DNA of 64,000 nucleotides from Lepidodermella squamata (lineage: Eukaryota > Animalia > Gastrotricha), in contig JBLDXI010000042.1 of NCBI GenBank assembly GCA_047495785.1, positions 5,022,001 to 5,086,000 of the forward strand, in the 5' to 3' direction. Numbering within the stretch: the stretch's first letter is position 1; every line of letters begins with the position of its first letter. The notes beneath the pieces are model-generated. The model had not been told where the DNA came from and ran no database searches. It saw only the letters and a list, made by a program, of their open reading frames with translations. This document shows, one piece after another, positions 1 to 64,000 of this stretch. Position numbers and translations under genes: made by a program.

Positions 1-1732
1 CCAGCTCGTTTGGCTTGACCAATTTAGCAATTGTTGCTATTCTTGAACTGAAGGCTGCTGTTAACCCAGAACCTGACACTATCAAGAAAAACATTGCTGC
101 AATGAAACAAATTTCCACTGAATGAAGGCTGTCTGAGTATATCGACATCGTAATCAAAATTGAACCCAAGCACAATCCAAGTGACAGAATTAGCGATAAA
201 GCCTTGATTTGAGGAAAATTGACCGATTCAACCCCGATCTTAGCTAGCCCAGCTGCAGATATTAGCATGAAAATTCCAGCTAAAATGAAGATAATAATAG
301 TTAAATCTCGTGAAATTGTGACGAAAATGATGGCGTAATTTGGTCCATCTTTCGGAGAATCCAGTTCGCCCCACCAAGTGATATTTTGGTCTCGTAATTT
401 GACCGAATAGCTGTCGTATTCAAAATCTACACTTCCAGGTAGCTGATCGATAAAAGCAATTTCTTGCATGCCATCTCCTGGAATGAATTTCGTAACAGCC
501 TGGAAATCAGTTTCGACCAGACCTTGCTTATTGAACGATATCGGCCCTGTTCTTAGGCCTGTAACTTTGCTGTTTATCACAGTTTGATTGACGGCTTTCA
601 TGATTAGACCAGGCTGCTCATCGAAATCTCGTAGGCTGAGGTTGAAATTTTGATTCAGGACTTTCTCGCTTTCATGCAATGTATATAGAACTTTCAGGGC
701 CGAGTCGTGTAAATTGTACTCCAGCAGATAGTCCCGGCCCTCACTTTGCACAGTTCTGTTGTTCAATACGTCTAAGTATCGCTCAAAGTCGCGAACAGAT
801 TTACCAGTCGATGCCACTAAAGATCGATTGAAAGGTTTCAACATGCTGCCAAACCAAAATGTTCGATCAAACTGTTCCATCATATGGCTTGAAGTGCATC
901 CTTTCGGTACGCCATCAGCGAATCCTGTAACGTCAGCGATGAAAACAACCCTCGGACCTTGCAGACCAGCTTTGTAAGATTCGCATAGAAATTTTATGGT
1001 CTGAGTTGAAACGGCGAGCACGATGATTCTCATATCAGATGCTTTGAAGGCTGTCAATGCTGGGTCTAACTCGTCGTTTTTCGACCCATCGTCGTACATC
1101 CAACTAAGACTGACTCCGACGGTTGAGGAGAAGTTCAGGGAAACCGCTTTTTCATGCATAAACATGGCAGTTCCGTAGTCGCTTACACTTTCCATATGCG
1201 TGAGGATTCCAATTCTGTTCCATCGCCCGATGTGGCGTATGAAACGAAGCATGGCAACCGCTGTTGTCCTCAGAGTTGCCATCATCAAGTACAACTCCGG
1301 GTATTTCGCGTGATCCGATAACAAAGGGGCGGAGCATAGCGGGCTGATCGCAATTGTATTGTAGTGCTTCAACACCGGGGCGAGAGCTTTGCAGCCTGTT
1401 GAAAAATCGCCGGCTAGAATTAGAGGCGAGCTCATCTCGTAGGATTTGTTGAATTTCTCGCTTTTAAATGCGATGAATTGCGTAACTGAATCGTAACCAA
1501 AACTGTCCTCCTTGAATATGATGTTAACGTGGTAGTTCGGTAAAATATTTGGACTTTCGTTGGCGAAATCTGCAGCGGCTTGAATGCCATTTTTAAGTGC
1601 ATTAATCACCTGAGGGTCGATGATTGAAAGTGGTGTTAATGCGATGACATTTAAGCGGTAATTTTTGTTAGATTTTGCAGCATCGATGCAGCGATAAAGT
1701 ATTGCAAGCAAAATATATGCTTGAATATGCAT
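1..1732 (-). CDS. Intronless class C GPCR (GABA-B receptor-like): signal peptide, Venus-flytrap/ANF-type ectodomain and the first TM helices; 3' end lies beyond the window edge
   Basis: Manual translation from ATG 1732 gives MHIQAYILLAIL... NILPNYHVNI... SPLCSAPLLSDHAKYP... WNRIGIL and, in the same frame near the edge, ITWWGELDSPKDGP followed by three hydrophobic helices. It is absent from the ORF track because there is no stop inside the window. Confidence 0.8.
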   Translation of the reverse strand, partial: MHIQAYILLAILYRCIDAAKSNKNYRLNVIALTPLSIIDPQVINALKNGIQAAADFANESPNILPNYHVNIIFKEDSFGYDSVTQFIAFKSEKFNKSYEMSSPLILAGDFSTGCKALAPVLKHYNTIAISPLCSAPLLSDHAKYPELYLMMATLRTTAVAMLRFIRHIGRWNRIGILTHMESVSDYGTAMFMHEKAVSLNFSSTVGVSLSWMYDDGSKNDELDPALTAFKASDMRIIVLAVSTQTIKFLCESYKAGLQGPRVVFIADVTGFADGVPKGCTSSHMMEQFDRTFWFGSMLKPFNRSLVASTGKSVRDFERYLDVLNNRTVQSEGRDYLLEYNLHDSALKVLYTLHESEKVLNQNFNLSLRDFDEQPGLIMKAVNQTVINSKVTGLRTGPISFNKQGLVETDFQAVTKFIPGDGMQEIAFIDQLPGSVDFEYDSYSVKLRDQNITWWGELDSPKDGPNYAIIFVTISRDLTIIIFILAGIFMLISAAGLAKIGVESVNFPQIKALSLILSLGLCLGSILITMSIYSDSLHSVEICFIAAMFFLIVSGSGLTAAFSSRIATIAKLVKPNEL

Positions 1733-3206
1733 GGCGGATGAAACATTGTGCAATGTGGGTGAATAGCTTCGACTTTTTGTAAGCAATCGGAAACCTTTCG
1801 GAAGAAAGTGTTGCGTGACGGTTTTTGCGGAGTCTTTTTTGTTCAAATTTTTCCTGTTCTCGCGAGGTTTATGAACTACAAATGGACAATGAGTGACGCC
1901 TTGTCAAATTGATTATTTTGCGAATTCGGTTTTTTCCGCTATGACAGCCTTGAGATTTTGGGATTTGATGTACCTCTGCTAAAATGTTTCCATCTTCGGG
2001 ATGAAGTTCATAATTTTCCGAACTTTACTATTTCTCGTGTCTTTTTTCCCCTCGGGTTTGAATTTTCCAGATTTTTAACTCGAACGTTTGAATGAACCTC
2101 CTCAAGGGCCGTGTGATCAAAACAATGTTTTTATTAAAAACCAAATTATTAATAATGGAAATTCGGCGTTTTCGATAAATTTGTATTTAATTTTATAATT
2201 CGGCTCATATTAATGCAAAATTCTGGAAAATTCACCACCATTTAGGTGAATTTCTTCTTTGGCCTCAGTTCCGACAATATTTACCTGATATTGCTAATAA
2301 CTTAGTGATATTGCTCTGTCGGTAATTAGTGACAACAAAGTGATTGTCCAGCGGCACCTATACAGCTAGATTTACCTCCTCGTTGTGTTTTTTCCTAATT
2401 CTGCTATTGTCGCAAACAAAAACTAGATACTCTTTCTGTGTCTTCGGGCAGCAGGGGCCTATGCGCTACCTGCAGACCATCGTTTTTATAAAATAAAATG
2501 ATCATTGTTGTGTGATAAATATTCCCAGAAGGCGAACACATCTGGCTAATATCAAAATGACCCAGAGCAGGACATGATATTTTGCGTAATATATTAAAAT
2601 TAAAATTAATCATTACTGGACATTTCACATTTGACCGTTTCTCTTTAAAGCCACGCTTTTTCGCAAAAAATATGCGCATTTGAGGTTCGCTCTCACATCC
2701 ATTTATTTGAAATCAAGCTCGAATTCAATAAACGTCCTCAAATTTCATCTTAACATTTTTTCTCATGCAGTATTTTCAAGATCTGTGCAAAATGCGATCA
2801 CCAGATTTGCGACCTAAAGTCAAATATTAAATGTGGCAAGAGTTTAAGAAGCTTTGAAACCTCTTGAAGAGTAAAGATGGAAATATTCACGTTTTCTAGA
2901 GCGGTGAAATTTTCGTTTGCCAAGTTAGAAGAATGAGAACTCGCAACTTCGGAAATGAGCTATTTTTATATTTTTATGGCTGCCTTTTCAGTTTTTATGC
3001 AACAACACTGCTGTCCAAGCATTTCCAAAATCAGAGATGTTTGATAAAAATTCTGGCAAATTTCCTTTGGCTCACGTCGAAGATTGATAAATATAAATCT
3101 GATTAAATGTTCGTAAGAAAATTCGTTTTCTCGTGTTTTAAATATAATTTCAAGTTGAAATTTAGCTGAAAACTTGGTCCAATTTTTAATCTTTCATTTG
3201 TTACAG

Positions 3207-5949
3207 GGCGCCAGTTTGTCGATTCCACTCGTTGCCAATATCATCGCCAATTTGATCGCAATCATGTCTCTCCTCTCGCTGGCCGACTCGCTTCTAGCGT
3301 GGTTCGGCGAACGGGCTGGTCTCGCGCCGCCCCTCCTCGACGAAAAATTCACTCTTGAGGTAAATTTGTTCTATTCATTCCAACGCTTAATCGGTAATTT
3401 GTTCTTTGCTTTCACAGTTTATTGCATCTTATGTTTTCTGGCCTATCGCATTCCTGCTGGGCATTCCAGCCGAGGATTGCCGCAGAGTTGGCAAGCTCCT
3501 GGGTCTGAAATTGTTCGTCAACGAATTCGTAGCTTTTTCTTCAATGGCTGAGTACATCAAAAACCGCCAGACGCACGACGCCTACGTTTGCACCTATGCC
3601 TTGAACGAACCGGCTCTCATGCCAGAGAAAATGACCAATGGATCGTATTTGTTGCCTGTCACCGGCGCAGTCATCGGACCATTCATCAGCGTAAGTTAAA
3701 AGTACTTATTGACAGCGAAGTAGCTTACGTAGGGTACCGTATCTCGTCGATTAATAAATAGCCTCCCTCGAATAAATCCCCCCCCTCGAATACCGCAGAG
3801 GAGGGTAATTTTGGACAAAACCATGTTTTTCGATGATAAAAAATCAAACATCATCCAGAAATCAATGATTTTTGGTGCAAATGTGTGTAAGGTGAGCCCC
3901 AATTTATCGTTACACTTGGGCGATTTTAAGATTTTTACCTGATTTTCGGCGATCGAAAACAGTTTTGGCTAATTTTCGACAATTGGCGGGCAATTTTGGA
4001 CTCGGAGCTTTCCGAGCTTTGGGTCAATTTTGAAAAAATTATTAACAAATGGCGAAAAATTGAGAAGAATAATTTTTCGCTCTGCCGCATCTGTATACAG
4101 TCCGAAATAATCCGATTTTCACGTGAACTTCTGGTGAATGCCCTGCAAAAACCGAGCTTTGGAACTTCACTTTTCTTTGGATAACTAAGTAAGCAGCGCT
4201 CTTAGGTTGCCCGATCAGGAAGCATTTGAAAGCTTTGAGTAAGCTTTGAGAATTGTAAGCTAGCGAATTTCCAATTTTTCGAAAATTCCTTGTTAGTTCT
4301 CATCTCTTCGTCAAGTAGTTCCACCGCTGCTCGTTTCATTGGCTAGTTCCAGCGTTGAAGTCGATAGGAATTCCGACTTCGCCAGAGTCCTCGCAGAAGG
4401 GATTTTTCGAAGCCTTGTAAGCAGCTGGACCTTTTTGATGATTATCCATAGCTGTCACAACTAACTCATCAGAATAACGCCTGGCATTTGGATTAATTTC
4501 GCGCAGGCGCTGCTGTTCATCGAACATTGCCTGCAATTTCAGGCTTGGATTCGCCACAGAAACTTTCGCAGGATTTTCCGTGGAATTTATCGATTGAAGG
4601 TGATACGAAGAAATACTTCAAAGGCCCACGGTTCACCTTTTTCACGAATTGAAAGCGACAAGAAACGCCAAATTCCGATGTTTAGTTCTTGAGCTATTCG
4701 ATAATTCCTATCTTCCAAAATAAATTTGAAACTGAAATAGATACGTGAATGAAAAATTGGAAATTTTCGAAATTTAGCGAATTCATTCAATCAAAAAATT
4801 AGCCGTGTTGGGAGGGAGATCTTGTAAGGTGTTAGCCTACAAGTTAGATGTAACTTCGACTTCATTTCATCGAAGGGGTACCGTCTCGCGACTCTCGACC
4901 TTCTGTCCTTGTCTTCCTGCTCTTTAAGCCTGCTTTTAAGAACGACTGCCGGTTCAGAACTTGCTATTCGAGTCCCCGCGATTTATCCTAGCCGCGACTT
5001 GGCAGGGTTCAGAGCGCTGTCAGTTCTATTCGAGTGTCTGATTTTTTTCGTTTTTGTAGCGTTACCAGCCGAAACCTTTCAAACCTGTAATCAGAATAAG
5101 GGGCTTCGAAACGCTTTTCATCCTGCTGTATAACGATACAATTGAAAATTCATTTGAGAGCCATCCGATTCGGCAAGAGTTTTGTATTTCTGTGGAACAT
5201 TAGTTGACGGAGTCCCGGCAGACAGAAATGACGCTTTTCTTTGGGCAATTCAGTAGTCTCCATACTGGTGGAATATGGTTGCAGCTTTGCAATTCAACCT
5301 TGACTGGGGAAAAATACTAAATGGCAAAATTTGAATGAAAAATGCACCGCGCTGTTCGTACTGGAACCTTGGCCAAATTCATTCATTAAAATTGTTCGCC
5401 CTTTGTGGCATGTAGTGGTGAAGAAAATCTCCAATTTTAAATCTGTAGTTGAGTTCTGTAGTAGTCTCTTCAAAAAGCGAGAGAAAATTATCAGAGATAA
5501 ATAATGTTAGCTGCTCCTGCCGTCATACAGCTGATTTTTAATGTGATCAACAATTATGACTGAGGTGAAGGGCATCGTTTTCTCGACAGTTCGTAAGCTA
5601 GAACGTATAATATCCTCTTGATATTATACCTGCGGATAGCTGAATTTCGCATTCAATCATCGAATTTATCATCGAAAATTCAATAATTTCTCTATTTGTT
5701 TAGGCTAGAGCCGAGTCCTTAGGAACCTATGCTCTGTGTGGTTTCGCCAACGTAGCAGCGATGGGTATTCAAATTGGTGGCATCGGTGCTCTTGCTCCTA
5801 ATAAGAAATCGGTTCTAGCCGCAATTGCTTTTCGCTCAATGCTCACTGGAACAGCCGTTAATCTTCTCAACGCAGCCACTGCTGGGCTTCTGCTCAACTA
5901 CAGACAGCTTTCCTGGAACGAAACCTGTGCTACTTTCAAGCCAATTTGA
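3207..5949 (+). CDS. Concentrative nucleoside transporter (SLC28/CNT), 3' exons only: 3207-3359, 3418-3690, 5704-5949
   Basis: GASLSIPLVANIIANLIA, LGLKLFVNEFVAF and [26 protein letters not shown] are CNT C-terminal motifs. Splice junctions are GT-AG. The 5' exons are not in the window. Confidence 0.85.
4336..4557 (-). mobile_element. Degenerate P-element/THAP9-like transposase fragment inside the CNT intron
   Basis: NARRYSDELVVTAMDNHQKGPAAYKA resembles the RRYS/W-x-E...L-H/Y..SPxAY segment of P-element-type transposases. The flanking sequence is decayed. Confidence 0.45.
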
Positions 5950-6746
5950 CTCTAAATCTTCGATTTCTATTTTCCGACCGTGACAATCTCATTTTTCTAA
6001 TTTTGATCAATGTTCACACTCCAGATTTTATTGAATCAAAAACGTAGTCTATATGAAAATGGATAATAAACAGTATTAAATATCAAATTTACAGGTGAAA
6101 TCAGGTTTAATCGATAGCTTAAGATCGAGTTTTTGATGAAACTTCTGTAAAACAGTCATGAGTTTACTCATCATCATCTTCGCCCTTGATCATGACTTGG
6201 GCCTTTCGCAGAAGTTGACCAACCGGATCTTTGTCCTGCAGCCATCGCTTAGCCTTTTCAACCGCTTCCTGAGCCAGTTTGTCCTCATTGAGCTTGACCG
6301 TGTAGCCGTAGTCCTCAACCTTCTTCTCAAACAGATGGAGCAGCATAGTGATCATGTCCTTCACACCACCCTCGATTGCCAGATCCAGCGCAGTTTTGCC
6401 GTGTTTAGTCCGTTCCCAGAGATCAGCTCCGTTTTCAATCAAAATCTTGGCGGCTTCAACATTGCCAGATCGAACCGCAAGAAGGAGGACGGTAGGGCCC
6501 AACGCTGTATCGTACTTAACCTTAGCAGTTATGTCAGCGCCTTGATCCAGCATACCGAAGAGCGAGCAGCTTTTTTCGGTTCTATAGTTTAGTTGTTAGA
6601 GTCCACTGCGCAGCATGACATCCCACCCCGTAAGCCCCTCCCAAAGGGAGGGGTGTTTCGGCCCCCTCCCATTCAGTGCCCTCAGTGAACAAATAGATTC
6701 GTCTATACGAATACGAGTTATTCGAGTTGATTGCAAAATACGCTAA

Positions 6747-7522
6747 TGGTGCTTTCACAAATGCGTCCGACGAGCGTCCGACGTTTTCGGCGCCCGAAGT
6801 TTCGTAATAGGCGCCCGAAGTAACGTAATAGTTGTCCGACGTTTAGATTTCCTTTCACAAACGCGCGCACTTCGGCCCGCGCGCCCGAGTTTAAACAATA
6901 GCGCGTCCGACGCGGCGCGCGCACGCACAGCAAAGAACGTCGGATCGGAGGCCCCCAAAACTACCGTCCGAAGTGCGTCCGAACCGAAGTTATTAGCGCG
7001 CACTATTATTACACGCGCACCAATAGACATAAGGGCGCGCGCGCGGCCATTTGACTGCTTGACTGGCTGTAAAACACTCGAGCAGTCTTGGATTACAATG
7101 AGTCATGAAAATAATTTCGAAATTGACCAATTTTTCAATTTTCAATTTAAAGCCGCGCACAAAGAAAATTAAGGCCGGCAAAACCGCGCTGAGCGCGGCA
7201 AGAAATCATCGTATCACATAATTTTTCGATGAAATTTAGATTTCTATGATCCGCATCGCATTTCAAGTCTCATTATTTAGTTGATTTCAGCATTTACGCT
7301 GAAATGGAAATTTTTTTGCCTGACCCCTGCCTCTCGCATGCACGCGCGCTCAAGTGCGTGACACCCAGCAACTTCGGCGACTAAACAATAGAGACTTCGG
7401 GCGCCCGACCGCGCGCGCGCGTCCGAAGTGCCACTGATAACGCTCTCCGACGTTTCACTCTACCGAAGTTTGTTAGTTGCTAGCCGAAGTTTTCACCGTC
7501 GGACGCATTTGTGAAAGCACCA
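6747..7522. mobile_element. PIF/Harbinger-type MITE
   Basis: Perfect 26-bp TIR TGGTGCTTTCACAAATGCGTCCGACG, TAA target-site duplication on both sides, and subterminal CCGAAG/CCGACG repeats. Confidence 0.85.
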
Positions 7523-8589
7523 TAAAGCAAATAGATTTCGCTGACATCGCCGAACAACTCGGCCTTAGGCTTGTTAAGGAGGTCATTGCAAGCTACAGCC
7601 AACACTCCTTAGGTCGGATAATTTCACCACCGAATACAGCCTAAACCCGAGTATTCAATGGCATAACCTGACCTAAAAGTACTTCATAGCACTTGTTAAC
7701 CGTGGAGCATTCAGAATCCGAGCTGACTGCTGCCCTTATACCATTTCCAAATTTTGATGAGTTTTGTATGAATGCACTACGCACATACATTTTGTGAATG
7801 CCGCTCTAGTTTTGAGACCATCGTAAGCCGTGGACCTTGATCAACTGACTGAGAATGTCATTAGTCGAATTTTTATTCAAAAAAATGTTTTATTCACAAA
7901 ACACAAACCAAAATAAAGGATTGAATAAATAGCAGGAGACATAAGTCATGGATCAGTTTTAAAAAATTAATTGTATACATTACCGTCCTTTAATCAGTGA
8001 GGCTGTCATTAAACGTCTTCGTAAGTAGGCCACTCGCGAGCGAAACTGACAATTTTCTTTCAATTTTGGGTATGAAAATGGTCCAAAAATGCCTCGTTCT
8101 TAGTGGGGATCTATTTTTGTCATTTTGTCATTTTGAAGCCCGTGGGAAACCTGAAGGTTCGCACGAGTCCTATGGACACGGTTTTGGGAAACCTATGATG
8201 CCAAAACGGAAAAAAGTCCGGAGAAATATCGGAGCTTAGGCCAGTTAGATAGTGAGAACATTTGGAACTCTGCTGGCGAATTAGGCGCACCTAAATTTAT
8301 TTATAATTTTTCTAATTTTGAAATTTACCGTCCCGGCAAATGTCAAACAATTTCAATTTCAAAAGTTTCCGACCGCTTTTGTCTAGCAATAGCGCGTCTT
8401 CTCTATTTTGGCGCGCGATGAGCTTTGATTCATTTGAAAGCCAGCAAAAATTACAGGCGTATCCTTTTCATTCATTTTGGACGAGACAATTTTCGTAGAA
8501 ATGAGAGAAAAATGACCTTATTAAATGCTTTGGTCTAGGCACGCGTTTTTGTTTACTTTGCAGATGTTGACCTTTGCACCGCGAGATTT

Positions 8590-9060
8590 TGACAACATTA
8601 GAGGATGGATAGTTTCACATCTTAACATTTATCGCAGCCTAAATCTGCATAGAAAACGTCGACTTTTATCCCCGCAGCTTCACCGACCTGGGTCCGGGGT
8701 CCGGGTCAAAACCCCAAGTCTCCAAGTATGAAGTCAAGGATGAGGCTTTTGTCCTTTGGGATGGTCACGGATCTCACCTGACGTATGAGGTTTGTGAGTT
8801 AGTTGTGGAGCAAAACACCGAGCGAGCTAATTCGATTTCCACCTGGCTTAACGGACATGCTCCATTTAATTGATCTATCATGTTCCATCTAATGAGGGCT
8901 GGTGAGCGGTAATGCGGCGCAATAGATTCAGGGGCTTGACAGATCTGAAAAATGTTCCGGTCTTCCTGAAGCAGCTTATTGAAACACCTCTTTAGTGGCC
9001 TCACTCAATTTTGTGCTAGCAACGTTGCCGCTGGTTTCCGAGCTGGTGGTATCGAAATAG
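8590..9060 (+). mobile_element. Decayed pogo/Tigger (DDE_1) transposase fragment
   Basis: Reads AFVLWDGHGSHLTYEVCELVVEQN (DDE_1 LxxDGHxSH motif) at ~8745-8815 and NVAAGFRAGGI (NIxxGFRxxGI motif) at ~9020-9055, with stops in between. Confidence 0.65.
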
Positions 9061-12000
9061 TAAATACCGTATTTCTAGAAAGTATATCGTTTGCGACGCG
9101 CAAAAACAACCACTTTACTATTTACAGATTTTATGAGGAAAGTTCGTTCGATAGATGAAAAAATCGGTGCTCAAAAAGACTACCGTACTTCACCATTACG
9201 CTATGTGGCTAGAAGTACGATTGAATGAGTCATCTTTGTGGTTGTTTTGGCCGCAGTTAACGATGTATCCGCGCTACCTAAGACAACCCGACGAAAAAAT
9301 CATTAGTTCATAATTAACCCTAGCCTCGAAATTGACACACAGCTACTTTAATTCTAGCGATGCACGCGTTGAAAAAAATTGAATGCCTAAATAATAACGC
9401 ATGACCCTAATCACTAATTATCGCAATCGCTATCGCAATGATTGCAATGATGATGGTTTTTTTTGTAGGCCAAACTTAACTTTTTCACTTTTTCAATGAA
9501 TCGACAAATAAAATAATCCAAACGCGTCGTCTTGATATGAATTGCTCACGGCTTTTAGTGATTATTCGCAATTAAATAGTACATCCGTATACTATATCCC
9601 ACTCATTTATACAACCCGAATAAAAAATCACTCATAAATAATATAGCCCGTGGTAAATATTCGAGAAATACGGCAATTCCGTTTCATTCAAAGTCGAAAA
9701 TGTTCTCAAGCGCCTTGCCGCCAAAAAATCATAATCATCGTAGAGCTGTTCTGAAGTCAAATTTTCCGCTGAAACTGACCCTAATTCCGACATTTCTTCT
9801 GATATAACCCACTGGTAGTGTTTCTTATCGCTTGAAATAGTGTACGGCTTTGGGAAATGACTTAAATCCGACAAAGGGAGCTTGTAATTATGTGGTTCTT
9901 AGCCATTTAGAGCTTTGCCCTAATAGCTTATTTTTGATGAAGCATGCGGCGAAGCATGCGGCGAAGCAAAACCTCATTTCACCCTTAGCATGCGTTTGCA
10001 TGACAATGAGACAGCTCTGCACGTTCCGCGGATTTCAAACCTCAAAACTGAACGCGTTGCTATTCATAACTAAAGGATAGCCTTATTGCATTATTATTTT
10101 AACGTAACAATTAGTAAAAAAGCACGTTTTGACGAATTCGTCAGTCGTCCATTTTGCTTCTAGGCGATGATGTCACATCAGATGCTTTATAACGAACTTG
10201 ACGATTTTTTTACAAGCGAGCACACAAATGAGAGGAAAAGTCAGGAAAAGCTATTCTCATAGTACCGCGGGAGAGTGACAAGTACGGCCCACTTATAGGC
10301 AGTTTGAGGGGTAAATAAGAGCTCTGACTACCTCGCGCTTGGATTTCCGCAATTTTTCAATTAACAAAGTTGGGGGCCTTTCCTAAACTGCGCACGTCCT
10401 GCTGACCTGAAAAAATTACGCTATGGTGAATGAAGTGGAATAGCAGTCGTTTTGAGGGTGCACGGGTATTTTTTAATTGGAGAAGCTGCAGCTTGGGACA
10501 CGTGTATTGAGTTTCCTTTGTACATTGAAAACTTCAGAACATGGACAGTTTTTTGAATGAACAATGCATACCTACATTATTGAGCCGTGCAGAGCTATCA
10601 TCGCCCAAGAACAATCTTGGCACTTAACATAATATGACCTGTTGTAGACTGTCGCGTCGTAAGACACTGCGATCGCTGAAGCTGAATAAGTTCGACGACG
10701 CATCCTGACGTCATCAAAAGCATTGGAGCTTTGAAGCCCTCCCCCACCACATGGGGGAGGGCTTTTTTTCTCAAGCCTCATTTTTTAAGCGCCTACCTCT
10801 ATCCTCCTATATTTCGTTATCGGTTATCGATTTTTTGCAATCGATCGACAACAACGACAACTTCGACAAAATCATTCAAAAATTCACCAAAAATAGGAAA
10901 ATCACCCGAACTGGCTGAAAAAGGTTTGCTGGCATATTGAAATGACGGGCTATCGAATGACACCAAGCTCGAGGACGTGGGCCTTACAGTTGCTTAGATG
11001 CTGTTCAAGGGGGGTGTTTTACTACGTTATCTCGAAAAGGTAAAGGCGGGTTTGGAATTTTTTATTGTTGCCTCCGGCAAATTCATTTTTTTCGGCGCCA
11101 CTCATCTAGCAGCATTTTGACCACTTCACCGTTACCATTCCCAGCAGCGTATTGAAGAGGCGTGAACCGACCCGGGGCGTTTACGTCAGCGCCTGAGTCG
11201 ATCAAGGTTTTAACGGTATCACAGCTTCGGTTACAAGCTGTAGCCAATTGGAGTGGGGTGTAATCGACGAGCCGAGGCCAACCCCGGCAAAGTGAGTGTT
11301 TACTGTCCACAGATGAATGACGAGTATTGACGTCTAAAATATCGCGGAAAGTTTCGCCCAGCAGCTTTTTGACCTTGGGCGCGTTATCTTCGTAAATTGC
11401 CTCGCTAACCTTCGATTTCACCTGGCTCATGTAGACAGCTTTCTGCTTGGCTTGTTCCAACTCCTCAGCGTATCGAGCTTCGTCCCCAGCGTGGCGATAC
11501 TGGTAGATGGCTGTGTAGAGTCCGAAAGAGACAACAGGGAGAAGGAGGACGAACGAAGCGATCATTGCGATAATGCAGACCAATCGTCCGCATTTTCGCT
11601 GTTTTCGATCAATTTTCGGGTAGCTGGAAATTGGGTAAACGTCAGCTGGCTCTCCATTAAACTTCGAGGATCTCGGGCTTTGTTCAACCTCGGATTCTTC
11701 CAAGATATTTGCGTCATCGTCTTCCCCAAGTTTTCCGTAAAGTTTCGCTGGCATTTTATTGCATGCAAAACGTTTTCTAACAGAAGAAGATAGCAAAAAT
11801 GAAGATCTGCTCGAAGGCCTAGACTTTATTTTGACGAAATCGATATTGGTGTACCGACACGTTTACATGCGGTTACCTGGCAAGAAGACTCACCTGGTAT
11901 GTGTGATAAGGCGTTTAATTATTTACACGAGCAATAACATCATAGCTGCAAGTTTTGCGCTGTTTTTTGTCTAACACGTGAACGCACCTCAAATTCCAGC

Positions 12001-12177
12001 AATATCGATTTTATTACCGGGCTGAACACCGCCGACACATCTGTCATCCGAAAAGTTTGAATAAAAATGTTGGCGTGAAAAATCGAAGAGACATTTTGAA
12101 AATAAGATTAATCACTGAGGTCCCTAGCAAGAAAGTGGCAGTATGATTTCAAAAATATGAAGAGAATTGACAAATAA

Positions 12178-12968
12178 TCACAATTCAGTTACGGGAATAA
12201 TTTCGTTTTCATCGTCTTCGATCTCATCTGGCTCTTCCACAAGCTCTTCTTCCACTTCTTCAGCTTCAGCGTCTTCTTCTTCTATCACCGCTCCCTCGAG
12301 ATTTCGCCGATGCTCTGTCGATGCCTCTTCTTCTTCAGGTTCATTGTCCAAGTTTTCTGTTAACTCGATCAGATGCACTTTTTCGACGATAATGCAGAAG
12401 CGATCAGCAGACTTCTTCAATTCGCTTGAGATCATGCTGACAAAGGCCCCTTTTTGCTCGTCTGATTCCCTAAGACCTTTGAACCATGCCTCACCACAAT
12501 CCTATAGCGAAATAATGAAATTTGGTGGCGAGAATATTTCCAATTACGTACGTCTATCTTTGCCTTGAAGATATCGGCCATAAGGGACGGGAAAAGCCTT
12601 TGTTGATAGTCCAACCCGATCCACAGGAAAAGCTGCCGGAGTCGTTCCAGGCAAGGCCGGTAATGAATGCAAAATTCGAATTTGGCCCTGTTACCACTCT
12701 TGAACGTAAATTTGAGGCTGAGAAAGTATTTGCGTATGTTTGTCTCCATAATGATAGCTTTCTGGAAAAATGGCGTTTTGAAATGGTAACCCTCATCGTA
12801 GACGCCTTGCGTTTCTTTGTCGTAGAGGACGCCCTTGAATTTATCGAAGATCAGCCCGCGATGGCCAGGTGGCACATAGAATATTGAATCCATAGCGGTC
12901 ACTATTGTTCCGCCGACCAAGCCTCCTATCACGATACCCTTGGCTATCGGTCTCAGTATGCTGGACAT
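12178..12968 (-). CDS. Divergent prohibitin (SPFH/Band 7)-like protein with acidic C-terminal tail; exons 12552-12968 and 12178-12501, about 246 aa
   Basis: SIFYVPPGHRGLIFDKFKGV...VYDEGYHFKTPFFQKAII and IGLDYQQRLFPSL match prohibitin N-terminal motifs. A 50-bp GTACGT..CTATAG intron joins in frame to ISSELKKSADRFCIIVEKVHL. Confidence 0.75.
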
Positions 12969-13295
12969 GGCGAGTAAAACTGGTCAGCTTTCTCTTTTCG
13001 AATCAGTCAAATGAACCGTGACGGAGGCGTATAGTGCTATGGGTGGATCGATTTTTATCTATTATTCACACGCAGCGGTAACTCGCGAACAATGAAACGG
13101 CAAGAAAAAGATCGATCGCCAACATCAAGCCAAAAAATTTAATGATTCGCAACTAGTTCAATGTTCACAATACGTGTCACAATTGGAATCGAATACGATC
13201 AACGTTTCAAAGATTTCGGCATCGTAGATGCCTTAAAAAATGAGAAGGATTAATGTGATAAAAATGTTCTAGACATTTTCAGTTTTTGTTATCGT

Positions 13296-14168
13296 TTAGC
13301 TGAGTTTAGCTCGCTCAACTGTTAGAAGGTTGTTCGTTCCTAACGCAACTGTATCAGCCTTCGCAATTGTAGGAACAGTAGCGATCATACACTTGTGGAA
13401 CGAGTCGAAAGAGTAAGGGGATCCTGTCCCCGATGTAGCCTGAATATCGCTTCCAGCACAAGCCCCCGGCAAGCGAATGCAGTAGTTGGGCGAGGAAGCG
13501 CATAACTTGTATTTGATCGTGTTGGGGAAGCACATTGTCGGTTGTTTTCCTGAAGTTAGTTGTAGAACGTCATACGCTAGCCCGACGTTTCCAGCAGCAA
13601 TCGAAAGAGCATCGCAACAGGCCGAGAAGGAACTGTAAGTCGTTGAACTCACAGCCTGAAGAAGGAAATCAATGAACATATATTAGCTGGAAGTAATCCT
13701 ACAACTTACAGCACTACCAGAGAAATAGTTAGCTGGGTTGATTGAAGCGTCCGAGAAGCAAACTTTAACAGCTGAGCTCCCACTGCCCGGAACATTCATG
13801 TTGTACATTGTGAAACTTGTGGACTGCAGCAAAATCACAATTTTATATGAAGTCGTTGAATTTTCAATTTCTCAACTTACCGAGGCTTGGCAGGTTTGTC
13901 CGGAAGTCGTGCATGGGTTAGTTGTGCTTCTACACTCGTAGCCAGTGGCGCATGTCGATCCACAGGTGAAACCGGTTGGGCAAGTAGCGGTTGTAGAAAG
14001 ACAACTTTTTCCACTTGGGCAGGTCGTGGCAGGGGCGCAAGTTGTAGTAATCTTCTTGTTACCAGCCGTATCGTATTCTGACGAATCTGAGAGGGCGCTT
14101 GATGATGAAGGACAGCCATAGGTGAATTGAACCAGGAAGACAGTTGCAAGCACAGCTTGAAAATACAT
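13296..14168 (-). CDS. Secreted Cys-rich protein, copy 1 (subtype A); exons 13881-14168, 13710-13823, 13296-13655
   Basis: Signal peptide, Ser/Thr/Cys-rich N-region and family motifs CFSDASINPAN, FSACCDA, MCFPNTIKYKLC, NYCIRLPGAC. In-frame GT-AG introns. Confidence 0.85.
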
Positions 14169-14506
14169 TGTCGTTATTCGAGATTTCACCTCTTCAACTA
14201 AAATTCAGCTTTATGGTAGACTATGCTGCCAAGATACCTTTAAAAGTAGGGCTCGCTTTCCAGGACAGCCGCTGTAAGTCGTGATCGGCGGGCGTGTGAG
14301 GAATTTCTGCGGCTGACACACCGCGGATGTCGCAACCTCAAGCGTGAGAACGCAGAAAACGTGCTCGACTTGTAACAAAAGAAACGAGCCCGACCATTGT
14401 TCTATGCGTGCACTATTGCGTCGAAAAAAAGGACACGCCGGCGGTTATTAGAGCGCTGAAAACTCGGTCGTCATACTTTGTCGAAAAGCTCACAATAATT
14501 AATAAA

Positions 14507-15287
14507 ATGTCGAAGTTCGCTTGTCAAGTCGCTTTTGCTGTTATCTCGGCCCTGAGCCTAACTTTTGCTTGCCCAGCATCTTCCAGTGGCAGCAGTAATA
14601 GTAATAATAACAACAATAGCACAAAAAGCTGCGCAACCGCGGCTCCCTGCGCCAATGGAACGGCTTGCCTAGCTTCATCTCCGACTTGTTCGACAGGTTG
14701 CGTCTCCTCAACTTGCACAACAATCGGCCAGGAATGTCGTTTGTCTTCGAATCCATGCACAACAGCTGGCGAAACTTGCCAAGCTTCGGCCTATGTGATG
14801 TATACTATGGCAGTCCCTGGAGGTGGTAGCCCTGCTGGTGTCAAAGCCTGCCTCTCAGATTCTTCGATCAACATCGCTAACGTTTTTGCCGGCAGCACGG
14901 TTTGTTAATCATTTGGAAAGAAATTTCATGTTAAACTGATTTTTTTCACTTTCACAGGCTGGAACTGCGTATAGCTCTTTCTCGGCGTGTTGCGATGCGA
15001 TTGGCGGTCTCTTGTCATATGATAACTTTCTCCTAGCTTCTGGCAAGCAGCCCGTCATGTGCTTCTCGTCTTCTTACAAAGTCTGCGGCAGTACCAAGAA
15101 CTACTGCATTCGTTTCCCTGGCAGCTGCTCGGGCACGGATATTCAAGCAACAGCCGATGCAGGCTCCCCTTACGTTCAATCGACCTTCGCGAAATGCTGC
15201 GCGAGTCTCAGCCCAACTGGAGCTTTGACGACAATAACATTGGGGTCGAGCAGCCAGCTGAGCGTTGACAAATGCGTTGCCCCTTAA
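14507..15287 (+). CDS. Secreted Cys-rich protein, copy 2 (subtype B), two exons
   Basis: MSKFACQVAF signal peptide, MYTMAVPGGGSPAGVKACLSD, CCDAIGGLLSYD, KCCASLSPT, LSVDKC. Confidence 0.85.
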
Positions 15288-15993
15288 ATGATTCTTTGAC
15301 TTTCAAATCCGTGGATATGGTTTTAATTTGACCAATCCTGACTTTTACAATATAAGGCGTAGAACGCTGAAAGAGCACGGGGCTAGCACCTCGGTTCATA
15401 TTTTCTTATTTTCTCAATGTTTTACTACGGCGGCATGATCGCCGCGAATAAATAGCAAATTTGAGCGGGCGTGAAATGGATTTCTTGTTCTTGAAAATTT
15501 AACTGGCATCTCAATTTGAGACTGTTCCCAAGCAAACGACCACCGTACATGTTCCTATAGCAGCCTGGGCCAGAACCTCAACCGGGATTTTTTAAATTTT
15601 GAAAACTAATTTTTGCTGAATCCTTCATTTTTGATGTTTCCGAACCGACCCTCAACCCTGGGCTACTGTTAGGGATGGGCGATTATTAGTGGATGGGAAC
15701 AAATGGAACAAATGGAATGGAACAAATGGTAACTTGCATTATGGCGAAGTCATGTATGATTTAGGATTTTTGCTGACAGAAACGCTGAGCTTGTACAGAG
15801 ATGTTCTGAGCTTTCAGTCATTAATTTTATTTTCACAAAATGAATTTTGTTGCGATGTTTATTCGACTAATGAAGCAAAACTAAATACCGGTGCATTCCT
15901 AAGATGCTCTGTGTAAAATCAAGTGGTTGTCATTTTAAAATGTCCAGACATTTTAAGCTTGGATAACGTCCCGCTTTGCTGGCGCCCGCTCGT

Positions 15994-17036
15994 TTAAACC
16001 TTGACGCGATCAACGGTCAGGTAGTTGCTAGTTCCAAGGGTAACTGTATCCGTTTTAGCCAAAGTCGGTGAGATGGCCATCATGCATTTGGTAAAAGAGT
16101 CGAATGAGTAGGGAGACCCAGTCTGCAAGCAAAATTAGTGTTAATCAGTTCATTGAGCCCTTCGAGCGTATAAGCGATACGAAAAAAGGAAAAAAAGATA
16201 AAAGGAATTATCTTCCTACATCTGTTTTCCCATCAGGGATGAATATCGCGCTCTTCACAATATTTGTTAAAGAGCTAGGGCTTGCGCTATAGTCGACCGT
16301 GCGCGCCTGAATTTTTTCCATAAATAAAAAAAGTTGCAATTTTTGAGAGCTCACCCCTGTCGTAGCTTGAATATCACTGCCAGCGCAAGCGCCTGGAAGT
16401 CTCATGCAGTAGTTGCTCGGTGTTCCAGCACAAAGTTTGTACTTGACTGTGTTAGGAAAGCACATCACAGGTTGTTTCCCTGATGTGACTTGAAACACGT
16501 CGTAGACGAGCGCAACACTTCCTGCGAGCGTTGAAAGAGCGTCACAGCAAGCTGAAAAGCTAGCATATGTTGTAGCAGTCGCAGCCTGTTCAATTTCAAG
16601 CCATAAATAACGATGAGAAGTTACTGAGAGACAGTCTTACGCTACTTCCGCTGAAAACGCTTGCCATGTTGATGGTAGAATCGGATAAGCAAACTTTGAC
16701 GCCGGCTGGGGAGCCACCGCCAGGTACCGCCATTGTGTACATCGTGAAATTAGTTGAAGCTACGCAAGATTGGCCCGAGGTTGTGCATGGATTTGTTGTA
16801 CTTCTGCACTCGTATCCCGATGGGCACGTTGTTCCGCACGTATAGCCGGCGGGGCAAGTTGCTGTAGTCGAGAGACAACTCAGCCCAGTCGAGCAAGTGG
16901 TCGCTGGCGCACAGGTGTGACTGCCCCTGCCAGAGGAGGAAGAACCACTGGTTGAAGTAGTTGAAGTAGAGCTAGACGGGCAGCAATTAGCTGAAACAGC
17001 CAAGCAAATTACAAGGAAAAAGGCCCGGAAAACCAT
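15994..17036 (-). CDS. Secreted Cys-rich protein, copy 3 (subtype A), three exons
   Basis: MVFRAFFLVICL signal peptide, MCFPNTVKYKLC, last exon TGSPYSFDSFTKCMMAISPT...LTVDRVKV*. Confidence 0.85.
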
Positions 17037-17300
17037 GTCTAGCTTTTGTGCAAGAAATAATTGATTCAGCGCCTTGGAAATCAGAAACCGGAGGTGAGGA
17101 TGGACTGCTTTTTCACTGCGCAGAGTCGTGTTGAGCGGGAGGGCGCTACTTGTCGTCTAGAACCCGGTTTCGTGATGTAAAACACTCGAAACGTGCTGCG
17201 AGTAACAAAAAACGAGTTTTTCTATTGTTCCACCGCAAAAACTCGCGCCGTGAAAAAGCCTCGCATTTTCAGCGGAAAATTCATCTCACAAAATCTTAAG

Positions 17301-18067
17301 ATGTTAAGAATCTTATTTCCGTTACTTGCCTTTGCTTCCCTTGGAAGCTGCTGCGTATCTACAACCGGCACTGATGGGAATACGAACCTAAGTGGCAATG
17401 GCCGGGGTCGAAACAATTCCTGCCCAACTGCAGCGCCATGCCCGAACGGCCAAGCTTGCCTAGCAGCCTCGCCGACCTGCTCCAGCTGCAACATTTCGAC
17501 ATGCGCTTCCGGTCAAGCGTGTCGGTTGACTTCAAATCCGTGCACAAATTCGAACGAAGCTTGCCAGGTTCCAGTAACTTACACTTTGTACACCATGGCG
17601 GTTCCAGGAGGTGGCAGTCCAGCCGGTGTGAAAGTCTGTCTATCGGACCCTACGATCAATATGGCCAACATCCTTTCCGGAAGCTCGGTAACAACCACTT
17701 GCAATATTTCGCCCAAAATCTGACTTTATTCCAACAGGCTGGAACTGCGTACAGCACCTTCGCAGCATGTTGCGATGCGATAGGCGGCCTTTTAGCCTAT
17801 GATGTACTTCCACTGACTTCAGGTCGGCAGCCTGCCATGTGCTTCCCGGCTAGTTACAAAGTTTGCGCCGCCACGAATAACTACTGCCTTCGCCTGCCGG
17901 GAAGCTGCTCCGGGACAGATATCCAAGCAACGGCGAATGCAGGATCGCCTTATACTCAGGCTTCGTTTGTCAAGTGTTGCACAAGTCTGAGCCCTACAGC
18001 GGCTATGACAACTGTCACCTTGGGCACTAGTAATCAGTTGACTGTCGAAAAATGCTCTGCCCCTTAG
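17301..18067 (+). CDS. Secreted Cys-rich protein, copy 4 (subtype B), two exons
   Basis: MLRILFPLLAF signal peptide, CCDAIGGLLAYD, KCCTSLSPT, LTVEKC. Confidence 0.85.
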
Positions 18068-18886
18068 TGAAATACGTACTCCTCCTAAACGACAAACTGC
18101 ATGAGGAAATATGAAATCATAACGTTGAACTAGAAGCTTTTTTGCAGGCGTTGAGCGCCCAATAAGTTGCTGCAAGTTATTATATTAGATTTGTTTCTGA
18201 TTATTAATTCCAAGTTATGCGGAAATAAAATTCATTCTCTGAAATTAGTTTGTCAAACTACTGTTGTTTATCCATCCCGCGCCCAAACAGCGGCCATTTA
18301 CGTCAATAAGTTCTGTTGGCTATAAGGACACAAGACACAATACCAACACCAACAATGTGATGTACCTATACTTTTTCTTTTGCTCTTCTTTCACTTGGAA
18401 TCTCGCGCTGCGCGTGAGACAATCACCCTGAAAAATCTTTTAAAAGCTATGGGAAATAAAATGAGGATAATTGCTCAATATCGCTCAAATAATGAATTTT
18501 TGATGGAATTAGGAAAATCCCAATAGTGGGCCTGACGATTCCTGTTCAACCCAACGCAATGCAAGAGATACCAAACCTCGACGGGCCGCCGAAGTTAGGT
18601 TAGTGGCTAGAAGATCAGGGTTTTAGACCACTGATATACAGGCATCGAATTCGATCCTTGCGGTTGTTGCTCCACTTGAAAACATGCTCAAACGAGAATG
18701 ATTTCGTGATGCAATGTTCAGCATTCACAAGTACTGATGTGGGCCGCGTCGAGGAGTCTAAGGAGAACAATGGAAAACGTGCTTTCGCTTGTAATAACTA
18801 TGCTTTGTCTGAAAGCGCACGACTGGAATTCGGCAGCATAAAAAGCCGGCTCGCCCGCAACAACTGTTAATCATCGCGACCGCAAA

Positions 18887-19696
18887 ATGCTAAGGACATT
18901 GAGCTTGATAGTTACTCTGGTGTCTTTTAGGGCGCAATTCGGTTCAGGCTGCAATACTGCAACCAATACGGATTCCAGTTGCCAGAAATCAAGTAGCGGC
19001 TGCAACAGTAGTAGTACTACAACGTGTCCTACGGCTGCACCTTGCGCCTCTGGAACAGCGTGCCTCTCTGCCTCTCCGACTTGTTCGACGTCTTGCGTAG
19101 CCTCTTCATGCCCCTCTGGCCAGGAATGCCGATTAACTTCGAATCCATGCTCGACCTCAGGCCAAACTTGCACAGCAAATTCCTTCACGATGTACACCAT
19201 AGCTGTTCCTGGAGGAGGCAGTCCTGAAGGCGTGAAAGCTTGCCTGTCAGATACATCCATCAATATGGCTAACATTTTCGCTGGAAGCACAGTATTTTCT
19301 TATTCCTTGAGTTAAATCTGGTCTGACAACATTATATTTTAGGCCGGAACTTCATACATATCGTTTTCAGCATGCTGTGACGCAATCGGAGGCCTCTTGT
19401 CTTACGACGTGTTCCCGTTAGCTTCTGGAACCAGGCCTGTGATGTGTTTCTCATCTTCGTACAAAGTCTGCGCTGCAACTCAAAACTATTGCATTCGTTT
19501 TCCTGGCAGCTGTACTGGGACTGATGTGAAGGCTACAGCAAATGCTGGGTCACCCTACCTTCAGTCATCCTTTGCAAAATGCTGCGCTAGCTTGAATCCT
19601 ACAAGTGCCGTGACCACAGTGTCTCTAGGTTCCAGCAATCAACTTTCTGTCGAGAAATGCGTGGCTCCTGCTTCCGAATCAGCTGCAGCTTCTTAG
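18887..19696 (+). CDS. Secreted Cys-rich protein, copy 5 (subtype B), two exons
   Basis: Same family motifs; KCCASLNPT and LSVEKC. Confidence 0.85.
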
Positions 19697-20082
19697 TTGC
19701 TTTTCCTGGTAAAAATCTCCATGAACAGACGAGGCTTTGTAAGCTGACGCTGAACTTTGATAATTGAGCTTGACATATTATTATATTTAAAATCTCTGAG
19801 AGATTTTTTTCAGATTGCTTGGCTGCTTCGTTTACACTTTTCATTCCCTAATAAATGCTTTTCAATGGAAGTCTTTCTTAGTATTTACACGTGGAAATAG
19901 GACATCATGCTTGAAATCTAAAGGGTTAGGTGTAAGGTTATGACAGAACAGGGTAACAAGAGCGTATGTTTTCGTAAGGTTTACATAAGCCGAGAGAAAA
20001 CAATCACAAAGCCCACACACCCACGACACCAAAAGAAGTCGTGCAGTAATGCTGAAACCACCAGATGTAGGACGTTGCTGGA

Positions 20083-20896
20083 ATGCTGACGAATTTAACA
20101 ATTCGCCTTGCCCTAGGCGCAGCGATTTTAACCCGTGTTGTTAACGGCTGTAATCCATCGACAAGTTCCAATGCTAGCTGCCAGAAATCAACTAGTGGTT
20201 GCAATAGCAGTAGTACAACTTGTTCAACAGCCTCGCCTTGCCCATCTGGAACAGCTTGCCTCTCAGCGTCCCCAACTTGTTCGACATCTTGCGTGGCGTC
20301 TTCATGCCCTTCAACTCAAGAATGTCGATTAATTTCGAATCCTTGCTCGACATCGGGTCAAACTTGTCAATCTAATTCCTTCACGCTTTACACCATGGCT
20401 GCTCCAGGAGGCGGTAGCCCAGATGGTGTGAAGGCCTGTCTCTCTGATCCATCTATCAATTTAGCGAACATTTTTGCTCGCAGCTCTGTAAACATTCAAG
20501 CCTTCTTTGTTGCATGTTTAGGGATATTCAGTTAAATTTTAGGCTGGAGCTTCTTACGCGACTTATTCAGAATGCTGCGACGCAATCGGCGGATTGCTGT
20601 CATACGACATTCTGCCAATAGTTTCTGGAAAGCGGCCAGTCATGTGTTTCTCGGCCTCGTATAAGGTTTGCGAGGGAACGGATGTCAATTACTGTCTCCG
20701 ATTGCCTGGTAGCTGCTCTGGAACAGAAATTCAAGCGACAACAGACGAAGGATCGCCTTATACCCATAGATCATTTTCAAAATGCTGTGCAAGTCTCACG
20801 CCTACGGAAGGTTTGACCACTGTAACTATGGGAACAAGCGGCCAACTCTCTGTCGAAAAATGTGTAGCACCAGCTGCGGGTGCTGGTGATAAATAA
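20083..20896 (+). CDS. Secreted Cys-rich protein, copy 6 (subtype B), two exons; closest to copy 5
   Basis: Shares CQKSxSGCNSSS and CVASSCPS with copy 5; KCCASLTPT and LSVEKC. Confidence 0.85.
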
Positions 20897-20961
20897 AACA
20901 TTATTCATGTAAAATGGTTTAATGTCAATTTCGGAACTGATAGTTCTCGCATTAGAGAGCT

Positions 20962-21860
20962 CTAGCTAGCAATTTTGGCCCTCTCAATCGTGAGAGCGCT
21001 GCTAACACCAAGAGTAACCGTATCCTGCTTAACCAAAGTTGGGCTTGTGGCAATCATGCATTGATGGAACGTATCAAATTGATACGGAGAACCAGCCTGG
21101 TCAAAAAATAGATAAAAGGATTAAGCCATACAGTTTCGAAGCATCATACCCCTGAAGTTGCTTGAATATCCGATCCAGCACAGGCGCCCGGCAGGCGAAG
21201 ACAATAATTGGTAGGATTTCCACTGCAAAGTTTGTATTTGATAGTGTTTGGAACGCAAAGTACTGGTTGTTTTCCAGACGCAAGTTGTAGCACATCATAA
21301 GTTAAGGGTACGTTGCTCGTAGCCGCTGAAACAGCCTCGCAACAAGCTCCAAAGCTGCTGTAGGTCGTAGTGCCAAAAGCCTGAAGAACTTTCCGACTAT
21401 TTCACAAAAATGAAAAAGAAGCAAGGCCTTACCGTGCTCCCACTCAAAATGTTAGCCATCGATAGCGTAGGATCTGATAGGCAGGCCTTATATGACGGTG
21501 GCGTCCCACCTCCTGTCGCTACAACCGTGAAAATGCTGAATGTCTGTACAAACAACAACTTAAAGATTGTTGAAGGGGATTAGAAGACTCAACTGTTTGA
21601 CAACTTGTTCCAGCTGTTGAACACGGATTCGACGTCAAGCGGCACTCTGTCGTGTTGTCGCTGCAAGCCTTCGCATTGCACGACTGGCCCGTTGGACAAG
21701 CAACGGTGGTTAGACAGCTCTGTCCTGTGGGACAGGTCGGAGTTGCAGCTGTAGTAGTTATTTGATGATGCCGATCATCATCTGACGAAGACTGATTTGG
21801 GCAACAAGCTACCAGCCCTATCGATAGGATTGAAATTATGCCGAAAAATAATCTCTCCAT
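20962..21860 (-). CDS. Secreted Cys-rich protein, copy 7 (subtype A), four exons
   Basis: MERLFFGIISIL signal peptide, CLSDPTLSMANI, GACCEA, LCVPNTIKYKLC, last exon AGSPYQFDTFHQCMIATSPT...LTIERAKIAS*. Confidence 0.8.
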
Positions 21861-22114
21861 GTTACAGGAAATTTAAAAAATGAAAGATTTCGCACACGGT
21901 TTCTGTGTATGCGATAATCCTTAGCTTCCAGGCGTGAGGCTTTTGCTGAGGCTTGCTTCTAAAGCCGGATTAGAAGAATTAAGAAAGGGGAACTTTTGAA
22001 CGCACAATGGTTTCTGTCAAGTGGCTTGTGGGTGGCAGGCAGGTTTATCCGGAAAATATTTATTTTTATTTAGAGATAGGACTTTGTCTCTCTCAGTCGC
22101 TAACATATTTTACC

Positions 22115-22996
22115 ATGAAATTACACATTTTTTCTCTCCTGCTGCTCTCATCTTTGGGGATAGCTAACGTTTCGGGATGTGACAGCAAGGCTTCGAGCTC
22201 ATCAGCTACAACTGCAACTACAACTGCTAAATGCCCAAACGGAACATCTTGTGCGACTTCAGCTTGCACATGCGCCGCGACTAGTTGTTCAACTGGCTAT
22301 TCATGTAAAACAATTTCAAATCCATGTTCTACAGGCCAAGTTTGCTTGACGGTAAGTTGAAAGCATGCATTATTTATAATTTCTAAGGAATTATTGTAAT
22401 TTCCCCAGACTCCCTCATTCTCTATGTACTCAATGGCCGTACCTGGTGGGAGCAGTCCAACACCTGTGAAAATTTGCCTATCCGACTCATCAATCAACAT
22501 CGCCAATATTTTCACGACTTCAACGGTTCGAAAGCGTATTTTCCATGAATCTCGAGAATTAGAGATTTCCATAGGTTGTGAGCACGGGACATGCAAGTTT
22601 CTCGGCTTGCTGTGACGCTCTTTCAACAGCTTCGAGCAGTGCATCTTTGGTCTACGACATTTTCCCTTTAGCAACAGGCCATAAACCCGTAGCATGTTTC
22701 GTTGCAACTTACAAGGTTTGTGGAACTGTTGGGAGCACTCAAAACTACTGCCTCCGTCTTCCGGGTAGTTGTGCAGGAACCGACGTCCAAGCTACTGCAA
22801 ATGTGAGTGATTTGATCAATCCGAGGCGTATCATTGTATTTGTTCATTATAACAATTTCAGGCCGGCGCGCCTTATTCTCAGACTTCGTACACAAAATGC
22901 TGTGCGAGTTTGAGCCCGACCGCCAATACTGCTGCAGTAACTTTGGGCGCGTCAAGCCAACTGAGCGTCGACAAGTGCGTCTCGCCTTCGGGATAA
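22115..22996 (+). CDS. Secreted Cys-rich protein, copy 8 (B-type C-terminus), four exons
   Basis: MKLHIFSLLLL signal peptide, MYSMAVPGG, KCCASLSPT...LSVDKCVSPSG*. Confidence 0.8.
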
Positions 22997-23069
22997 ACAA
23001 GTTGCACGCATGAATAAAAACTGAAAGCGTTGGCGCTCAGCGCAACAAAACTACTATTTTTCACTAAAA

Positions 23070-25174
23070 ATGGAACTGAGAAATGTGAGTGAAACCAATA
23101 TAGTAATTCCTATACCCCCTCAAAATGACTCAGAGTCAGACAAGCTTACTATCTCAAGTTGTCTTATTCGTTTCATCGAAAATAAGGGAATTACAGTAAG
23201 AATAGCGGCTCTGTGCCTATACGGAGCTTATTTCTTATACGCTATTGCTCGGTGTGTTGACTGCCCTCGACTAACAAGCGACTATTGGACGTTGGTCGGT
23301 GTAACTGCGCTCGGTTTGGGAATCGCGTTGAGTGAAACTATTGGCCGTTTCACGGGACGTTATTACGGGGATCAAATAGCTAGTTTAAAGAATTCATTTC
23401 TCTCCTTGCGGCAGAAAATTCTCGAATGCAAATTTTCCTCACCTCTGATTATTTGGATTGGGATTCCTGCGTTATGCATTTTATATGTCTCAATCGATGC
23501 TTTGATTGTTCGAGGAGATTGGTACTCCATGGTTTCTCTTGCTGGAGTCTGTTTCATCCTCGGAATATGCTACTTGCTCTCGCAACATAGGTCCTCTGTG
23601 AAAGCTAGGCCGACGATTGCAGGATTCGGGCTTCAATTTGTATTCGCAATTTTTGTACTCCGAGTGCCGATGGGTGAAGTTTTCTTCTCATGGCTTGGTG
23701 ACCAAGTGGTAAAATTCTTGAGAAACGGCCACGTCGGTGCCAAATTCGTCTGGCTGAATGCATTTACAAGCGGAGATTTTGCTTTTATGGTTCTGCCAGT
23801 GATACCATTCTTCGGAGCGGTCACTTCAGTTCTTTACTACTTGGGATGGATACAGAATGTGATAAAGATCCTAGCATCTTTGATGGAGAAGCTTACAGGA
23901 ACTACGGCGGGTGAAAGTACAACTTGCAGCGCAAATGTTTTTTTAGGAATGGTAACTTAGTTGGTGCAGTTACCTTCAATGCTTCATCTTTTAATTTCAG
24001 ACTGAAGCTCCGCTACTAATAAAACCATTTCTCCGACATATGACAAAATCTGAGTTGCACGCTGTAATGACAGGAGGGTTCGCGACCATTGCTGGGTCTT
24101 CAATGTAAGGCTTTTTATCTCTTCCCACTGCAACTCATTCTCCCCTTTTCAGAGGAGCCTTCATTGCCTTGGGGGTCGAGTCTAAACATCTCCTTGCTGC
24201 TAGCCTGATGGCAGCCCCAGGAGCACTTGCTCTATCCAAATTATCCTATCCCGAAACTGAGAAGACCAAACTTAGGGCTAAGGATGTGGAGAGTTTCCGA
24301 CGTACCCGTAGCAACAGTTTGAGTGAGGATGCGAAGCCAGGAAACATCTTGGAAGCAGCCTGTGAAGGGGCTTATAATGCCATGCCTATGGTTGGTGGTA
24401 TCATCGCAAATCTCATCGCAATAAATGCTATCCTTTCCTTCATCAATAACTTTATAAGTTGGCTTGGCGAACGAGTTGGTCTTGAACCGCCATTCATAGA
24501 CGAACCTTTCACTCTAGAATTCATTGCTTCCTACGTCTTCTGGCCTGTCGCGCTTTTACTAGGGGTTCCTTTGAATGACTGCAGACAAGTCGCCAAGTTA
24601 CTTGGCATCAAAATGTTTACGAACGAATTCGTTGCCTACATTAAAATGAGTGAAATGATGACGGCGAGGAGACAATATGAAAGCTACTACTGCAAATACG
24701 TTTTTCACAATTCGATACCTTCAGGCTTTGACTATAATAGCAATGTGACTCAGGTTGATTATGAAAGCACTTATGTTCTGTATGACGAATTCGGAAATTT
24801 TACGAATCGCCTGGCGCCCATTTTGCTCCATAATGGATCCTACTTGTTACCGGCTGTCAACGCAACTCTAATTCCTTTCATATCTGTGAGTTTACTTCAA
24901 GAGAAGTCCATCTGGTGATTCACTCAATTTTCAGAAAAGAGCCGAATCTTTAACTACTTATGCACTGTGTGGCTTTGCAAATCTGGCCTCCATTGGGATT
25001 CAAGTTGGAACAATTGCTCAAATGGTCCCATCGAAGAAGCAGGATGTTGCTAGCTTCGCTCTCAGAGCGATGTTAACCGCAACTGGGGTCAATTTTCTCA
25101 ACGCGGCAATAGCGGGGATGCTATTGAGCTACAGCGATCTGAGTTGGGAAGAAGCTTGCTCAAACAATCCTTGA
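23070..25174 (+). CDS. Concentrative nucleoside transporter (SLC28/CNT), full length, four exons
   Basis: [69 protein letters not shown]. Confidence 0.92.
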
Positions 25175-25289
25175 ATCTTCATTCATCCAATTTTAGCATG
25201 ATATAAACGTTAAATAAAACAAATTTCATGGTCCGATGCTTTTCTAGCTCCGACTACACATACACTAGCGATGCTTTTCAGTATTAGCG

Positions 25290-27653
25290 ATGAGTTTTGC
25301 GGGGAAAAACAAGCGAAGTGAGCCAGTACAATGTATCACTGTTCTCCATAATCCTGATGAATTTGGAGCCGAAAAAGGTGGAGTCAACTTTTCTAGGGCA
25401 GGCCGACTAATTTCGGCAGAGTATATTCCATTGTCGAAAGTGACGATTCTCTATGTGTTGTACCTGGCCTACGTCATATACAGTCTGCAGCATGAAAATA
25501 GCAGCGGAGACTACGAGAGAAACACGCTGATAGGATTGATGTGGTTTTTCACCCTCCTCTACCTGGTAAACTTATCTCTAAGTGGTTCTTCACCCGTCGC
25601 TAGAAAGTTCTTTCACCCAATCTGGAAACTTGTTGGAAATCGTCTCTACGAAAAAGTTAGATTGGCCAAAACCTCGATACGCCTTTCAGCATTATGGCCG
25701 ATCCTAACGAAACATCATACTTTGCTAGGCTTTTCGATCATGGCGGCTGTCTATCTCTTTTATTCAATACTGGATGCAGTTCTAGCGCGTAATGAACCGT
25801 TTTGCCTGGTACCACTCGCAGCAATTACTTTGATTATTGCAACTTGCTTCTTCACATCGGATGCTCGAAACAGAATCAACATTCGCTGCGTAACAATCGG
25901 AATCCTGCTTCAGTTCATTTTCGCAATAGTGGTCATTCGATGGCCAGTTGGACAAGCTGTTACGCAGTATTTGGGCGATCAAGTCGCAATTTTCATGGGT
26001 TATGCCCGGGCTGGAACAGCTTTTGTATGGCCAACTGCTGGTCTGAAAAATCGAGATGTCGTCTTCGCAGTTTTACCTGTTCTCCCGTTTTTCGCAGCAT
26101 TTGTATCGATGTTATACTATTTGGGGTGGATACAAAGTTTTATTCGAGTTTTAGCGGGTTTTATTGAGTTCCTGCTAGGAACGACGGCTGGAGAAAGTAC
26201 GTCATGCTGCGCGAATATCTTCCTAGGAATGACGGAGGCTCCTATGTTGATTCGACCCTTCCTATCGAAATTGACTAGATCTGAGCTTCATGCGGTTATG
26301 ACGGGAGGTTTTGGCACTATTGCTGGGTCCTTGATGGGAATTTTTATTGGATACGGAGTTGAGCCTCGTCATTTACTTGCTGCAAGTGTCATGTCAGCTC
26401 CTGCATCTTTGGCTCTAAGCAAGTTGGGTAAGCTTTGTAGATCTATTGGGATGTATCTCGGTAAGCTTTCGATCATTCAGTTTGTCCCGAAGTGGATGAA
26501 ACTTGCACAAGAGCTCAAGATATCGAGAAATTAACTGCTGCAAATGGCAAAGATGCAGATGGGAAACACAGAACCATTATTGAAGCTGCAGTTGAGGTAA
26601 AACTACTTCTGTTCGTCCTTCTCCTAGCTCTTTTCCGCTTGAAAAATGTCTGTGAAAATTTCTCACAGCTACAAAATTATCAAAATTTGACGACCTCAAG
26701 CCATTTTTGCATACTAAACCCTGCTATAGGGAGCATCTTCAGCTGTCCCTGTGGTCGCTAGTGTTATCGCAAATGTGATCGCTATCATTTCAATGCTGAA
26801 TCTCATCAACAGCCTTTTGTCCTGGTTTGGAAATCGAGCAGGTCTATCGCCTCCTGATGTCTTAGATGAGCCACTAAGCCTTGAGGTATCACTACAAAAC
26901 TAGGATGACCTCAGCATTGACGTTTTACCTTTTACATCAGGTGATGGCTTCGTACGTATTCTGGCCAATCGCTTTTGTCATCGGAGTTCCAGCGGCAGAG
27001 TGCAAAATTGTCGCTCGCCTCCTCGGCATTAAGATTTTCATCAACGAATTCGTGGCCTACAACAAGATGGGTGGCATGATTGAAGCCCGGCGTGCTTATG
27101 AGAGCTATTACTGTAATTTCATCTTCAACAACAAGACAACATCATTAGCTGGCCTCGAGCCAAGATTAATGTCACGAGACGTCTACTTTTTACCAGGACT
27201 TAACACGACACTCTCATGGCCTGTAATAAGCGTGAGCTAGTTTCATCTCGATTTTTCTCCTTATTTTTCGCCTGATCCCTGTTTAGCACCGAGCCGAGGC
27301 CGTAGCAACCTATGCGTTATGCGGTTCGGCTAACTTCGCCAGTACAGGTTGACATCTACGTCATTTTTACATCTGACATCACGTCATTTTTCCATACAAA
27401 CAGGCATACAAATTGGCAGCATAGGCTCCATGGCGCCGTCAACAAAACACGTATTAGCCGAGCTGGGATTACGCGCTATGCTAACAGGCACTGCGGTTAA
27501 TCTTATAAACGCCGCTACTGCCGGTGCGTTCAAAAACAAAACCTGTGGTTTTTTATGCATAATTGCATTACGTATACTTCCATAGGGTTGTTATTGAACT
27601 ACAACGAGCCTACGTGGCCAGTTATCTGCAACGGTGGCCTGCTATCGTTATAA
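25290..27653 (+). CDS. Concentrative nucleoside transporter (SLC28/CNT), full length, multi-exon
   Basis: LQFIFAIVVIRW, NIFLGMTEAP, VMTGGFGTIAGS, INEFVAY, YALCGSAN; short GT-AG introns. Confidence 0.92.
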
Positions 27654-28368
27654 GATGGCTCCTACATGCCTTTAATTGAGTCGAGCGCATGCTAACGTGT
27701 TGATGACGAGTAAAGTAATAACTCCGGCAACTTTAATGGTGTTTAGTACACATAATAAATGTCGTAAATTGTGGTGGGATTGTTGATAAGCTACTCCATC
27801 AAATCAGAGTAAGTACATTGGTAGCGGGCATTTAGCAAAATTCGTCCTAAATCTGAATATGACCTGGAACCCAGACAAAAGTTGTTCGAACCTTCTAAGT
27901 CATAAATTTTGGATAAATTCAGTTTGAGATCTGAGCACTCGCTACAATATAGTAAAATTTAAAGCAAAATCGACATCAATTTTTATTTGTTCCGCCCAAA
28001 ACGCGTTCATGTAGTATGTCTGTAACATAGTGATGTAAAAACAAGCGCAGGACACAAAACAGCAGTTTGGCAGTTAAATGATTCGTTCAAACAGTGACAG
28101 AGGAGAACATTTAGCAACTAACAATCTATTAGTTTGATATTGCTGCAAGTGCCTTTCGATAAGGTAAATTTTCGATGTAATAAACGGTTAAGTTACAAAA
28201 CAACAAAACACAGCCGTCCACGCTTTTTCCCCAGCAAAACTATATTTGATTATTGTTTGCGCAGCGCGACGGTTATAAATTATATAGTTATAACAAGCTC
28301 TATCAGCGAATGCCGATGTCAAGGGCGTAAAATGAGGAATAGCATCGCTAGCGTTAAGAAATTTGTCA

Positions 28369-30822
28369 TTAGTCTCTTTGGGCCTCCTTAATGCCATCCT
28401 TAGCCCGTTCGATGATGTTGCGCTTGCGGGCCTTGGCGGCTTCCTCATCGGCCTTCTTGCGGCTCTCCTCCTCATCCTGACCCTCAGCGTAGGTCGGGAC
28501 GAAGAATTCAGTGTCATCGAACAGCTTGGTCTTGTCAGGCTGGTCCCAGAACTTCTGAGTGATGAAAACACCGGTGATGGTGCCGCCGACGAGGGCGATG
28601 CCCAGGGTGACCAAGATACCGCCGATCTGGATACCGGCCTGGTGCTTGAAGGTGTAGTCGTGACCAGGTTCAACCCCAATGTCCTCGAGCTTGATCTCCT
28701 GAAGAACTCCAGGATTGTAGTGGTAATCCATGATGGTTCCATTGGACGGGGCCATGTGCGGGAAGACCGAGTACAGGCGTTTGTAAGAGCCATAACGCTC
28801 GACAGATCCAGAGCCGGCAACAATGGCTGAGACAATAGCCGAGTAAACTCCAGGCATACCGTGAAGGTTGCTAAAAAGATAAATAATTTTAGCTCGTCTC
28901 AAGACCTGATTGAGTAACTTACTTCACACCACAAGTATCGGTGAAACGATTCTTGGTGAGCCAAGGCTATTAAGGAATTAGGTCAGTAACGATTTCGGCG
29001 ATTCTATCAATGAAATGCTAACCGTAAGGTACTTGAAGCCAACAACGGAGAAAGCTCCGGCAACGCCTCCGATGAGGAGAGCTCCGAATGGGTGGACAAC
29101 CATGCAGGCCGAGGATCCAATGGCAACTCCACCAGCCAGGGTAGAGTTCTGAAGATGGGTGGTATCAAAGCGTCCCTTGTGGTCAAGAACCGCAGAAACA
29201 GCGTAGGCTGTGATGCAGGAAGAAACGATCGACAGGAAAGTGTTGACTACGGCACGATGACGCTCGATTCCAGTAGCTCCACCACCGTTGAAAGATGGCC
29301 AGTACATCCAGAGGAAGATGGTACCTTAATCAGACCAGAATTGAGTTGAACAGGGGATTCAGAGTTGGGTGGTTAAGGAAGCGGTTAGTTGGTTAGGCGG
29401 GATTACTTACCGAACATGGAGAAAAGTTCTGAGAGGTACGACTCGTACGTGTTCGAGCTAGCCTTTGCGGACTGGACAGACTTCGATGTAAGCACGCGAG
29501 CACAAGCTAGGCCGAAATAGGCGCCAAACGCGTGCACAGTCATAGAATCGCCGGAGTCGATTGTCTATTTTAATCAGGGGAACATTTTTTAGTCCATAGT
29601 CCTCAACAACGTAACCACTCGGTCTCGGCGCACACTCGCGCGCAGGGTGACACTAAAATCGCTTCTACTGTCATCTCGAGCCATCGACCCCGGCATTAAC
29701 AACAAATTATGACTGTGTACGCATTTTACGCCGCTCGCAAAGCTACCGCGGATCGAAGGCTGTCCGAGAGACACGCAAGGCCTGTTTTACCCCTCATAAC
29801 ATCTTCAAGCTAAGGTTAGAGCGCGGGACTTTACTACTGGCAGCCTTCATTACCGATCATGGTGAAAATCTCGGCCGAGTAAGAAGAGCCAAGCGCCTGA
29901 GACTTCTTCTTGGCCTCATCGAACGATTTGGTAGTGAGCGCGCGAGAGGCGCCGAGTCCGAAGAAAGCGCCAAATGCGTAGACCGTCATCGATCTTCCAG
30001 TGTCAATGGTCTTAACATTGCTTAGTTCTCAACTTCTATTCTCAGAATAGGATCAACAAATCAACTTACGCCCAAGTAATCGATGATGATCAAATCGTTG
30101 ACCATGAGAAGCACGACCTCAGGGACAGCCATAAGGATGAGCTGGAGAGGGCTGGCAAGACCGAGAACGGCGCCCATGGAGATCAGAATACCGGCGGTGC
30201 AGAACAGGGCATTCAAGCAGACTTCAATGTTGATCTGGATGCAACGGCCGTAAAGATTCGGCAAAATTGCGCCGCAGGTATCTTCATGATGTTCACCGTC
30301 AGCTCCATGGTTCACAGCGATTTGGAGGAGGAAGCCTTGCATAAGGATAGCCCATTCAATGACGAAAGCGCTGAGAAGGAAGTTGACGCAGACATCGAAA
30401 AGCTGAATCAAAATTCCTTTTAAATCATGATACGGATTGAGCAAGTAGAACTCACAGCATATCGGCAGAGGAAAGTCATAAGGAAGCCGAAGCCGATGAA
30501 GATCATGACGTTAACGTCCTGGAACATCGGATAGAAGACGTCGATGTTGTTGAAGTGGGTCTCCAACAGCTCCTCGCGCCTTGCCTCGTCACTGGTCGGG
30601 TCTGTTTCATTGTTAAACTCCTGGATGAGCTGTTTCGGCTCATACCGAACAAAAACTCCGAAGAGGATGATAACTAATCAATTCCCAATTTCAGACATTC
30701 CGAATAATCAAAAAACTAGGCAACTTACAGGTGAAATGAAGGAGAAGTAGGACGATGGTAAATTCGAAGCGCCGGCGGATGGGATGCGCATCTTTCGCCT
30801 CGACTTTCTGTTCATCGGCCAT
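28369..30822 (-). CDS. Rh-family ammonium transporter (SLC42/RhAG-RhCG-like) with a tandemly duplicated, mutually exclusive exon (29854-30010 or 29411-29564)
   Basis: [71 protein letters not shown]. Confidence 0.93.
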
Positions 30823-32327
30823 TTCTTAAAGTGGTCTCTTTAAAAAATGATCCTATACAACCAAAAGGTGGGGAAGTTAGCAGTTGTTGACCAGAACTAA
30901 GGAAGATTTTTTCACCCCAGAGCTTTATTAATAATTTATGCGTTTTATAATAAAGAAGAAACATGCGGTTGACACATGGCGCGTGCACGTTTCTTAATGG
31001 CTTCGACCGATGCGGGTGCACGCGGGTGAAGATTTTGCTAGAATGCAGCTGATGAGCAAGCAGTAGCCGCGGCCACTCCGGCATATGCGTTTAATAAGCG
31101 GTATAATCGCCACCGCGTGGTGTGTTTACGTGAGAGAGCCGCAACGGCAGCATGTCACCGAAGCGGCACCTCGGCTCCTCAATTAAATAGCTGTAAATAC
31201 ACGCGTTTTTTTTCAACCCCCAACCGCACTTGCTAGGTTCAGATCTGAGTTAGAGCTAGTTAGTCGAGTTATTCAGGCGCCATAAAAGCAACGGCGCCGC
31301 TGCTGGTGTGGTGTGGTGGGGTGAGATGCTTGCTAACGTTGTCATCTACTACACTGGTCAAGGCTCCGAACATGCTGGAATAAATAACGAGAAAGCAATC
31401 GTCTTAGGCGCCGCTTTTGCACCTGTTGCCCGTCACGGCCACGGTGAACCTGTACGTATGAATGATCACTATGAGTGATTGCAACTTCACTACTGCTGCT
31501 ATGTTGGAAAGCTAATAATAATATGACATCGTGCATTCGATATCGATTAAATATTTCGACTTTGACTATTCTTAAATCGCCAATGTCAACTGAATTCCTA
31601 ATCAAATGCCAGTACTATCAAACTTCTATTCAATACCAGTTTCTACAGTTGTTGAAGGTTTTCGATTACTTTGTAGATTCAAACTGTGTAACCAGAACCT
31701 ATGTCTTCTTTCCAAAAGCGTTGCGTAACCAGCTCTAAAACCTGGTCAAAATAATTCTCGAAGCTTGCTCTCAAAACCAACTTTTTTAAATGCAGCTCTT
31801 TCTTTTGGCTATGATTCTGCATGAAGATGAATTATTCTAGCCGTTCTGGACAAAAACTGTACGCTTAATTTAATCAGTCAATAACGAAAAACTTGATTTG
31901 GACACTAACATAATCTGTGGTGTGTTTGATATGAGATGAAATTGAATCGAATCTATGACAACAACTCAACAATAGAGTCATCTTAACGGCGGATGCTTTA
32001 GCCTCGTTTTTGTTTCGTAAATGATGAACGCTCGTAAATGTTCAGCCGATTTTTACCAGTTTCTATTTCTATTTCTATTTTCCTACTATTAAAAAAATAG
32101 CTTTCGACTCGACTTCGGCGTCACATTGATTATTGATTGAAGCTCTGATCCAGGTATTGTGATGAAGATCTCAGATTTCAACCTTCTGATCTGAAGCCCG
32201 AAGAATTTCTGCGAAGTAAGCGAGCTCCTGGCTTGCAGCGCTAATCTTGGGATCAGTTTCTATCCTCATCTAAAAACCTTGTTATCCTCTCAAATTCATG
32301 TCTGTTTTCCAATTTTAGGCCTTTAAA

Positions 32328-34434
32328 ATGACTGGGCAAGAGGTTCACGAACGTCGCGGTCGTCACAAGTCGACGGATGAAGGTCCGAAGCCGTACCAGA
32401 AGTCGCGCCGCATTCAGCTCCCTACAGTTGTCCTGCTGATGCACGCCACCTTCATCATTCTGTTCGGCGTCTTCGTCCGCTACACGCCCCATCAGTCAAT
32501 CGCGCCGTGGAATCCGGCTGAGTTGACCGATGGAACAGCTGCGGAGAAGGAGCAGCTCGATTTTGAAACCACAGCCAAATTCGACGCTGAAAATGGCTTG
32601 ATCAACTTGCAATTCATCGATGTCTACTACCCTAGTAAGTCATTCATAGCTTGCTTCACCAATCGAAACGTTACATTTTTGCGTAGTGTATGAGGATGTT
32701 CAAGTCATGGTTTTTATCGGCTTCGGTTTCCTTATCGCCTTCATGAAGTTTTTCTGCCTCACCGCCGTTTGCATGAATTACTTGCTGGCCTGCCTTTGCG
32801 TTGAATGGGCCATTCTTATGAACGGCTGGTTCACCTGGTCCCGTCGGCCGCGCGAGACCATCGGCGACACATGTGGATGGGGCATGAGCAACAATCACGG
32901 TCATTGCTCCCCACTCGACATCCGAAGGTAATTGAGCCAAAAAACGTGTCTTAAAATCAAGTCGTCTACAATGTTCAAGGGGCGATTTTACAGAATTTCT
33001 TATGAGGTGACCTGGTAAACTAGTTAAAATAGTTACATATTATAGATTCCCCGAATGGAAATCAAGTCGCCTACACATTTTTGCCGGGTTTCTTTAGCTT
33101 TAGCAATCTTTTCAGTATCACTCTTACCGATAATCAAGTCGTCTATAGTTTGATTGTTCTGAATCTTAAGAGATATGAACACTCTCTTTGTTATCCAGCA
33201 TCACAGGTGCCCTCTTTACGAGCTCAACCGTCCTCATTTCGATGGGCGTCCTGCTCGGCAAAATCTCGCCAACCCAGATGGCTATCAACTCTCTGCTGGA
33301 AATCACCCTAGCAGCCGTTAATCGCTGGATCATCGTTGATTTACTTGAAGCCACTGACTCTGGTCACGCCATGACTGTTCACGCCTTCGGCGCTTTCTGG
33401 GGACTTGCCGTTTCAGCAATTGTCTGGCCGAAGAAGAAGAAGCTCGCGGAAGCTCCCGGCGCTAAGGAGGCTTACGCCAACGAGCTTTTCGTCTTCATTG
33501 GAACTCTCTTCCTCTTCGTTTTCTGGCCATCTTGGAACGCGTTCGAAGACACAGGAATTATGCGCCATCGAGCGGTTATTAACACATTCCTCTCCATCAT
33601 TTCATCCTGCATCACCACATACGCTCTCTCAGCGGCTCTGGACAAAAAGGGCCGTTTCACCGTCCAGCACCTTCAAAACGCTACTTTAGCCGGTGGAGTT
33701 GGTATCGGCTCGATTGCTAACGGCGTTGTCCACCCTTTCGGAGCTCTTATCATCGGAATGATGGCTGGAGTTATTTCAGTCGTTGGCTACCAATGGATCA
33801 CCCCTGGTCTCAACAGACTCGGCCTCCACGACTCGGCTGGCATCAACAACCTCCACGGAATCCCCGGCATTTACGCTTCAGTGGTTTCGGCAATTGTAGC
33901 TGGTGCTGTAACAGCCAAGCGAGCTGGTTCCTTGCAAGCGTAAGTTTCACTCAACCGTGACGGGTACTTTGAGTTATTTCTAACCTTCTTAGGGAGTTTG
34001 CCATTTTCCCAGCTATGGCTGACAATGAAACTCGCGCCGATATGACGAACCGCGAGCTTTACGTCGACCCCTTGGCGATGCAGGGAAACTTCCCAGAGTT
34101 CGACCGCAGTCAAACTCGCCAGGGCGGCATGCAGTTCGTCGGTATTTTGATCACGATTGCTATTTCAGTCGCTGGCGGCTTGCTGACGGGTGTCATCCTG
34201 CGTTTCATCCCTGGCCTCGACCAGCCAGATGATGAAAACCTTGGCAAGGACAGCGAGTTCTTCTACCCGCATTGGGAGCAGTTGACCGGGTCTGAGGACG
34301 CGCCCCTCCACTCGAAATCCAGCATGACCAACATGCGTGCGGCGACGCTGGATGACGACATCGTCGATGAAGGAGAAAAGGCCGCCCCGTCGCAGCAGCA
34401 GCACGGCGACGAGTTGGAGATGAAGAAAATGTAA
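32328..34434 (+). CDS. Rh-family ammonium transporter, second paralogue, divergently transcribed from the first
   Basis: [56 protein letters not shown]. Both pore histidines are present. Confidence 0.93.
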
Positions 34435-34655
34435 CTCATTAGATGGTAGATCGAACTGATTTTTACCCACTCAAACTCATCGTCGGACATTTTCTAGAAA
34501 GCTTCTGTTTTTATGCTTTGAAAATCAACAAACCAATATTTTGAGCCTTGACTATACGCAATTCAACTTTGCTTGAAATATGCTATTGAAAGAAAAGCGA
34601 CTGCCAATATCTCTATGAATAAAGAACAAATCGATCTAAAATGGAGGCATTTTAT

Positions 34656-35907
34656 TCACGACAACATTGAATCTCGGATTCGTTTCCTCGCCTTGATAAT
34701 CGCTTCTTCAACTTCGATTTTCAGATCTAGCGCTATATCAGATCTTGCACTGAGCAAAAGGTCATTCAGGGACAAACAAACTGGGTCAAAGTTCGAATTC
34801 GAATTACTCGCATAAGACATAGATTGAGGCTGTTGTTTCAACGCCATAAGTAGAGATTGAGTTAAAATCGCATTATTATCAAGCACATTCGAAGATGGTT
34901 CAACGTGATCTTTCTCCTCCTTATTGTTTCTGAGACCTTGGCCATTCACTCGCCTTTGACTCGGAAAATATGACGTAGAAGGCAGTTCTTCACTGCTTTG
35001 AGCTCGCATTGACGATGAAGTAGGGTCATTGTTAGTTCGATAATCTTCAGCTTGACCGGTGTTATTCGCGCTGGAAATTTGAGAACTGTCGAATTCGTTT
35101 TCGGACAAATCAGCCCAGGATTGTTCGGAATCTTCATCCTCCATAGCTCCAGCGGCGTTGCCCATCTCAATGTACCTATATATGCAACAGCAAAAAAATT
35201 ATGTTTGAAATAACCAACTCGATTTTTGATTAGGAAAATCGAAAATCGATTTGCCATTGCGATGAAATAAAGAGCATAAAAAAAATTCGAATAATGCATT
35301 TTTTTCACGGAGAATTTTCGGTCAGTTTTCGGATGTTAAAAACTAGATCGTTCACAGATATTTTCGAATTTGATTATTTGAATTTTAAAATAAGAAATTA
35401 TTTTCAAGAAAGAGTGAATTTAAAATTGAAGGTTCAATTGCCAAAATTTACTTGATTCTATAAAGTGTTTGAAAAATTAAAAAATTAATTACAAATGCAG
35501 TTTTATTAAAAAAAAACTTAAGAATTTTTAATTTTCTAATTTTTATATTGGACTTACTGCTCAGGTGTAATGACATCGTCCAAGAAAGCCATAGTATCCT
35601 GATGCTTCCACACCTTCCGCCGTTTATGCATTTTGTAAACAGCACCTGCATCTCCTCCACCGTTATGGCGCCGTTTTCTGTTGTACGAGCCCGTGCGCAG
35701 TTGGCCGTAGTAGTTGCGCAGGCCCAGCCACTTTTTTCGAGCCTCATCGCCGTCCTTCAAATTCAACCGCTGGGCTATTTCGTTCCAAGCTGTGTCGACG
35801 CCGTCGATTCGATTGTGACCCGGGTCTTTCGGGTCCCATAGACACGTTCGCTCTTTGACGAGCAAAATTAGCCTATGCTGATTCTCAACCGAAAGCCTTT
35901 CTTTCAT
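34656..35907 (-). CDS. MADF (Myb/SANT-like) DNA-binding protein with a possible BESS-like C-terminus; exons ~35558-35907 and 34656-35175
   Basis: LILLVKERTCLWD...TAWNEIA...KKWLGLRNYY...WKHQDTMAFLD is a typical MADF pattern. An in-frame GT-AG intron leads to an acidic/Ser-rich linker and LDLKIEVEEAI. Confidence 0.8.
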
Positions 35908-36089
35908 TTCGAAAAGCAAAATATGAAAAATGCCTGGGAAAAATCGGGAATAAAAAATTAGAGAAAATAATCATTAAAAATTGAAAGCTTGGCCTCAAGA
36001 AAGTTGAAATTGTTAGTCTCCAAATTATTATTGAAAATATAATAGTGTTAAATTGTGAGAATGAATAAAATTATTAGAATATTGCAAAA

Positions 36090-36400
36090 TATTCTAAGAC
36101 AGTTAGCAAGTATGGTGAATATACGGATGAACAGTAATCGATAATAGGAAGGATATAAACACGGTAGGCTTCAAGTCTGAAGGAACTATTAGTAAAGGCT
36201 CTACAAATAAATCCACAGAGTTTAAGACATTTTGCTTTAAGGTTATCGCAGTGAATTTGCAGTGAAGTCTAACCTTTTGTGGACAATTATATACCTAAAT
36301 TACGTGAAAAATTAACAACATCTATTTCATACACACCGATACGATATTTAAAACAGAATTTGACAAATTTGACAGCATTGCTTAACGTCTTAACGCTACA
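36090..36400 (-). mobile_element. CR1/L2-type LINE reverse transcriptase C-terminal relic
   Basis: Reads RNLGIIVHKRLDF...KCLKLCGFICRAF...YRVYILPIIDYCSSVYSPY, matching the DLGV..D..L.F / Y...VRP.LEY....WSPY region, with stops and a frameshift. Confidence 0.6.
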
Positions 36401-37034
36401 GAACTGATAGTGCAACCTGAAATGTTAGAATGTAGAAAATGTGTGCTTTTATATATATACTCGATATAAGAGTAAAGCCCGCTCTGTGTATACATGTTTT
36501 ATATAATAATATAAAGATGTATAAAGCTGTAGTAGGCTAACATGTTCATAATGCTATGCATTTATTATACTATACACGCGAATGCATGCGAATGACGACA
36601 GCACGCCGCGGCTTTCATTCTGCTATCGCATGAATATTGCGTAGAACACACGCATGTTGTGATGTAGTGCGACTACTACTCGCATTTGTGATGTTATACA
36701 TGTGAGCGGTTAATTATATGAATGGCATTTGTAGTAATGTTATTACTATATGTGTCTGCTATTGCAGCAGGGAAAGATGAATGTGTGCTTGCATGTTTGC
36801 GGCGAGCATCTTTGCTCCCGTCTTATTAGCATGGCCTTCATTATTTATTTTACATGTCGCACGTAACGCTCATAGGGAAACAATTTTGTCCTATAACAGC
36901 GCAACTTGGTGAAGAAAATTCTTGAAAAATCAGTAAATTCGTGTAAAGACAAATTAACGGCTCTTCACAGGGGCGTAGCTAGGATTTTTGGTCGGTGGTT
37001 GTTTTATCAAAAAAAAATAACAATGCCTCTAAAA

Positions 37035-37814
37035 CAGTGGTGCGCAAACTTTTTTAGCTGTCGGCGATTTTGGCGGCCGGGAATGTCCTTAACCGGCCGC
37101 AACACTCTCGGCGTCTCCAACCGGCCGCACTGCCGGAATACTTTTACATGTCATCGGTGAAAGCGACTTGCTTTCTTTTTTAATATTTTTTTTTCATCAA
37201 CATTTCAACGAGAAAATTCCTAATTCTCTACAATTATTACCAATTTTCTACGGTTGATGATGAAGAACTTTTCATGAGACTACCCGAAAGCTAAAATTGC
37301 TACCAGCCTTCTCGATTTGAATCATGAATTCTATGAGTAAATACCAGTCTCTTCAATACAATACACAATACAACACAATTGCATACAAATAATTATCCGT
37401 TGCAACCCTTGGCTCCAAATTTCTGAAATCCAAATATTTCAAATCCCTGTCCAAAGGTCGATAAAATCTCTCCGTTCTATCAACTTAAAAGCGGCAAAGA
37501 CGAAGTGGGAAACTTGTGACAATGTCACTCGAGGATGAAAAAGTCGAGGAAAACTACCACCGATTAGATTTTCGATTGTCTCAAATTTCAGCCGGCATTT
37601 TACAAGCAAAATTTACAAAATTAATTCATAGATTTAAGGTGGCTATATCTATCGATTACTGAATAGGATTTTGAAGCTGGGTACCTTCTCTCACCATTCA
37701 AAACAAAATCGTTGACTGCATAAGCGTCGACCTGCCGCGCGTACAGCAACTGAGCTCAAAGGCCAGTAGTCGGCCGCCAAAAATTCCTCGAAAAACCGAG
37801 TTTGCGCACCACTG
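37035..37814. mobile_element. hAT-type MITE
   Basis: 16-bp TIR CAGTGGTGCGCAAACT and 8-bp TSD CTCTAAAA (37027-37034 and 37815-37822). Confidence 0.88.
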
Positions 37815-38049
37815 CTCTAAAAAAACATGTAAATTCTACAGCGCCCGATTTTTAAGGGTATTCAAGTGTCTTTTAAAAATAACTCGGTGTTTAAATCCAT
37901 TAGCGCCACATATGTGGCATGATTTTTCTGTATAAACATGCTAAACAAGAAGACCGAAAATAAGGGGTTTTTTAATTTCCATTTTGGCAGTTGTTTGACA
38001 ATCAAAACAACTGCCTGGATGCGCCCCTGGTAGGCCCTGGTAGCTTTAT

Positions 38050-38200
38050 ATTTGTATGGTATAACATGAGTAAAGGGTTCATTTCTGAACGGAGCCGACC
38101 GAGATTTACGAATCGAAACGAGCCGGAGGCGAGTTGAGATGAGTAAATCGAGTGCGGCGAGTTCAGATATAAACGATTCACGAATGTTATACCGTAAAAT
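38050..38200. repeat. Imperfect palindromic dispersed repeat, related to 56396-56545
   Basis: Alignable with 56396-56580 (ATTTGTATG.TATA...AAATCGAGTGCGG...CAGATAT...CGTAAAATAT); central CGAGCCGGAGGCGAG. Confidence 0.6.
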
Positions 38201-38691
38201 ATCGAATTGGCCAAGCTACTCGACCTATATTTTGATGTATTTTGGTGGACAATTCTATATTTAGAGAGTATATAAAGAATTTGACTAAAACCTGCGACGC
38301 ATTTTTACGACAGATGTTGGGTCGCGAACGCCAAATTGCCGTCGAAGGTGGACTCTGCTCGCGTTAGCTAGCTAGTAACTAGCTAACAGGCGCTTGAGGG
38401 AAATGTAAAGGTTCCGTCCCGGTTAATAAACATCAATGTTGCCCAAGGGCGTTGTTGCTTTGCTTACACAATCCCATTGGTGAACCCTCGGGTTTCTCAC
38501 TGGACCACCTACCGCAACTATGATGACTGCAATATGCAATATGCAATATTCAGAAAATGACTGAGCACGGGAAATAAATATCATTTTTTATACGCAACCT
38601 CCTGTGCATCGCCCATTGTGAAGCACCTACACTGTATCTGACGATATTCCGCAAGCTCGATTTTGCGATTTTTCACAAATCGCAAATTCTT

Positions 38692-38765
38692 GTGCGAGCA
38701 GTGAGGCTTGAACCAGCGACCTTTCGATCAGCATTGGGGAAGCTTAACTAATAAGCTAAGCCGCC
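38692..38765 (-). mobile_element. tRNA-derived SINE head or tRNA-like relic
   Basis: Minus strand reads GGCGGCT-TAGCTTATTAG (A box) ... GGTTCAAGCC (B box) at tRNA spacing; it does not form a clean cloverleaf. Confidence 0.55.
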
Positions 38766-38899
38766 GCTCACTATTTATGCTGATAAAAAGTTGTTTTTAT
38801 GTGTGATTTTTTCCAACAGCAAAAAATCTCATTAAATTGGCGATAGCATATGCAAACGCATCGATAGGATGAAAAGCTAGTGATAAATGAAAGTAGGCA

Positions 38900-39487
38900 A
38901 TTTTTTCGCGAACCAATATTCACCCCGTCGTTGGAGGCTATGGTTGCTGTCGTCAATACAGTAGTCAAACAGCAGATGGGCTGTCTATTCGTCTCGATTC
39001 GAGCGAGCAGGCGGCTCAGATCCGATGTCTGGAAAAGATTCCTGGTGCGAAAATCATTCAAACTGCTAAGCCAAAATACCGAATTGTGTTGACCAACTTC
39101 GACACCGATGCTGTATCAACGACTGCGATCAAGGCTGCCTTTGGCGACAAGATGACTAAGATGGTCGAACTGCGCGGCAAACAAGCTATGTTCGAGCTCA
39201 ACGACTACGATCTTGCTGAAAATTGCGTGAAAAACGGCCTGATTTGCAAGCCGTTCATGTTACGATTCCGATGGTTTATTGTCAAGCAATCTGATGTTGT
39301 TCAATGTTTCAACTGCCAGCGATATGGCCACCTGGCTCGAAACTGCTCCGATGAGATCCGATGCCTACGATGTGGTCGAAAACACGACGTGAAGAACTGT
39401 TCGCGGAGTGTTCATTGCTGCAATTGTGGTGGCGAGCACACCGCGAACTCGAGGGATTGCCCTCTGCGCCGGCCCTCGGCTGGCTGA
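38900..39487 (+). mobile_element. Non-LTR retrotransposon ORF1 (gag-like) fragment with three zinc knuckles
   Basis: QCFNCQRYGHLARNC, CLRCGRKHDVKNC and CCNCGGEHTANSRDCP form the triple-knuckle pattern of I/Jockey-group ORF1. No ORF2 follows. Confidence 0.75.
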
Positions 39488-39852
39488 AACGAAAGTTTCA
39501 TGGGAAATTGCTATGCAATTTCAAGACGGGTCGGGGGGTAACTGGGATTTCTAACGAAATCCTAGTTGCCCATCCACTCTAAATTTGGGAAAATTTTTAA
39601 GGACGGGATAGTTTGGGTCCCAAGGGGCGGGTTCTGGGTCTAAGTGGTGACGGTGGGTGGTTAAGTTGGTCCCACTTTGGCTACATGATGAATCCGCTGC
39701 CAGGTCCGTCTGTGATCTTCCATCGCAAGTGACGCTGTAGGGGCAAATTGATAGCCCGATCGGCGCGGCTCTGAGCCAAATTCCCCAGTAAGTTAGGGGG
39801 GGGGGGGGGGGCTGTCGTCAATAACTGCACACAATAACGGACCCACATCTTT

Positions 39853-41283
39853 TCATCGGAACAATAATAACTTTCATCGTACTCTTTTTCATTAAACCAT
39901 CGGAAATACAATTTTTCAGAAAATTTTGCATTAAACTGTCGGAATCGAAAACGTGCATTATTCCATCGGAACACGCCATTAATTCATCGGAAAGGGGTTC
40001 TATAGGTTTAGTGGTCATTTTTCAAGATTGCTTTATTGATAATAAATGGAATTGTTGCGAAATTATGAGGCAGAAGATGAGGCAGAAGGTAGGAGCCGAT
40101 CAATTCTTTTTCGAATCCGCTGATGAGGATAGGAAGACCTCGAAATCGTTGATAAGTCGCCTTATATGTGATCAATTATGAATTCGACGAGCAGCCAGAG
40201 AAAAAAGGAGAAAAGCCTTTTTAGACCGCGGTCATTTCTTGCAATTTTCTTCTCAAATTGCGGCCAAGTGCTTTCAAGTCGATGCGATCCACAAGGTCAT
40301 TCAAGAGGGTTACTTTAAGACGGCTATTATATCCCGTGTTTCGTGCTTGAGATTTTAAGACTATGTGTTACTTTCATATGAAGTTTAACTGTCGCAAATG
40401 GTTCGGAAGTGCTTTGTTTGGTTTTCCGATGGTTTCAGTCAGTAATTTGCTGTTACAGCGGGTGGAATCAAGCTTTGGTACGCGGTCCACGAAGCTGTTG
40501 TCCAACTGGCGAAAGATTACGAGGCGATTTCCGACGGTTTCAGACGATAATTAATCAATTTCTCTTTGCAGTTCCTAGTGTAATGGCTATCGACGAAGGA
40601 TGAGCTTAGGGCTATTCCTAATGCTTACGTTTGCGAAGACTTCATTAAGTAATTCGAGCCAATTTATATCTATGGTCCGCTGTCGTGTTGGTATGAAGGC
40701 GCCTCTGATTTTATAATAATAACGCACTATAACTAATAACGCAAATGAATCGCTGAATAATCGGCTAAAGGCTGAAGGAACTGATAGGACTGTCCCGCCC
40801 TCACTGCATTTCTCTCGAAAACCGACGATGTCATCAATCACTGGGTTTCTGAAACCTTTGGTTGCTGAGTCTAGATGTGGTCGCGGGCGTGGTCGTAGTA
40901 CGGCTTTTGTTCCAGCCCAAGCTAAACCTGTGGTTTCTGAACCAAGGCGTGGTCGTAGTCGGTCAACAGCTATCACATCGATATATGTTGACGAAACTGT
41001 CTGTAGCCGAGGTCGAGGTCGTGGCAAACTCACCAGCTCTGTTTCTGTCGACGTAGGAAAAAACGGAGGGCTAACAACTCGAAATACGCGCCGGGGTTGA
41101 AATTTTAAAACAGCTTTCTAATTATTCGTCGGAAATCAGTATCTTAAAGTGTCGGAATATACTGTAATTGACATGAAGCTTTTCCGATGAAATAATGCAT
41201 TTTTAATAGCGAAATATTTATTCCGATGGTTCCGATGGTTTCAGATAAAAATGGTACGATGAAAGTAATTATTGTTCCGATGA
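39853..41283. mobile_element. Decayed DNA transposon with long imperfect inverted repeats, probably Mutator-like
   Basis: TCATCGGAACAATAATAACTTTCATCGTAC...CCATCGGAA at the left is inverted at 41220-41283. Internal plus-strand relics MCYFHMK and repeated RGRGR resemble MULE transposase features. No TSD found. Confidence 0.5.
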
Positions 41284-42078
41284 TTTGAAGTTACTTCACA
41301 ATAACCTAGGGCCTAGGTGGTATACCATAAGACGTAATTGTGCCCAATTTTCGCAAAATTCCACGTTCAGGTTACAAAATATTGAAAATTATTCGTACCC
41401 TACGAATATAGTCTACCATTTTTTGCCTGATGACCAAGGCGATGCACATGCGGTCGCGTAAAAATTCGTTATTAGTAGGCTCAGTGTGAATACGGCTTCG
41501 ATATTGATGCGAGTGATTTTTTTGCGACCTAAAATCACACGACACCACACAGCAAAACACAGCGCACGTACGTGCGCTAGTTTTTTGCAGTGGCCAGCCG
41601 TACGGCTGGCTGATGGTGTCGCGTGTTTTAGCTCGTAAGAAAAAACATCACTAGCATCAATATCTAGCCATATTCACTTTGAGCCTACCAATAACCAACA
41701 TAACACGATGGCATTGCTTTATTTGCTACATGAGGATTCATTCCGTATTTTTTATTATCGCACTTTTGTAATAATAGTAGCTCAAACGTTTCAGACGATC
41801 ACGTTAATAAATAGCTTTTTGTCAACATCCTTGCATCGTAGGGCAAGCGGCAAGCCATTAGGTTTTATCGAAAATCTCAAGGCTACACGGCCCGTGCAGA
41901 CAATCCAGAGTTGGTGGTGATTGAGAGGCAGTTTCTTCTCGCTTTTCAGCATCCATTCAAGTTGTCTCAACTCGACAGCCTGAATGAGTATGAGGAGTGA
42001 GGAGTATGATAATCACATGGCCTAATGTCATCGGCGAAAAAGGGTTTTCTGTCAAACAAGAAGCAGACGGCATCATCG

Positions 42079-45000
42079 CTACAACATTGCACCGGCTGCT
42101 GTGAGAATGTCTATGGTCTTTTGCTTGTCTTCTTCCGACACATCGTCATCGCAAGTCTGGGCAATTAGCAGAGCTGTCCAGCCCTTCGACGGAACTCTGT
42201 AATTGACATCAGCGCCCAGTTCACGTATCAGAACATCTACAACAGCGTGGCGACCTTTGAATGATGCTGCCATAAGTACAGAGCGCCATTTCTGAGTTGG
42301 AGGATCTAGTAGTCTTCCAAGTTTATGTGACATTTGATTTAAAACCTCTGAGGCGAAGTCTAGAGAATTTAGGTTGGCGTTAAACCGCGAAGCTAGAAGT
42401 CTCACGATTTCAACATGGCCATCGTAAGCTGCAATGTGTAAAGGCGTTGTCCCATCTTCATCTTCTGAGTTGACATCAGCTCCGCAGTTCGCTACAAGGA
42501 GATTAACAATTTCCGAATTCCCTGAATATGAAGCAGCATGAAGAGTTGTCCAACCGTTAATTGCAGCCAAGTCGGTGCTTGCGCTGAACAACCCGGCTAA
42601 AATTCTGACGATTTCCGCGTGCCCATTCATAGCAGCGATAATCATAGGCGTCTCGCCATTCTTATTCCGGGAATTAACGTCGCAATGAAATTCCTCGGCC
42701 AGTAATTTGATGATCTCGGCGTGTCCATTCGCAGCTGCAATGTGCAACAGCGTTTCACCGTTTTCCAAAGTTGCATTGACGTCGCACATTGATTCACTTG
42801 CAGCTAAGATTCTGACGATTTCCACGTGTCCATAACCAGCAGCGAAGTGCATCGGCGTCCTACCGCCTTCTCCAGATGCATTAACGTCGCACTTTAAGTC
42901 CACAACTAACAATCTGACGATTTCAACGTATCCATTCTGAGAAGCAACGTGTAAAGGTGTCCAGCCATTTTTATCTCGCGCATTCACGTCGCAGTTAAAT
43001 TCTCGCGCTAGCAATCGGACGATTTCTACACGTTCATTCCAAACAGCGATAAACATAGGCGTCGCGCCATTCTTATTCAGGGAATTAACATCGCAATGAA
43101 ATTCCGCAGCCAGTAATTTGATGATCTCGGCGTGTCCATTCGCAGCTGCAATGTGCAACAGCGTTTCACCGTTTTTCAAAGTTGCATTAACGTCGCACCT
43201 GAACTTGTCTGCTAACATTCTAACGATTGCCACATGCCCATTCTGAACAGCGAAGTGCGCAGGCGTCCAACCCCCTTCACCACGGGCATCAACATCGCAC
43301 ATTGATTCACTTGCAGCTAAGATTCTGACGATTTCCACGTGTCCATAACCAGCAGCGAAGTGCATCGGCGTCCTACCGCCTTCTCCAGATGCATTAACGT
43401 CGCACTTTAAGTCCACAACTAACAATCTGACGATTTCAACGTATCCATTCTGAGAAGCAACGTGTAAAGGTGTCCAGCCATTTTTATCTCGCGCATTCAC
43501 GTCGCAGTTAAATTCTCGCGCTAGCAATCGGACGATTTCTACACGTTCATTCAAAACAGCGATAAACATAGGTGTCGCGCCAGTTTCATCAGGCGAATCA
43601 GCGTTGCAGTTGAAATCCTTTGCTAACATTCTTGCAATTTCTGCGTTTCCGTCCTCAGCAGCAATATGCAATGCCGTATACCCGCCTTCCACTTTGGCAT
43701 CAACGTCGCAATTCAATTCTCCTGCTAAACGTCTGATTACGTTTGCGTGTCCGTTTTGAACAGCAACGTGCAATGGCGTCAGGCGTTTTTTGCCCAGTGC
43801 GTTAACATCGCACTTATAGTCTGCTACTAACATTCTGACAATTTCCTCTTGTCCATTCAGAGCAGCAACGTGCAAAGGTATCACGTCATCCATATTACGA
43901 GCATAAATGTTAGCATTGCATGCCCCTGCCAGCAGCCTGACGATTTCTGCGTTTCCATTCTTAGCGGCAATGTGCAAAGGCGTCCAGCCACCTTTACCAG
44001 GAAGATTAACTTCGCCTTTGAATTCCTTTGCTAAAATCTCGACGATTTTCGCGTGTCCATCCTGAGCAGCGATGAGCAACGGCGTTGCCCCATTCAGAGT
44101 ACGTGCATTTACGTCGCAATGATTTCTCCCCGCTAAAATTCGAACGATTTGTGTGTGGCCATCCTGGGCAGCGTAATGCAATGGCGTCCAGAGATTTTTA
44201 ACCTGGGAATTAACGTTTCCATTGAATTTCTCTACCAACAATCTGACGACTTCCACGTGTCCGTTTTGAGCAGCAATGTGCAATGCCGTCCTGCCATCGT
44301 CCAGAGCGGCTTCAACGTCGCAATTAGACTGCCCAGACAATACTTCGACGATTTTAACATGTCCACCCTGAGCGGCGAGGTACAAAGGCGTGGCACCATG
44401 CATTTCCCGAGCGTTAATATTGCCCTTAAACTCTTCCGCTAGCATCCTGACAATATCGGTCTGTCCTTCCTGAGCAGCTACGTGCAATGGCGTCGCGCCA
44501 TGTTTATCCGGAGCATTGACGTCATACCTGGCCTCGGCTAGCATTCTTACAATTCCCGCATGTCCATTCTGAGCAGCGATGAAAAGAGCGGTGGCGCCTT
44601 CCTGATCTGATGATTCCACACTGACATTAAGTTCCCGTGCGAGCAATCTGACGACTTCAGTGTGTCCGCGTTCAGCAGCGACGTGAAGAGGAGTTAGGCC
44701 AATTTCGGGCTGAACTTCAACCTCGCCGCCAAAATCCTCCGCTAGCATCCTCACAATTTCCGAGTGCCCATTTAGAGCAGCAATCAACAAAGGCGTAGCA
44801 TTGCTTTTGTTCCTCGCGTTAACATTGCAGTTGGATTTCCCTGCTAGAATTCTGACGATCTCCGCGTGTCCATTCTGAGCAGCAATGTGCATTGGCGTCC
44901 AGCCATCTTCATCTTGCGCATTAAGGTCTGCCTCGGGAATCTCTGCTAGCATACTGACAATTTCAGTATTTCCATTGTGAGCGGAAATGTGTAACGGTGT

Positions 45001-48000
45001 CAAGCCTTCTTTGCCTTGAGCATTTACGTTGCCCTTGAACTCATCAGTCAGTATTTTCAGAACTTCAGCGTGTCCAAGTTCAGCTGCCAGGTACAAGGAC
45101 GTCCAGCCTTCCTCCGCTGTCTCATCAACGCTGCTCTCGAAATCTTTGGCTAGTAATTTCACGACATCCAGGTTGTTATTCCGTGCTGCAAGATGTAACG
45201 GAGTAAATCCCATCAGCGTTTTACTGTTCACTTTTATGTGTGAATTCGCGAGAAATTTGACGACCTCGGTGTGACCCCCCGAAGCTGCCACATGCAACAA
45301 AGTCATCCCGCGTCCATCCTTAATTTGCACGTTTGCTTTCTCGCCTGCTAGTAGTTTTACGACCCTAGCATGTCCGTTTTTGGCCGCCGCCCATATTGGT
45401 GTCTCATCATCCCTTGTGGGAGAATCGATACTATCGCGGGAAACATTGGCCAGAATGCTTACAATACGAAGATTTCCGATATTCGCAGCTGCGTAGATGG
45501 GAGTTCTACCCATTAGGTCTTCGGATAGCGGATTAGCATTGAAATTCGTTATCAATAGGTCAACAATTTCCTCTTGTCCTTCTTGTGCAGCTAGAAACAA
45601 TGGGGTCACGCCTTCGCTGTTTTTGCAGTCCACGTTTATATATGAGCTTGCTACTGATAACAATGCGTCAACTTTTTCTGTTTCGTGCTGTCCTATTAGG
45701 CGGAAAAGTCTCTGAATGATAATAATTGATAATAAACAATTATTTTGTAATCATTAAATGATTCGCTATTACTTCTTCAGCTTCGCTCAGGGCGGGGAAA
45801 TCATTGTCAGAAGTTGTTTCCGTGAGTTTTTCGACGATTTGATCTTCTGTCAAAGAATTTTCCGTAGGGTTAAGCAGAGCATGCGGCGGACCGCGCTTTA
45901 AGCTGTTTTTTTCTCGAATCATCCTCATAATTGTTGATTGGAATTGAAATGAATAGCCGCGAAAAGCGTCGAAGTCTTTTGGATGGGACCTGCGAGTGTA
46001 AGGAGCTGATAGCAAAGATAGTATTCAATATTCAATAATTGAAATTTACCAGACGATCGCCAGGGTGGAATCAAACTAAAAATAACTGTATTTGAGAACA
46101 TTTTAAAAAGACTCAGAGATTGCTTACCGGCAAGTAGAAATTCGCCAGCTCGAACAATGTTACGCCCAAAGACCACCAGTCGCCTGCCTGTGAGTGATCC
46201 ATCTTCTCGAAATGTTCTGGGGGCTTGTAAAGATTTGTGCCAAGCCCCAATGATCGCCGTTCGTCTCTCGGAGAGCTTTAGAGATATTAATTTGTGTGCA
46301 TTTAGAGCATTTGCGGAACACTAAGTTATTTTTTAGTGCAAAAACGGTGCATAGAAATTTCGAAAAAAATTTTCTCTTTATAGAATAGTCTAAAATTCTA
46401 TGCTCTGTTTTTTGCATTAAAAATCTCAAAGAAGAAACATCTCACAAAAACAGTTAATTACCTTTTGTAAATTTTAGCCAACCCGAAACCTCCTAGCTTG
46501 ACAGAGGTGCTGCCATGAAGAAATACATTCTTGGGTTCTATTGCGCGATGAAGGAATCGGTTTTCGTGCAGCATCGCCACAGCCGAAGCAAGCTGCCGGG
46601 ACCAATTCAACAGCAATTCCTCGGGAATGGGCGCGGTTGAGTTCTTCACGTAATCATTTAAATTTCCATCACAGCAATATTCCATTACAAGATTGTACAT
46701 TGCGCCGACAGGACCAACCTCTTCACAATATGAAATATGGAAATTTATTCATTTTTACATACAGATTGTGCCCTGACTGACCAGCAAATGACCCGAATAC
46801 AGACACAATGTTAGGGTGACGGCAATCGATCAGTTTTAGATTCTATACGATAAAACGCATAAGTGAATTTCAAAAACCAAAAAGCTTTTATTACCTCGTT
46901 TCGGCTTAATTCAATCAATCGTTCGGCAAAACTAGGGTCTTTATCGAAACTTTGGTAAATTGAGCCGAGGTTGAAAGCCTTTACAACATAACGGCCAACG
47001 GTTTTGAGATGCCTGCACAGTATCGTTGAGCCGAATGTACCATTCCCTAAGTCTTTTTCACGTTTGAACTCGAGGATTGAGGAAAAAGCCGACTTCTGCA
47101 CTTTCGCTACTGGCTCTTCGATCGTCTTTACTTTTGTAATGAATGGACTGCCTAGAAGTTCAGCAGCCGTTGCTCTTAAAGAAGGGTCTTTAAGGAGCAT
47201 CGAGAGAACAAAGCAGGAGTACTCCTCGGAATAATTTCGATCTTTGTCAAAGATTTTTGGCTCCTTCCTGGGAATGAGAACGGGAAAGGTAGGTTCAGCC
47301 ATAAAGGGCTTATTTTCGAGAGAAAAATTCATATACTACGCGAGCCGCAAGTTGTACTCTCGCCCACCCCATGAGCATTTCAGGGTTGAAATTTCTTTCA
47401 GATAATAGTGCGTTCACAAACTACTTCGGAGAGGCGTCCGAAGTTTTCGGCCACCGAAGTTTCGTAACAGGCCTCCGAAGTTGCGTAATCGCTGCCCGAA
47501 GTTTAGATTTTCGTTCACAAACGCGCGCACTTCGGCCAGCGCCGCCGAAGTTTGAACAATAGGCGGTGCGCGCGCACCGAACAAAGGACGCGCACAAACT
47601 TCGGTTCGGAGAGCCCCAAAACTGCTCTCCGAAGTGCCTCCGAACCGAAGTTTGAGCGCGTCCGAAGTTATTACGCACGCACGCAAACACGCGCGCGCGC
47701 ACACAGCCACTTGACCACACTGTACCAGGCGCCTCAAATTTGTCTTTCCGGTGATATTTTCATTGAAAATGCGATCCGTTTCATTAGCCATTAAAAAATT
47801 ACATAGCAATAGTGATAAGCATTAGATACTGAGAAATTAATATTGCAAAAATTTCCGGTTTCGAATGGCGAATTTTTAAATCTAGAAATTGCGCGGCTCG
47901 TATGGAAAAAGTGGCTTTGATGAGAATGCGCGAGAATATTTTAGCAAATATTTTTTATAGCGAATCAGGTGAACTGAGCGCTGAAATTTAGCTTCTTTTT

Positions 48001-49320
48001 ATCCTCATCAGAAGGCGCGTCTCATTATGCAAACAATTCGGAGAATTAAGGTAAAATGGAAAAAAATTGCATTGACCCTGAGTAAGAGCCATACCCGGGC
48101 GTGGTGTGTGAGCGAGCGGCCAAACTTCGGCCGCGAACAATAGAAACTTCGGTCGTCACGCTGCGCGCGCGCGTAGAAAATGTCACTGATAAGGCCGCCG
48201 AAGTTTTGCTATTTCTCTCCGAAGTTTCTACTTCGCTCTCCGAAGCGGTCGGTCTCCGAAGTAGTTTGTGAACGCACTATAAGGGGTTTAGCCTGGACAT
48301 TTTCGCGAGGATATGCCTTACTTTCATGTAACACGTCTAACCTACCCCGTAATATCACCTTGGATATCAAACTGAAAAAAAGGAATGACTTCAGATTGAA
48401 AGAGCCGAAAGAGCTCCTAGCTTACTGGCTTGAAGAAATTTGCCAGCTCGAAGAAAGTAACACCGAGAGACCACCAGTCACTCGCCTCTGAATTTTTCTT
48501 GTTAAAAAAAGTTTCCGGCGCCCTGTAGAATGCCGCGCCAAGTCCAATCAATGAGCTGCTCGCAGCCCTGCCAAAAAAAGAATTCAAGCTTCTCTCAACG
48601 TGCTATGCCTGTTATCAGAACTCACATGTCTGGAGGGGGTCTCGCCAGGCCAAAATCGCCAATTTTAACAATTCTCTCGTCCGCGCATAAGAAGATGTTA
48701 TGTGGCTTGATGTCACGATGCAGCACGCCGTGGCTGTGGATCGTATCGACTGCTGACACCAACTGGCATGCCCAACCGTGCAAGACCTCTTCGGGTATTA
48801 CCTCGCTGGCTTCTTTTTTTCGTTCGATGTAACCTGCCAAATCACCATTTGAACAATATTCCATGAATAAGCAGTTAATCTCGTTCCCGACTTTCCAATC
48901 GAGCCCCTCAACCGGTTGCTGCAAACATTCTACAAAGCATTTAGCATTTAGCTGTTTTGGGATTGGATCTATTGCTAAAGTATACCTGTGTATGCGTCAA
49001 TGATGGTGACGATGTTTTCATGTTTCAGTTTCCTCATTATTTCGTACTAGAGCAGTGATATCGTTGCTATCATTGATAAGAATAAAGTAATTATTTACCT
49101 CACGATGGTTCATCTTTCTGAGCTTCTCCGCTATTTTCGCACCACTCTTCGCTTTGCTTTCCCTATGAATCTCGTCCAAATTGACAACCTTTACCACGCA
49201 GTCGTCACCAACAAAATCATCATCCGTCCGCTGACATAGCCATGTATAACCGAAACTTCCTTTTCTTAATTCTTTCTTTGCGATGACTTTTGTTGATTTC
49301 GATATGTATGCAGCCGCCAT
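42079..49320 (-). CDS. Gene K1: NEK-like Ser/Thr kinase + pseudokinase + about 34 ankyrin repeats (terminal exon 42079-45711)
   Basis: Kinase 1: KGSFG, VVK, MEYC, HRDIKPHNIFL, KIGDFGLA, YRAPE, SDWWSLG. Kinase 2: GNGTFG, YVVK, HRAIEPKNVFL, KLGGFGLA. In-frame intron 45712-45772 joins EAEE to RLFRLIG and the ankyrin exon. Confidence 0.85.
47406..48279. mobile_element. PIF/Harbinger-type MITE in a K1 intron, same family as 6747-7522
   Basis: 27-bp TIR TAGTGCGTTCACAAACTACTTCGGAGA and TAA TSD. The first ~300 bp align with 6747-7060. Confidence 0.88.
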
Positions 49321-50091
49321 GGCAGGTAAATTACGCGTAGCCCTTTAAAGGTAATATAAATATCTGCTTTTTAAGTAAAAAGGCATAAGTAATAAGTATT
49401 ATTATTTTCGGAAACTTGGCCAATGCTCGGTGACATATACTACAGTCGAGAGTCAAATACATGTGTATATATTGGACATAGGGGAGGAAACTTGAAAAAC
49501 CGAACATATTATGGCCGAGCCGTAGGCGAGGACATTATTTTTGAGGTAATCAAACGCTGATTCGGTCGATTTTTTGCCGCCGGATCTTCGCGTCAAACTG
49601 GCACGCTGCTACGTTGAAGAATCGCACAATTGCTCGTGCAATTTGAACTATCGGCTCGTCAAATCACCCTTACTCGGCGAGTGCATTCGGCTCACGGCAG
49701 TTACAGTTCGCCGGACTGGTCGAATCAAGCTCAATCATGTTATCGATCCCGCTCGAGGAAGCGTGCCGTTGAACCGATTGGAGTCGGGAACGAATGGCAC
49801 GGAATCCAAGACGAATATTGTGGTCATTTCCAGGAGGAATGCTGCGCGATTTTCTCTACTGCTACTCGGATTCCGCGGTGGAGTGCTGGGTTTTATCGAC
49901 ATCGGAGCTGACTGATGCTCGATTTTCACGGAAGTGAGGCCGAATGCTTCTCAATTTTTTGGTATCAGGGATGAATGCTGCCAGATTTTCGAGCCGCGCC
50001 AGCTTTTTCCATGAGATTGTTTGATTTTTAATAGTAAAGCTATTTTGGGTTCTTCGGGTTTTTTGGGTGTCATGAGTTTCATGGGTCTTAA

Positions 50092-50474
50092 CACTTTAAC
50101 TGCCAAAAATAGGCTGCGAGGTCCGATATTTGGACCTAAATCCTGGGTCAGTCAAAAAGTCCTGTTTTTCGGGTCAACGTGAAATTTAGATTGTTGCGCC
50201 ATAATCTGGGTCCAATAATTAGGTCCAATTCTTGGGTCTGATTTTTGGCTCTAATCCAAAATTTCACTGTTTTTTAACTGCCATTTCAGAGACCTGCTCA
50301 GACTTCATGGCCCCGAGTTCGGTGTCAAAAGAACCGCCGGGTCATGGCCTACATTTTGCCGTCAGGCATTTAGCCCTACGACGCATCGTAGACCCGAAAA
50401 ACAGGACTTTTTGACAGACCCAGGATTTAGGTCCAAATATCGGACCTTGCAGCCTATTTTTGGCAGTTAAAGTG
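50092..50474. mobile_element. TTAA-targeting (piggyBac-like) MITE with ~85-bp TIRs
   Basis: TTAA|CACTTTAACTGCCAAAAATAGGCTGC...CGGGTC is inverted at 50391-50474 and followed by TTAA. Confidence 0.85.
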
Positions 50475-50609
50475 TTAACAGGAGTCCAATACTATGTGCT
50501 CCTCCTTAAAAAATTAAGTGTCCAATATGTGAAATTATGTAAACATATAATAACATATAGACCTAACATCTACTTGCCTTAGAGGTTTATATGTTAAATG
50601 AAAGTAATA

Positions 50610-50806
50610 TCGCGCCTTCCGCGCCAGAACAGTGTGCCGGAAATAGAAACGAATGGCGTAATGCATTTGATGCGCAGAAAAAACTGGCGTTCAACATTTT
50701 TTCCAGCTATCAGGCACGCGACAAGGAACTTGGCGAAGATGCAAAAAGTTAGTTTTACGCCATTTGTTTCTATTTCCGGCACACTGTTCTGGCGCGGAAG
50801 GCGCGA
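50610..50806. mobile_element. TA-targeting (Tc1/mariner-type) MITE with ~52-bp TIRs
   Basis: TA|TCGCGCCTTCCGCGCCAGAACAGTGTGCCGGAAATAGAAAC... is near-perfectly inverted at the right end and followed by TA. Confidence 0.8.
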
Positions 50807-51287
50807 TATATGAATATTATGAACTAGAAAAATTCGCTTCTTATAACAAATTCGCGATCTGGACTTATTTCGAATCAGTCGAGCGTGAATATGTTGTATG
50901 CATGGGCCAAGAGTTTTAGCGGGGTTAACGACCAAAACGAGGGTTTTTATAAATCCTGACTCTGTGTGCCTTTCTTATCTTACCTCATTCGAATAGCATC
51001 ACCTATCGGCTTGTCAGCTGCTTGATAAGACCCCGCGGAATGTTGAAGATAAATTGTAAAGCGTCAGCTAGCGTCAAATATTGCTATCTTTTTTCCTTAT
51101 TTTATCGAGCCAATTTATCAGAAATGCAATAGAATAGCACAATATCTTAGTTGTTGCGCGACAGGTAATTGCAGCTTTCTACGCGCGCGCTGCAAAATCA
51201 CAAGAGAACCACAAGTCTGCTAGCCCGAACTGAACAAGTCCAGTATATCATGTGAAGCACGCGCATCGAGAGTTCATTTTTCAATTA

Positions 51288-51461
51288 CAGTAAAACCTGT
51301 TATCTCGAACTCTGTGAAGGGCGAAAATCTGTCATGTCGAACACTTTTCGTAGAACCGTCTATAGTTCACATAAGCTAAATTTCTCTCTCTATGCCGAAA
51401 CTCTCTGTATGTCGAATGCATTTTTCGGAACCGTAGCCTTTCGAGATAACAGGTTTCACTG
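51288..51461. mobile_element. Tigger/pogo-type MITE
   Basis: TA|CAGTAAAACCTGTTATCTCGAA ... TTCGAGATAACAGGTTTCACTG|TA. Confidence 0.82.
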
Positions 51462-51897
51462 TAGCACCAAATTTCAAAAAAATGCAAATGAAGAAGATAT
51501 GCTAGAAATAACGATGCCTTACAATCGACAGGTGCTTAAAAATATTTACAAGTAAAATAAAATCGCGCCACCATGTTTCATCATGATATTATGTCGCTTT
51601 TTTGAAATCGCAATTCTCTACATTTTTAGAAGCGCCTGAGTTCTGATGATTCTAAGGAATTTTGATGAAATTATACCCCAAATTCACCGAAAATAGCTCG
51701 TAGCTCGTGCCATCAGTACGCGCTTTCGCAATTCGTTAGGTGAAATTCGAATTTAGCGCGCCACTATTTATTCTATTTTCTATTTAATCGATAGGTACAC
51801 TTAGCAAAAAAAGTCCGGTCCCTCCGCCTCCCAATGATAAAAATAAATTATTTAAATAAAATAATATAATTTTTGTGATATATTATTTTATGGGTCA

Positions 51898-52360
51898 AGC
51901 TATTCGTACATAACTATGTACGCGAAAATTGCTATTCGTACATAGTATGTACGCGAAAATTGCTATTCGTACATAGTTTTTCGCGATTTTTAAGCAAGGT
52001 GTGGAAATTCGAAAATTGACGGTAGCATCATGAAATTTTACAGGTAGACGCATCAAAGTGAGAGCTATTTAGTGGCTAAATTTCCTTGGATCATCACCAA
52101 ACGTGTTCTAGTAAGCGTCCCAAAACTGAATCAGATTATACAGCGTTGCGACTCTAGCATAGGGGTTCCATGCGTGATTTTTTGAGGGGTGCTAGACCTG
52201 ATACTCAGCTATGCGCACGCAAAAAATTAGACTAATCGGGTGCAAATTGAGAAAGTTATTGATTTTAGAAATTTCATTTTAAGTTATGTACGTAACATAA
52301 CTATGTACGCGAAAATTGCTATTCGTACATAGTTTTAAAATGAAATTTCTAAAATCAATA
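51898..52360. repeat. Short tandem repeat with a fold-back hairpin
   Basis: The unit GCTATTCGTACATA..TATGTACGCGAAAATT repeats at 51900-51980 and ~52295-52335. A perfect 26-bp inverted pair TATTGATTTTAGAAATTTCATTTTAA spans 52257-52360. Confidence 0.7.
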
Positions 52361-52463
52361 GCTCGCCGAGAAGGTTCTTCAACCAGCAACGACAAAACAA
52401 AACATTTGAACTTCTCTGAATAATGTCGGTCGTTATTGAATTGTTTCGGGTTTCGGTTCATTC
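52360..52463 (-). pseudogene. Orphan kinase C-lobe exon fragment of the K family
   Basis: After a TTTTCAG acceptor it reads MNRNPKQFNNDRHYSEKFKCFVLSLLVEEPSRRA, homologous to K1 KEPKIFDKDRNYSEEYSCFVLSMLLKDPSLRA and K2 NEPKPFDANRHYSEEYKCFVLSML. Confidence 0.7.
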
Positions 52464-52604
52464 CTGAAAATGGTATCGCATAGATTGCGCACACAGTTAG
52501 GCGATTTTAATCAGGAATCCTTTTTTCAGATAGGAACAGAAACGTTGCAACTATGGCAGTTTCGCAAGGACATGACTTACTTGTAGTTGCCCCGTAGTAT
52601 CACC

Positions 52605-55006
52605 TTAGCTATCGAACTGTGACCTGTGTTTAGGCTGTGACCTGGCTTTGTTTTTGTGCCATTTATTTTTCTTTTTGCCTTGATTTTCCATTTCGTGGCG
52701 TTCTGCCTGGATTTTGGACTTTTCGCGATTTTCATTTAATAAAATTCTCAAATCTGGCTTTTCAGCCTGAGCTTTCATTTCATCAGCTCTTTTAGTTTCA
52801 TTAATTTCGTTCAAAAATAACCGTAAATCAGGTAAAGTTTTCTCATAGCTGGGTTTGACCTCGGCTTTGCCTGCCGATTGTTGCTGTGCTGTTGTTGTTG
52901 GAGCGTCGTCCTTTCGCAGTTTGGCACTTGCACTAGTTGGAGGGTCTCCACGATACGGCATCAACCTATCTCGATGAACTTTCTGCGTTTTTCCTTCGCC
53001 GTTAAACAATATGATTTCGTACGTTGTCTCGCCTATCCGGCCTAGCACTGTGTACGGACCTTGCCACTGGCTGGCAATTTTCCGTGAGCAACCAACCGGA
53101 ACGACCTGGCTATGTAGCCATACAAGCTGGCCTCTTTCAAGTGGCTCTGCGTTGGCTTCGAGGTCGTAGCGCTCCTTATACTTGGCTTGCGCTTGGGCAA
53201 TCCTTAATCGCGCTTCATGATAAGCTGTGCGCAATCTTTCGGTAATTAATTTTGCATATTCGCTGTAACTGCCGTAGTCCATTTTTGGCTTTAACGCATC
53301 AAATGGTTCGCGTTTCAATCTGCCGAACATCATGAACGCCGGCGAGTATTGAGTTACCCGATGGTTGGCCCCATTATAGCATGATACCACTCCTGGAAGA
53401 TAGCTACACCACGATCTCTGCGATGTTTTATCGCTCATAACTTTCGATAGAAGAGTTTCCATAATTAGATTTCCGCGTTCCGCGAAACTGTCACCTCTAC
53501 TGTGATAGCTCGTGGTGCGAGTTCGCTTAACATTATAGGCTTTACACAAATCCTGAATGACTTGGCTGTGTAAGTTGGGGCCTTGATCTGAGTGAAGTGT
53601 TTCAGGAGCTCCAAATAAGTCAAAGAATTGCTTCAATTTCTCGGCAATTAGCTCTGACGTAGCATTTGGCAATGGAACTGCGTATAGCCATTTTGTGAAC
53701 GAATCAACAATGGTCAAGATGTGTTTATTCCCCTTGTCGCTGATTGGCAAATCCATTAGGTCCATTGATACGAAAGCTAGTGGTTCAGACGCGGGTAAGC
53801 TCTGCATTGGCGCTTTTTGCTTCTGAACTCGATTCCGTTGGCACGGAATACATTCTTGGACATATTTGGTAATGTCCGATTCATAGCCTGGCCAATAGCA
53901 AGATGTTCTAACTTTGCTAAGTGTCTTGTCTAGGCCAATATGCGCCTGTTGATCATGGAAGATATTTAAGACTTCAGATCGGAGAGACACTGGTTCGCTT
54001 TCTACAATAATCGTCTTCCGACTGAGCTAATTTCAGGTTCTCCTGTGTGATCTTCATCTCTTCGGGCAAAACTAGATAGATTTTGCCACGTGGAGCCTTC
54101 TGGTTATTCTGCTTCCTACGTCTCTTCTTATTCCACTCCTCGACCTTAGGAACTACGTTCTCGCTCTTTTTCTCGGCTGCGGCTACTTTCTGGTCCTTTT
54201 TATCGAACTTCTCATTGAAAAGGATCAACTTGGCGTCCTGCTGTGCTTGTTTAACTGGGTCATCGAAGTAATGAGGTAACCTGGATAAACAATCTGGACC
54301 GGCCAAAAGTCTCCCAGGCTTGTGTATAATTGAGAAGTTGTAGAGCGATGCGTACCGAGCAATTCGCCCTAGCTTACTGAAGGCATCTTTGTGCGTTAGC
54401 AGCGTGGTATTTGCTGCGTGATCCGTTACTAGGTCAAAATCTGTGCCTGGCGGTGTCGTTGGAATTGATAATTCTTTCATTTTCAGATATGGGGAGAAGA
54501 ATTTCAATGCTACGCCTATTCCAATCGCCTCCCGCACGGTTGTAGATTCACCTTTTTCCGCCTTGGTCAAGGGTCGGGAGAAGAACCCAATGACCTTAAT
54601 TTGGGACTTGCCGTTTTTGTCGTGCTGGCGCTGCATGAGGCATGCTCCGATTCCTACGCCGGAAGCGTCCACCTCCAAGATGAAGCGATCCTTCGGATTG
54701 TTGTATGTTGGGTACCCTAGCACCACCGCTGCCACCGCTGCCACCAAATATGCAGACCTTGGTTTTAGATGCAAAAGTCACCCTCGATTTCAACGCAACG
54801 AATAAGATTTTATTTCTAGTACTTTCCCTTATATAGTCTGCGTGTTTACATTCTCACTTCAGTACAATCTTAGTGCATGCATATACAATGTGCTGCTCAG
54901 TGCAAAGTCTGTGAGTCTTTGAGTCTTCGGGTGTGCTGTGGAATTCGTTGAGTTTCAGGGTCTGCAAATGCCTTTTTATTTATCCAATTATTTGAAAGCT
55001 GTTACA
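52605..55006 (-). mobile_element. Internally deleted Gypsy/Ty3 LTR retrotransposon: 5' LTR (54751-55006), PBS, RNase H and integrase
   Basis: LTR runs TGTAACA...TGCA. PBS TGGTGGCAGCGGTGG at 54732-54746. RNase H FILEVDASGVGIG and TDH; integrase HHCC, VSMDL, HSDQGP, AER and WQGPY. No gag, protease, RT or 3' LTR. Confidence 0.9.
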
Positions 55007-55007
55007 C

Positions 55008-58000
55008 TCAACAGAAGGCACTATTCACGTTGCTTCTCCTGGCTAATATTTCCACGATTTCTACGAATCCATTTTTGGCCGCGAGTTGTGAAGGCGTCAA
55101 ACCATCCGCGTTCGTAACATTAACGTTGGCGTTGAATTCCTCTGACAGAACTTTGACCGCTTGCACGTGTCCATTCTGAGCTGCAAGGTGCAAAGCCATC
55201 CAGCCACCTTCCGCAGGGGCATTTACTTCGGCCTTGAACTCCCCGGCTAATGCTCTTATTACGTCTTCGTTGCCTCTCAAGGCAGCGAGATGCAAAGCAG
55301 TTAATCGTAAGAGCATTTTAGCGTCCACTCCGACTTCCTCTTTGTATTTTGTGGCCAGAAGTTTAACAACTCCGACCTGGCCTTCCAGAGATGCGAGATG
55401 CAGCAAGGTCATGCCACGGCTATCCTTCTTTCTTACGTTTGCTCCTGTTTCTGCCAGTGACTTAACAATCTTAACGTGACCGTTTTTGACTGCCGCCCAT
55501 ATTGGTGTCTCATCACTGTTTGTCGCAACATCAATGCTTTCGGGTGAAAATTCGGCCAGTATTTCGACGATACGAAGATTGCTGCTGTTAGCGGCTACGT
55601 AGATGGGAGTTCTACCCAATAGGTCCGTAGCCAAGGGGTCAGCTTTGGACACCTTTAGCAAAAACTGAACAATTTCCTCGTTTTCTTCTTTAGCAGCTAG
55701 AATCAGCGGCGTCATTCCTTCGCTGTTTTTGCAGTTTACTTTTATAGTTGGTTCTTTGGACAATAACAACAATTCGATATTTTCAGTTTTGCGCTCCCTG
55801 ATTAGGCGGAAAAGTAACTGAATAAAAAGATGACAAGTTCACCTTTCATAATCACTGAACAATTCGTCATTACCTTTTCAGCTTGGCTCAGTTCTGGATT
55901 TCCGTCGGCAGCTCTTCCCGCAAGCCGCTCAAGGATTTGACCATCTGATAGAGAGTTATCAGTTGCATTGAGAAAGGCTTGTGGTGGCACGCGCTTCGAG
56001 CTGTTTTTTTCGCGAATCATTCCCATGATCGCGTTTCGAATTTTAAACGAATAACCGCGGGGATTTTCGAAATTTTTCGGTTGATTGCTGCACATGTAAA
56101 AAGTTATTCATAGGACGAGATGTCAAAATCGTAACTTACAATACGATTGCGAAGGTAGAGTCAAACTAAAAATAAACTGTTTTGAAGAACCTTCTACATC
56201 AGGAGCGGAAATTACTCACAGGCAAGTAGTAATTCGCCAACTCGAACAAGGTTACACCTAAAGACCACCAGTCGCTCGCCTTTGAGTGATCGTTCTTCTC
56301 AAAATGTTCTGGGGGCTTGTAGAGATTTGCAATTGGTCGCCTTTCGTCTCTAGGAGAGATTTGTGGCATCAATAAAATTTCGAATCAATCTCACATTTGT
56401 ATGATATAGTACGAGTGTTTCATTTATATCTGAGATTCGTAGCACGAGATGCGGGCATGTTGACGAGGCGGAGCCGAGTCGACATGACCAAATCGAGTGC
56501 GGAGAATCCAGATATGAATGAATTACGAGTGCTATATCGTAAAATATTGCATGAGCATGGGTACTGACTCTATATTTTTTGAGCGAATGCTATATTTTTC
56601 ATCGTTGGTGCTGCGGGTGTGACTTTTTTCATCCGACCAATGTGCTGCTTAAAGTCCAAAGTTGTTAATATTGAGCATAAAACCAATTTTGTTTTCAAAA
56701 AAATATATATCCATAAGGGTTAATCAAACCGAGCGGATCAATGTACCGGCCATTTTAAAAAATGATTCACCGTAATTTAAATATCGCACTCCCTATTATG
56801 TTTGATCTGGCAGGGCCATTCTGATGCCCTGTTTGAACTCGTGCGGTGAAGTGAGGACTTCTGTATTCGGAAAATGGAATGGGGGTCATGGCGAATTTAG
56901 AGCTGATGTTTTCAGATTAAAAAACTGAGTCATCAGCCATTAATCGCAATATTGATTTTGGATGGAGGTAAGACTTTTAGATGCGCTGGCGACCATTTCA
57001 GATTTCAGACATTTCAAGCAGGGCCGGATTAACGCATATGCACAGAGGGCACGTGCCCAGGGGCCGCCAGTCAGAAAGGGCAGCCAGAAAGTGGTGAGAT
57101 GTTCACTCTTACTGAACATTCCCGGAAGATTTTTGGGCCTCTATTAGGTCGTTATGCTTTGCAATTGAGAGCCCCTCCAAGCATCCGGATCAGCCCAATT
57201 TTCATTTTGCTCAAAATTTGCTCGCTTCGCTCGCTAGTCGTCAACTGTTATACAGTTTATTTCATCATTACTACCCCTATTCAATTCATTTTCACCAAGC
57301 GTAAAAATCAATGAGAGCTGAACCCTCTAGCCTCAATGTTTTCCGAGTCAACTTTATCAGAATGAAACAGGAAAAGCAAGGATTTTTCTACATGAGAGTC
57401 TCAGGAATACTGTTGGAAAATTTCTCGCTTCGCTCGTGGTAAGGTGACAATATTGCCAAGTTGCAGATATTTTGTTAGAAAATCGAAAGCAACATCACAA
57501 CATCAACTCCAGCTATGTGAGCAATGTTAGGCGGCTTGTAGCAACAAAATACCAAAGCAAAATTAAATTATAAAAGGAATTTTTGCTTTTGAATCTCTAT
57601 TCCATCAGGAAATTGAGAAAAGTAACTTTAATCATGGTTTCAGGTATGAAAACCTTATAGTTTTAGCGAAAAAATATGAAGAGTAGGGCCGCCAACCAGA
57701 AAGTGCCCAGGGGCCACCCGAATGTTAATCCGGCCCTGATTTCAAGTAGACCATACCTTTCATAAATGTTGGCCAATCCGAAACCTCCGAGCTTGAAAGA
57801 GGCGCCGCCATTGAGAAATATATTCTTGGGTTCTATCGCACGATGAAGGATTTCGTTTTCGTGCAGCATTGCCACAGCCGAAGCTAGCTGTCGGGACCAG
57901 TCCATCAACAAACTCTCGGCAATGGGCGCGGTCAATTTCTTCATGAAATCATATAAATTCCCATCACGGCAATATTCCATCACAAGATGGTAAGCGCCAG

Positions 58001-59701
58001 ACTCTTCGAAAATAAAATGGCTTATACTATTTCATGCAGATTTTGCGAATAACTTACCGTCGAATGAACCGAGAACAGAAACAATATTAGGATGCGACAA
58101 ATTCACCAGTTTAAGATTCTATCCAGTATGACATCTTTACACGTAACTTTTGAGATTGACTAAGCAGCTTTACCTTGTCTCGGCTTACTTTGATAAGCAG
58201 TTCGGCAAAATTTACATCATTGTCGTAACTCTGGTGAATCAGGCCGAGGTTGAAAGCCTTAACAACATAACTTGCGGCGTCTTTGTATCGCTTGCACAGT
58301 ATTGTCGAGCTAAAAGTACCAGTTCCCAACTCCTTTTCACGTTTGAACTCGTTCATTGAGTTAAACTCCAACTTCTTCGCTCCTGCTACGGGCTCTTTGA
58401 TTATTTTCTCTTTTTTTATGAATGGACTGCTCCGCAGATCAGCAGCCGTAGCTCTCCGGGGGCCACCAGCAGCTGTATCACTCTGGGGCGTATCTTTAAC
58501 GAGCATTGATAGAACGAAGCATTTGTACTCCTCTGAATAGTGTCGGTTTGCGTCGAATGGTTTCGGCTCATTCCTTAAAGTGACATAAGCGTCGAAAAGG
58601 CTTATTTGGAAAGTGTTTTAAAAAATGGAAATATCGTGGCGTTCAATTTTTTGCTGGTTATTTTAGGGTGTCATTTTTGTGAGATGATGCCTGATAATAC
58701 TTCTAACTTACTCGGTAATTTCGCCCTGGCTGTCAAACTAAAACAAGTTGGAGTAATTTGAAATTTTCTTCCTAAACGAGTGCTTAAAAGCTTACTGGCA
58801 AGAAGAAATTGGCCAGTTCGAAGACAGTAACACCGAGAGACCACCAGTCACTCGCCTCTGAATTGCTCTGGTTACAGAAAGTTTCAGGCGCCATGTATAA
58901 CGGTGTGCCAGGGCCAGTCAATGAGCTGCTCGCCGACCTGCGAAGCAAGGAATTCAACCTTTTTTAACTGTACTATGACTGTTATTAGAACTCACAGGTC
59001 TGGAGGGGGTTTCGCCACGCCAAAATCACCAATTTTAACAATTCTCTCGTCCGCGCACAAGAAGATGTTATGTGGCTTGATGTCACGATGCAGCACCCCG
59101 TGGCTGTGGATCGTATCGACTGCCGACACCAACTGGCATGCCCAACCGTGCAAGACCTCTTCGGGTATTACCTCGTTGGCTTGTTTTTTTCGTTCTATGT
59201 AGCCTGCCAAATCCCCGTTTGCACAATACTCCATCACCAAGTAGTAAATCTCGTTCCCGACTTTCCAATCGTCGAGCCCTTCACCCGAATGCTGCAATAA
59301 TAATTCTGAAATAGATTGTTAAATGTATTGTGAGCTTTGATGCATGGATTAATGAAACCTGTAAATGCAGCATAGACGGTGACGATGTTATCATGCTGCA
59401 GCTTCTCCAATATTTTGTGCTGATGCATAATAAAAAACACACATCGTTAAAGATACTATCGAATCTTTTATGTTACCTCACGGCGGCTTGATGTCACAAG
59501 CTTCAGTGCGCTATAATGTACACCGCCGCTCTCCGTTTCATTCTTCTTCAGAATCGTGTTCAAGTTGACACCCTTCACCGCGAAGTCTTTACCAGCAAAG
59601 TTGCCATCTTTCGGCCTACATAGCCATACGGAACCAAAACCTCCTTTTCCCAGCTGTCGTATTGTTTCGAATTGGGATATTGATGTGAATGCAGCCGCCA
59701 T
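55008..59701 (-). CDS. Gene K2: NEK-like kinase + pseudokinase + about 7 ankyrin repeats
   Basis: GKGGFGSV, FAVK, HRDIKPHNIFL, DFG, GTPLYMAPE. Second domain GTGTFS, HRAIEPKNIFL, KLGGFGLA. Splice AEK|LLFRLIR into the ankyrin exon; same exon structure as K1. Confidence 0.85.
56396..56545. repeat. ~150-bp imperfect hairpin repeat in a K2 intron
   Basis: Arms TATGATATAGTAC / GTGCTATATCGTA, TTCATTTATATCTG / CAGATATGAATGAA and CATGTTGAC / GTCGACATG surround GAGGCGGAGCCGA. Confidence 0.7.
57019..57738. mobile_element. hAT-type MITE in a K2 intron
   Basis: 15-bp TIR CAGGGCCGGATTAAC and 8-bp TSD ATTTCAAG (57011-57018 and 57739-57746). Confidence 0.88.
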
Positions 59702-61597
59702 GTCGAGTAAAGTACGTGTTGCCTGCTGACTCCAAAGTAATTAGCTGTTTTACAATGTAAATGACTGCTATCCAATACGGAGCCAACTTATAGGCAGCGC
59801 TACGCTAATGAGATAAGAAACACGGGAGAAAAATGCAGATTAGATAATTCTTGGTTTCAGCGTAACATCGCTGAGTTTCCTGGTCTTGGGTTCAAGTCGT
59901 CTGATAACACCCTGCGAAGATTCTGTTGAGTTGGGCAAGGAATTTCCTGGTCATCTCGACCCTTCTGCAGGGCAACAAAAAGTAGAGAAAGTCCAATTGA
60001 TATGACACGAATTGAAAACCCGGGGCTAAAATCTTCAGCCGCCAAATTCAAACACGTTAACCTAATTGAGTCGACCAACCTGAAGATCATTGAACAAGCC
60101 ATTCTTTGATCGAATTCATTTTTTATTCAATTTCATGCCGAATTTTCGACAATAATCGAAGCGTTCACATTGCCGTTCCTTCTTCAATTACGTGTATCAT
60201 TCAGTTCATATCAAGCGATCCCTTTATGCTTAGTATTTTCCATTTCATTCATCATTGAGATAACTCGCGAGCAAAAAGTTATCGGAGAAAGGCAGCGCTG
60301 AGAGAAAGAAGAAATAATCAATTTTTACTCGAATAAATTCCACTGCATATTTTACAAGTGCAACATATATGGGGGAGAAATAATTCAGCAAGAAATAAAT
60401 ATTTGCAATCATCAATAAATTATTATAACAAGGGTTTAACCTCACAATAAAAGGGGTCAGGATAACAAATTAGAATCCATTGTTCTCTCTGTCCAATTAT
60501 CATCGAGAGCGAAAGAGCGAATAATTGTTGTTGTTTTCCGAAAGAAAAATCACGCAGAATGAAGCTGGTACGGAATTTTCGGTCATTTCCGGCGACTTCA
60601 ACCCGCCCGGTGCCAGGTCGAGCGTGACGGCGCTGATGAGTGAAGTCGAGCGTATCACGGCGAACAGCTCAACGTCCTGCGGGCCCAGCGTGAACAGCGG
60701 CGGCGAGTTCGGCTCGTCCAGCGACGAAATCAGCGACTTGGCCCGGCACGAATCGGCCCCGGACGAAATCGGGCTCACCGGCCCACACGAACTGGTCGAG
60801 CGTGTCAACGAGAGGCACGACGACGAAACGGCCGGGCGGTGCTCGTAGGGGAAGGCCGCGCCTTTAACCACCCCCAGCAGCGATTTATCAGCCAGGCACC
60901 GTTCCAGCTTAACGAGCTGCTTCGGTGCAGTCAGACATATCGAGAGGGACACGTGGCTCGGGGCGACACGCATGACTGTGTCCTGCCCGCAGCAGCTGGT
61001 TTGTTCCGTTGTTCTGACAAACAATGACGAAAAACAACGAGCCGACTATACATAGTATCGATGAAAGCGCACATGAGAGCATCGACGCGATGAAGTTACC
61101 GCAAGGTGCAAAGGAAAGGCCGGTAAAATTATCTTTGGATTCTCATACCACCTGTACTCAGCGCTTAATCAGGTTAATCAGGGTCACTATTAATGTTCAA
61201 TCAGCTTCGCTCTAAGCCGACTCACGGTTTGCGACACTAACCTCGGCTAGGACATTAACCACGGTCCTAGCAATGCCGTTTCTAGCGTTCAATCTCGGGA
61301 CGCGTGATTTTTCTTGACACTTCACCCGTGATATGGCTAAGGGTGTTGGTAACATGAGGTTGTACGTGTAGAAGCTGATATAATTTTATACAATTTCGTT
61401 CCAACTATTTTACACCAATCGGAGCGTTCTAATACATAGTCATTCTCTACGTGCATCATTCAGTTCATTTCAAGCGATCGCGTAATTTCAGTTGTAGTTT
61501 TCGTTTCATCTAACGAAATTATGCTGGAGATGTCAGCGATGTTCCGAAGAAGAATTAGAATGGATGATTGTTCATGATTATAAAACAGCTACCAGGC

Positions 61598-63881
61598 TTA
61601 ACATCTACTGATTTCCGAGTGTTTATTTCGGCCAGGTATGTACATAGCTATCGAGCTCATTTTATTCGCAGAATTAAAGGCGGCGCCACCTTCCCCAGCC
61701 AGAATTTTAACAACTTCCGCATGTCCGCTCCGAGCAGCGATGTTCTTGGGAGTGAAACCCTCATTATTAGCAGCGATTTCGTCGGCTTTAAATTCCCTTG
61801 CTAGAATTTGAACAACTTCCGCGTGTCCGCTCTGAGCAGCGATGAATAAAGGCGTAGACCCATTTCTGTTAGCAGCATTAACGTCAGCCTTAAACTCTCC
61901 AGCGAGAATTCTAACGATTTCCCCGTGACCGATTTTAGAAACGACGTGCAAAGGAGTCCAACCATGACGATTCGTAGCATTAACATTACAGTTAAATTGT
62001 CCAGCTAGAATTCTGACAATTTCCGCGTGTCTATTCTGAGCAGCAATGTGCAAGGGCGTCCAGCCATTATTATTAATAGCATTAACATCAGCTTTAAACT
62101 CTCCCGCTACCATCCTGACGATTTCCGAGTTTCCATTCTGAGCAGCGATGTGCAACGGTTTCGACCCATTACTATTCGCAGCTTCGACGTTGCATTTAAA
62201 TTGTCCAGCTAGAATTCTGACAATTTCAGCGTGCCCATTCTGAGCAGCGATGTGCAAGGGCGTCCAGCCATTATGATTAATAGCATTAACATCAGCTTTA
62301 AACTCTCCCGCTACAATTCTGACGATTTCAGCGTGTCCATTCTGGGCAGCAATGTGCAGGGACGTCCAGCCATCCACCTCCGATGCCTCAACGTTGCAGT
62401 GGAATTTTCCTGCTAACATCATGACGATATCAGCGTGTCCACTTTGAGCTGCGAAGTGCAATGGCGTCCATCCATCTTTCTCGCTGACGTCAACGTCGCA
62501 ATGGAATTCACCTGCTAGCATCCTGACGATTTCAGCGTGACCACTTTGAGCTGCGATGTGCAATGGCGTCCACCCATTTTTCTCCTCGGCATTAACGTCG
62601 CAATGGAATACACCTGCTATCATTCTGACGATCTTAGCGTGTCCATTCCGGGCAGCGATGTGCAACGGTGTCGAGCCATTCATGGTAGCCGTAGACAGCA
62701 CATCAGCCTTGAACTTCATTACCAATAATTGAACAATGTCGTCATGTCCTTCTTGAGCGGCTAAACACAGCGGCGTTAGGCCGTCGTTGTTATTACAGTT
62801 CACGTCAATCATTAAAGTTTCAGCCGACAACAGCAATTCGATTTCTTCGGTTTTGTGTTGCCTTATTAGGCGAAATAGCAACTAAATCAAATGGTAGCAC
62901 ATTCATTGATAATCATAGAAAAATGTGATAATACGTTTTCTTCTGGGTTCGGGTCGAGAAATGCAAGATCTCTATTGTGAGCTGTTTCCCTGAGTTCATT
63001 GAAGATTTTATCCGTGTTTTGTTCTGCATTAAGCAAATCCAGCGGTGGCACGCGATGCGAGCTGTTTTTTTCACGAACCATTCGTATGATGATGTTTCGG
63101 AATGCAAACGAATAACCACGAGAATCATCGAAGTCTTTCGGAGGATTGCTTCATAAGTAAGAAGGTAATTCACAAGGCTACATATTAAAAACTTCCATCA
63201 AAACTTACAGTATGATTGCCAGGGTAGAATCAAACTGTACAAATTATTTTCAATAAACTTGAATTCAAAGGAACAGAAATGTCTTACAGGCATGTAGAAA
63301 TTTGCTAATTCGAACAAAGTTACACCCAATGACCACCAGTCGCTTGCCTGAGAGTGATCTTTCCTCTCGAATAATTCCGGAGACTTGTAAAGATTTTCGC
63401 GACTCCCAACCTGTCGATGTTTCTCCCTTGGAGAGCTTTGCGGCACCAATATGACAGTATAGGAAATTGTCAATCCCAAATATCATTACCTTTCGTAAAT
63501 TTTTGCCAACCCGAAACCCCCCAGCTTGACAGACGAGCCGCCATAGAGAAATATATTCTTGGGCTCTATCGCACGATGAAGGATTTCGTTTTCGTGCAGC
63601 ATTGCCACAGCCGACGCAAGCTGCCGGGACCAATCCATCAGCAAATCTTCGGGAATAGGCCCGGCCGATTTCTTCATATAATCATTCAAATTTCCATCGG
63701 AGCAATATTCCATTACAAGATTGTAAATTGCGCCGACAGGACCCATCTCTTCAACAATTAAACCGTTGAAAATATTTTTTCTTCATAGAGATTTTGCGGC
63801 TGACTTACCATCGAATGTCCCGAAAACAGCTACAATGTTAGGGTGCGATAAATTTACTAGTTTCATATCGCTCCTTTTGCC
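61598..63881 (-). CDS. Gene K3 (partial; 5' part beyond the window): pseudokinase + about 11 ankyrin repeats
   Basis: LSHPNIVAVFG, MEYCSDGNL, HRAIEPKNIFL, KLGGFGLA, YKSPE, SDWWSLG. Splice PEEN|LLFRLIR into the ankyrin exon, as in K1 and K2. Confidence 0.82.
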
Positions 63882-64000
63882 CTATAAAGTAACTCTTCCC
63901 TTTTCCCCACCCATTTTCTGTTGAGAAGGCGAGTTTTTGCCTCATCGCTTAATGCATTATCGCGGCGCGCGGCAGTACTTTTATTGTAAGAATGCGCGGC

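Follow-up and report, generated by a model that had tools for sequence, protein, structure and literature searches.

Can one ammonium transporter gene supply two kinds of pore, one with the canonical histidine and the other with a tyrosine in its place, by choosing between two neighbouring exons? A locus in the 64,000-nucleotide stretch of the Lepidodermella squamata genome analysed here (the window) raises this question, as an initial annotation made from the letters alone had proposed a pair of mutually exclusive exons in an Rh gene. We conclude, with a probability of about 0.8, that the pair is real, old and functional, and that it belongs to an Rh50-type ammonium transporter gene. The twin-His motif is a hallmark of all Amt/Mep/Rh proteins, and the locus constitutes a natural minimal experiment on a pore His versus a Tyr.

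The gene and the use of its two alternative exons

The gene in question (gene 1) extends over positions 28369-30822 on the minus strand. It is delimited by a gene model built from splice sites and homology, by the open reading frames of both forms, by a match to PF00909 (Ammonium_transp; E 3e-26 for exon 5) and by spliced contigs of the sequencing run X1. Gene 1 has seven exon slots, of which the fourth is present as two tandem homologous exons, 4a (the Tyr version, 29854-30010, minus strand, 157 nt) and 4b (the canonical His version, 29411-29564, minus strand, 154 nt). In the direction of transcription the exons are 30822-30729, 30673-30456, 30402-30070, then either 30010-29854 or 29564-29411, and finally 29324-29023, 28966-28923 and 28870-28369, with GT..AG ends at every intron. 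The slot-4 exon aligns with residues of about 175-228 of RhCG, and 4a and 4b each align to RhCG, RhAG and NeRh50; human RhAG and RhCG are the nearest solved structures.

Exons 4a and 4b each lie between AG and GT splice sites and run from phase 0 to phase 1, and their translations are exactly those previously reported for two tandem homologous exons. With 56% identity at the protein and 59% at the DNA level they are homologous and not paired by chance. Their tandem position, shared phase and near-equal length are those of a mutually exclusive exon pair. Inclusion of both exons or of neither had been predicted to shift the reading frame, and it does so with early stops: the message with 4a alone encodes 549 aa and the one with 4b alone 548 aa, the other six exons being constant, while both exons together lead to a stop at codon 303 and the omission of both to a stop at codon 241. 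The donor of 4a (GTAATG) is weaker than the GTAAGT of the neighbouring donors.

The intron separating 4a from 4b (29565-29853, minus strand) measures 289 nt, versus 52-86 nt for the remaining introns of gene 1, and this length rules out steric hindrance between splice sites as the cause of exclusivity. An assembly artefact or collapsed alleles are likewise ruled out, by the 59% DNA identity and by an independent DNA contig spanning both exons. This contig (819 nt) comes from X2, one of two sequencing runs that we compared over positions 28350-30850, both in the form of assembled contigs and not of reads. X2 is a DNA run in which the introns are covered and two haplotypes are present; the contig covers 4b, the intron and 4a and differs from the window at only four positions, all of them in that intron.

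The other run, X1, carries its RNA label only as a guess, but its contigs have the character of RNA: each of the six introns is missing from them, with CT..AC borders on the plus strand, equivalent to GT..AG on the minus strand, and depth falls to zero across 29610-29777, inside the intron between 4a and 4b. The Tyr form is represented by one contig of 198 nt, in which 28 nt of exon 3 are followed by the whole of 4a and then by 13 nt of exon 5; it carries the joint 30010|30070, and beyond 29851 it continues with ten letters that match the beginning of exon 5 in reverse complement. For the His form, the joint 29411|29324 connects 4b to exon 5, and one contig ends precisely at the 4b acceptor at 29564. 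The junction between exon 3 and 4b is found in a single loose string of 27 letters that consists of the end of exon 3 and the start of 4b and is placed oddly at 30189.

All junctions expected for each isoform in the comparison proposed by the initial annotation are therefore present in X1, here at the level of contigs. The X1 contigs contain neither a joint of 4a with 4b nor one of exon 3 with exon 5, although rare forms could escape contig-level data. The two exons are used in a mutually exclusive manner, as had been claimed: each mRNA carries exactly one of 4a or 4b. Contig depths of 200 for 4a, 247 for 4b and 328-475 for the constant exons fit a roughly equal use of the two, contig depth being a poor measure. 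X1 is one RNA data set, from the contigs of which ratios, tissues and rare double-inclusion forms are not readable.

An inverted copy of exon 4b in the intron

The intron between the two exons harbours an element that is new here and absent from the initial annotation, namely an inverted, degenerate and non-coding copy of exon 4b (29683-29806, minus strand, inverted repeats I1, I2 and I3). This copy is predicted to pair with positions 29421-29561, nearly all of 4b, via 89 base pairs. Its core (29708-29732) is a hybrid of both exons around the His/Tyr codon, with a complementarity of 84% to 4b (25 nt) and of 83% to 4a (29967-29989, 23 nt). A second, short element (I4, 29619-29643, minus strand) is antisense to positions 29938-29961 of exon 4a, where 23 of 25 aligned columns match and one gap occurs. 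The local alignment of the inverted copy to 4b beats all of 1000 shuffles and the score of the 4a element is reached by one of 1000, so that the intronic complementarity exceeds chance for each alternative exon (at most 1/1000 shuffles for either).

Folding of the intron together with 4b yields -163.3 kcal/mol versus -137.9 +/- 5.5 for shuffled sequences (z -4.58), with agreement between the minimum-energy and centroid structures, and the fold of the whole region from 4a to 4b has a z of -3.23. Duplex energies compared with shuffles point the same way for 4b (z about -7) and less strongly for 4a (z about -2). The intron alone folds no better than its shuffles (z 0.09), and the fold of 4a with the intron is not significant (z -1.34). 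The antisense strand folds equally well (z -2.93) and the hairpin has no strand asymmetry, which points to an inverted repeat at the DNA level and gives no strand-dependent indication that the RNA is under selection. The exon 4b contig displays no differences that would indicate A-to-I editing of the predicted double strand.

The predicted fold suggests a way in which the choice between the exons might be made. The inverted copy would fold onto exon 4b and mask it, and the shared core might pair alternatively with exon 4a, so that one element would hide one exon at a time. Only one exon would then be visible to the spliceosome at any time, and the frame rule would remove mistakes.

Clusters of mutually exclusive exons controlled by competing RNA pairing are known from insect Dscam, 14-3-3 xi and MRP. 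The arrangement in gene 1 resembles these clusters in its tandem homologous exons, of which one is included, and in an intronic element complementary to sequence tied to each exon. It differs in that the predicted pairing partner lies within the exon, in its coding core, while the element is an inverted exon copy, and also in that the pairing would mask the exon rather than bring it near. An exon accompanied by its own inverted copy is in any case a compact candidate for studying RNA pairing in exon choice.

It is possible, and we see the odds as even, that the inverted copy was left behind by a fold-back duplication and is neutral, and that exclusivity results from the frame rule combined with nonsense-mediated decay, or from protein factors. 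The equal folding of sense and antisense strands is consistent with such a relic, as are the small number of G-U pairs in the predicted stem (8 of 89) and the use of exon 4b in RNA despite that stem. Yet the duplication that gave rise to 4a and 4b is old, and a neutral copy should have decayed, whereas 89 positions of 4b still pair. The hybrid nature of the core, which matches both exons, likewise speaks against a neutral relic, and the sole haplotype difference inside the stem converts a G-U pair into an A-U pair. Since the exon duplication is old and the copy nevertheless still matches 4b, the inverted copy is either younger than this duplication or maintained by selection.

Pore residues and the putative role of the Tyr isoform

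The two isoforms differ only in one exon of 52 residues, and among the approximately 23 differences within it those in and beside the pore are the most striking. With residue numbers checked against the 479-aa RhCG, the Asp of the TID motif in both exons aligns with D177 and the His or Tyr with H185, so that the reported switch at the first twin-His residue is borne out by alignment: exon 4b has a CAC His codon (29532-29534, minus strand) where exon 4a has a TAC Tyr codon (29978-29980, minus strand). The charge flip noticed nearby is placed by the same alignment at the RhCG G180 position, three residues past the conserved D177, where a GAT Asp codon in 4b (29547-29549, minus strand) corresponds to an AGA Arg codon in 4a (29993-29995, minus strand). 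The Phe gate (F130 and F235), D177, the second Asp (D336) and H344 are kept in both isoforms in the alignment to RhCG, which leaves H185 as the sole difference among the pore positions checked, next to the differing G180 position beside D177. The twin-His motif (H185 and H344) is complete in the 4b isoform, while the 4a isoform combines Tyr at H185 with His at H344.

Both changes are exceptional in the family. At the H185 position each of the 245 other Rh proteins compared has His, and the G180 position is occupied by G, E, D or A in 243 of these 245, with Lys in one and Arg in none. Annotated isoforms of Rh genes from seven other animals include none that differs in the slot-4 exon. Full-text literature searches turned up no description of mutually exclusive exons for Rh or Amt genes, in agreement with the earlier remark that such a switch was not known to be described for Rh genes. 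A functional difference between the two isoforms would add a transporter pore residue to the few catalytic or pore residues that are switched by alternative exons.

The alignment identifies the 4b isoform as a canonical subunit, with D177, H185, H344, F130 and F235 all in place. In AmtB, H168 (the equivalent of H185) bridges two proton-carrying water wires, one of which is stabilised by D160. Substitutions in the twin-His motif alter transport mechanism and selectivity in AmtB and Mep2, both of which keep ammonium transport, and the exact role of the motif is still debated. A bulky Tyr at H185 together with a fixed positive charge near the Asp would abolish or strongly change proton-coupled ammonium transport, and the Tyr subunit may be closed or altered, as in human RhCE.

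From the role of AmtB H168, the effects of twin-His substitutions, RhCE and the sensor KsAmt5 we infer that the Tyr/Arg isoform probably lacks proton-coupled ammonium transport and forms a closed or altered subunit that may mix in trimers. Rh proteins assemble as trimers, in human red cells from two RhAG and one RhCE, so that Tyr and His isoforms could mix, and the splicing ratio would then set conductance or selectivity.

The human Rh30/Rh50 system offers a close parallel, as it likewise comprises a canonical twin-His subunit alongside a homologue without the pore His. Human RhCE and RhD are without the twin-His motif, and in RhCE, which joins two RhAG in a heterotrimer, the pore is blocked by a short hydrophobic constriction. 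The residue of RhCE at the H185 position is stated in no paper found in our literature search; both RhD and RhCE presumably carry Tyr there, as the initial annotation held. The human subunits are, however, separate genes that differ along their whole length, whereas in gene 1 the difference is confined to one exon of a single gene. Furthermore, RhCE and RhD are devoid of the entire twin-His motif, while the 4a isoform loses only the first His and keeps H344, the Phe gate and the Asp residues. In a tree built without vertebrate Rh30 sequences, the Tyr exon and the whole of gene 1 group with their own lineage and not with vertebrate RhCG. This placement makes descent from vertebrate Rh30 unlikely and an independent origin likely.

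Natural variation at the first twin-His residue is also known from fungi, where it is His or Glu in Mep2 versus Mep1/Mep3, two functional subfamilies with different mechanisms in one organism. The fungal variants are encoded by separate genes, involve an acidic Glu and not an aromatic Tyr, and do not depend on splicing. In KsAmt5, an Amt sensor, transport seems to be obstructed by bulky aromatic residues of the pore without any loss of the fold. This protein is bacterial, fused to a signalling domain and retains its twin-His motif, and its resemblance to the Tyr isoform is an analogy only.

A serious alternative to a closed subunit, to which we give somewhat less than an even chance, is that the Tyr isoform conducts by another mechanism or for another substrate, either as a hydrophobic path for NH3 or CO2 without a proton relay or as a less selective channel. 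The retention of ammonium transport in AmtB and Mep2 with substituted twin-His residues would agree with a conducting but altered pore, as would the natural deviation of fungal Mep1/3 at the first His. The same applies to the second His, which the Tyr isoform retains along with the Phe gate and the two Asp residues, and in RhCE the block amounts to no more than a short hydrophobic constriction, the authors leaving a role in transport open. The published substitutions, however, are Ala, Asp and Glu and not a bulky aromatic residue, and bulky aromatic residues occlude the pore of KsAmt5. The added Arg beside D177 would moreover be expected to disturb the recruitment of ammonium.

Taken to its full extent, a closed or altered Tyr subunit leads to a more far-reaching scenario, which we consider tentative and on the whole unlikely. 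One gene would provide both a conducting Rh50-like and a closed Rh30-like subunit, the choice between them would be made by an RNA toggle based on the inverted copy, and splicing would set the trimers; the same solution would have arisen independently in vertebrates and, in the form of two genes, in a relative of the present animal. If the toggle reading were true, splicing would determine the make-up of Rh trimers and hence the permeability to ammonium, CO2 or cations, cell by cell. The comparison of the two isoforms bears on whether an Rh30-like subunit is a recurrent means of tuning Rh trimers, and hence on the puzzle of what human RhD and RhCE do.

Age of the Tyr exon and the locus of a relative

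Exons 4a and 4b differ with a pS of 0.75, which is saturated, and a pN of 0.30, which shows that the duplication is old and that purifying selection has maintained both exons, and speaks against a dead duplicate. No close counterpart of exon 4a turned up in the collections searched. The representative protein library contains four weak matches to exon 4a, none of them with Tyr, and a word search of proteins produced no candidates. Scans of JGI metagenomes, with exon 4a as well as with an alignment of the clade-specific C-terminal part, detected no relatives.

One of the weak matches from the representative search (P0002) proved to belong to a related animal, whose metagenome contigs in ENA encode it and reach 32.7 kb. 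Word searches with the genes of this relative retrieved only general Rh proteins at <=45% identity, in a collection in which the Rh proteins of the window are absent.

A reading of exon 4a as a duplicate in decay or as a product of noisy splicing, with only the His isoform of importance, would accord with the lack of anything close in protein collections or JGI metagenomes and with the weaker donor, but is highly improbable and already largely refuted by the spliced contig of exon 3, 4a and exon 5 at a depth similar to that of the 4b contig, by the intact frame and splice sites, by a pN of 0.30 against a saturated pS as a mark of long purifying selection, and by the relative, in which an entire gene with a change of this kind persists.

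The locus of the relative (L002) is syntenic with the window. In the window, a paralogous Rh gene (gene 2, 32328-34434, plus strand) lies head to head with gene 1 and is followed by gene 1 and then by nucleoside transporter genes at 25734-27147 and 23454-25162. Gene 2 has the His version only, and its segment homologous to slot 4 is located within one long exon (33209-33937), which matches PF00909 with an E of 2.9e-42 and RhAG and RhCG with an E of about 1e-64. In the relative the order is R2, the orthologue of gene 2 on the opposite strand and in the matching position, followed by R1a, R1b and a concentrative nucleoside transporter gene. R1a is an Rh gene whose segment is 4b-like and has the His, and R1b is a second Rh gene in tandem with Phe at H185 and Lys at the G180 position (D+3). 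The syntenic place is therefore occupied by two tandem genes, one with His and one with Phe, in the relative and by one gene with two alternative exons in the window. The initial annotation had suggested a search for the duplicated exon in related genomes: the exon pair as such was found in no relative in the collections searched, but the sole relative found possesses the His and Phe versions as two genes.

In a tree of exon 4, 4a groups with R1b (SH-aLRT 93, UFBoot 97) and 4b with R1a (76/79). The topology joining 4a and R1b exceeds that of independent origins by 13.5 log-likelihood units, but with 54 columns the AU test does not reject the competing topologies (p 0.14-0.15). An orthologous relationship between 4a and the Phe gene of the relative is thus the favoured, if not significant, interpretation. 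The great age of the Tyr exon and the constraint on it, together with the separate Phe gene of the relative, strengthen the idea of a canonical subunit accompanied by an altered or closed one that tunes trimers.

It is a general pattern that a gene with alternative exons in one species has duplicated genes as its counterpart in a different species. The present case resembles it in the opposition of one gene here to two tandem genes in the relative, and departs from it in that the change may have run in either direction: from an ancestral exon pair, the isoforms of which the relative fixed in two separate genes, or from two old genes that were merged in the lineage of the window. On both readings the non-His version predates the divergence of the two animals, unless it arose twice, each time accompanied by a basic residue at D+3. 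The best tree for the constant parts of the genes is ((W1, R1b), R1a), where W1 is gene 1, with the other two orders not rejected (AU p 0.12 and 0.086). The genes of the relative also differ from gene 1 in their introns, as R1a is without three of them from exon 3 to exon 6 and R1b without three from exon 4 to exon 7.

Neighbourhood of the Rh genes

The Rh50-type gene of the window (gene 1, 28369-30822, minus strand) is convergent with a tandem pair of concentrative nucleoside transporter genes (Nucleos_tra2; 23454-25162 and 25734-27147, both on the plus strand). The local gene order is conserved in a related animal, as its Rh genes on an ENA metagenome contig are followed by the same neighbour, a nucleoside transporter gene. 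Two ankyrin-repeat coding segments of the window (11101-11652 and 43639-45000, both on the minus strand) resemble an ankyrin gene that is likewise located close to the Rh cluster on the relative's contig.

Divergence of the Rh paralogues

The relative possesses two tandem Rh genes, R1a and R1b (L002 8578-13043), which share an additional intron within the equivalent of exon 3 that is absent from gene 1. R1a is the His version and lacks the three introns spanning exon 3 to exon 6. R1b retains the intron before exon 4 but has none of the three that lie between exons 4 and 7; its positions H185 and G180 (RhCG numbering) are changed to Phe and Lys, respectively, and the stretch ahead of the second His is altered (DNGAAVNVHG versus DTCGVNNLHG in the others).

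The second Rh gene of the window (gene 2, 32328-34434, plus strand) comprises four exons, lies head to head with gene 1 and has His at the H185 position. In both gene 2 and its orthologue in the relative, the G180 position holds His, and Trp replaces Phe at the second position of the Phe gate (RhCG F235; WPSWN).

Haplotype differences

Two haplotypes are present over window positions 28350-30850 in the DNA sequencing run X2; one matches the window almost exactly, and its counterpart differs by about 2-5%. The differences in exon 7 are mostly spaced at three-base intervals, which suggests synonymous changes. An intron difference at 29782 converts a G-U pair into A-U in the hairpin predicted between exon 4b, the His-encoding alternative exon, and its inverted intronic copy (29683-29806).

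Follow-up and report, generated by a model that had tools for sequence, protein, structure and literature searches.

A tandem cluster of kinase–pseudokinase–ankyrin genes in the gastrotrich Lepidodermella squamata: a candidate birth-and-death family

Gene organization of the cluster

Three adjacent minus-strand paralogues, K1, K2, and K3, were found in the window (the whole 64,000-nucleotide stretch of DNA analyzed), with a common kinase, pseudokinase, and ankyrin layout (Table 1). The 5′ part of K3 lies beyond the window, and the first kinase is visible in K1 and K2. In K1, the kinase is encoded by exons 1–6, the pseudokinase by exons 6–11, and the ankyrin array by exon 12. No internal stops occurred in the three models, and all 27 introns, as predicted from the genomic sequence, have GT–AG ends and are mostly 52–61 nt long. 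At exon 7 of K3, an in-frame acceptor lies 12 nt upstream of the position in K1 and K2, and the intron preceding it (>118 nt) runs out of the window. Database searches were run exon by exon on the spliced models, and the joined models were used for frame checks, alignments, dN/dS estimates, and local comparison with fetched proteins.

Table 1. Positions of the genes and other features within the window.
Feature	Positions	Strand	Description
K1 gene	42079..49320	-	12 exons, 1823 aa, open frame (exon models from the window; Pfam)
K1 exons 1–6	49320-49099, 49046-48986, 48929-48626, 48567-48426, 48371-48346, 47267-46895	-	
K1 exons 7–12	46842-46782, 46720-46462, 46275-46128, 46075-46050, 45989-45773, 45711-42079	-	
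K1 ankyrin array	42079..45711	-	single exon; N-cap, 32 regular and ~2 degenerate terminal repeats
MITE-like insertion	47403..48280		K1 intron 5; 28-bp perfect terminal inverted repeats
Decayed fourth paralogue	52360..52607	-	exon 5, intron 5, start of exon 6
LTR-retrotransposon fragment	52608..54777	-	RNase H, integrase; between K2 and the remnant
K2 gene	55008..59701	-	12 exons, 883 aa, open frame; first kinase fully canonical
K2 exons 1–6	59701-59477, 59419-59359, 59305-58996, 58937-58796, 58737-58712, 58573-58174	-	
K2 exons 7–12	58118-58058, 58003-57757, 56349-56220, 56165-56140, 56087-55874, 55817-55008	-	
K2 ankyrin exon	55008..55817	-	N-cap and 7 repeats
hAT-like insertion	57020..57737		K2 intron 8; 15-bp terminal inverted repeats, 8-bp target duplication
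K3, 3′ part	61598..63881	-	last 6 exons, at least 663 aa
K3 pseudokinase exons	63881(63869)-63809, 63748-63490, 63435-63288, 63234-63209, 63148-62935	-	
K3 ankyrin exon	62881-61598	-	N-cap and 11 repeats

The ankyrin exon is preceded in all three copies by a phase-0 intron of 61 (K1), 56 (K2), or 53 nt (K3). It is very improbable that this exon forms a separate cistron of an operon resolved by trans-splicing, with the kinase pair ending by reading into the last "intron". The K3 donor (GTATTA) is weak, as such an arrangement might predict, but the three copies agree in phase, donor, and modal intron length, and coding conservation begins right from the acceptor, upstream of every ATG; the first methionine is residue 67, 35, or 24. 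The read-through tails are 10–23 aa long and unrelated to one another, whereas the cap and first repeat have a dN/dS of 0.26–0.30. The shared architecture and the conserved pseudokinase-to-ankyrin splice claimed in the preliminary description of this DNA were thus both recovered.

The cluster is also rich in transposons, as had been described: TE-like bases made up ~24% of it versus ~3% of the rest of the window in a rough count based on self-similarity and Pfam. A copy related to the MITE-like insertion lies at 6744-7525. The fourth paralogue carries an in-frame stop in exon 5 and a frameshifting insertion in exon 6. Gene conversion was detected around kinase exons 3–4 (Fisher p=4e-5), where intron 3 showed 78% identity versus 57% when shuffled. 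We rejected truncation of K2 by the neighboring retroelement, given that its last repeat is of the capping type, like that of K3, and that AATAAA occurs 27 nt past its stop.

Kinase and pseudokinase domains

In the first kinase domain of K1 and K2, HRDIKPHN and DFG are both present, in agreement with the preliminary description. That of K2 retains the Gly loop, β3 Lys, αC Glu, HRDxKxxN, DFG, and GT..Y.APE. The first kinase of K1 is less canonical, because Arg replaces the first Gly-loop glycine and the P+1-loop GT is changed to GA, with loss of the P+1 threonine. The second domain reads HRAIEPKN and GFG in all three genes, so that, as first noted, both catalytic aspartates are absent and the β3 Lys is kept in K1 and K2; its αC Glu is retained in K1 and is Lys in K2. 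No hydrophobic 19-mer above 1.4 was found in the K1–K3 proteins, which therefore contain no predicted membrane helix.

The intron phases 0,1,2,0,2 recur in both kinase domains and, in a tree with 143 other kinase domains, kinase 1, the pseudokinase, and P0046 formed one clade (support 0.994). From these common phases and this single clade, the two domains are evidently the product of an old internal duplication. The pseudokinases were monophyletic (support 1.0), and the tree places the duplication before the split of the paralogues, with both catalytic aspartates lost once. The family sat on its own long branch in this tree, in which the references were unlabelled. The dN/dS was 0.38 for the kinase, 0.27–0.32 for the pseudokinase, and 0.43 for the proximal ankyrins, with all CIs <1; the second domain, though without catalytic aspartates, is thus under purifying selection (dN/dS ~0.3).

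Among solved structures, NEK1 was the best match for the N-lobes only (P0046, E 4e-24; exon 6, E 4e-4) and the best single-kinase-domain chain for profile A2, whereas exon 3 best matched GCN2 and exon 4 PKA; no RIPK was among the top solved-structure matches. The sole relative in the databases is a partial gene, which comes from a single sequencing run (SRR21279729), and none of the searched protein collections or papers contained the kinase–pseudokinase–ankyrin layout, consistent with the earlier statement that no family with this exact layout had been described. Unrelated multi-kinase proteins dominated the results of the profile search and could hide single-domain relatives below ~95 bits. 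The homologue search with P0046 at E<=1e-25, too strict a threshold, returned only P0046 itself, and that with the junction exon, length-filtered and saying nothing about full-length kin, gave no match. Atlas searches gave generic matches only. Scans of metagenome, viral, and prokaryote contigs found generic kinases or nothing, and thus no sign of horizontal origin.

Ankyrin arrays

Each array is encoded in one exon and consists of an N-cap helix pair followed by TPLH-type repeats, mostly of 34 residues. The counts in Table 1 bear out the ~34, 7, and 11 repeats originally reported for K1, K2, and K3. The K2 exon was predicted to fold as a solenoid (mean pLDDT 92), and its repeats are roughly collinear with the first seven of K1. 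Two exact duplicates occur in the K1 array: one of 258 nt, spaced at 513 nt (5 repeats), which could be an assembly artefact, and one of 67 nt, spaced at 411 nt. Array length apparently changes by block duplication. The K3 repeats are homogenized rather than diversified.

Within the arrays, dN/dS was 0.69 (CI 0.50–0.97) at binding-face positions versus 0.28 in the framework, an estimate of low power from 20 disjoint repeat pairs in three genes. The face value was not above 1 and so gave no sign of positive selection; it reflects relaxed constraint at positions that are variable in most ankyrin arrays. The preliminary description had envisaged a conserved signaling module coupled to a fast-changing binding surface, but the contrast is weaker than stated: the kinase-proximal ankyrins (0.43) change much as the kinase domains do (0.27–0.38), and the face reaches 0.69.

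These data bear on the tentative reading of the preliminary description, possible but clearly short of even odds, in which the proteins are intracellular innate receptors and a foreign ligand on the ankyrin array relieves pseudokinase inhibition of the kinase. The range of array length (7 to ~34 repeats), the ~2.5-fold faster change at face positions than in the framework, and the turnover and conversion in the TE-rich tandem cluster are consistent with it, as is the parallel with wheat Lr41, a kinase–pseudokinase that bears C-terminal fusions and gains kinase activity with the effector (bioRxiv 10.64898/2026.02.17.706082). The face dN/dS and the homogenized K3 repeats argue against it, neither an executioner nor an NLR gene lies next to the cluster, and plant tandem kinases bind the effector by the kinase or pseudokinase, not by a repeat domain.

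Comparison with known systems

By analogy only, the closest known systems are the Nek–ankyrin proteins of Giardia and the plant tandem kinases. Giardia has 198 Neks, of which 67% continue into 1–26 ankyrin repeats and most are inactive; deletion of the ankyrins alters localization, and the expansion has no shown immune role (PMC3218828). This precedent, the nearest one, was absent from the preliminary description. Like K1 and K2, these protist proteins have a kinase domain at the N-terminus and, after it, a variable ankyrin array, but they contain one kinase domain and TALM-type repeats, whereas K1 and K2 are intron-rich animal genes with tandem kinase domains and TPLH-type repeats. K1–K3 might likewise use ankyrins to bring domains of NEK origin to cilia, basal bodies, or the cytoskeleton, with copy and repeat turnover largely neutral through unequal crossing-over and transposons. 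This reading, which we regard as rather doubtful, accords with the NEK1 matches of both N-lobes, with the dN/dS below 1 in every measurement, and with the mostly inactive Giardia set. Against it stand the GCN2 and PKA matches of exons 3 and 4 and the five-fold difference in repeat number between the close paralogues K1–K3. To our knowledge, structural adaptors seldom differ to that extent between close paralogues.

The plant tandem kinases (Rpg1, Yr15/WTK1, Lr41) resemble K1 and K2 in being soluble, with a kinase followed by a pseudokinase and no membrane helix, and some of them also carry C-terminal fusions (MSP and WD40 in Lr41). They differ in that the effector is bound by a kinase-fold domain and a helper NLR is needed. 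Plant tandem kinases are of receptor-like-kinase ancestry; homology to plant receptor-like kinases was not found for K1–K3, whose best matches were NEK1, GCN2, and PKA and whose two domains cluster together. With low probability, the family might be an animal counterpart of the plant tandem-kinase immune receptors, a large set of kinase–pseudokinase switches of NEK origin, each carrying a recombining ankyrin sensor array of its own, for intracellular non-self recognition.

Other systems share single elements of the layout. JAK and GCN2 also have a pseudokinase that adjoins an active kinase and regulates it in cis, but there the pseudokinase is N-terminal to the kinase, the genes are conserved and low-copy, and the sensor domains are different. 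RIPK4 and ANKK1 likewise have an N-terminal kinase and C-terminal ankyrin repeats; they are vertebrate single-copy genes with one TKL-group kinase and a fixed repeat number, whereas K1 and K2 have two kinase domains. RNase L couples an ankyrin domain via a pseudokinase to a catalytic output, but in the opposite domain order and with a nuclease output and a small-molecule ligand. The Achlya hypogyna ankyrin–kinase repeat proteins (P0016, P0076, P0119) combine several kinase domains and ankyrins in one chain; in these oomycete proteins, however, ankyrins precede each kinase and the domains are ~28–32% identical.

Interpretation

We consider K1–K3 to be probably, at roughly 0.55, members of a birth-and-death family that is specific to their lineage and consists of soluble kinase switches gated by a partner. 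The birth-and-death character is supported by the exact repeat duplicates, the gene conversion, and the one dead copy. A NEK1-like Ser/Thr kinase gene underwent internal duplication before the split of the paralogues; its second copy lost both catalytic aspartates once, retained its fold under purifying selection, and is linked through the conserved intron to an ankyrin solenoid that is encoded in a single exon and varies in length by block duplication. The ankyrin groove may bind a protein partner and so select the substrate or location, with the pseudokinase between solenoid and kinase working as a spacer without catalytic function or as an allosteric relay, possibly still binding ATP through its β3 Lys, and the N-terminal kinase providing the output. 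The partners would differ among paralogues through array length and face residues. Tandem pseudokinases that regulate in cis have precedents in JAK and GCN2, and the coupling of ankyrins to a pseudokinase in RNase L (PMC13519141). The two non-canonical substitutions in the first kinase of K1 argue against this explanation.

Each of the parts, like the principle, is already known; it is the combined layout that was not found in the collections or papers searched. The cluster presents a pseudokinase born by internal duplication, an event still recorded in the intron phases, and its paralogues form a natural series in which one kinase module carries from 7 to ~34 repeats. Should the immune reading be true, the family would represent a class of animal receptors convergent with the plant tandem kinases; if it is false, the family would be an animal parallel to the unexplained Nek–ankyrin expansion of Giardia.

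Gene structure and genomic surroundings

Exon models were built from a three-frame reading of the minus strand of the window. As the preliminary description had stated, the neighbouring paralogues K1, K2, and K3 share one architecture in open frames (for K3, over its last six exons): a kinase domain (presumed in K3, where it would lie beyond the window), a second kinase-like domain, and a single-exon ankyrin array, with the Pfam kinase and ankyrin domains located as expected. All 27 introns of the three models were GT–AG, 23 of them were 52–61 nt long, and the two longest contained transposon insertions. The K3 intron upstream of exon 7 runs out of the window, and the acceptor of that exon is displaced by 12 nt relative to K1 and K2. 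After an N-cap, the ankyrin exon encodes 32 regular and about two degenerate repeats in K1, seven in K2, and 11 in K3, matching the first count of about 34, 7, and 11. In the structure predicted for the K2 exon (pLDDT 92), eight helix pairs form a regular solenoid that resembles DARPins and ankyrin-B.

The pseudokinase-to-ankyrin splice, already described as conserved, uses the same phase-0 intron of modal length in all three copies. Conservation of the ankyrin exon begins at the acceptor, ahead of any ATG, and the read-through tails past the kinase pair into this last intron bear no resemblance to one another. Judged from sequence, the kinase pair and the ankyrin exon are very likely joined in a single transcript.

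Features of the window and of contig L001, which encodes the partial database relative P0046
Feature	Position	Strand	Description
K1	49320-42079	minus	12 exons, 1823 aa, no internal stops
K2	59701-55008	minus	12 exons, 883 aa, no internal stops
K3	63869-61598	minus	Last six exons only, no internal stops
Fourth-paralogue remnant	52360-52607	minus	Exon 5 with stop, intron 5, exon 6 start; frameshift
K1, K2 upstream acceptors	49343-49320, 59723-59701		21-24 nt before ATG in both
MITE-like elements	50088-50809, 51899-52363		Nested inverted repeats (92 bp, 97%; 55 bp, 98%), 31-bp tandem unit
Open frames between K3 and K2	60503-61045	both	GC-rich
104-bp direct repeat	60121-60220, 61384-61479		Brackets these open frames
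ANF_receptor frame	2-1903	minus	>630 codons, ligand-binding domain
Transporter genes	3159-3696, 23025-27237, 28372-34431		Nucleoside-transporter-like and Rh/ammonium-transporter-like (judged by translation)
Ankyrin-containing ORFs	6167-6595, 11086-11862	minus	
Band-7/prohibitin-like gene	12181-12971	minus	Very divergent; frame change near 12500, acidic tail at end
Small Cys-rich paralogues	13300-23000	both	Cluster, secreted-looking
MADF-domain ORF	35557-35970	minus	
Zinc-knuckle ORF	38897-39484	plus	Probably retroelement-derived
P0046 gene	L001:602-1171		Begins ~125 nt past stop of unrelated upstream gene

The acceptors upstream of K1 and K2 have similar downstream sequence and differ in phase, and the P0046 gene has an AG about 24 nt ahead of its ATG; with this spacing, they would fit a trans-splice or 5′ UTR acceptor. 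The Band-7/prohibitin-like gene had no database match at E ≤ 1e-60, and the two further ankyrin-containing ORFs had no DNA-level similarity to the K arrays.

Kinase domains and their origin

HRD and DFG, reported as intact in the first domains of K1 and K2, were read in both. K2 has the complete set of canonical kinase motifs; K1 retains Lys, Glu, HRD, and DFG, with the first Gly-loop glycine replaced by Arg and the P+1-loop threonine by Ala. Loss of this threonine can reduce kinase activity. The second domain does lack both catalytic aspartates in every copy (HRAIEPKN and GFG in 3/3), and retains the beta3 Lys (K1, K2), the catalytic-loop Asn, and, in K1 only, the alphaC Glu. GFG is known to replace DFG in CASK (PMC13519141).

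The two domains are 37–41% identical, have a common intron phase series (0,1,2,0,2) with matching exon sizes, and cluster together in the tree (support 0.994), where the three pseudokinases form one clade. Therefore, a single duplication within the gene and a single loss of catalysis both preceded the paralogue split. For the proposed NEK affinity, the evidence was mixed: NEK1 was the best solved-structure match for the N-lobes and the top single-kinase chain for the exon profile, but GCN2 and PKA were the best matches for exons 3 and 4, respectively. "NEK1-like" would be a fair label for the kinase domains.

Turnover and selection

Repeats 1–4 of K1 and K2 are orthologous, and K3 has only repeat 1 in common with them. 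The K1 array was enlarged by block duplications, one of which left an exact 258-nt copy at a five-repeat distance. Gene conversion has occurred among the paralogues, because K1–K2 similarity in exons 3–4 and intron 3 far exceeds the remainder (p = 4e-5) and K2 and K3 have an identical 50-nt tract in exon 8. Together with these duplications, a dead fourth copy, whose neighbours are part of an LTR retroelement and a small inverted-repeat element, indicates birth-and-death evolution. Further MITE-like elements lie upstream of K1, and the open frames between K3 and K2 had no Pfam match.

By the Nei–Gojobori method with bootstrap intervals, dN/dS was 0.38 (0.27–0.55) for the kinase and 0.43 (0.27–0.68) for the proximal ankyrins, the kinase–ankyrin comparison that had been suggested. 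The value of 0.27–0.32 for the pseudokinase means that it is maintained rather than decaying. The fast-changing binding surface envisaged earlier was borne out to the extent that DARPin-type face positions of the distal repeats evolve faster than framework positions (0.69, 0.50–0.97, vs 0.28, 0.22–0.35), but positive selection at the face was not found in this low-power test.

Relatives and proposed mechanism

Databases were searched exon by exon, and a profile of the catalytic-loop exons was searched against 1.84 billion representatives. The matches were mostly unrelated multi-kinase proteins (24–40% identity), and no protein among the best 150 had an ankyrin array after a pair of kinases; in three Achlya proteins, the ankyrins precede the kinases, whereas in the K family they follow. 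Metagenome, viral, and prokaryote scans returned nothing specific to the family. The genomic contig that encodes the one true relative, P0046 (45% to K2 kinase 1), is 1.2 kb long and comes from run SRR21279729. P0046 ends where the K genes, too, have a phase-2 intron following DFG, and its gene lacks introns 1 and 2. This match indicates that at least one further organism with short introns has a K-type kinase. The spacing between the P0046 gene and its upstream neighbour is operon-like.

With the architecture, duplication history, and selection of K1–K3 established, we propose, at a probability of roughly 0.55, that the ankyrin groove would select a protein partner, the pseudokinase would serve as relay or spacer, and the first domain would phosphorylate. 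An immune version of this partner-gated mechanism, to which turnover in the family and a parallel in wheat tandem kinases (Lr41, for example) might point, seems unlikely; those kinases bind their effector by a kinase-fold domain, not a repeat (bioRxiv 10.64898/2026.02.17.706082). More doubtful is a role of the ankyrins as targeting modules, which would follow the precedent of Giardia, where 133 of 198 Neks carry 1–26 ankyrin repeats and the majority of Neks are inactive, an association that its authors saw in no other species (PMC3218828). Both alternatives overlap with the partner-gated mechanism. In agreement with the preliminary description, no account of the kinase–pseudokinase–ankyrin layout was found in the incompletely covered literature; the individual parts and the underlying principle are already known, and the combination appears to be new.
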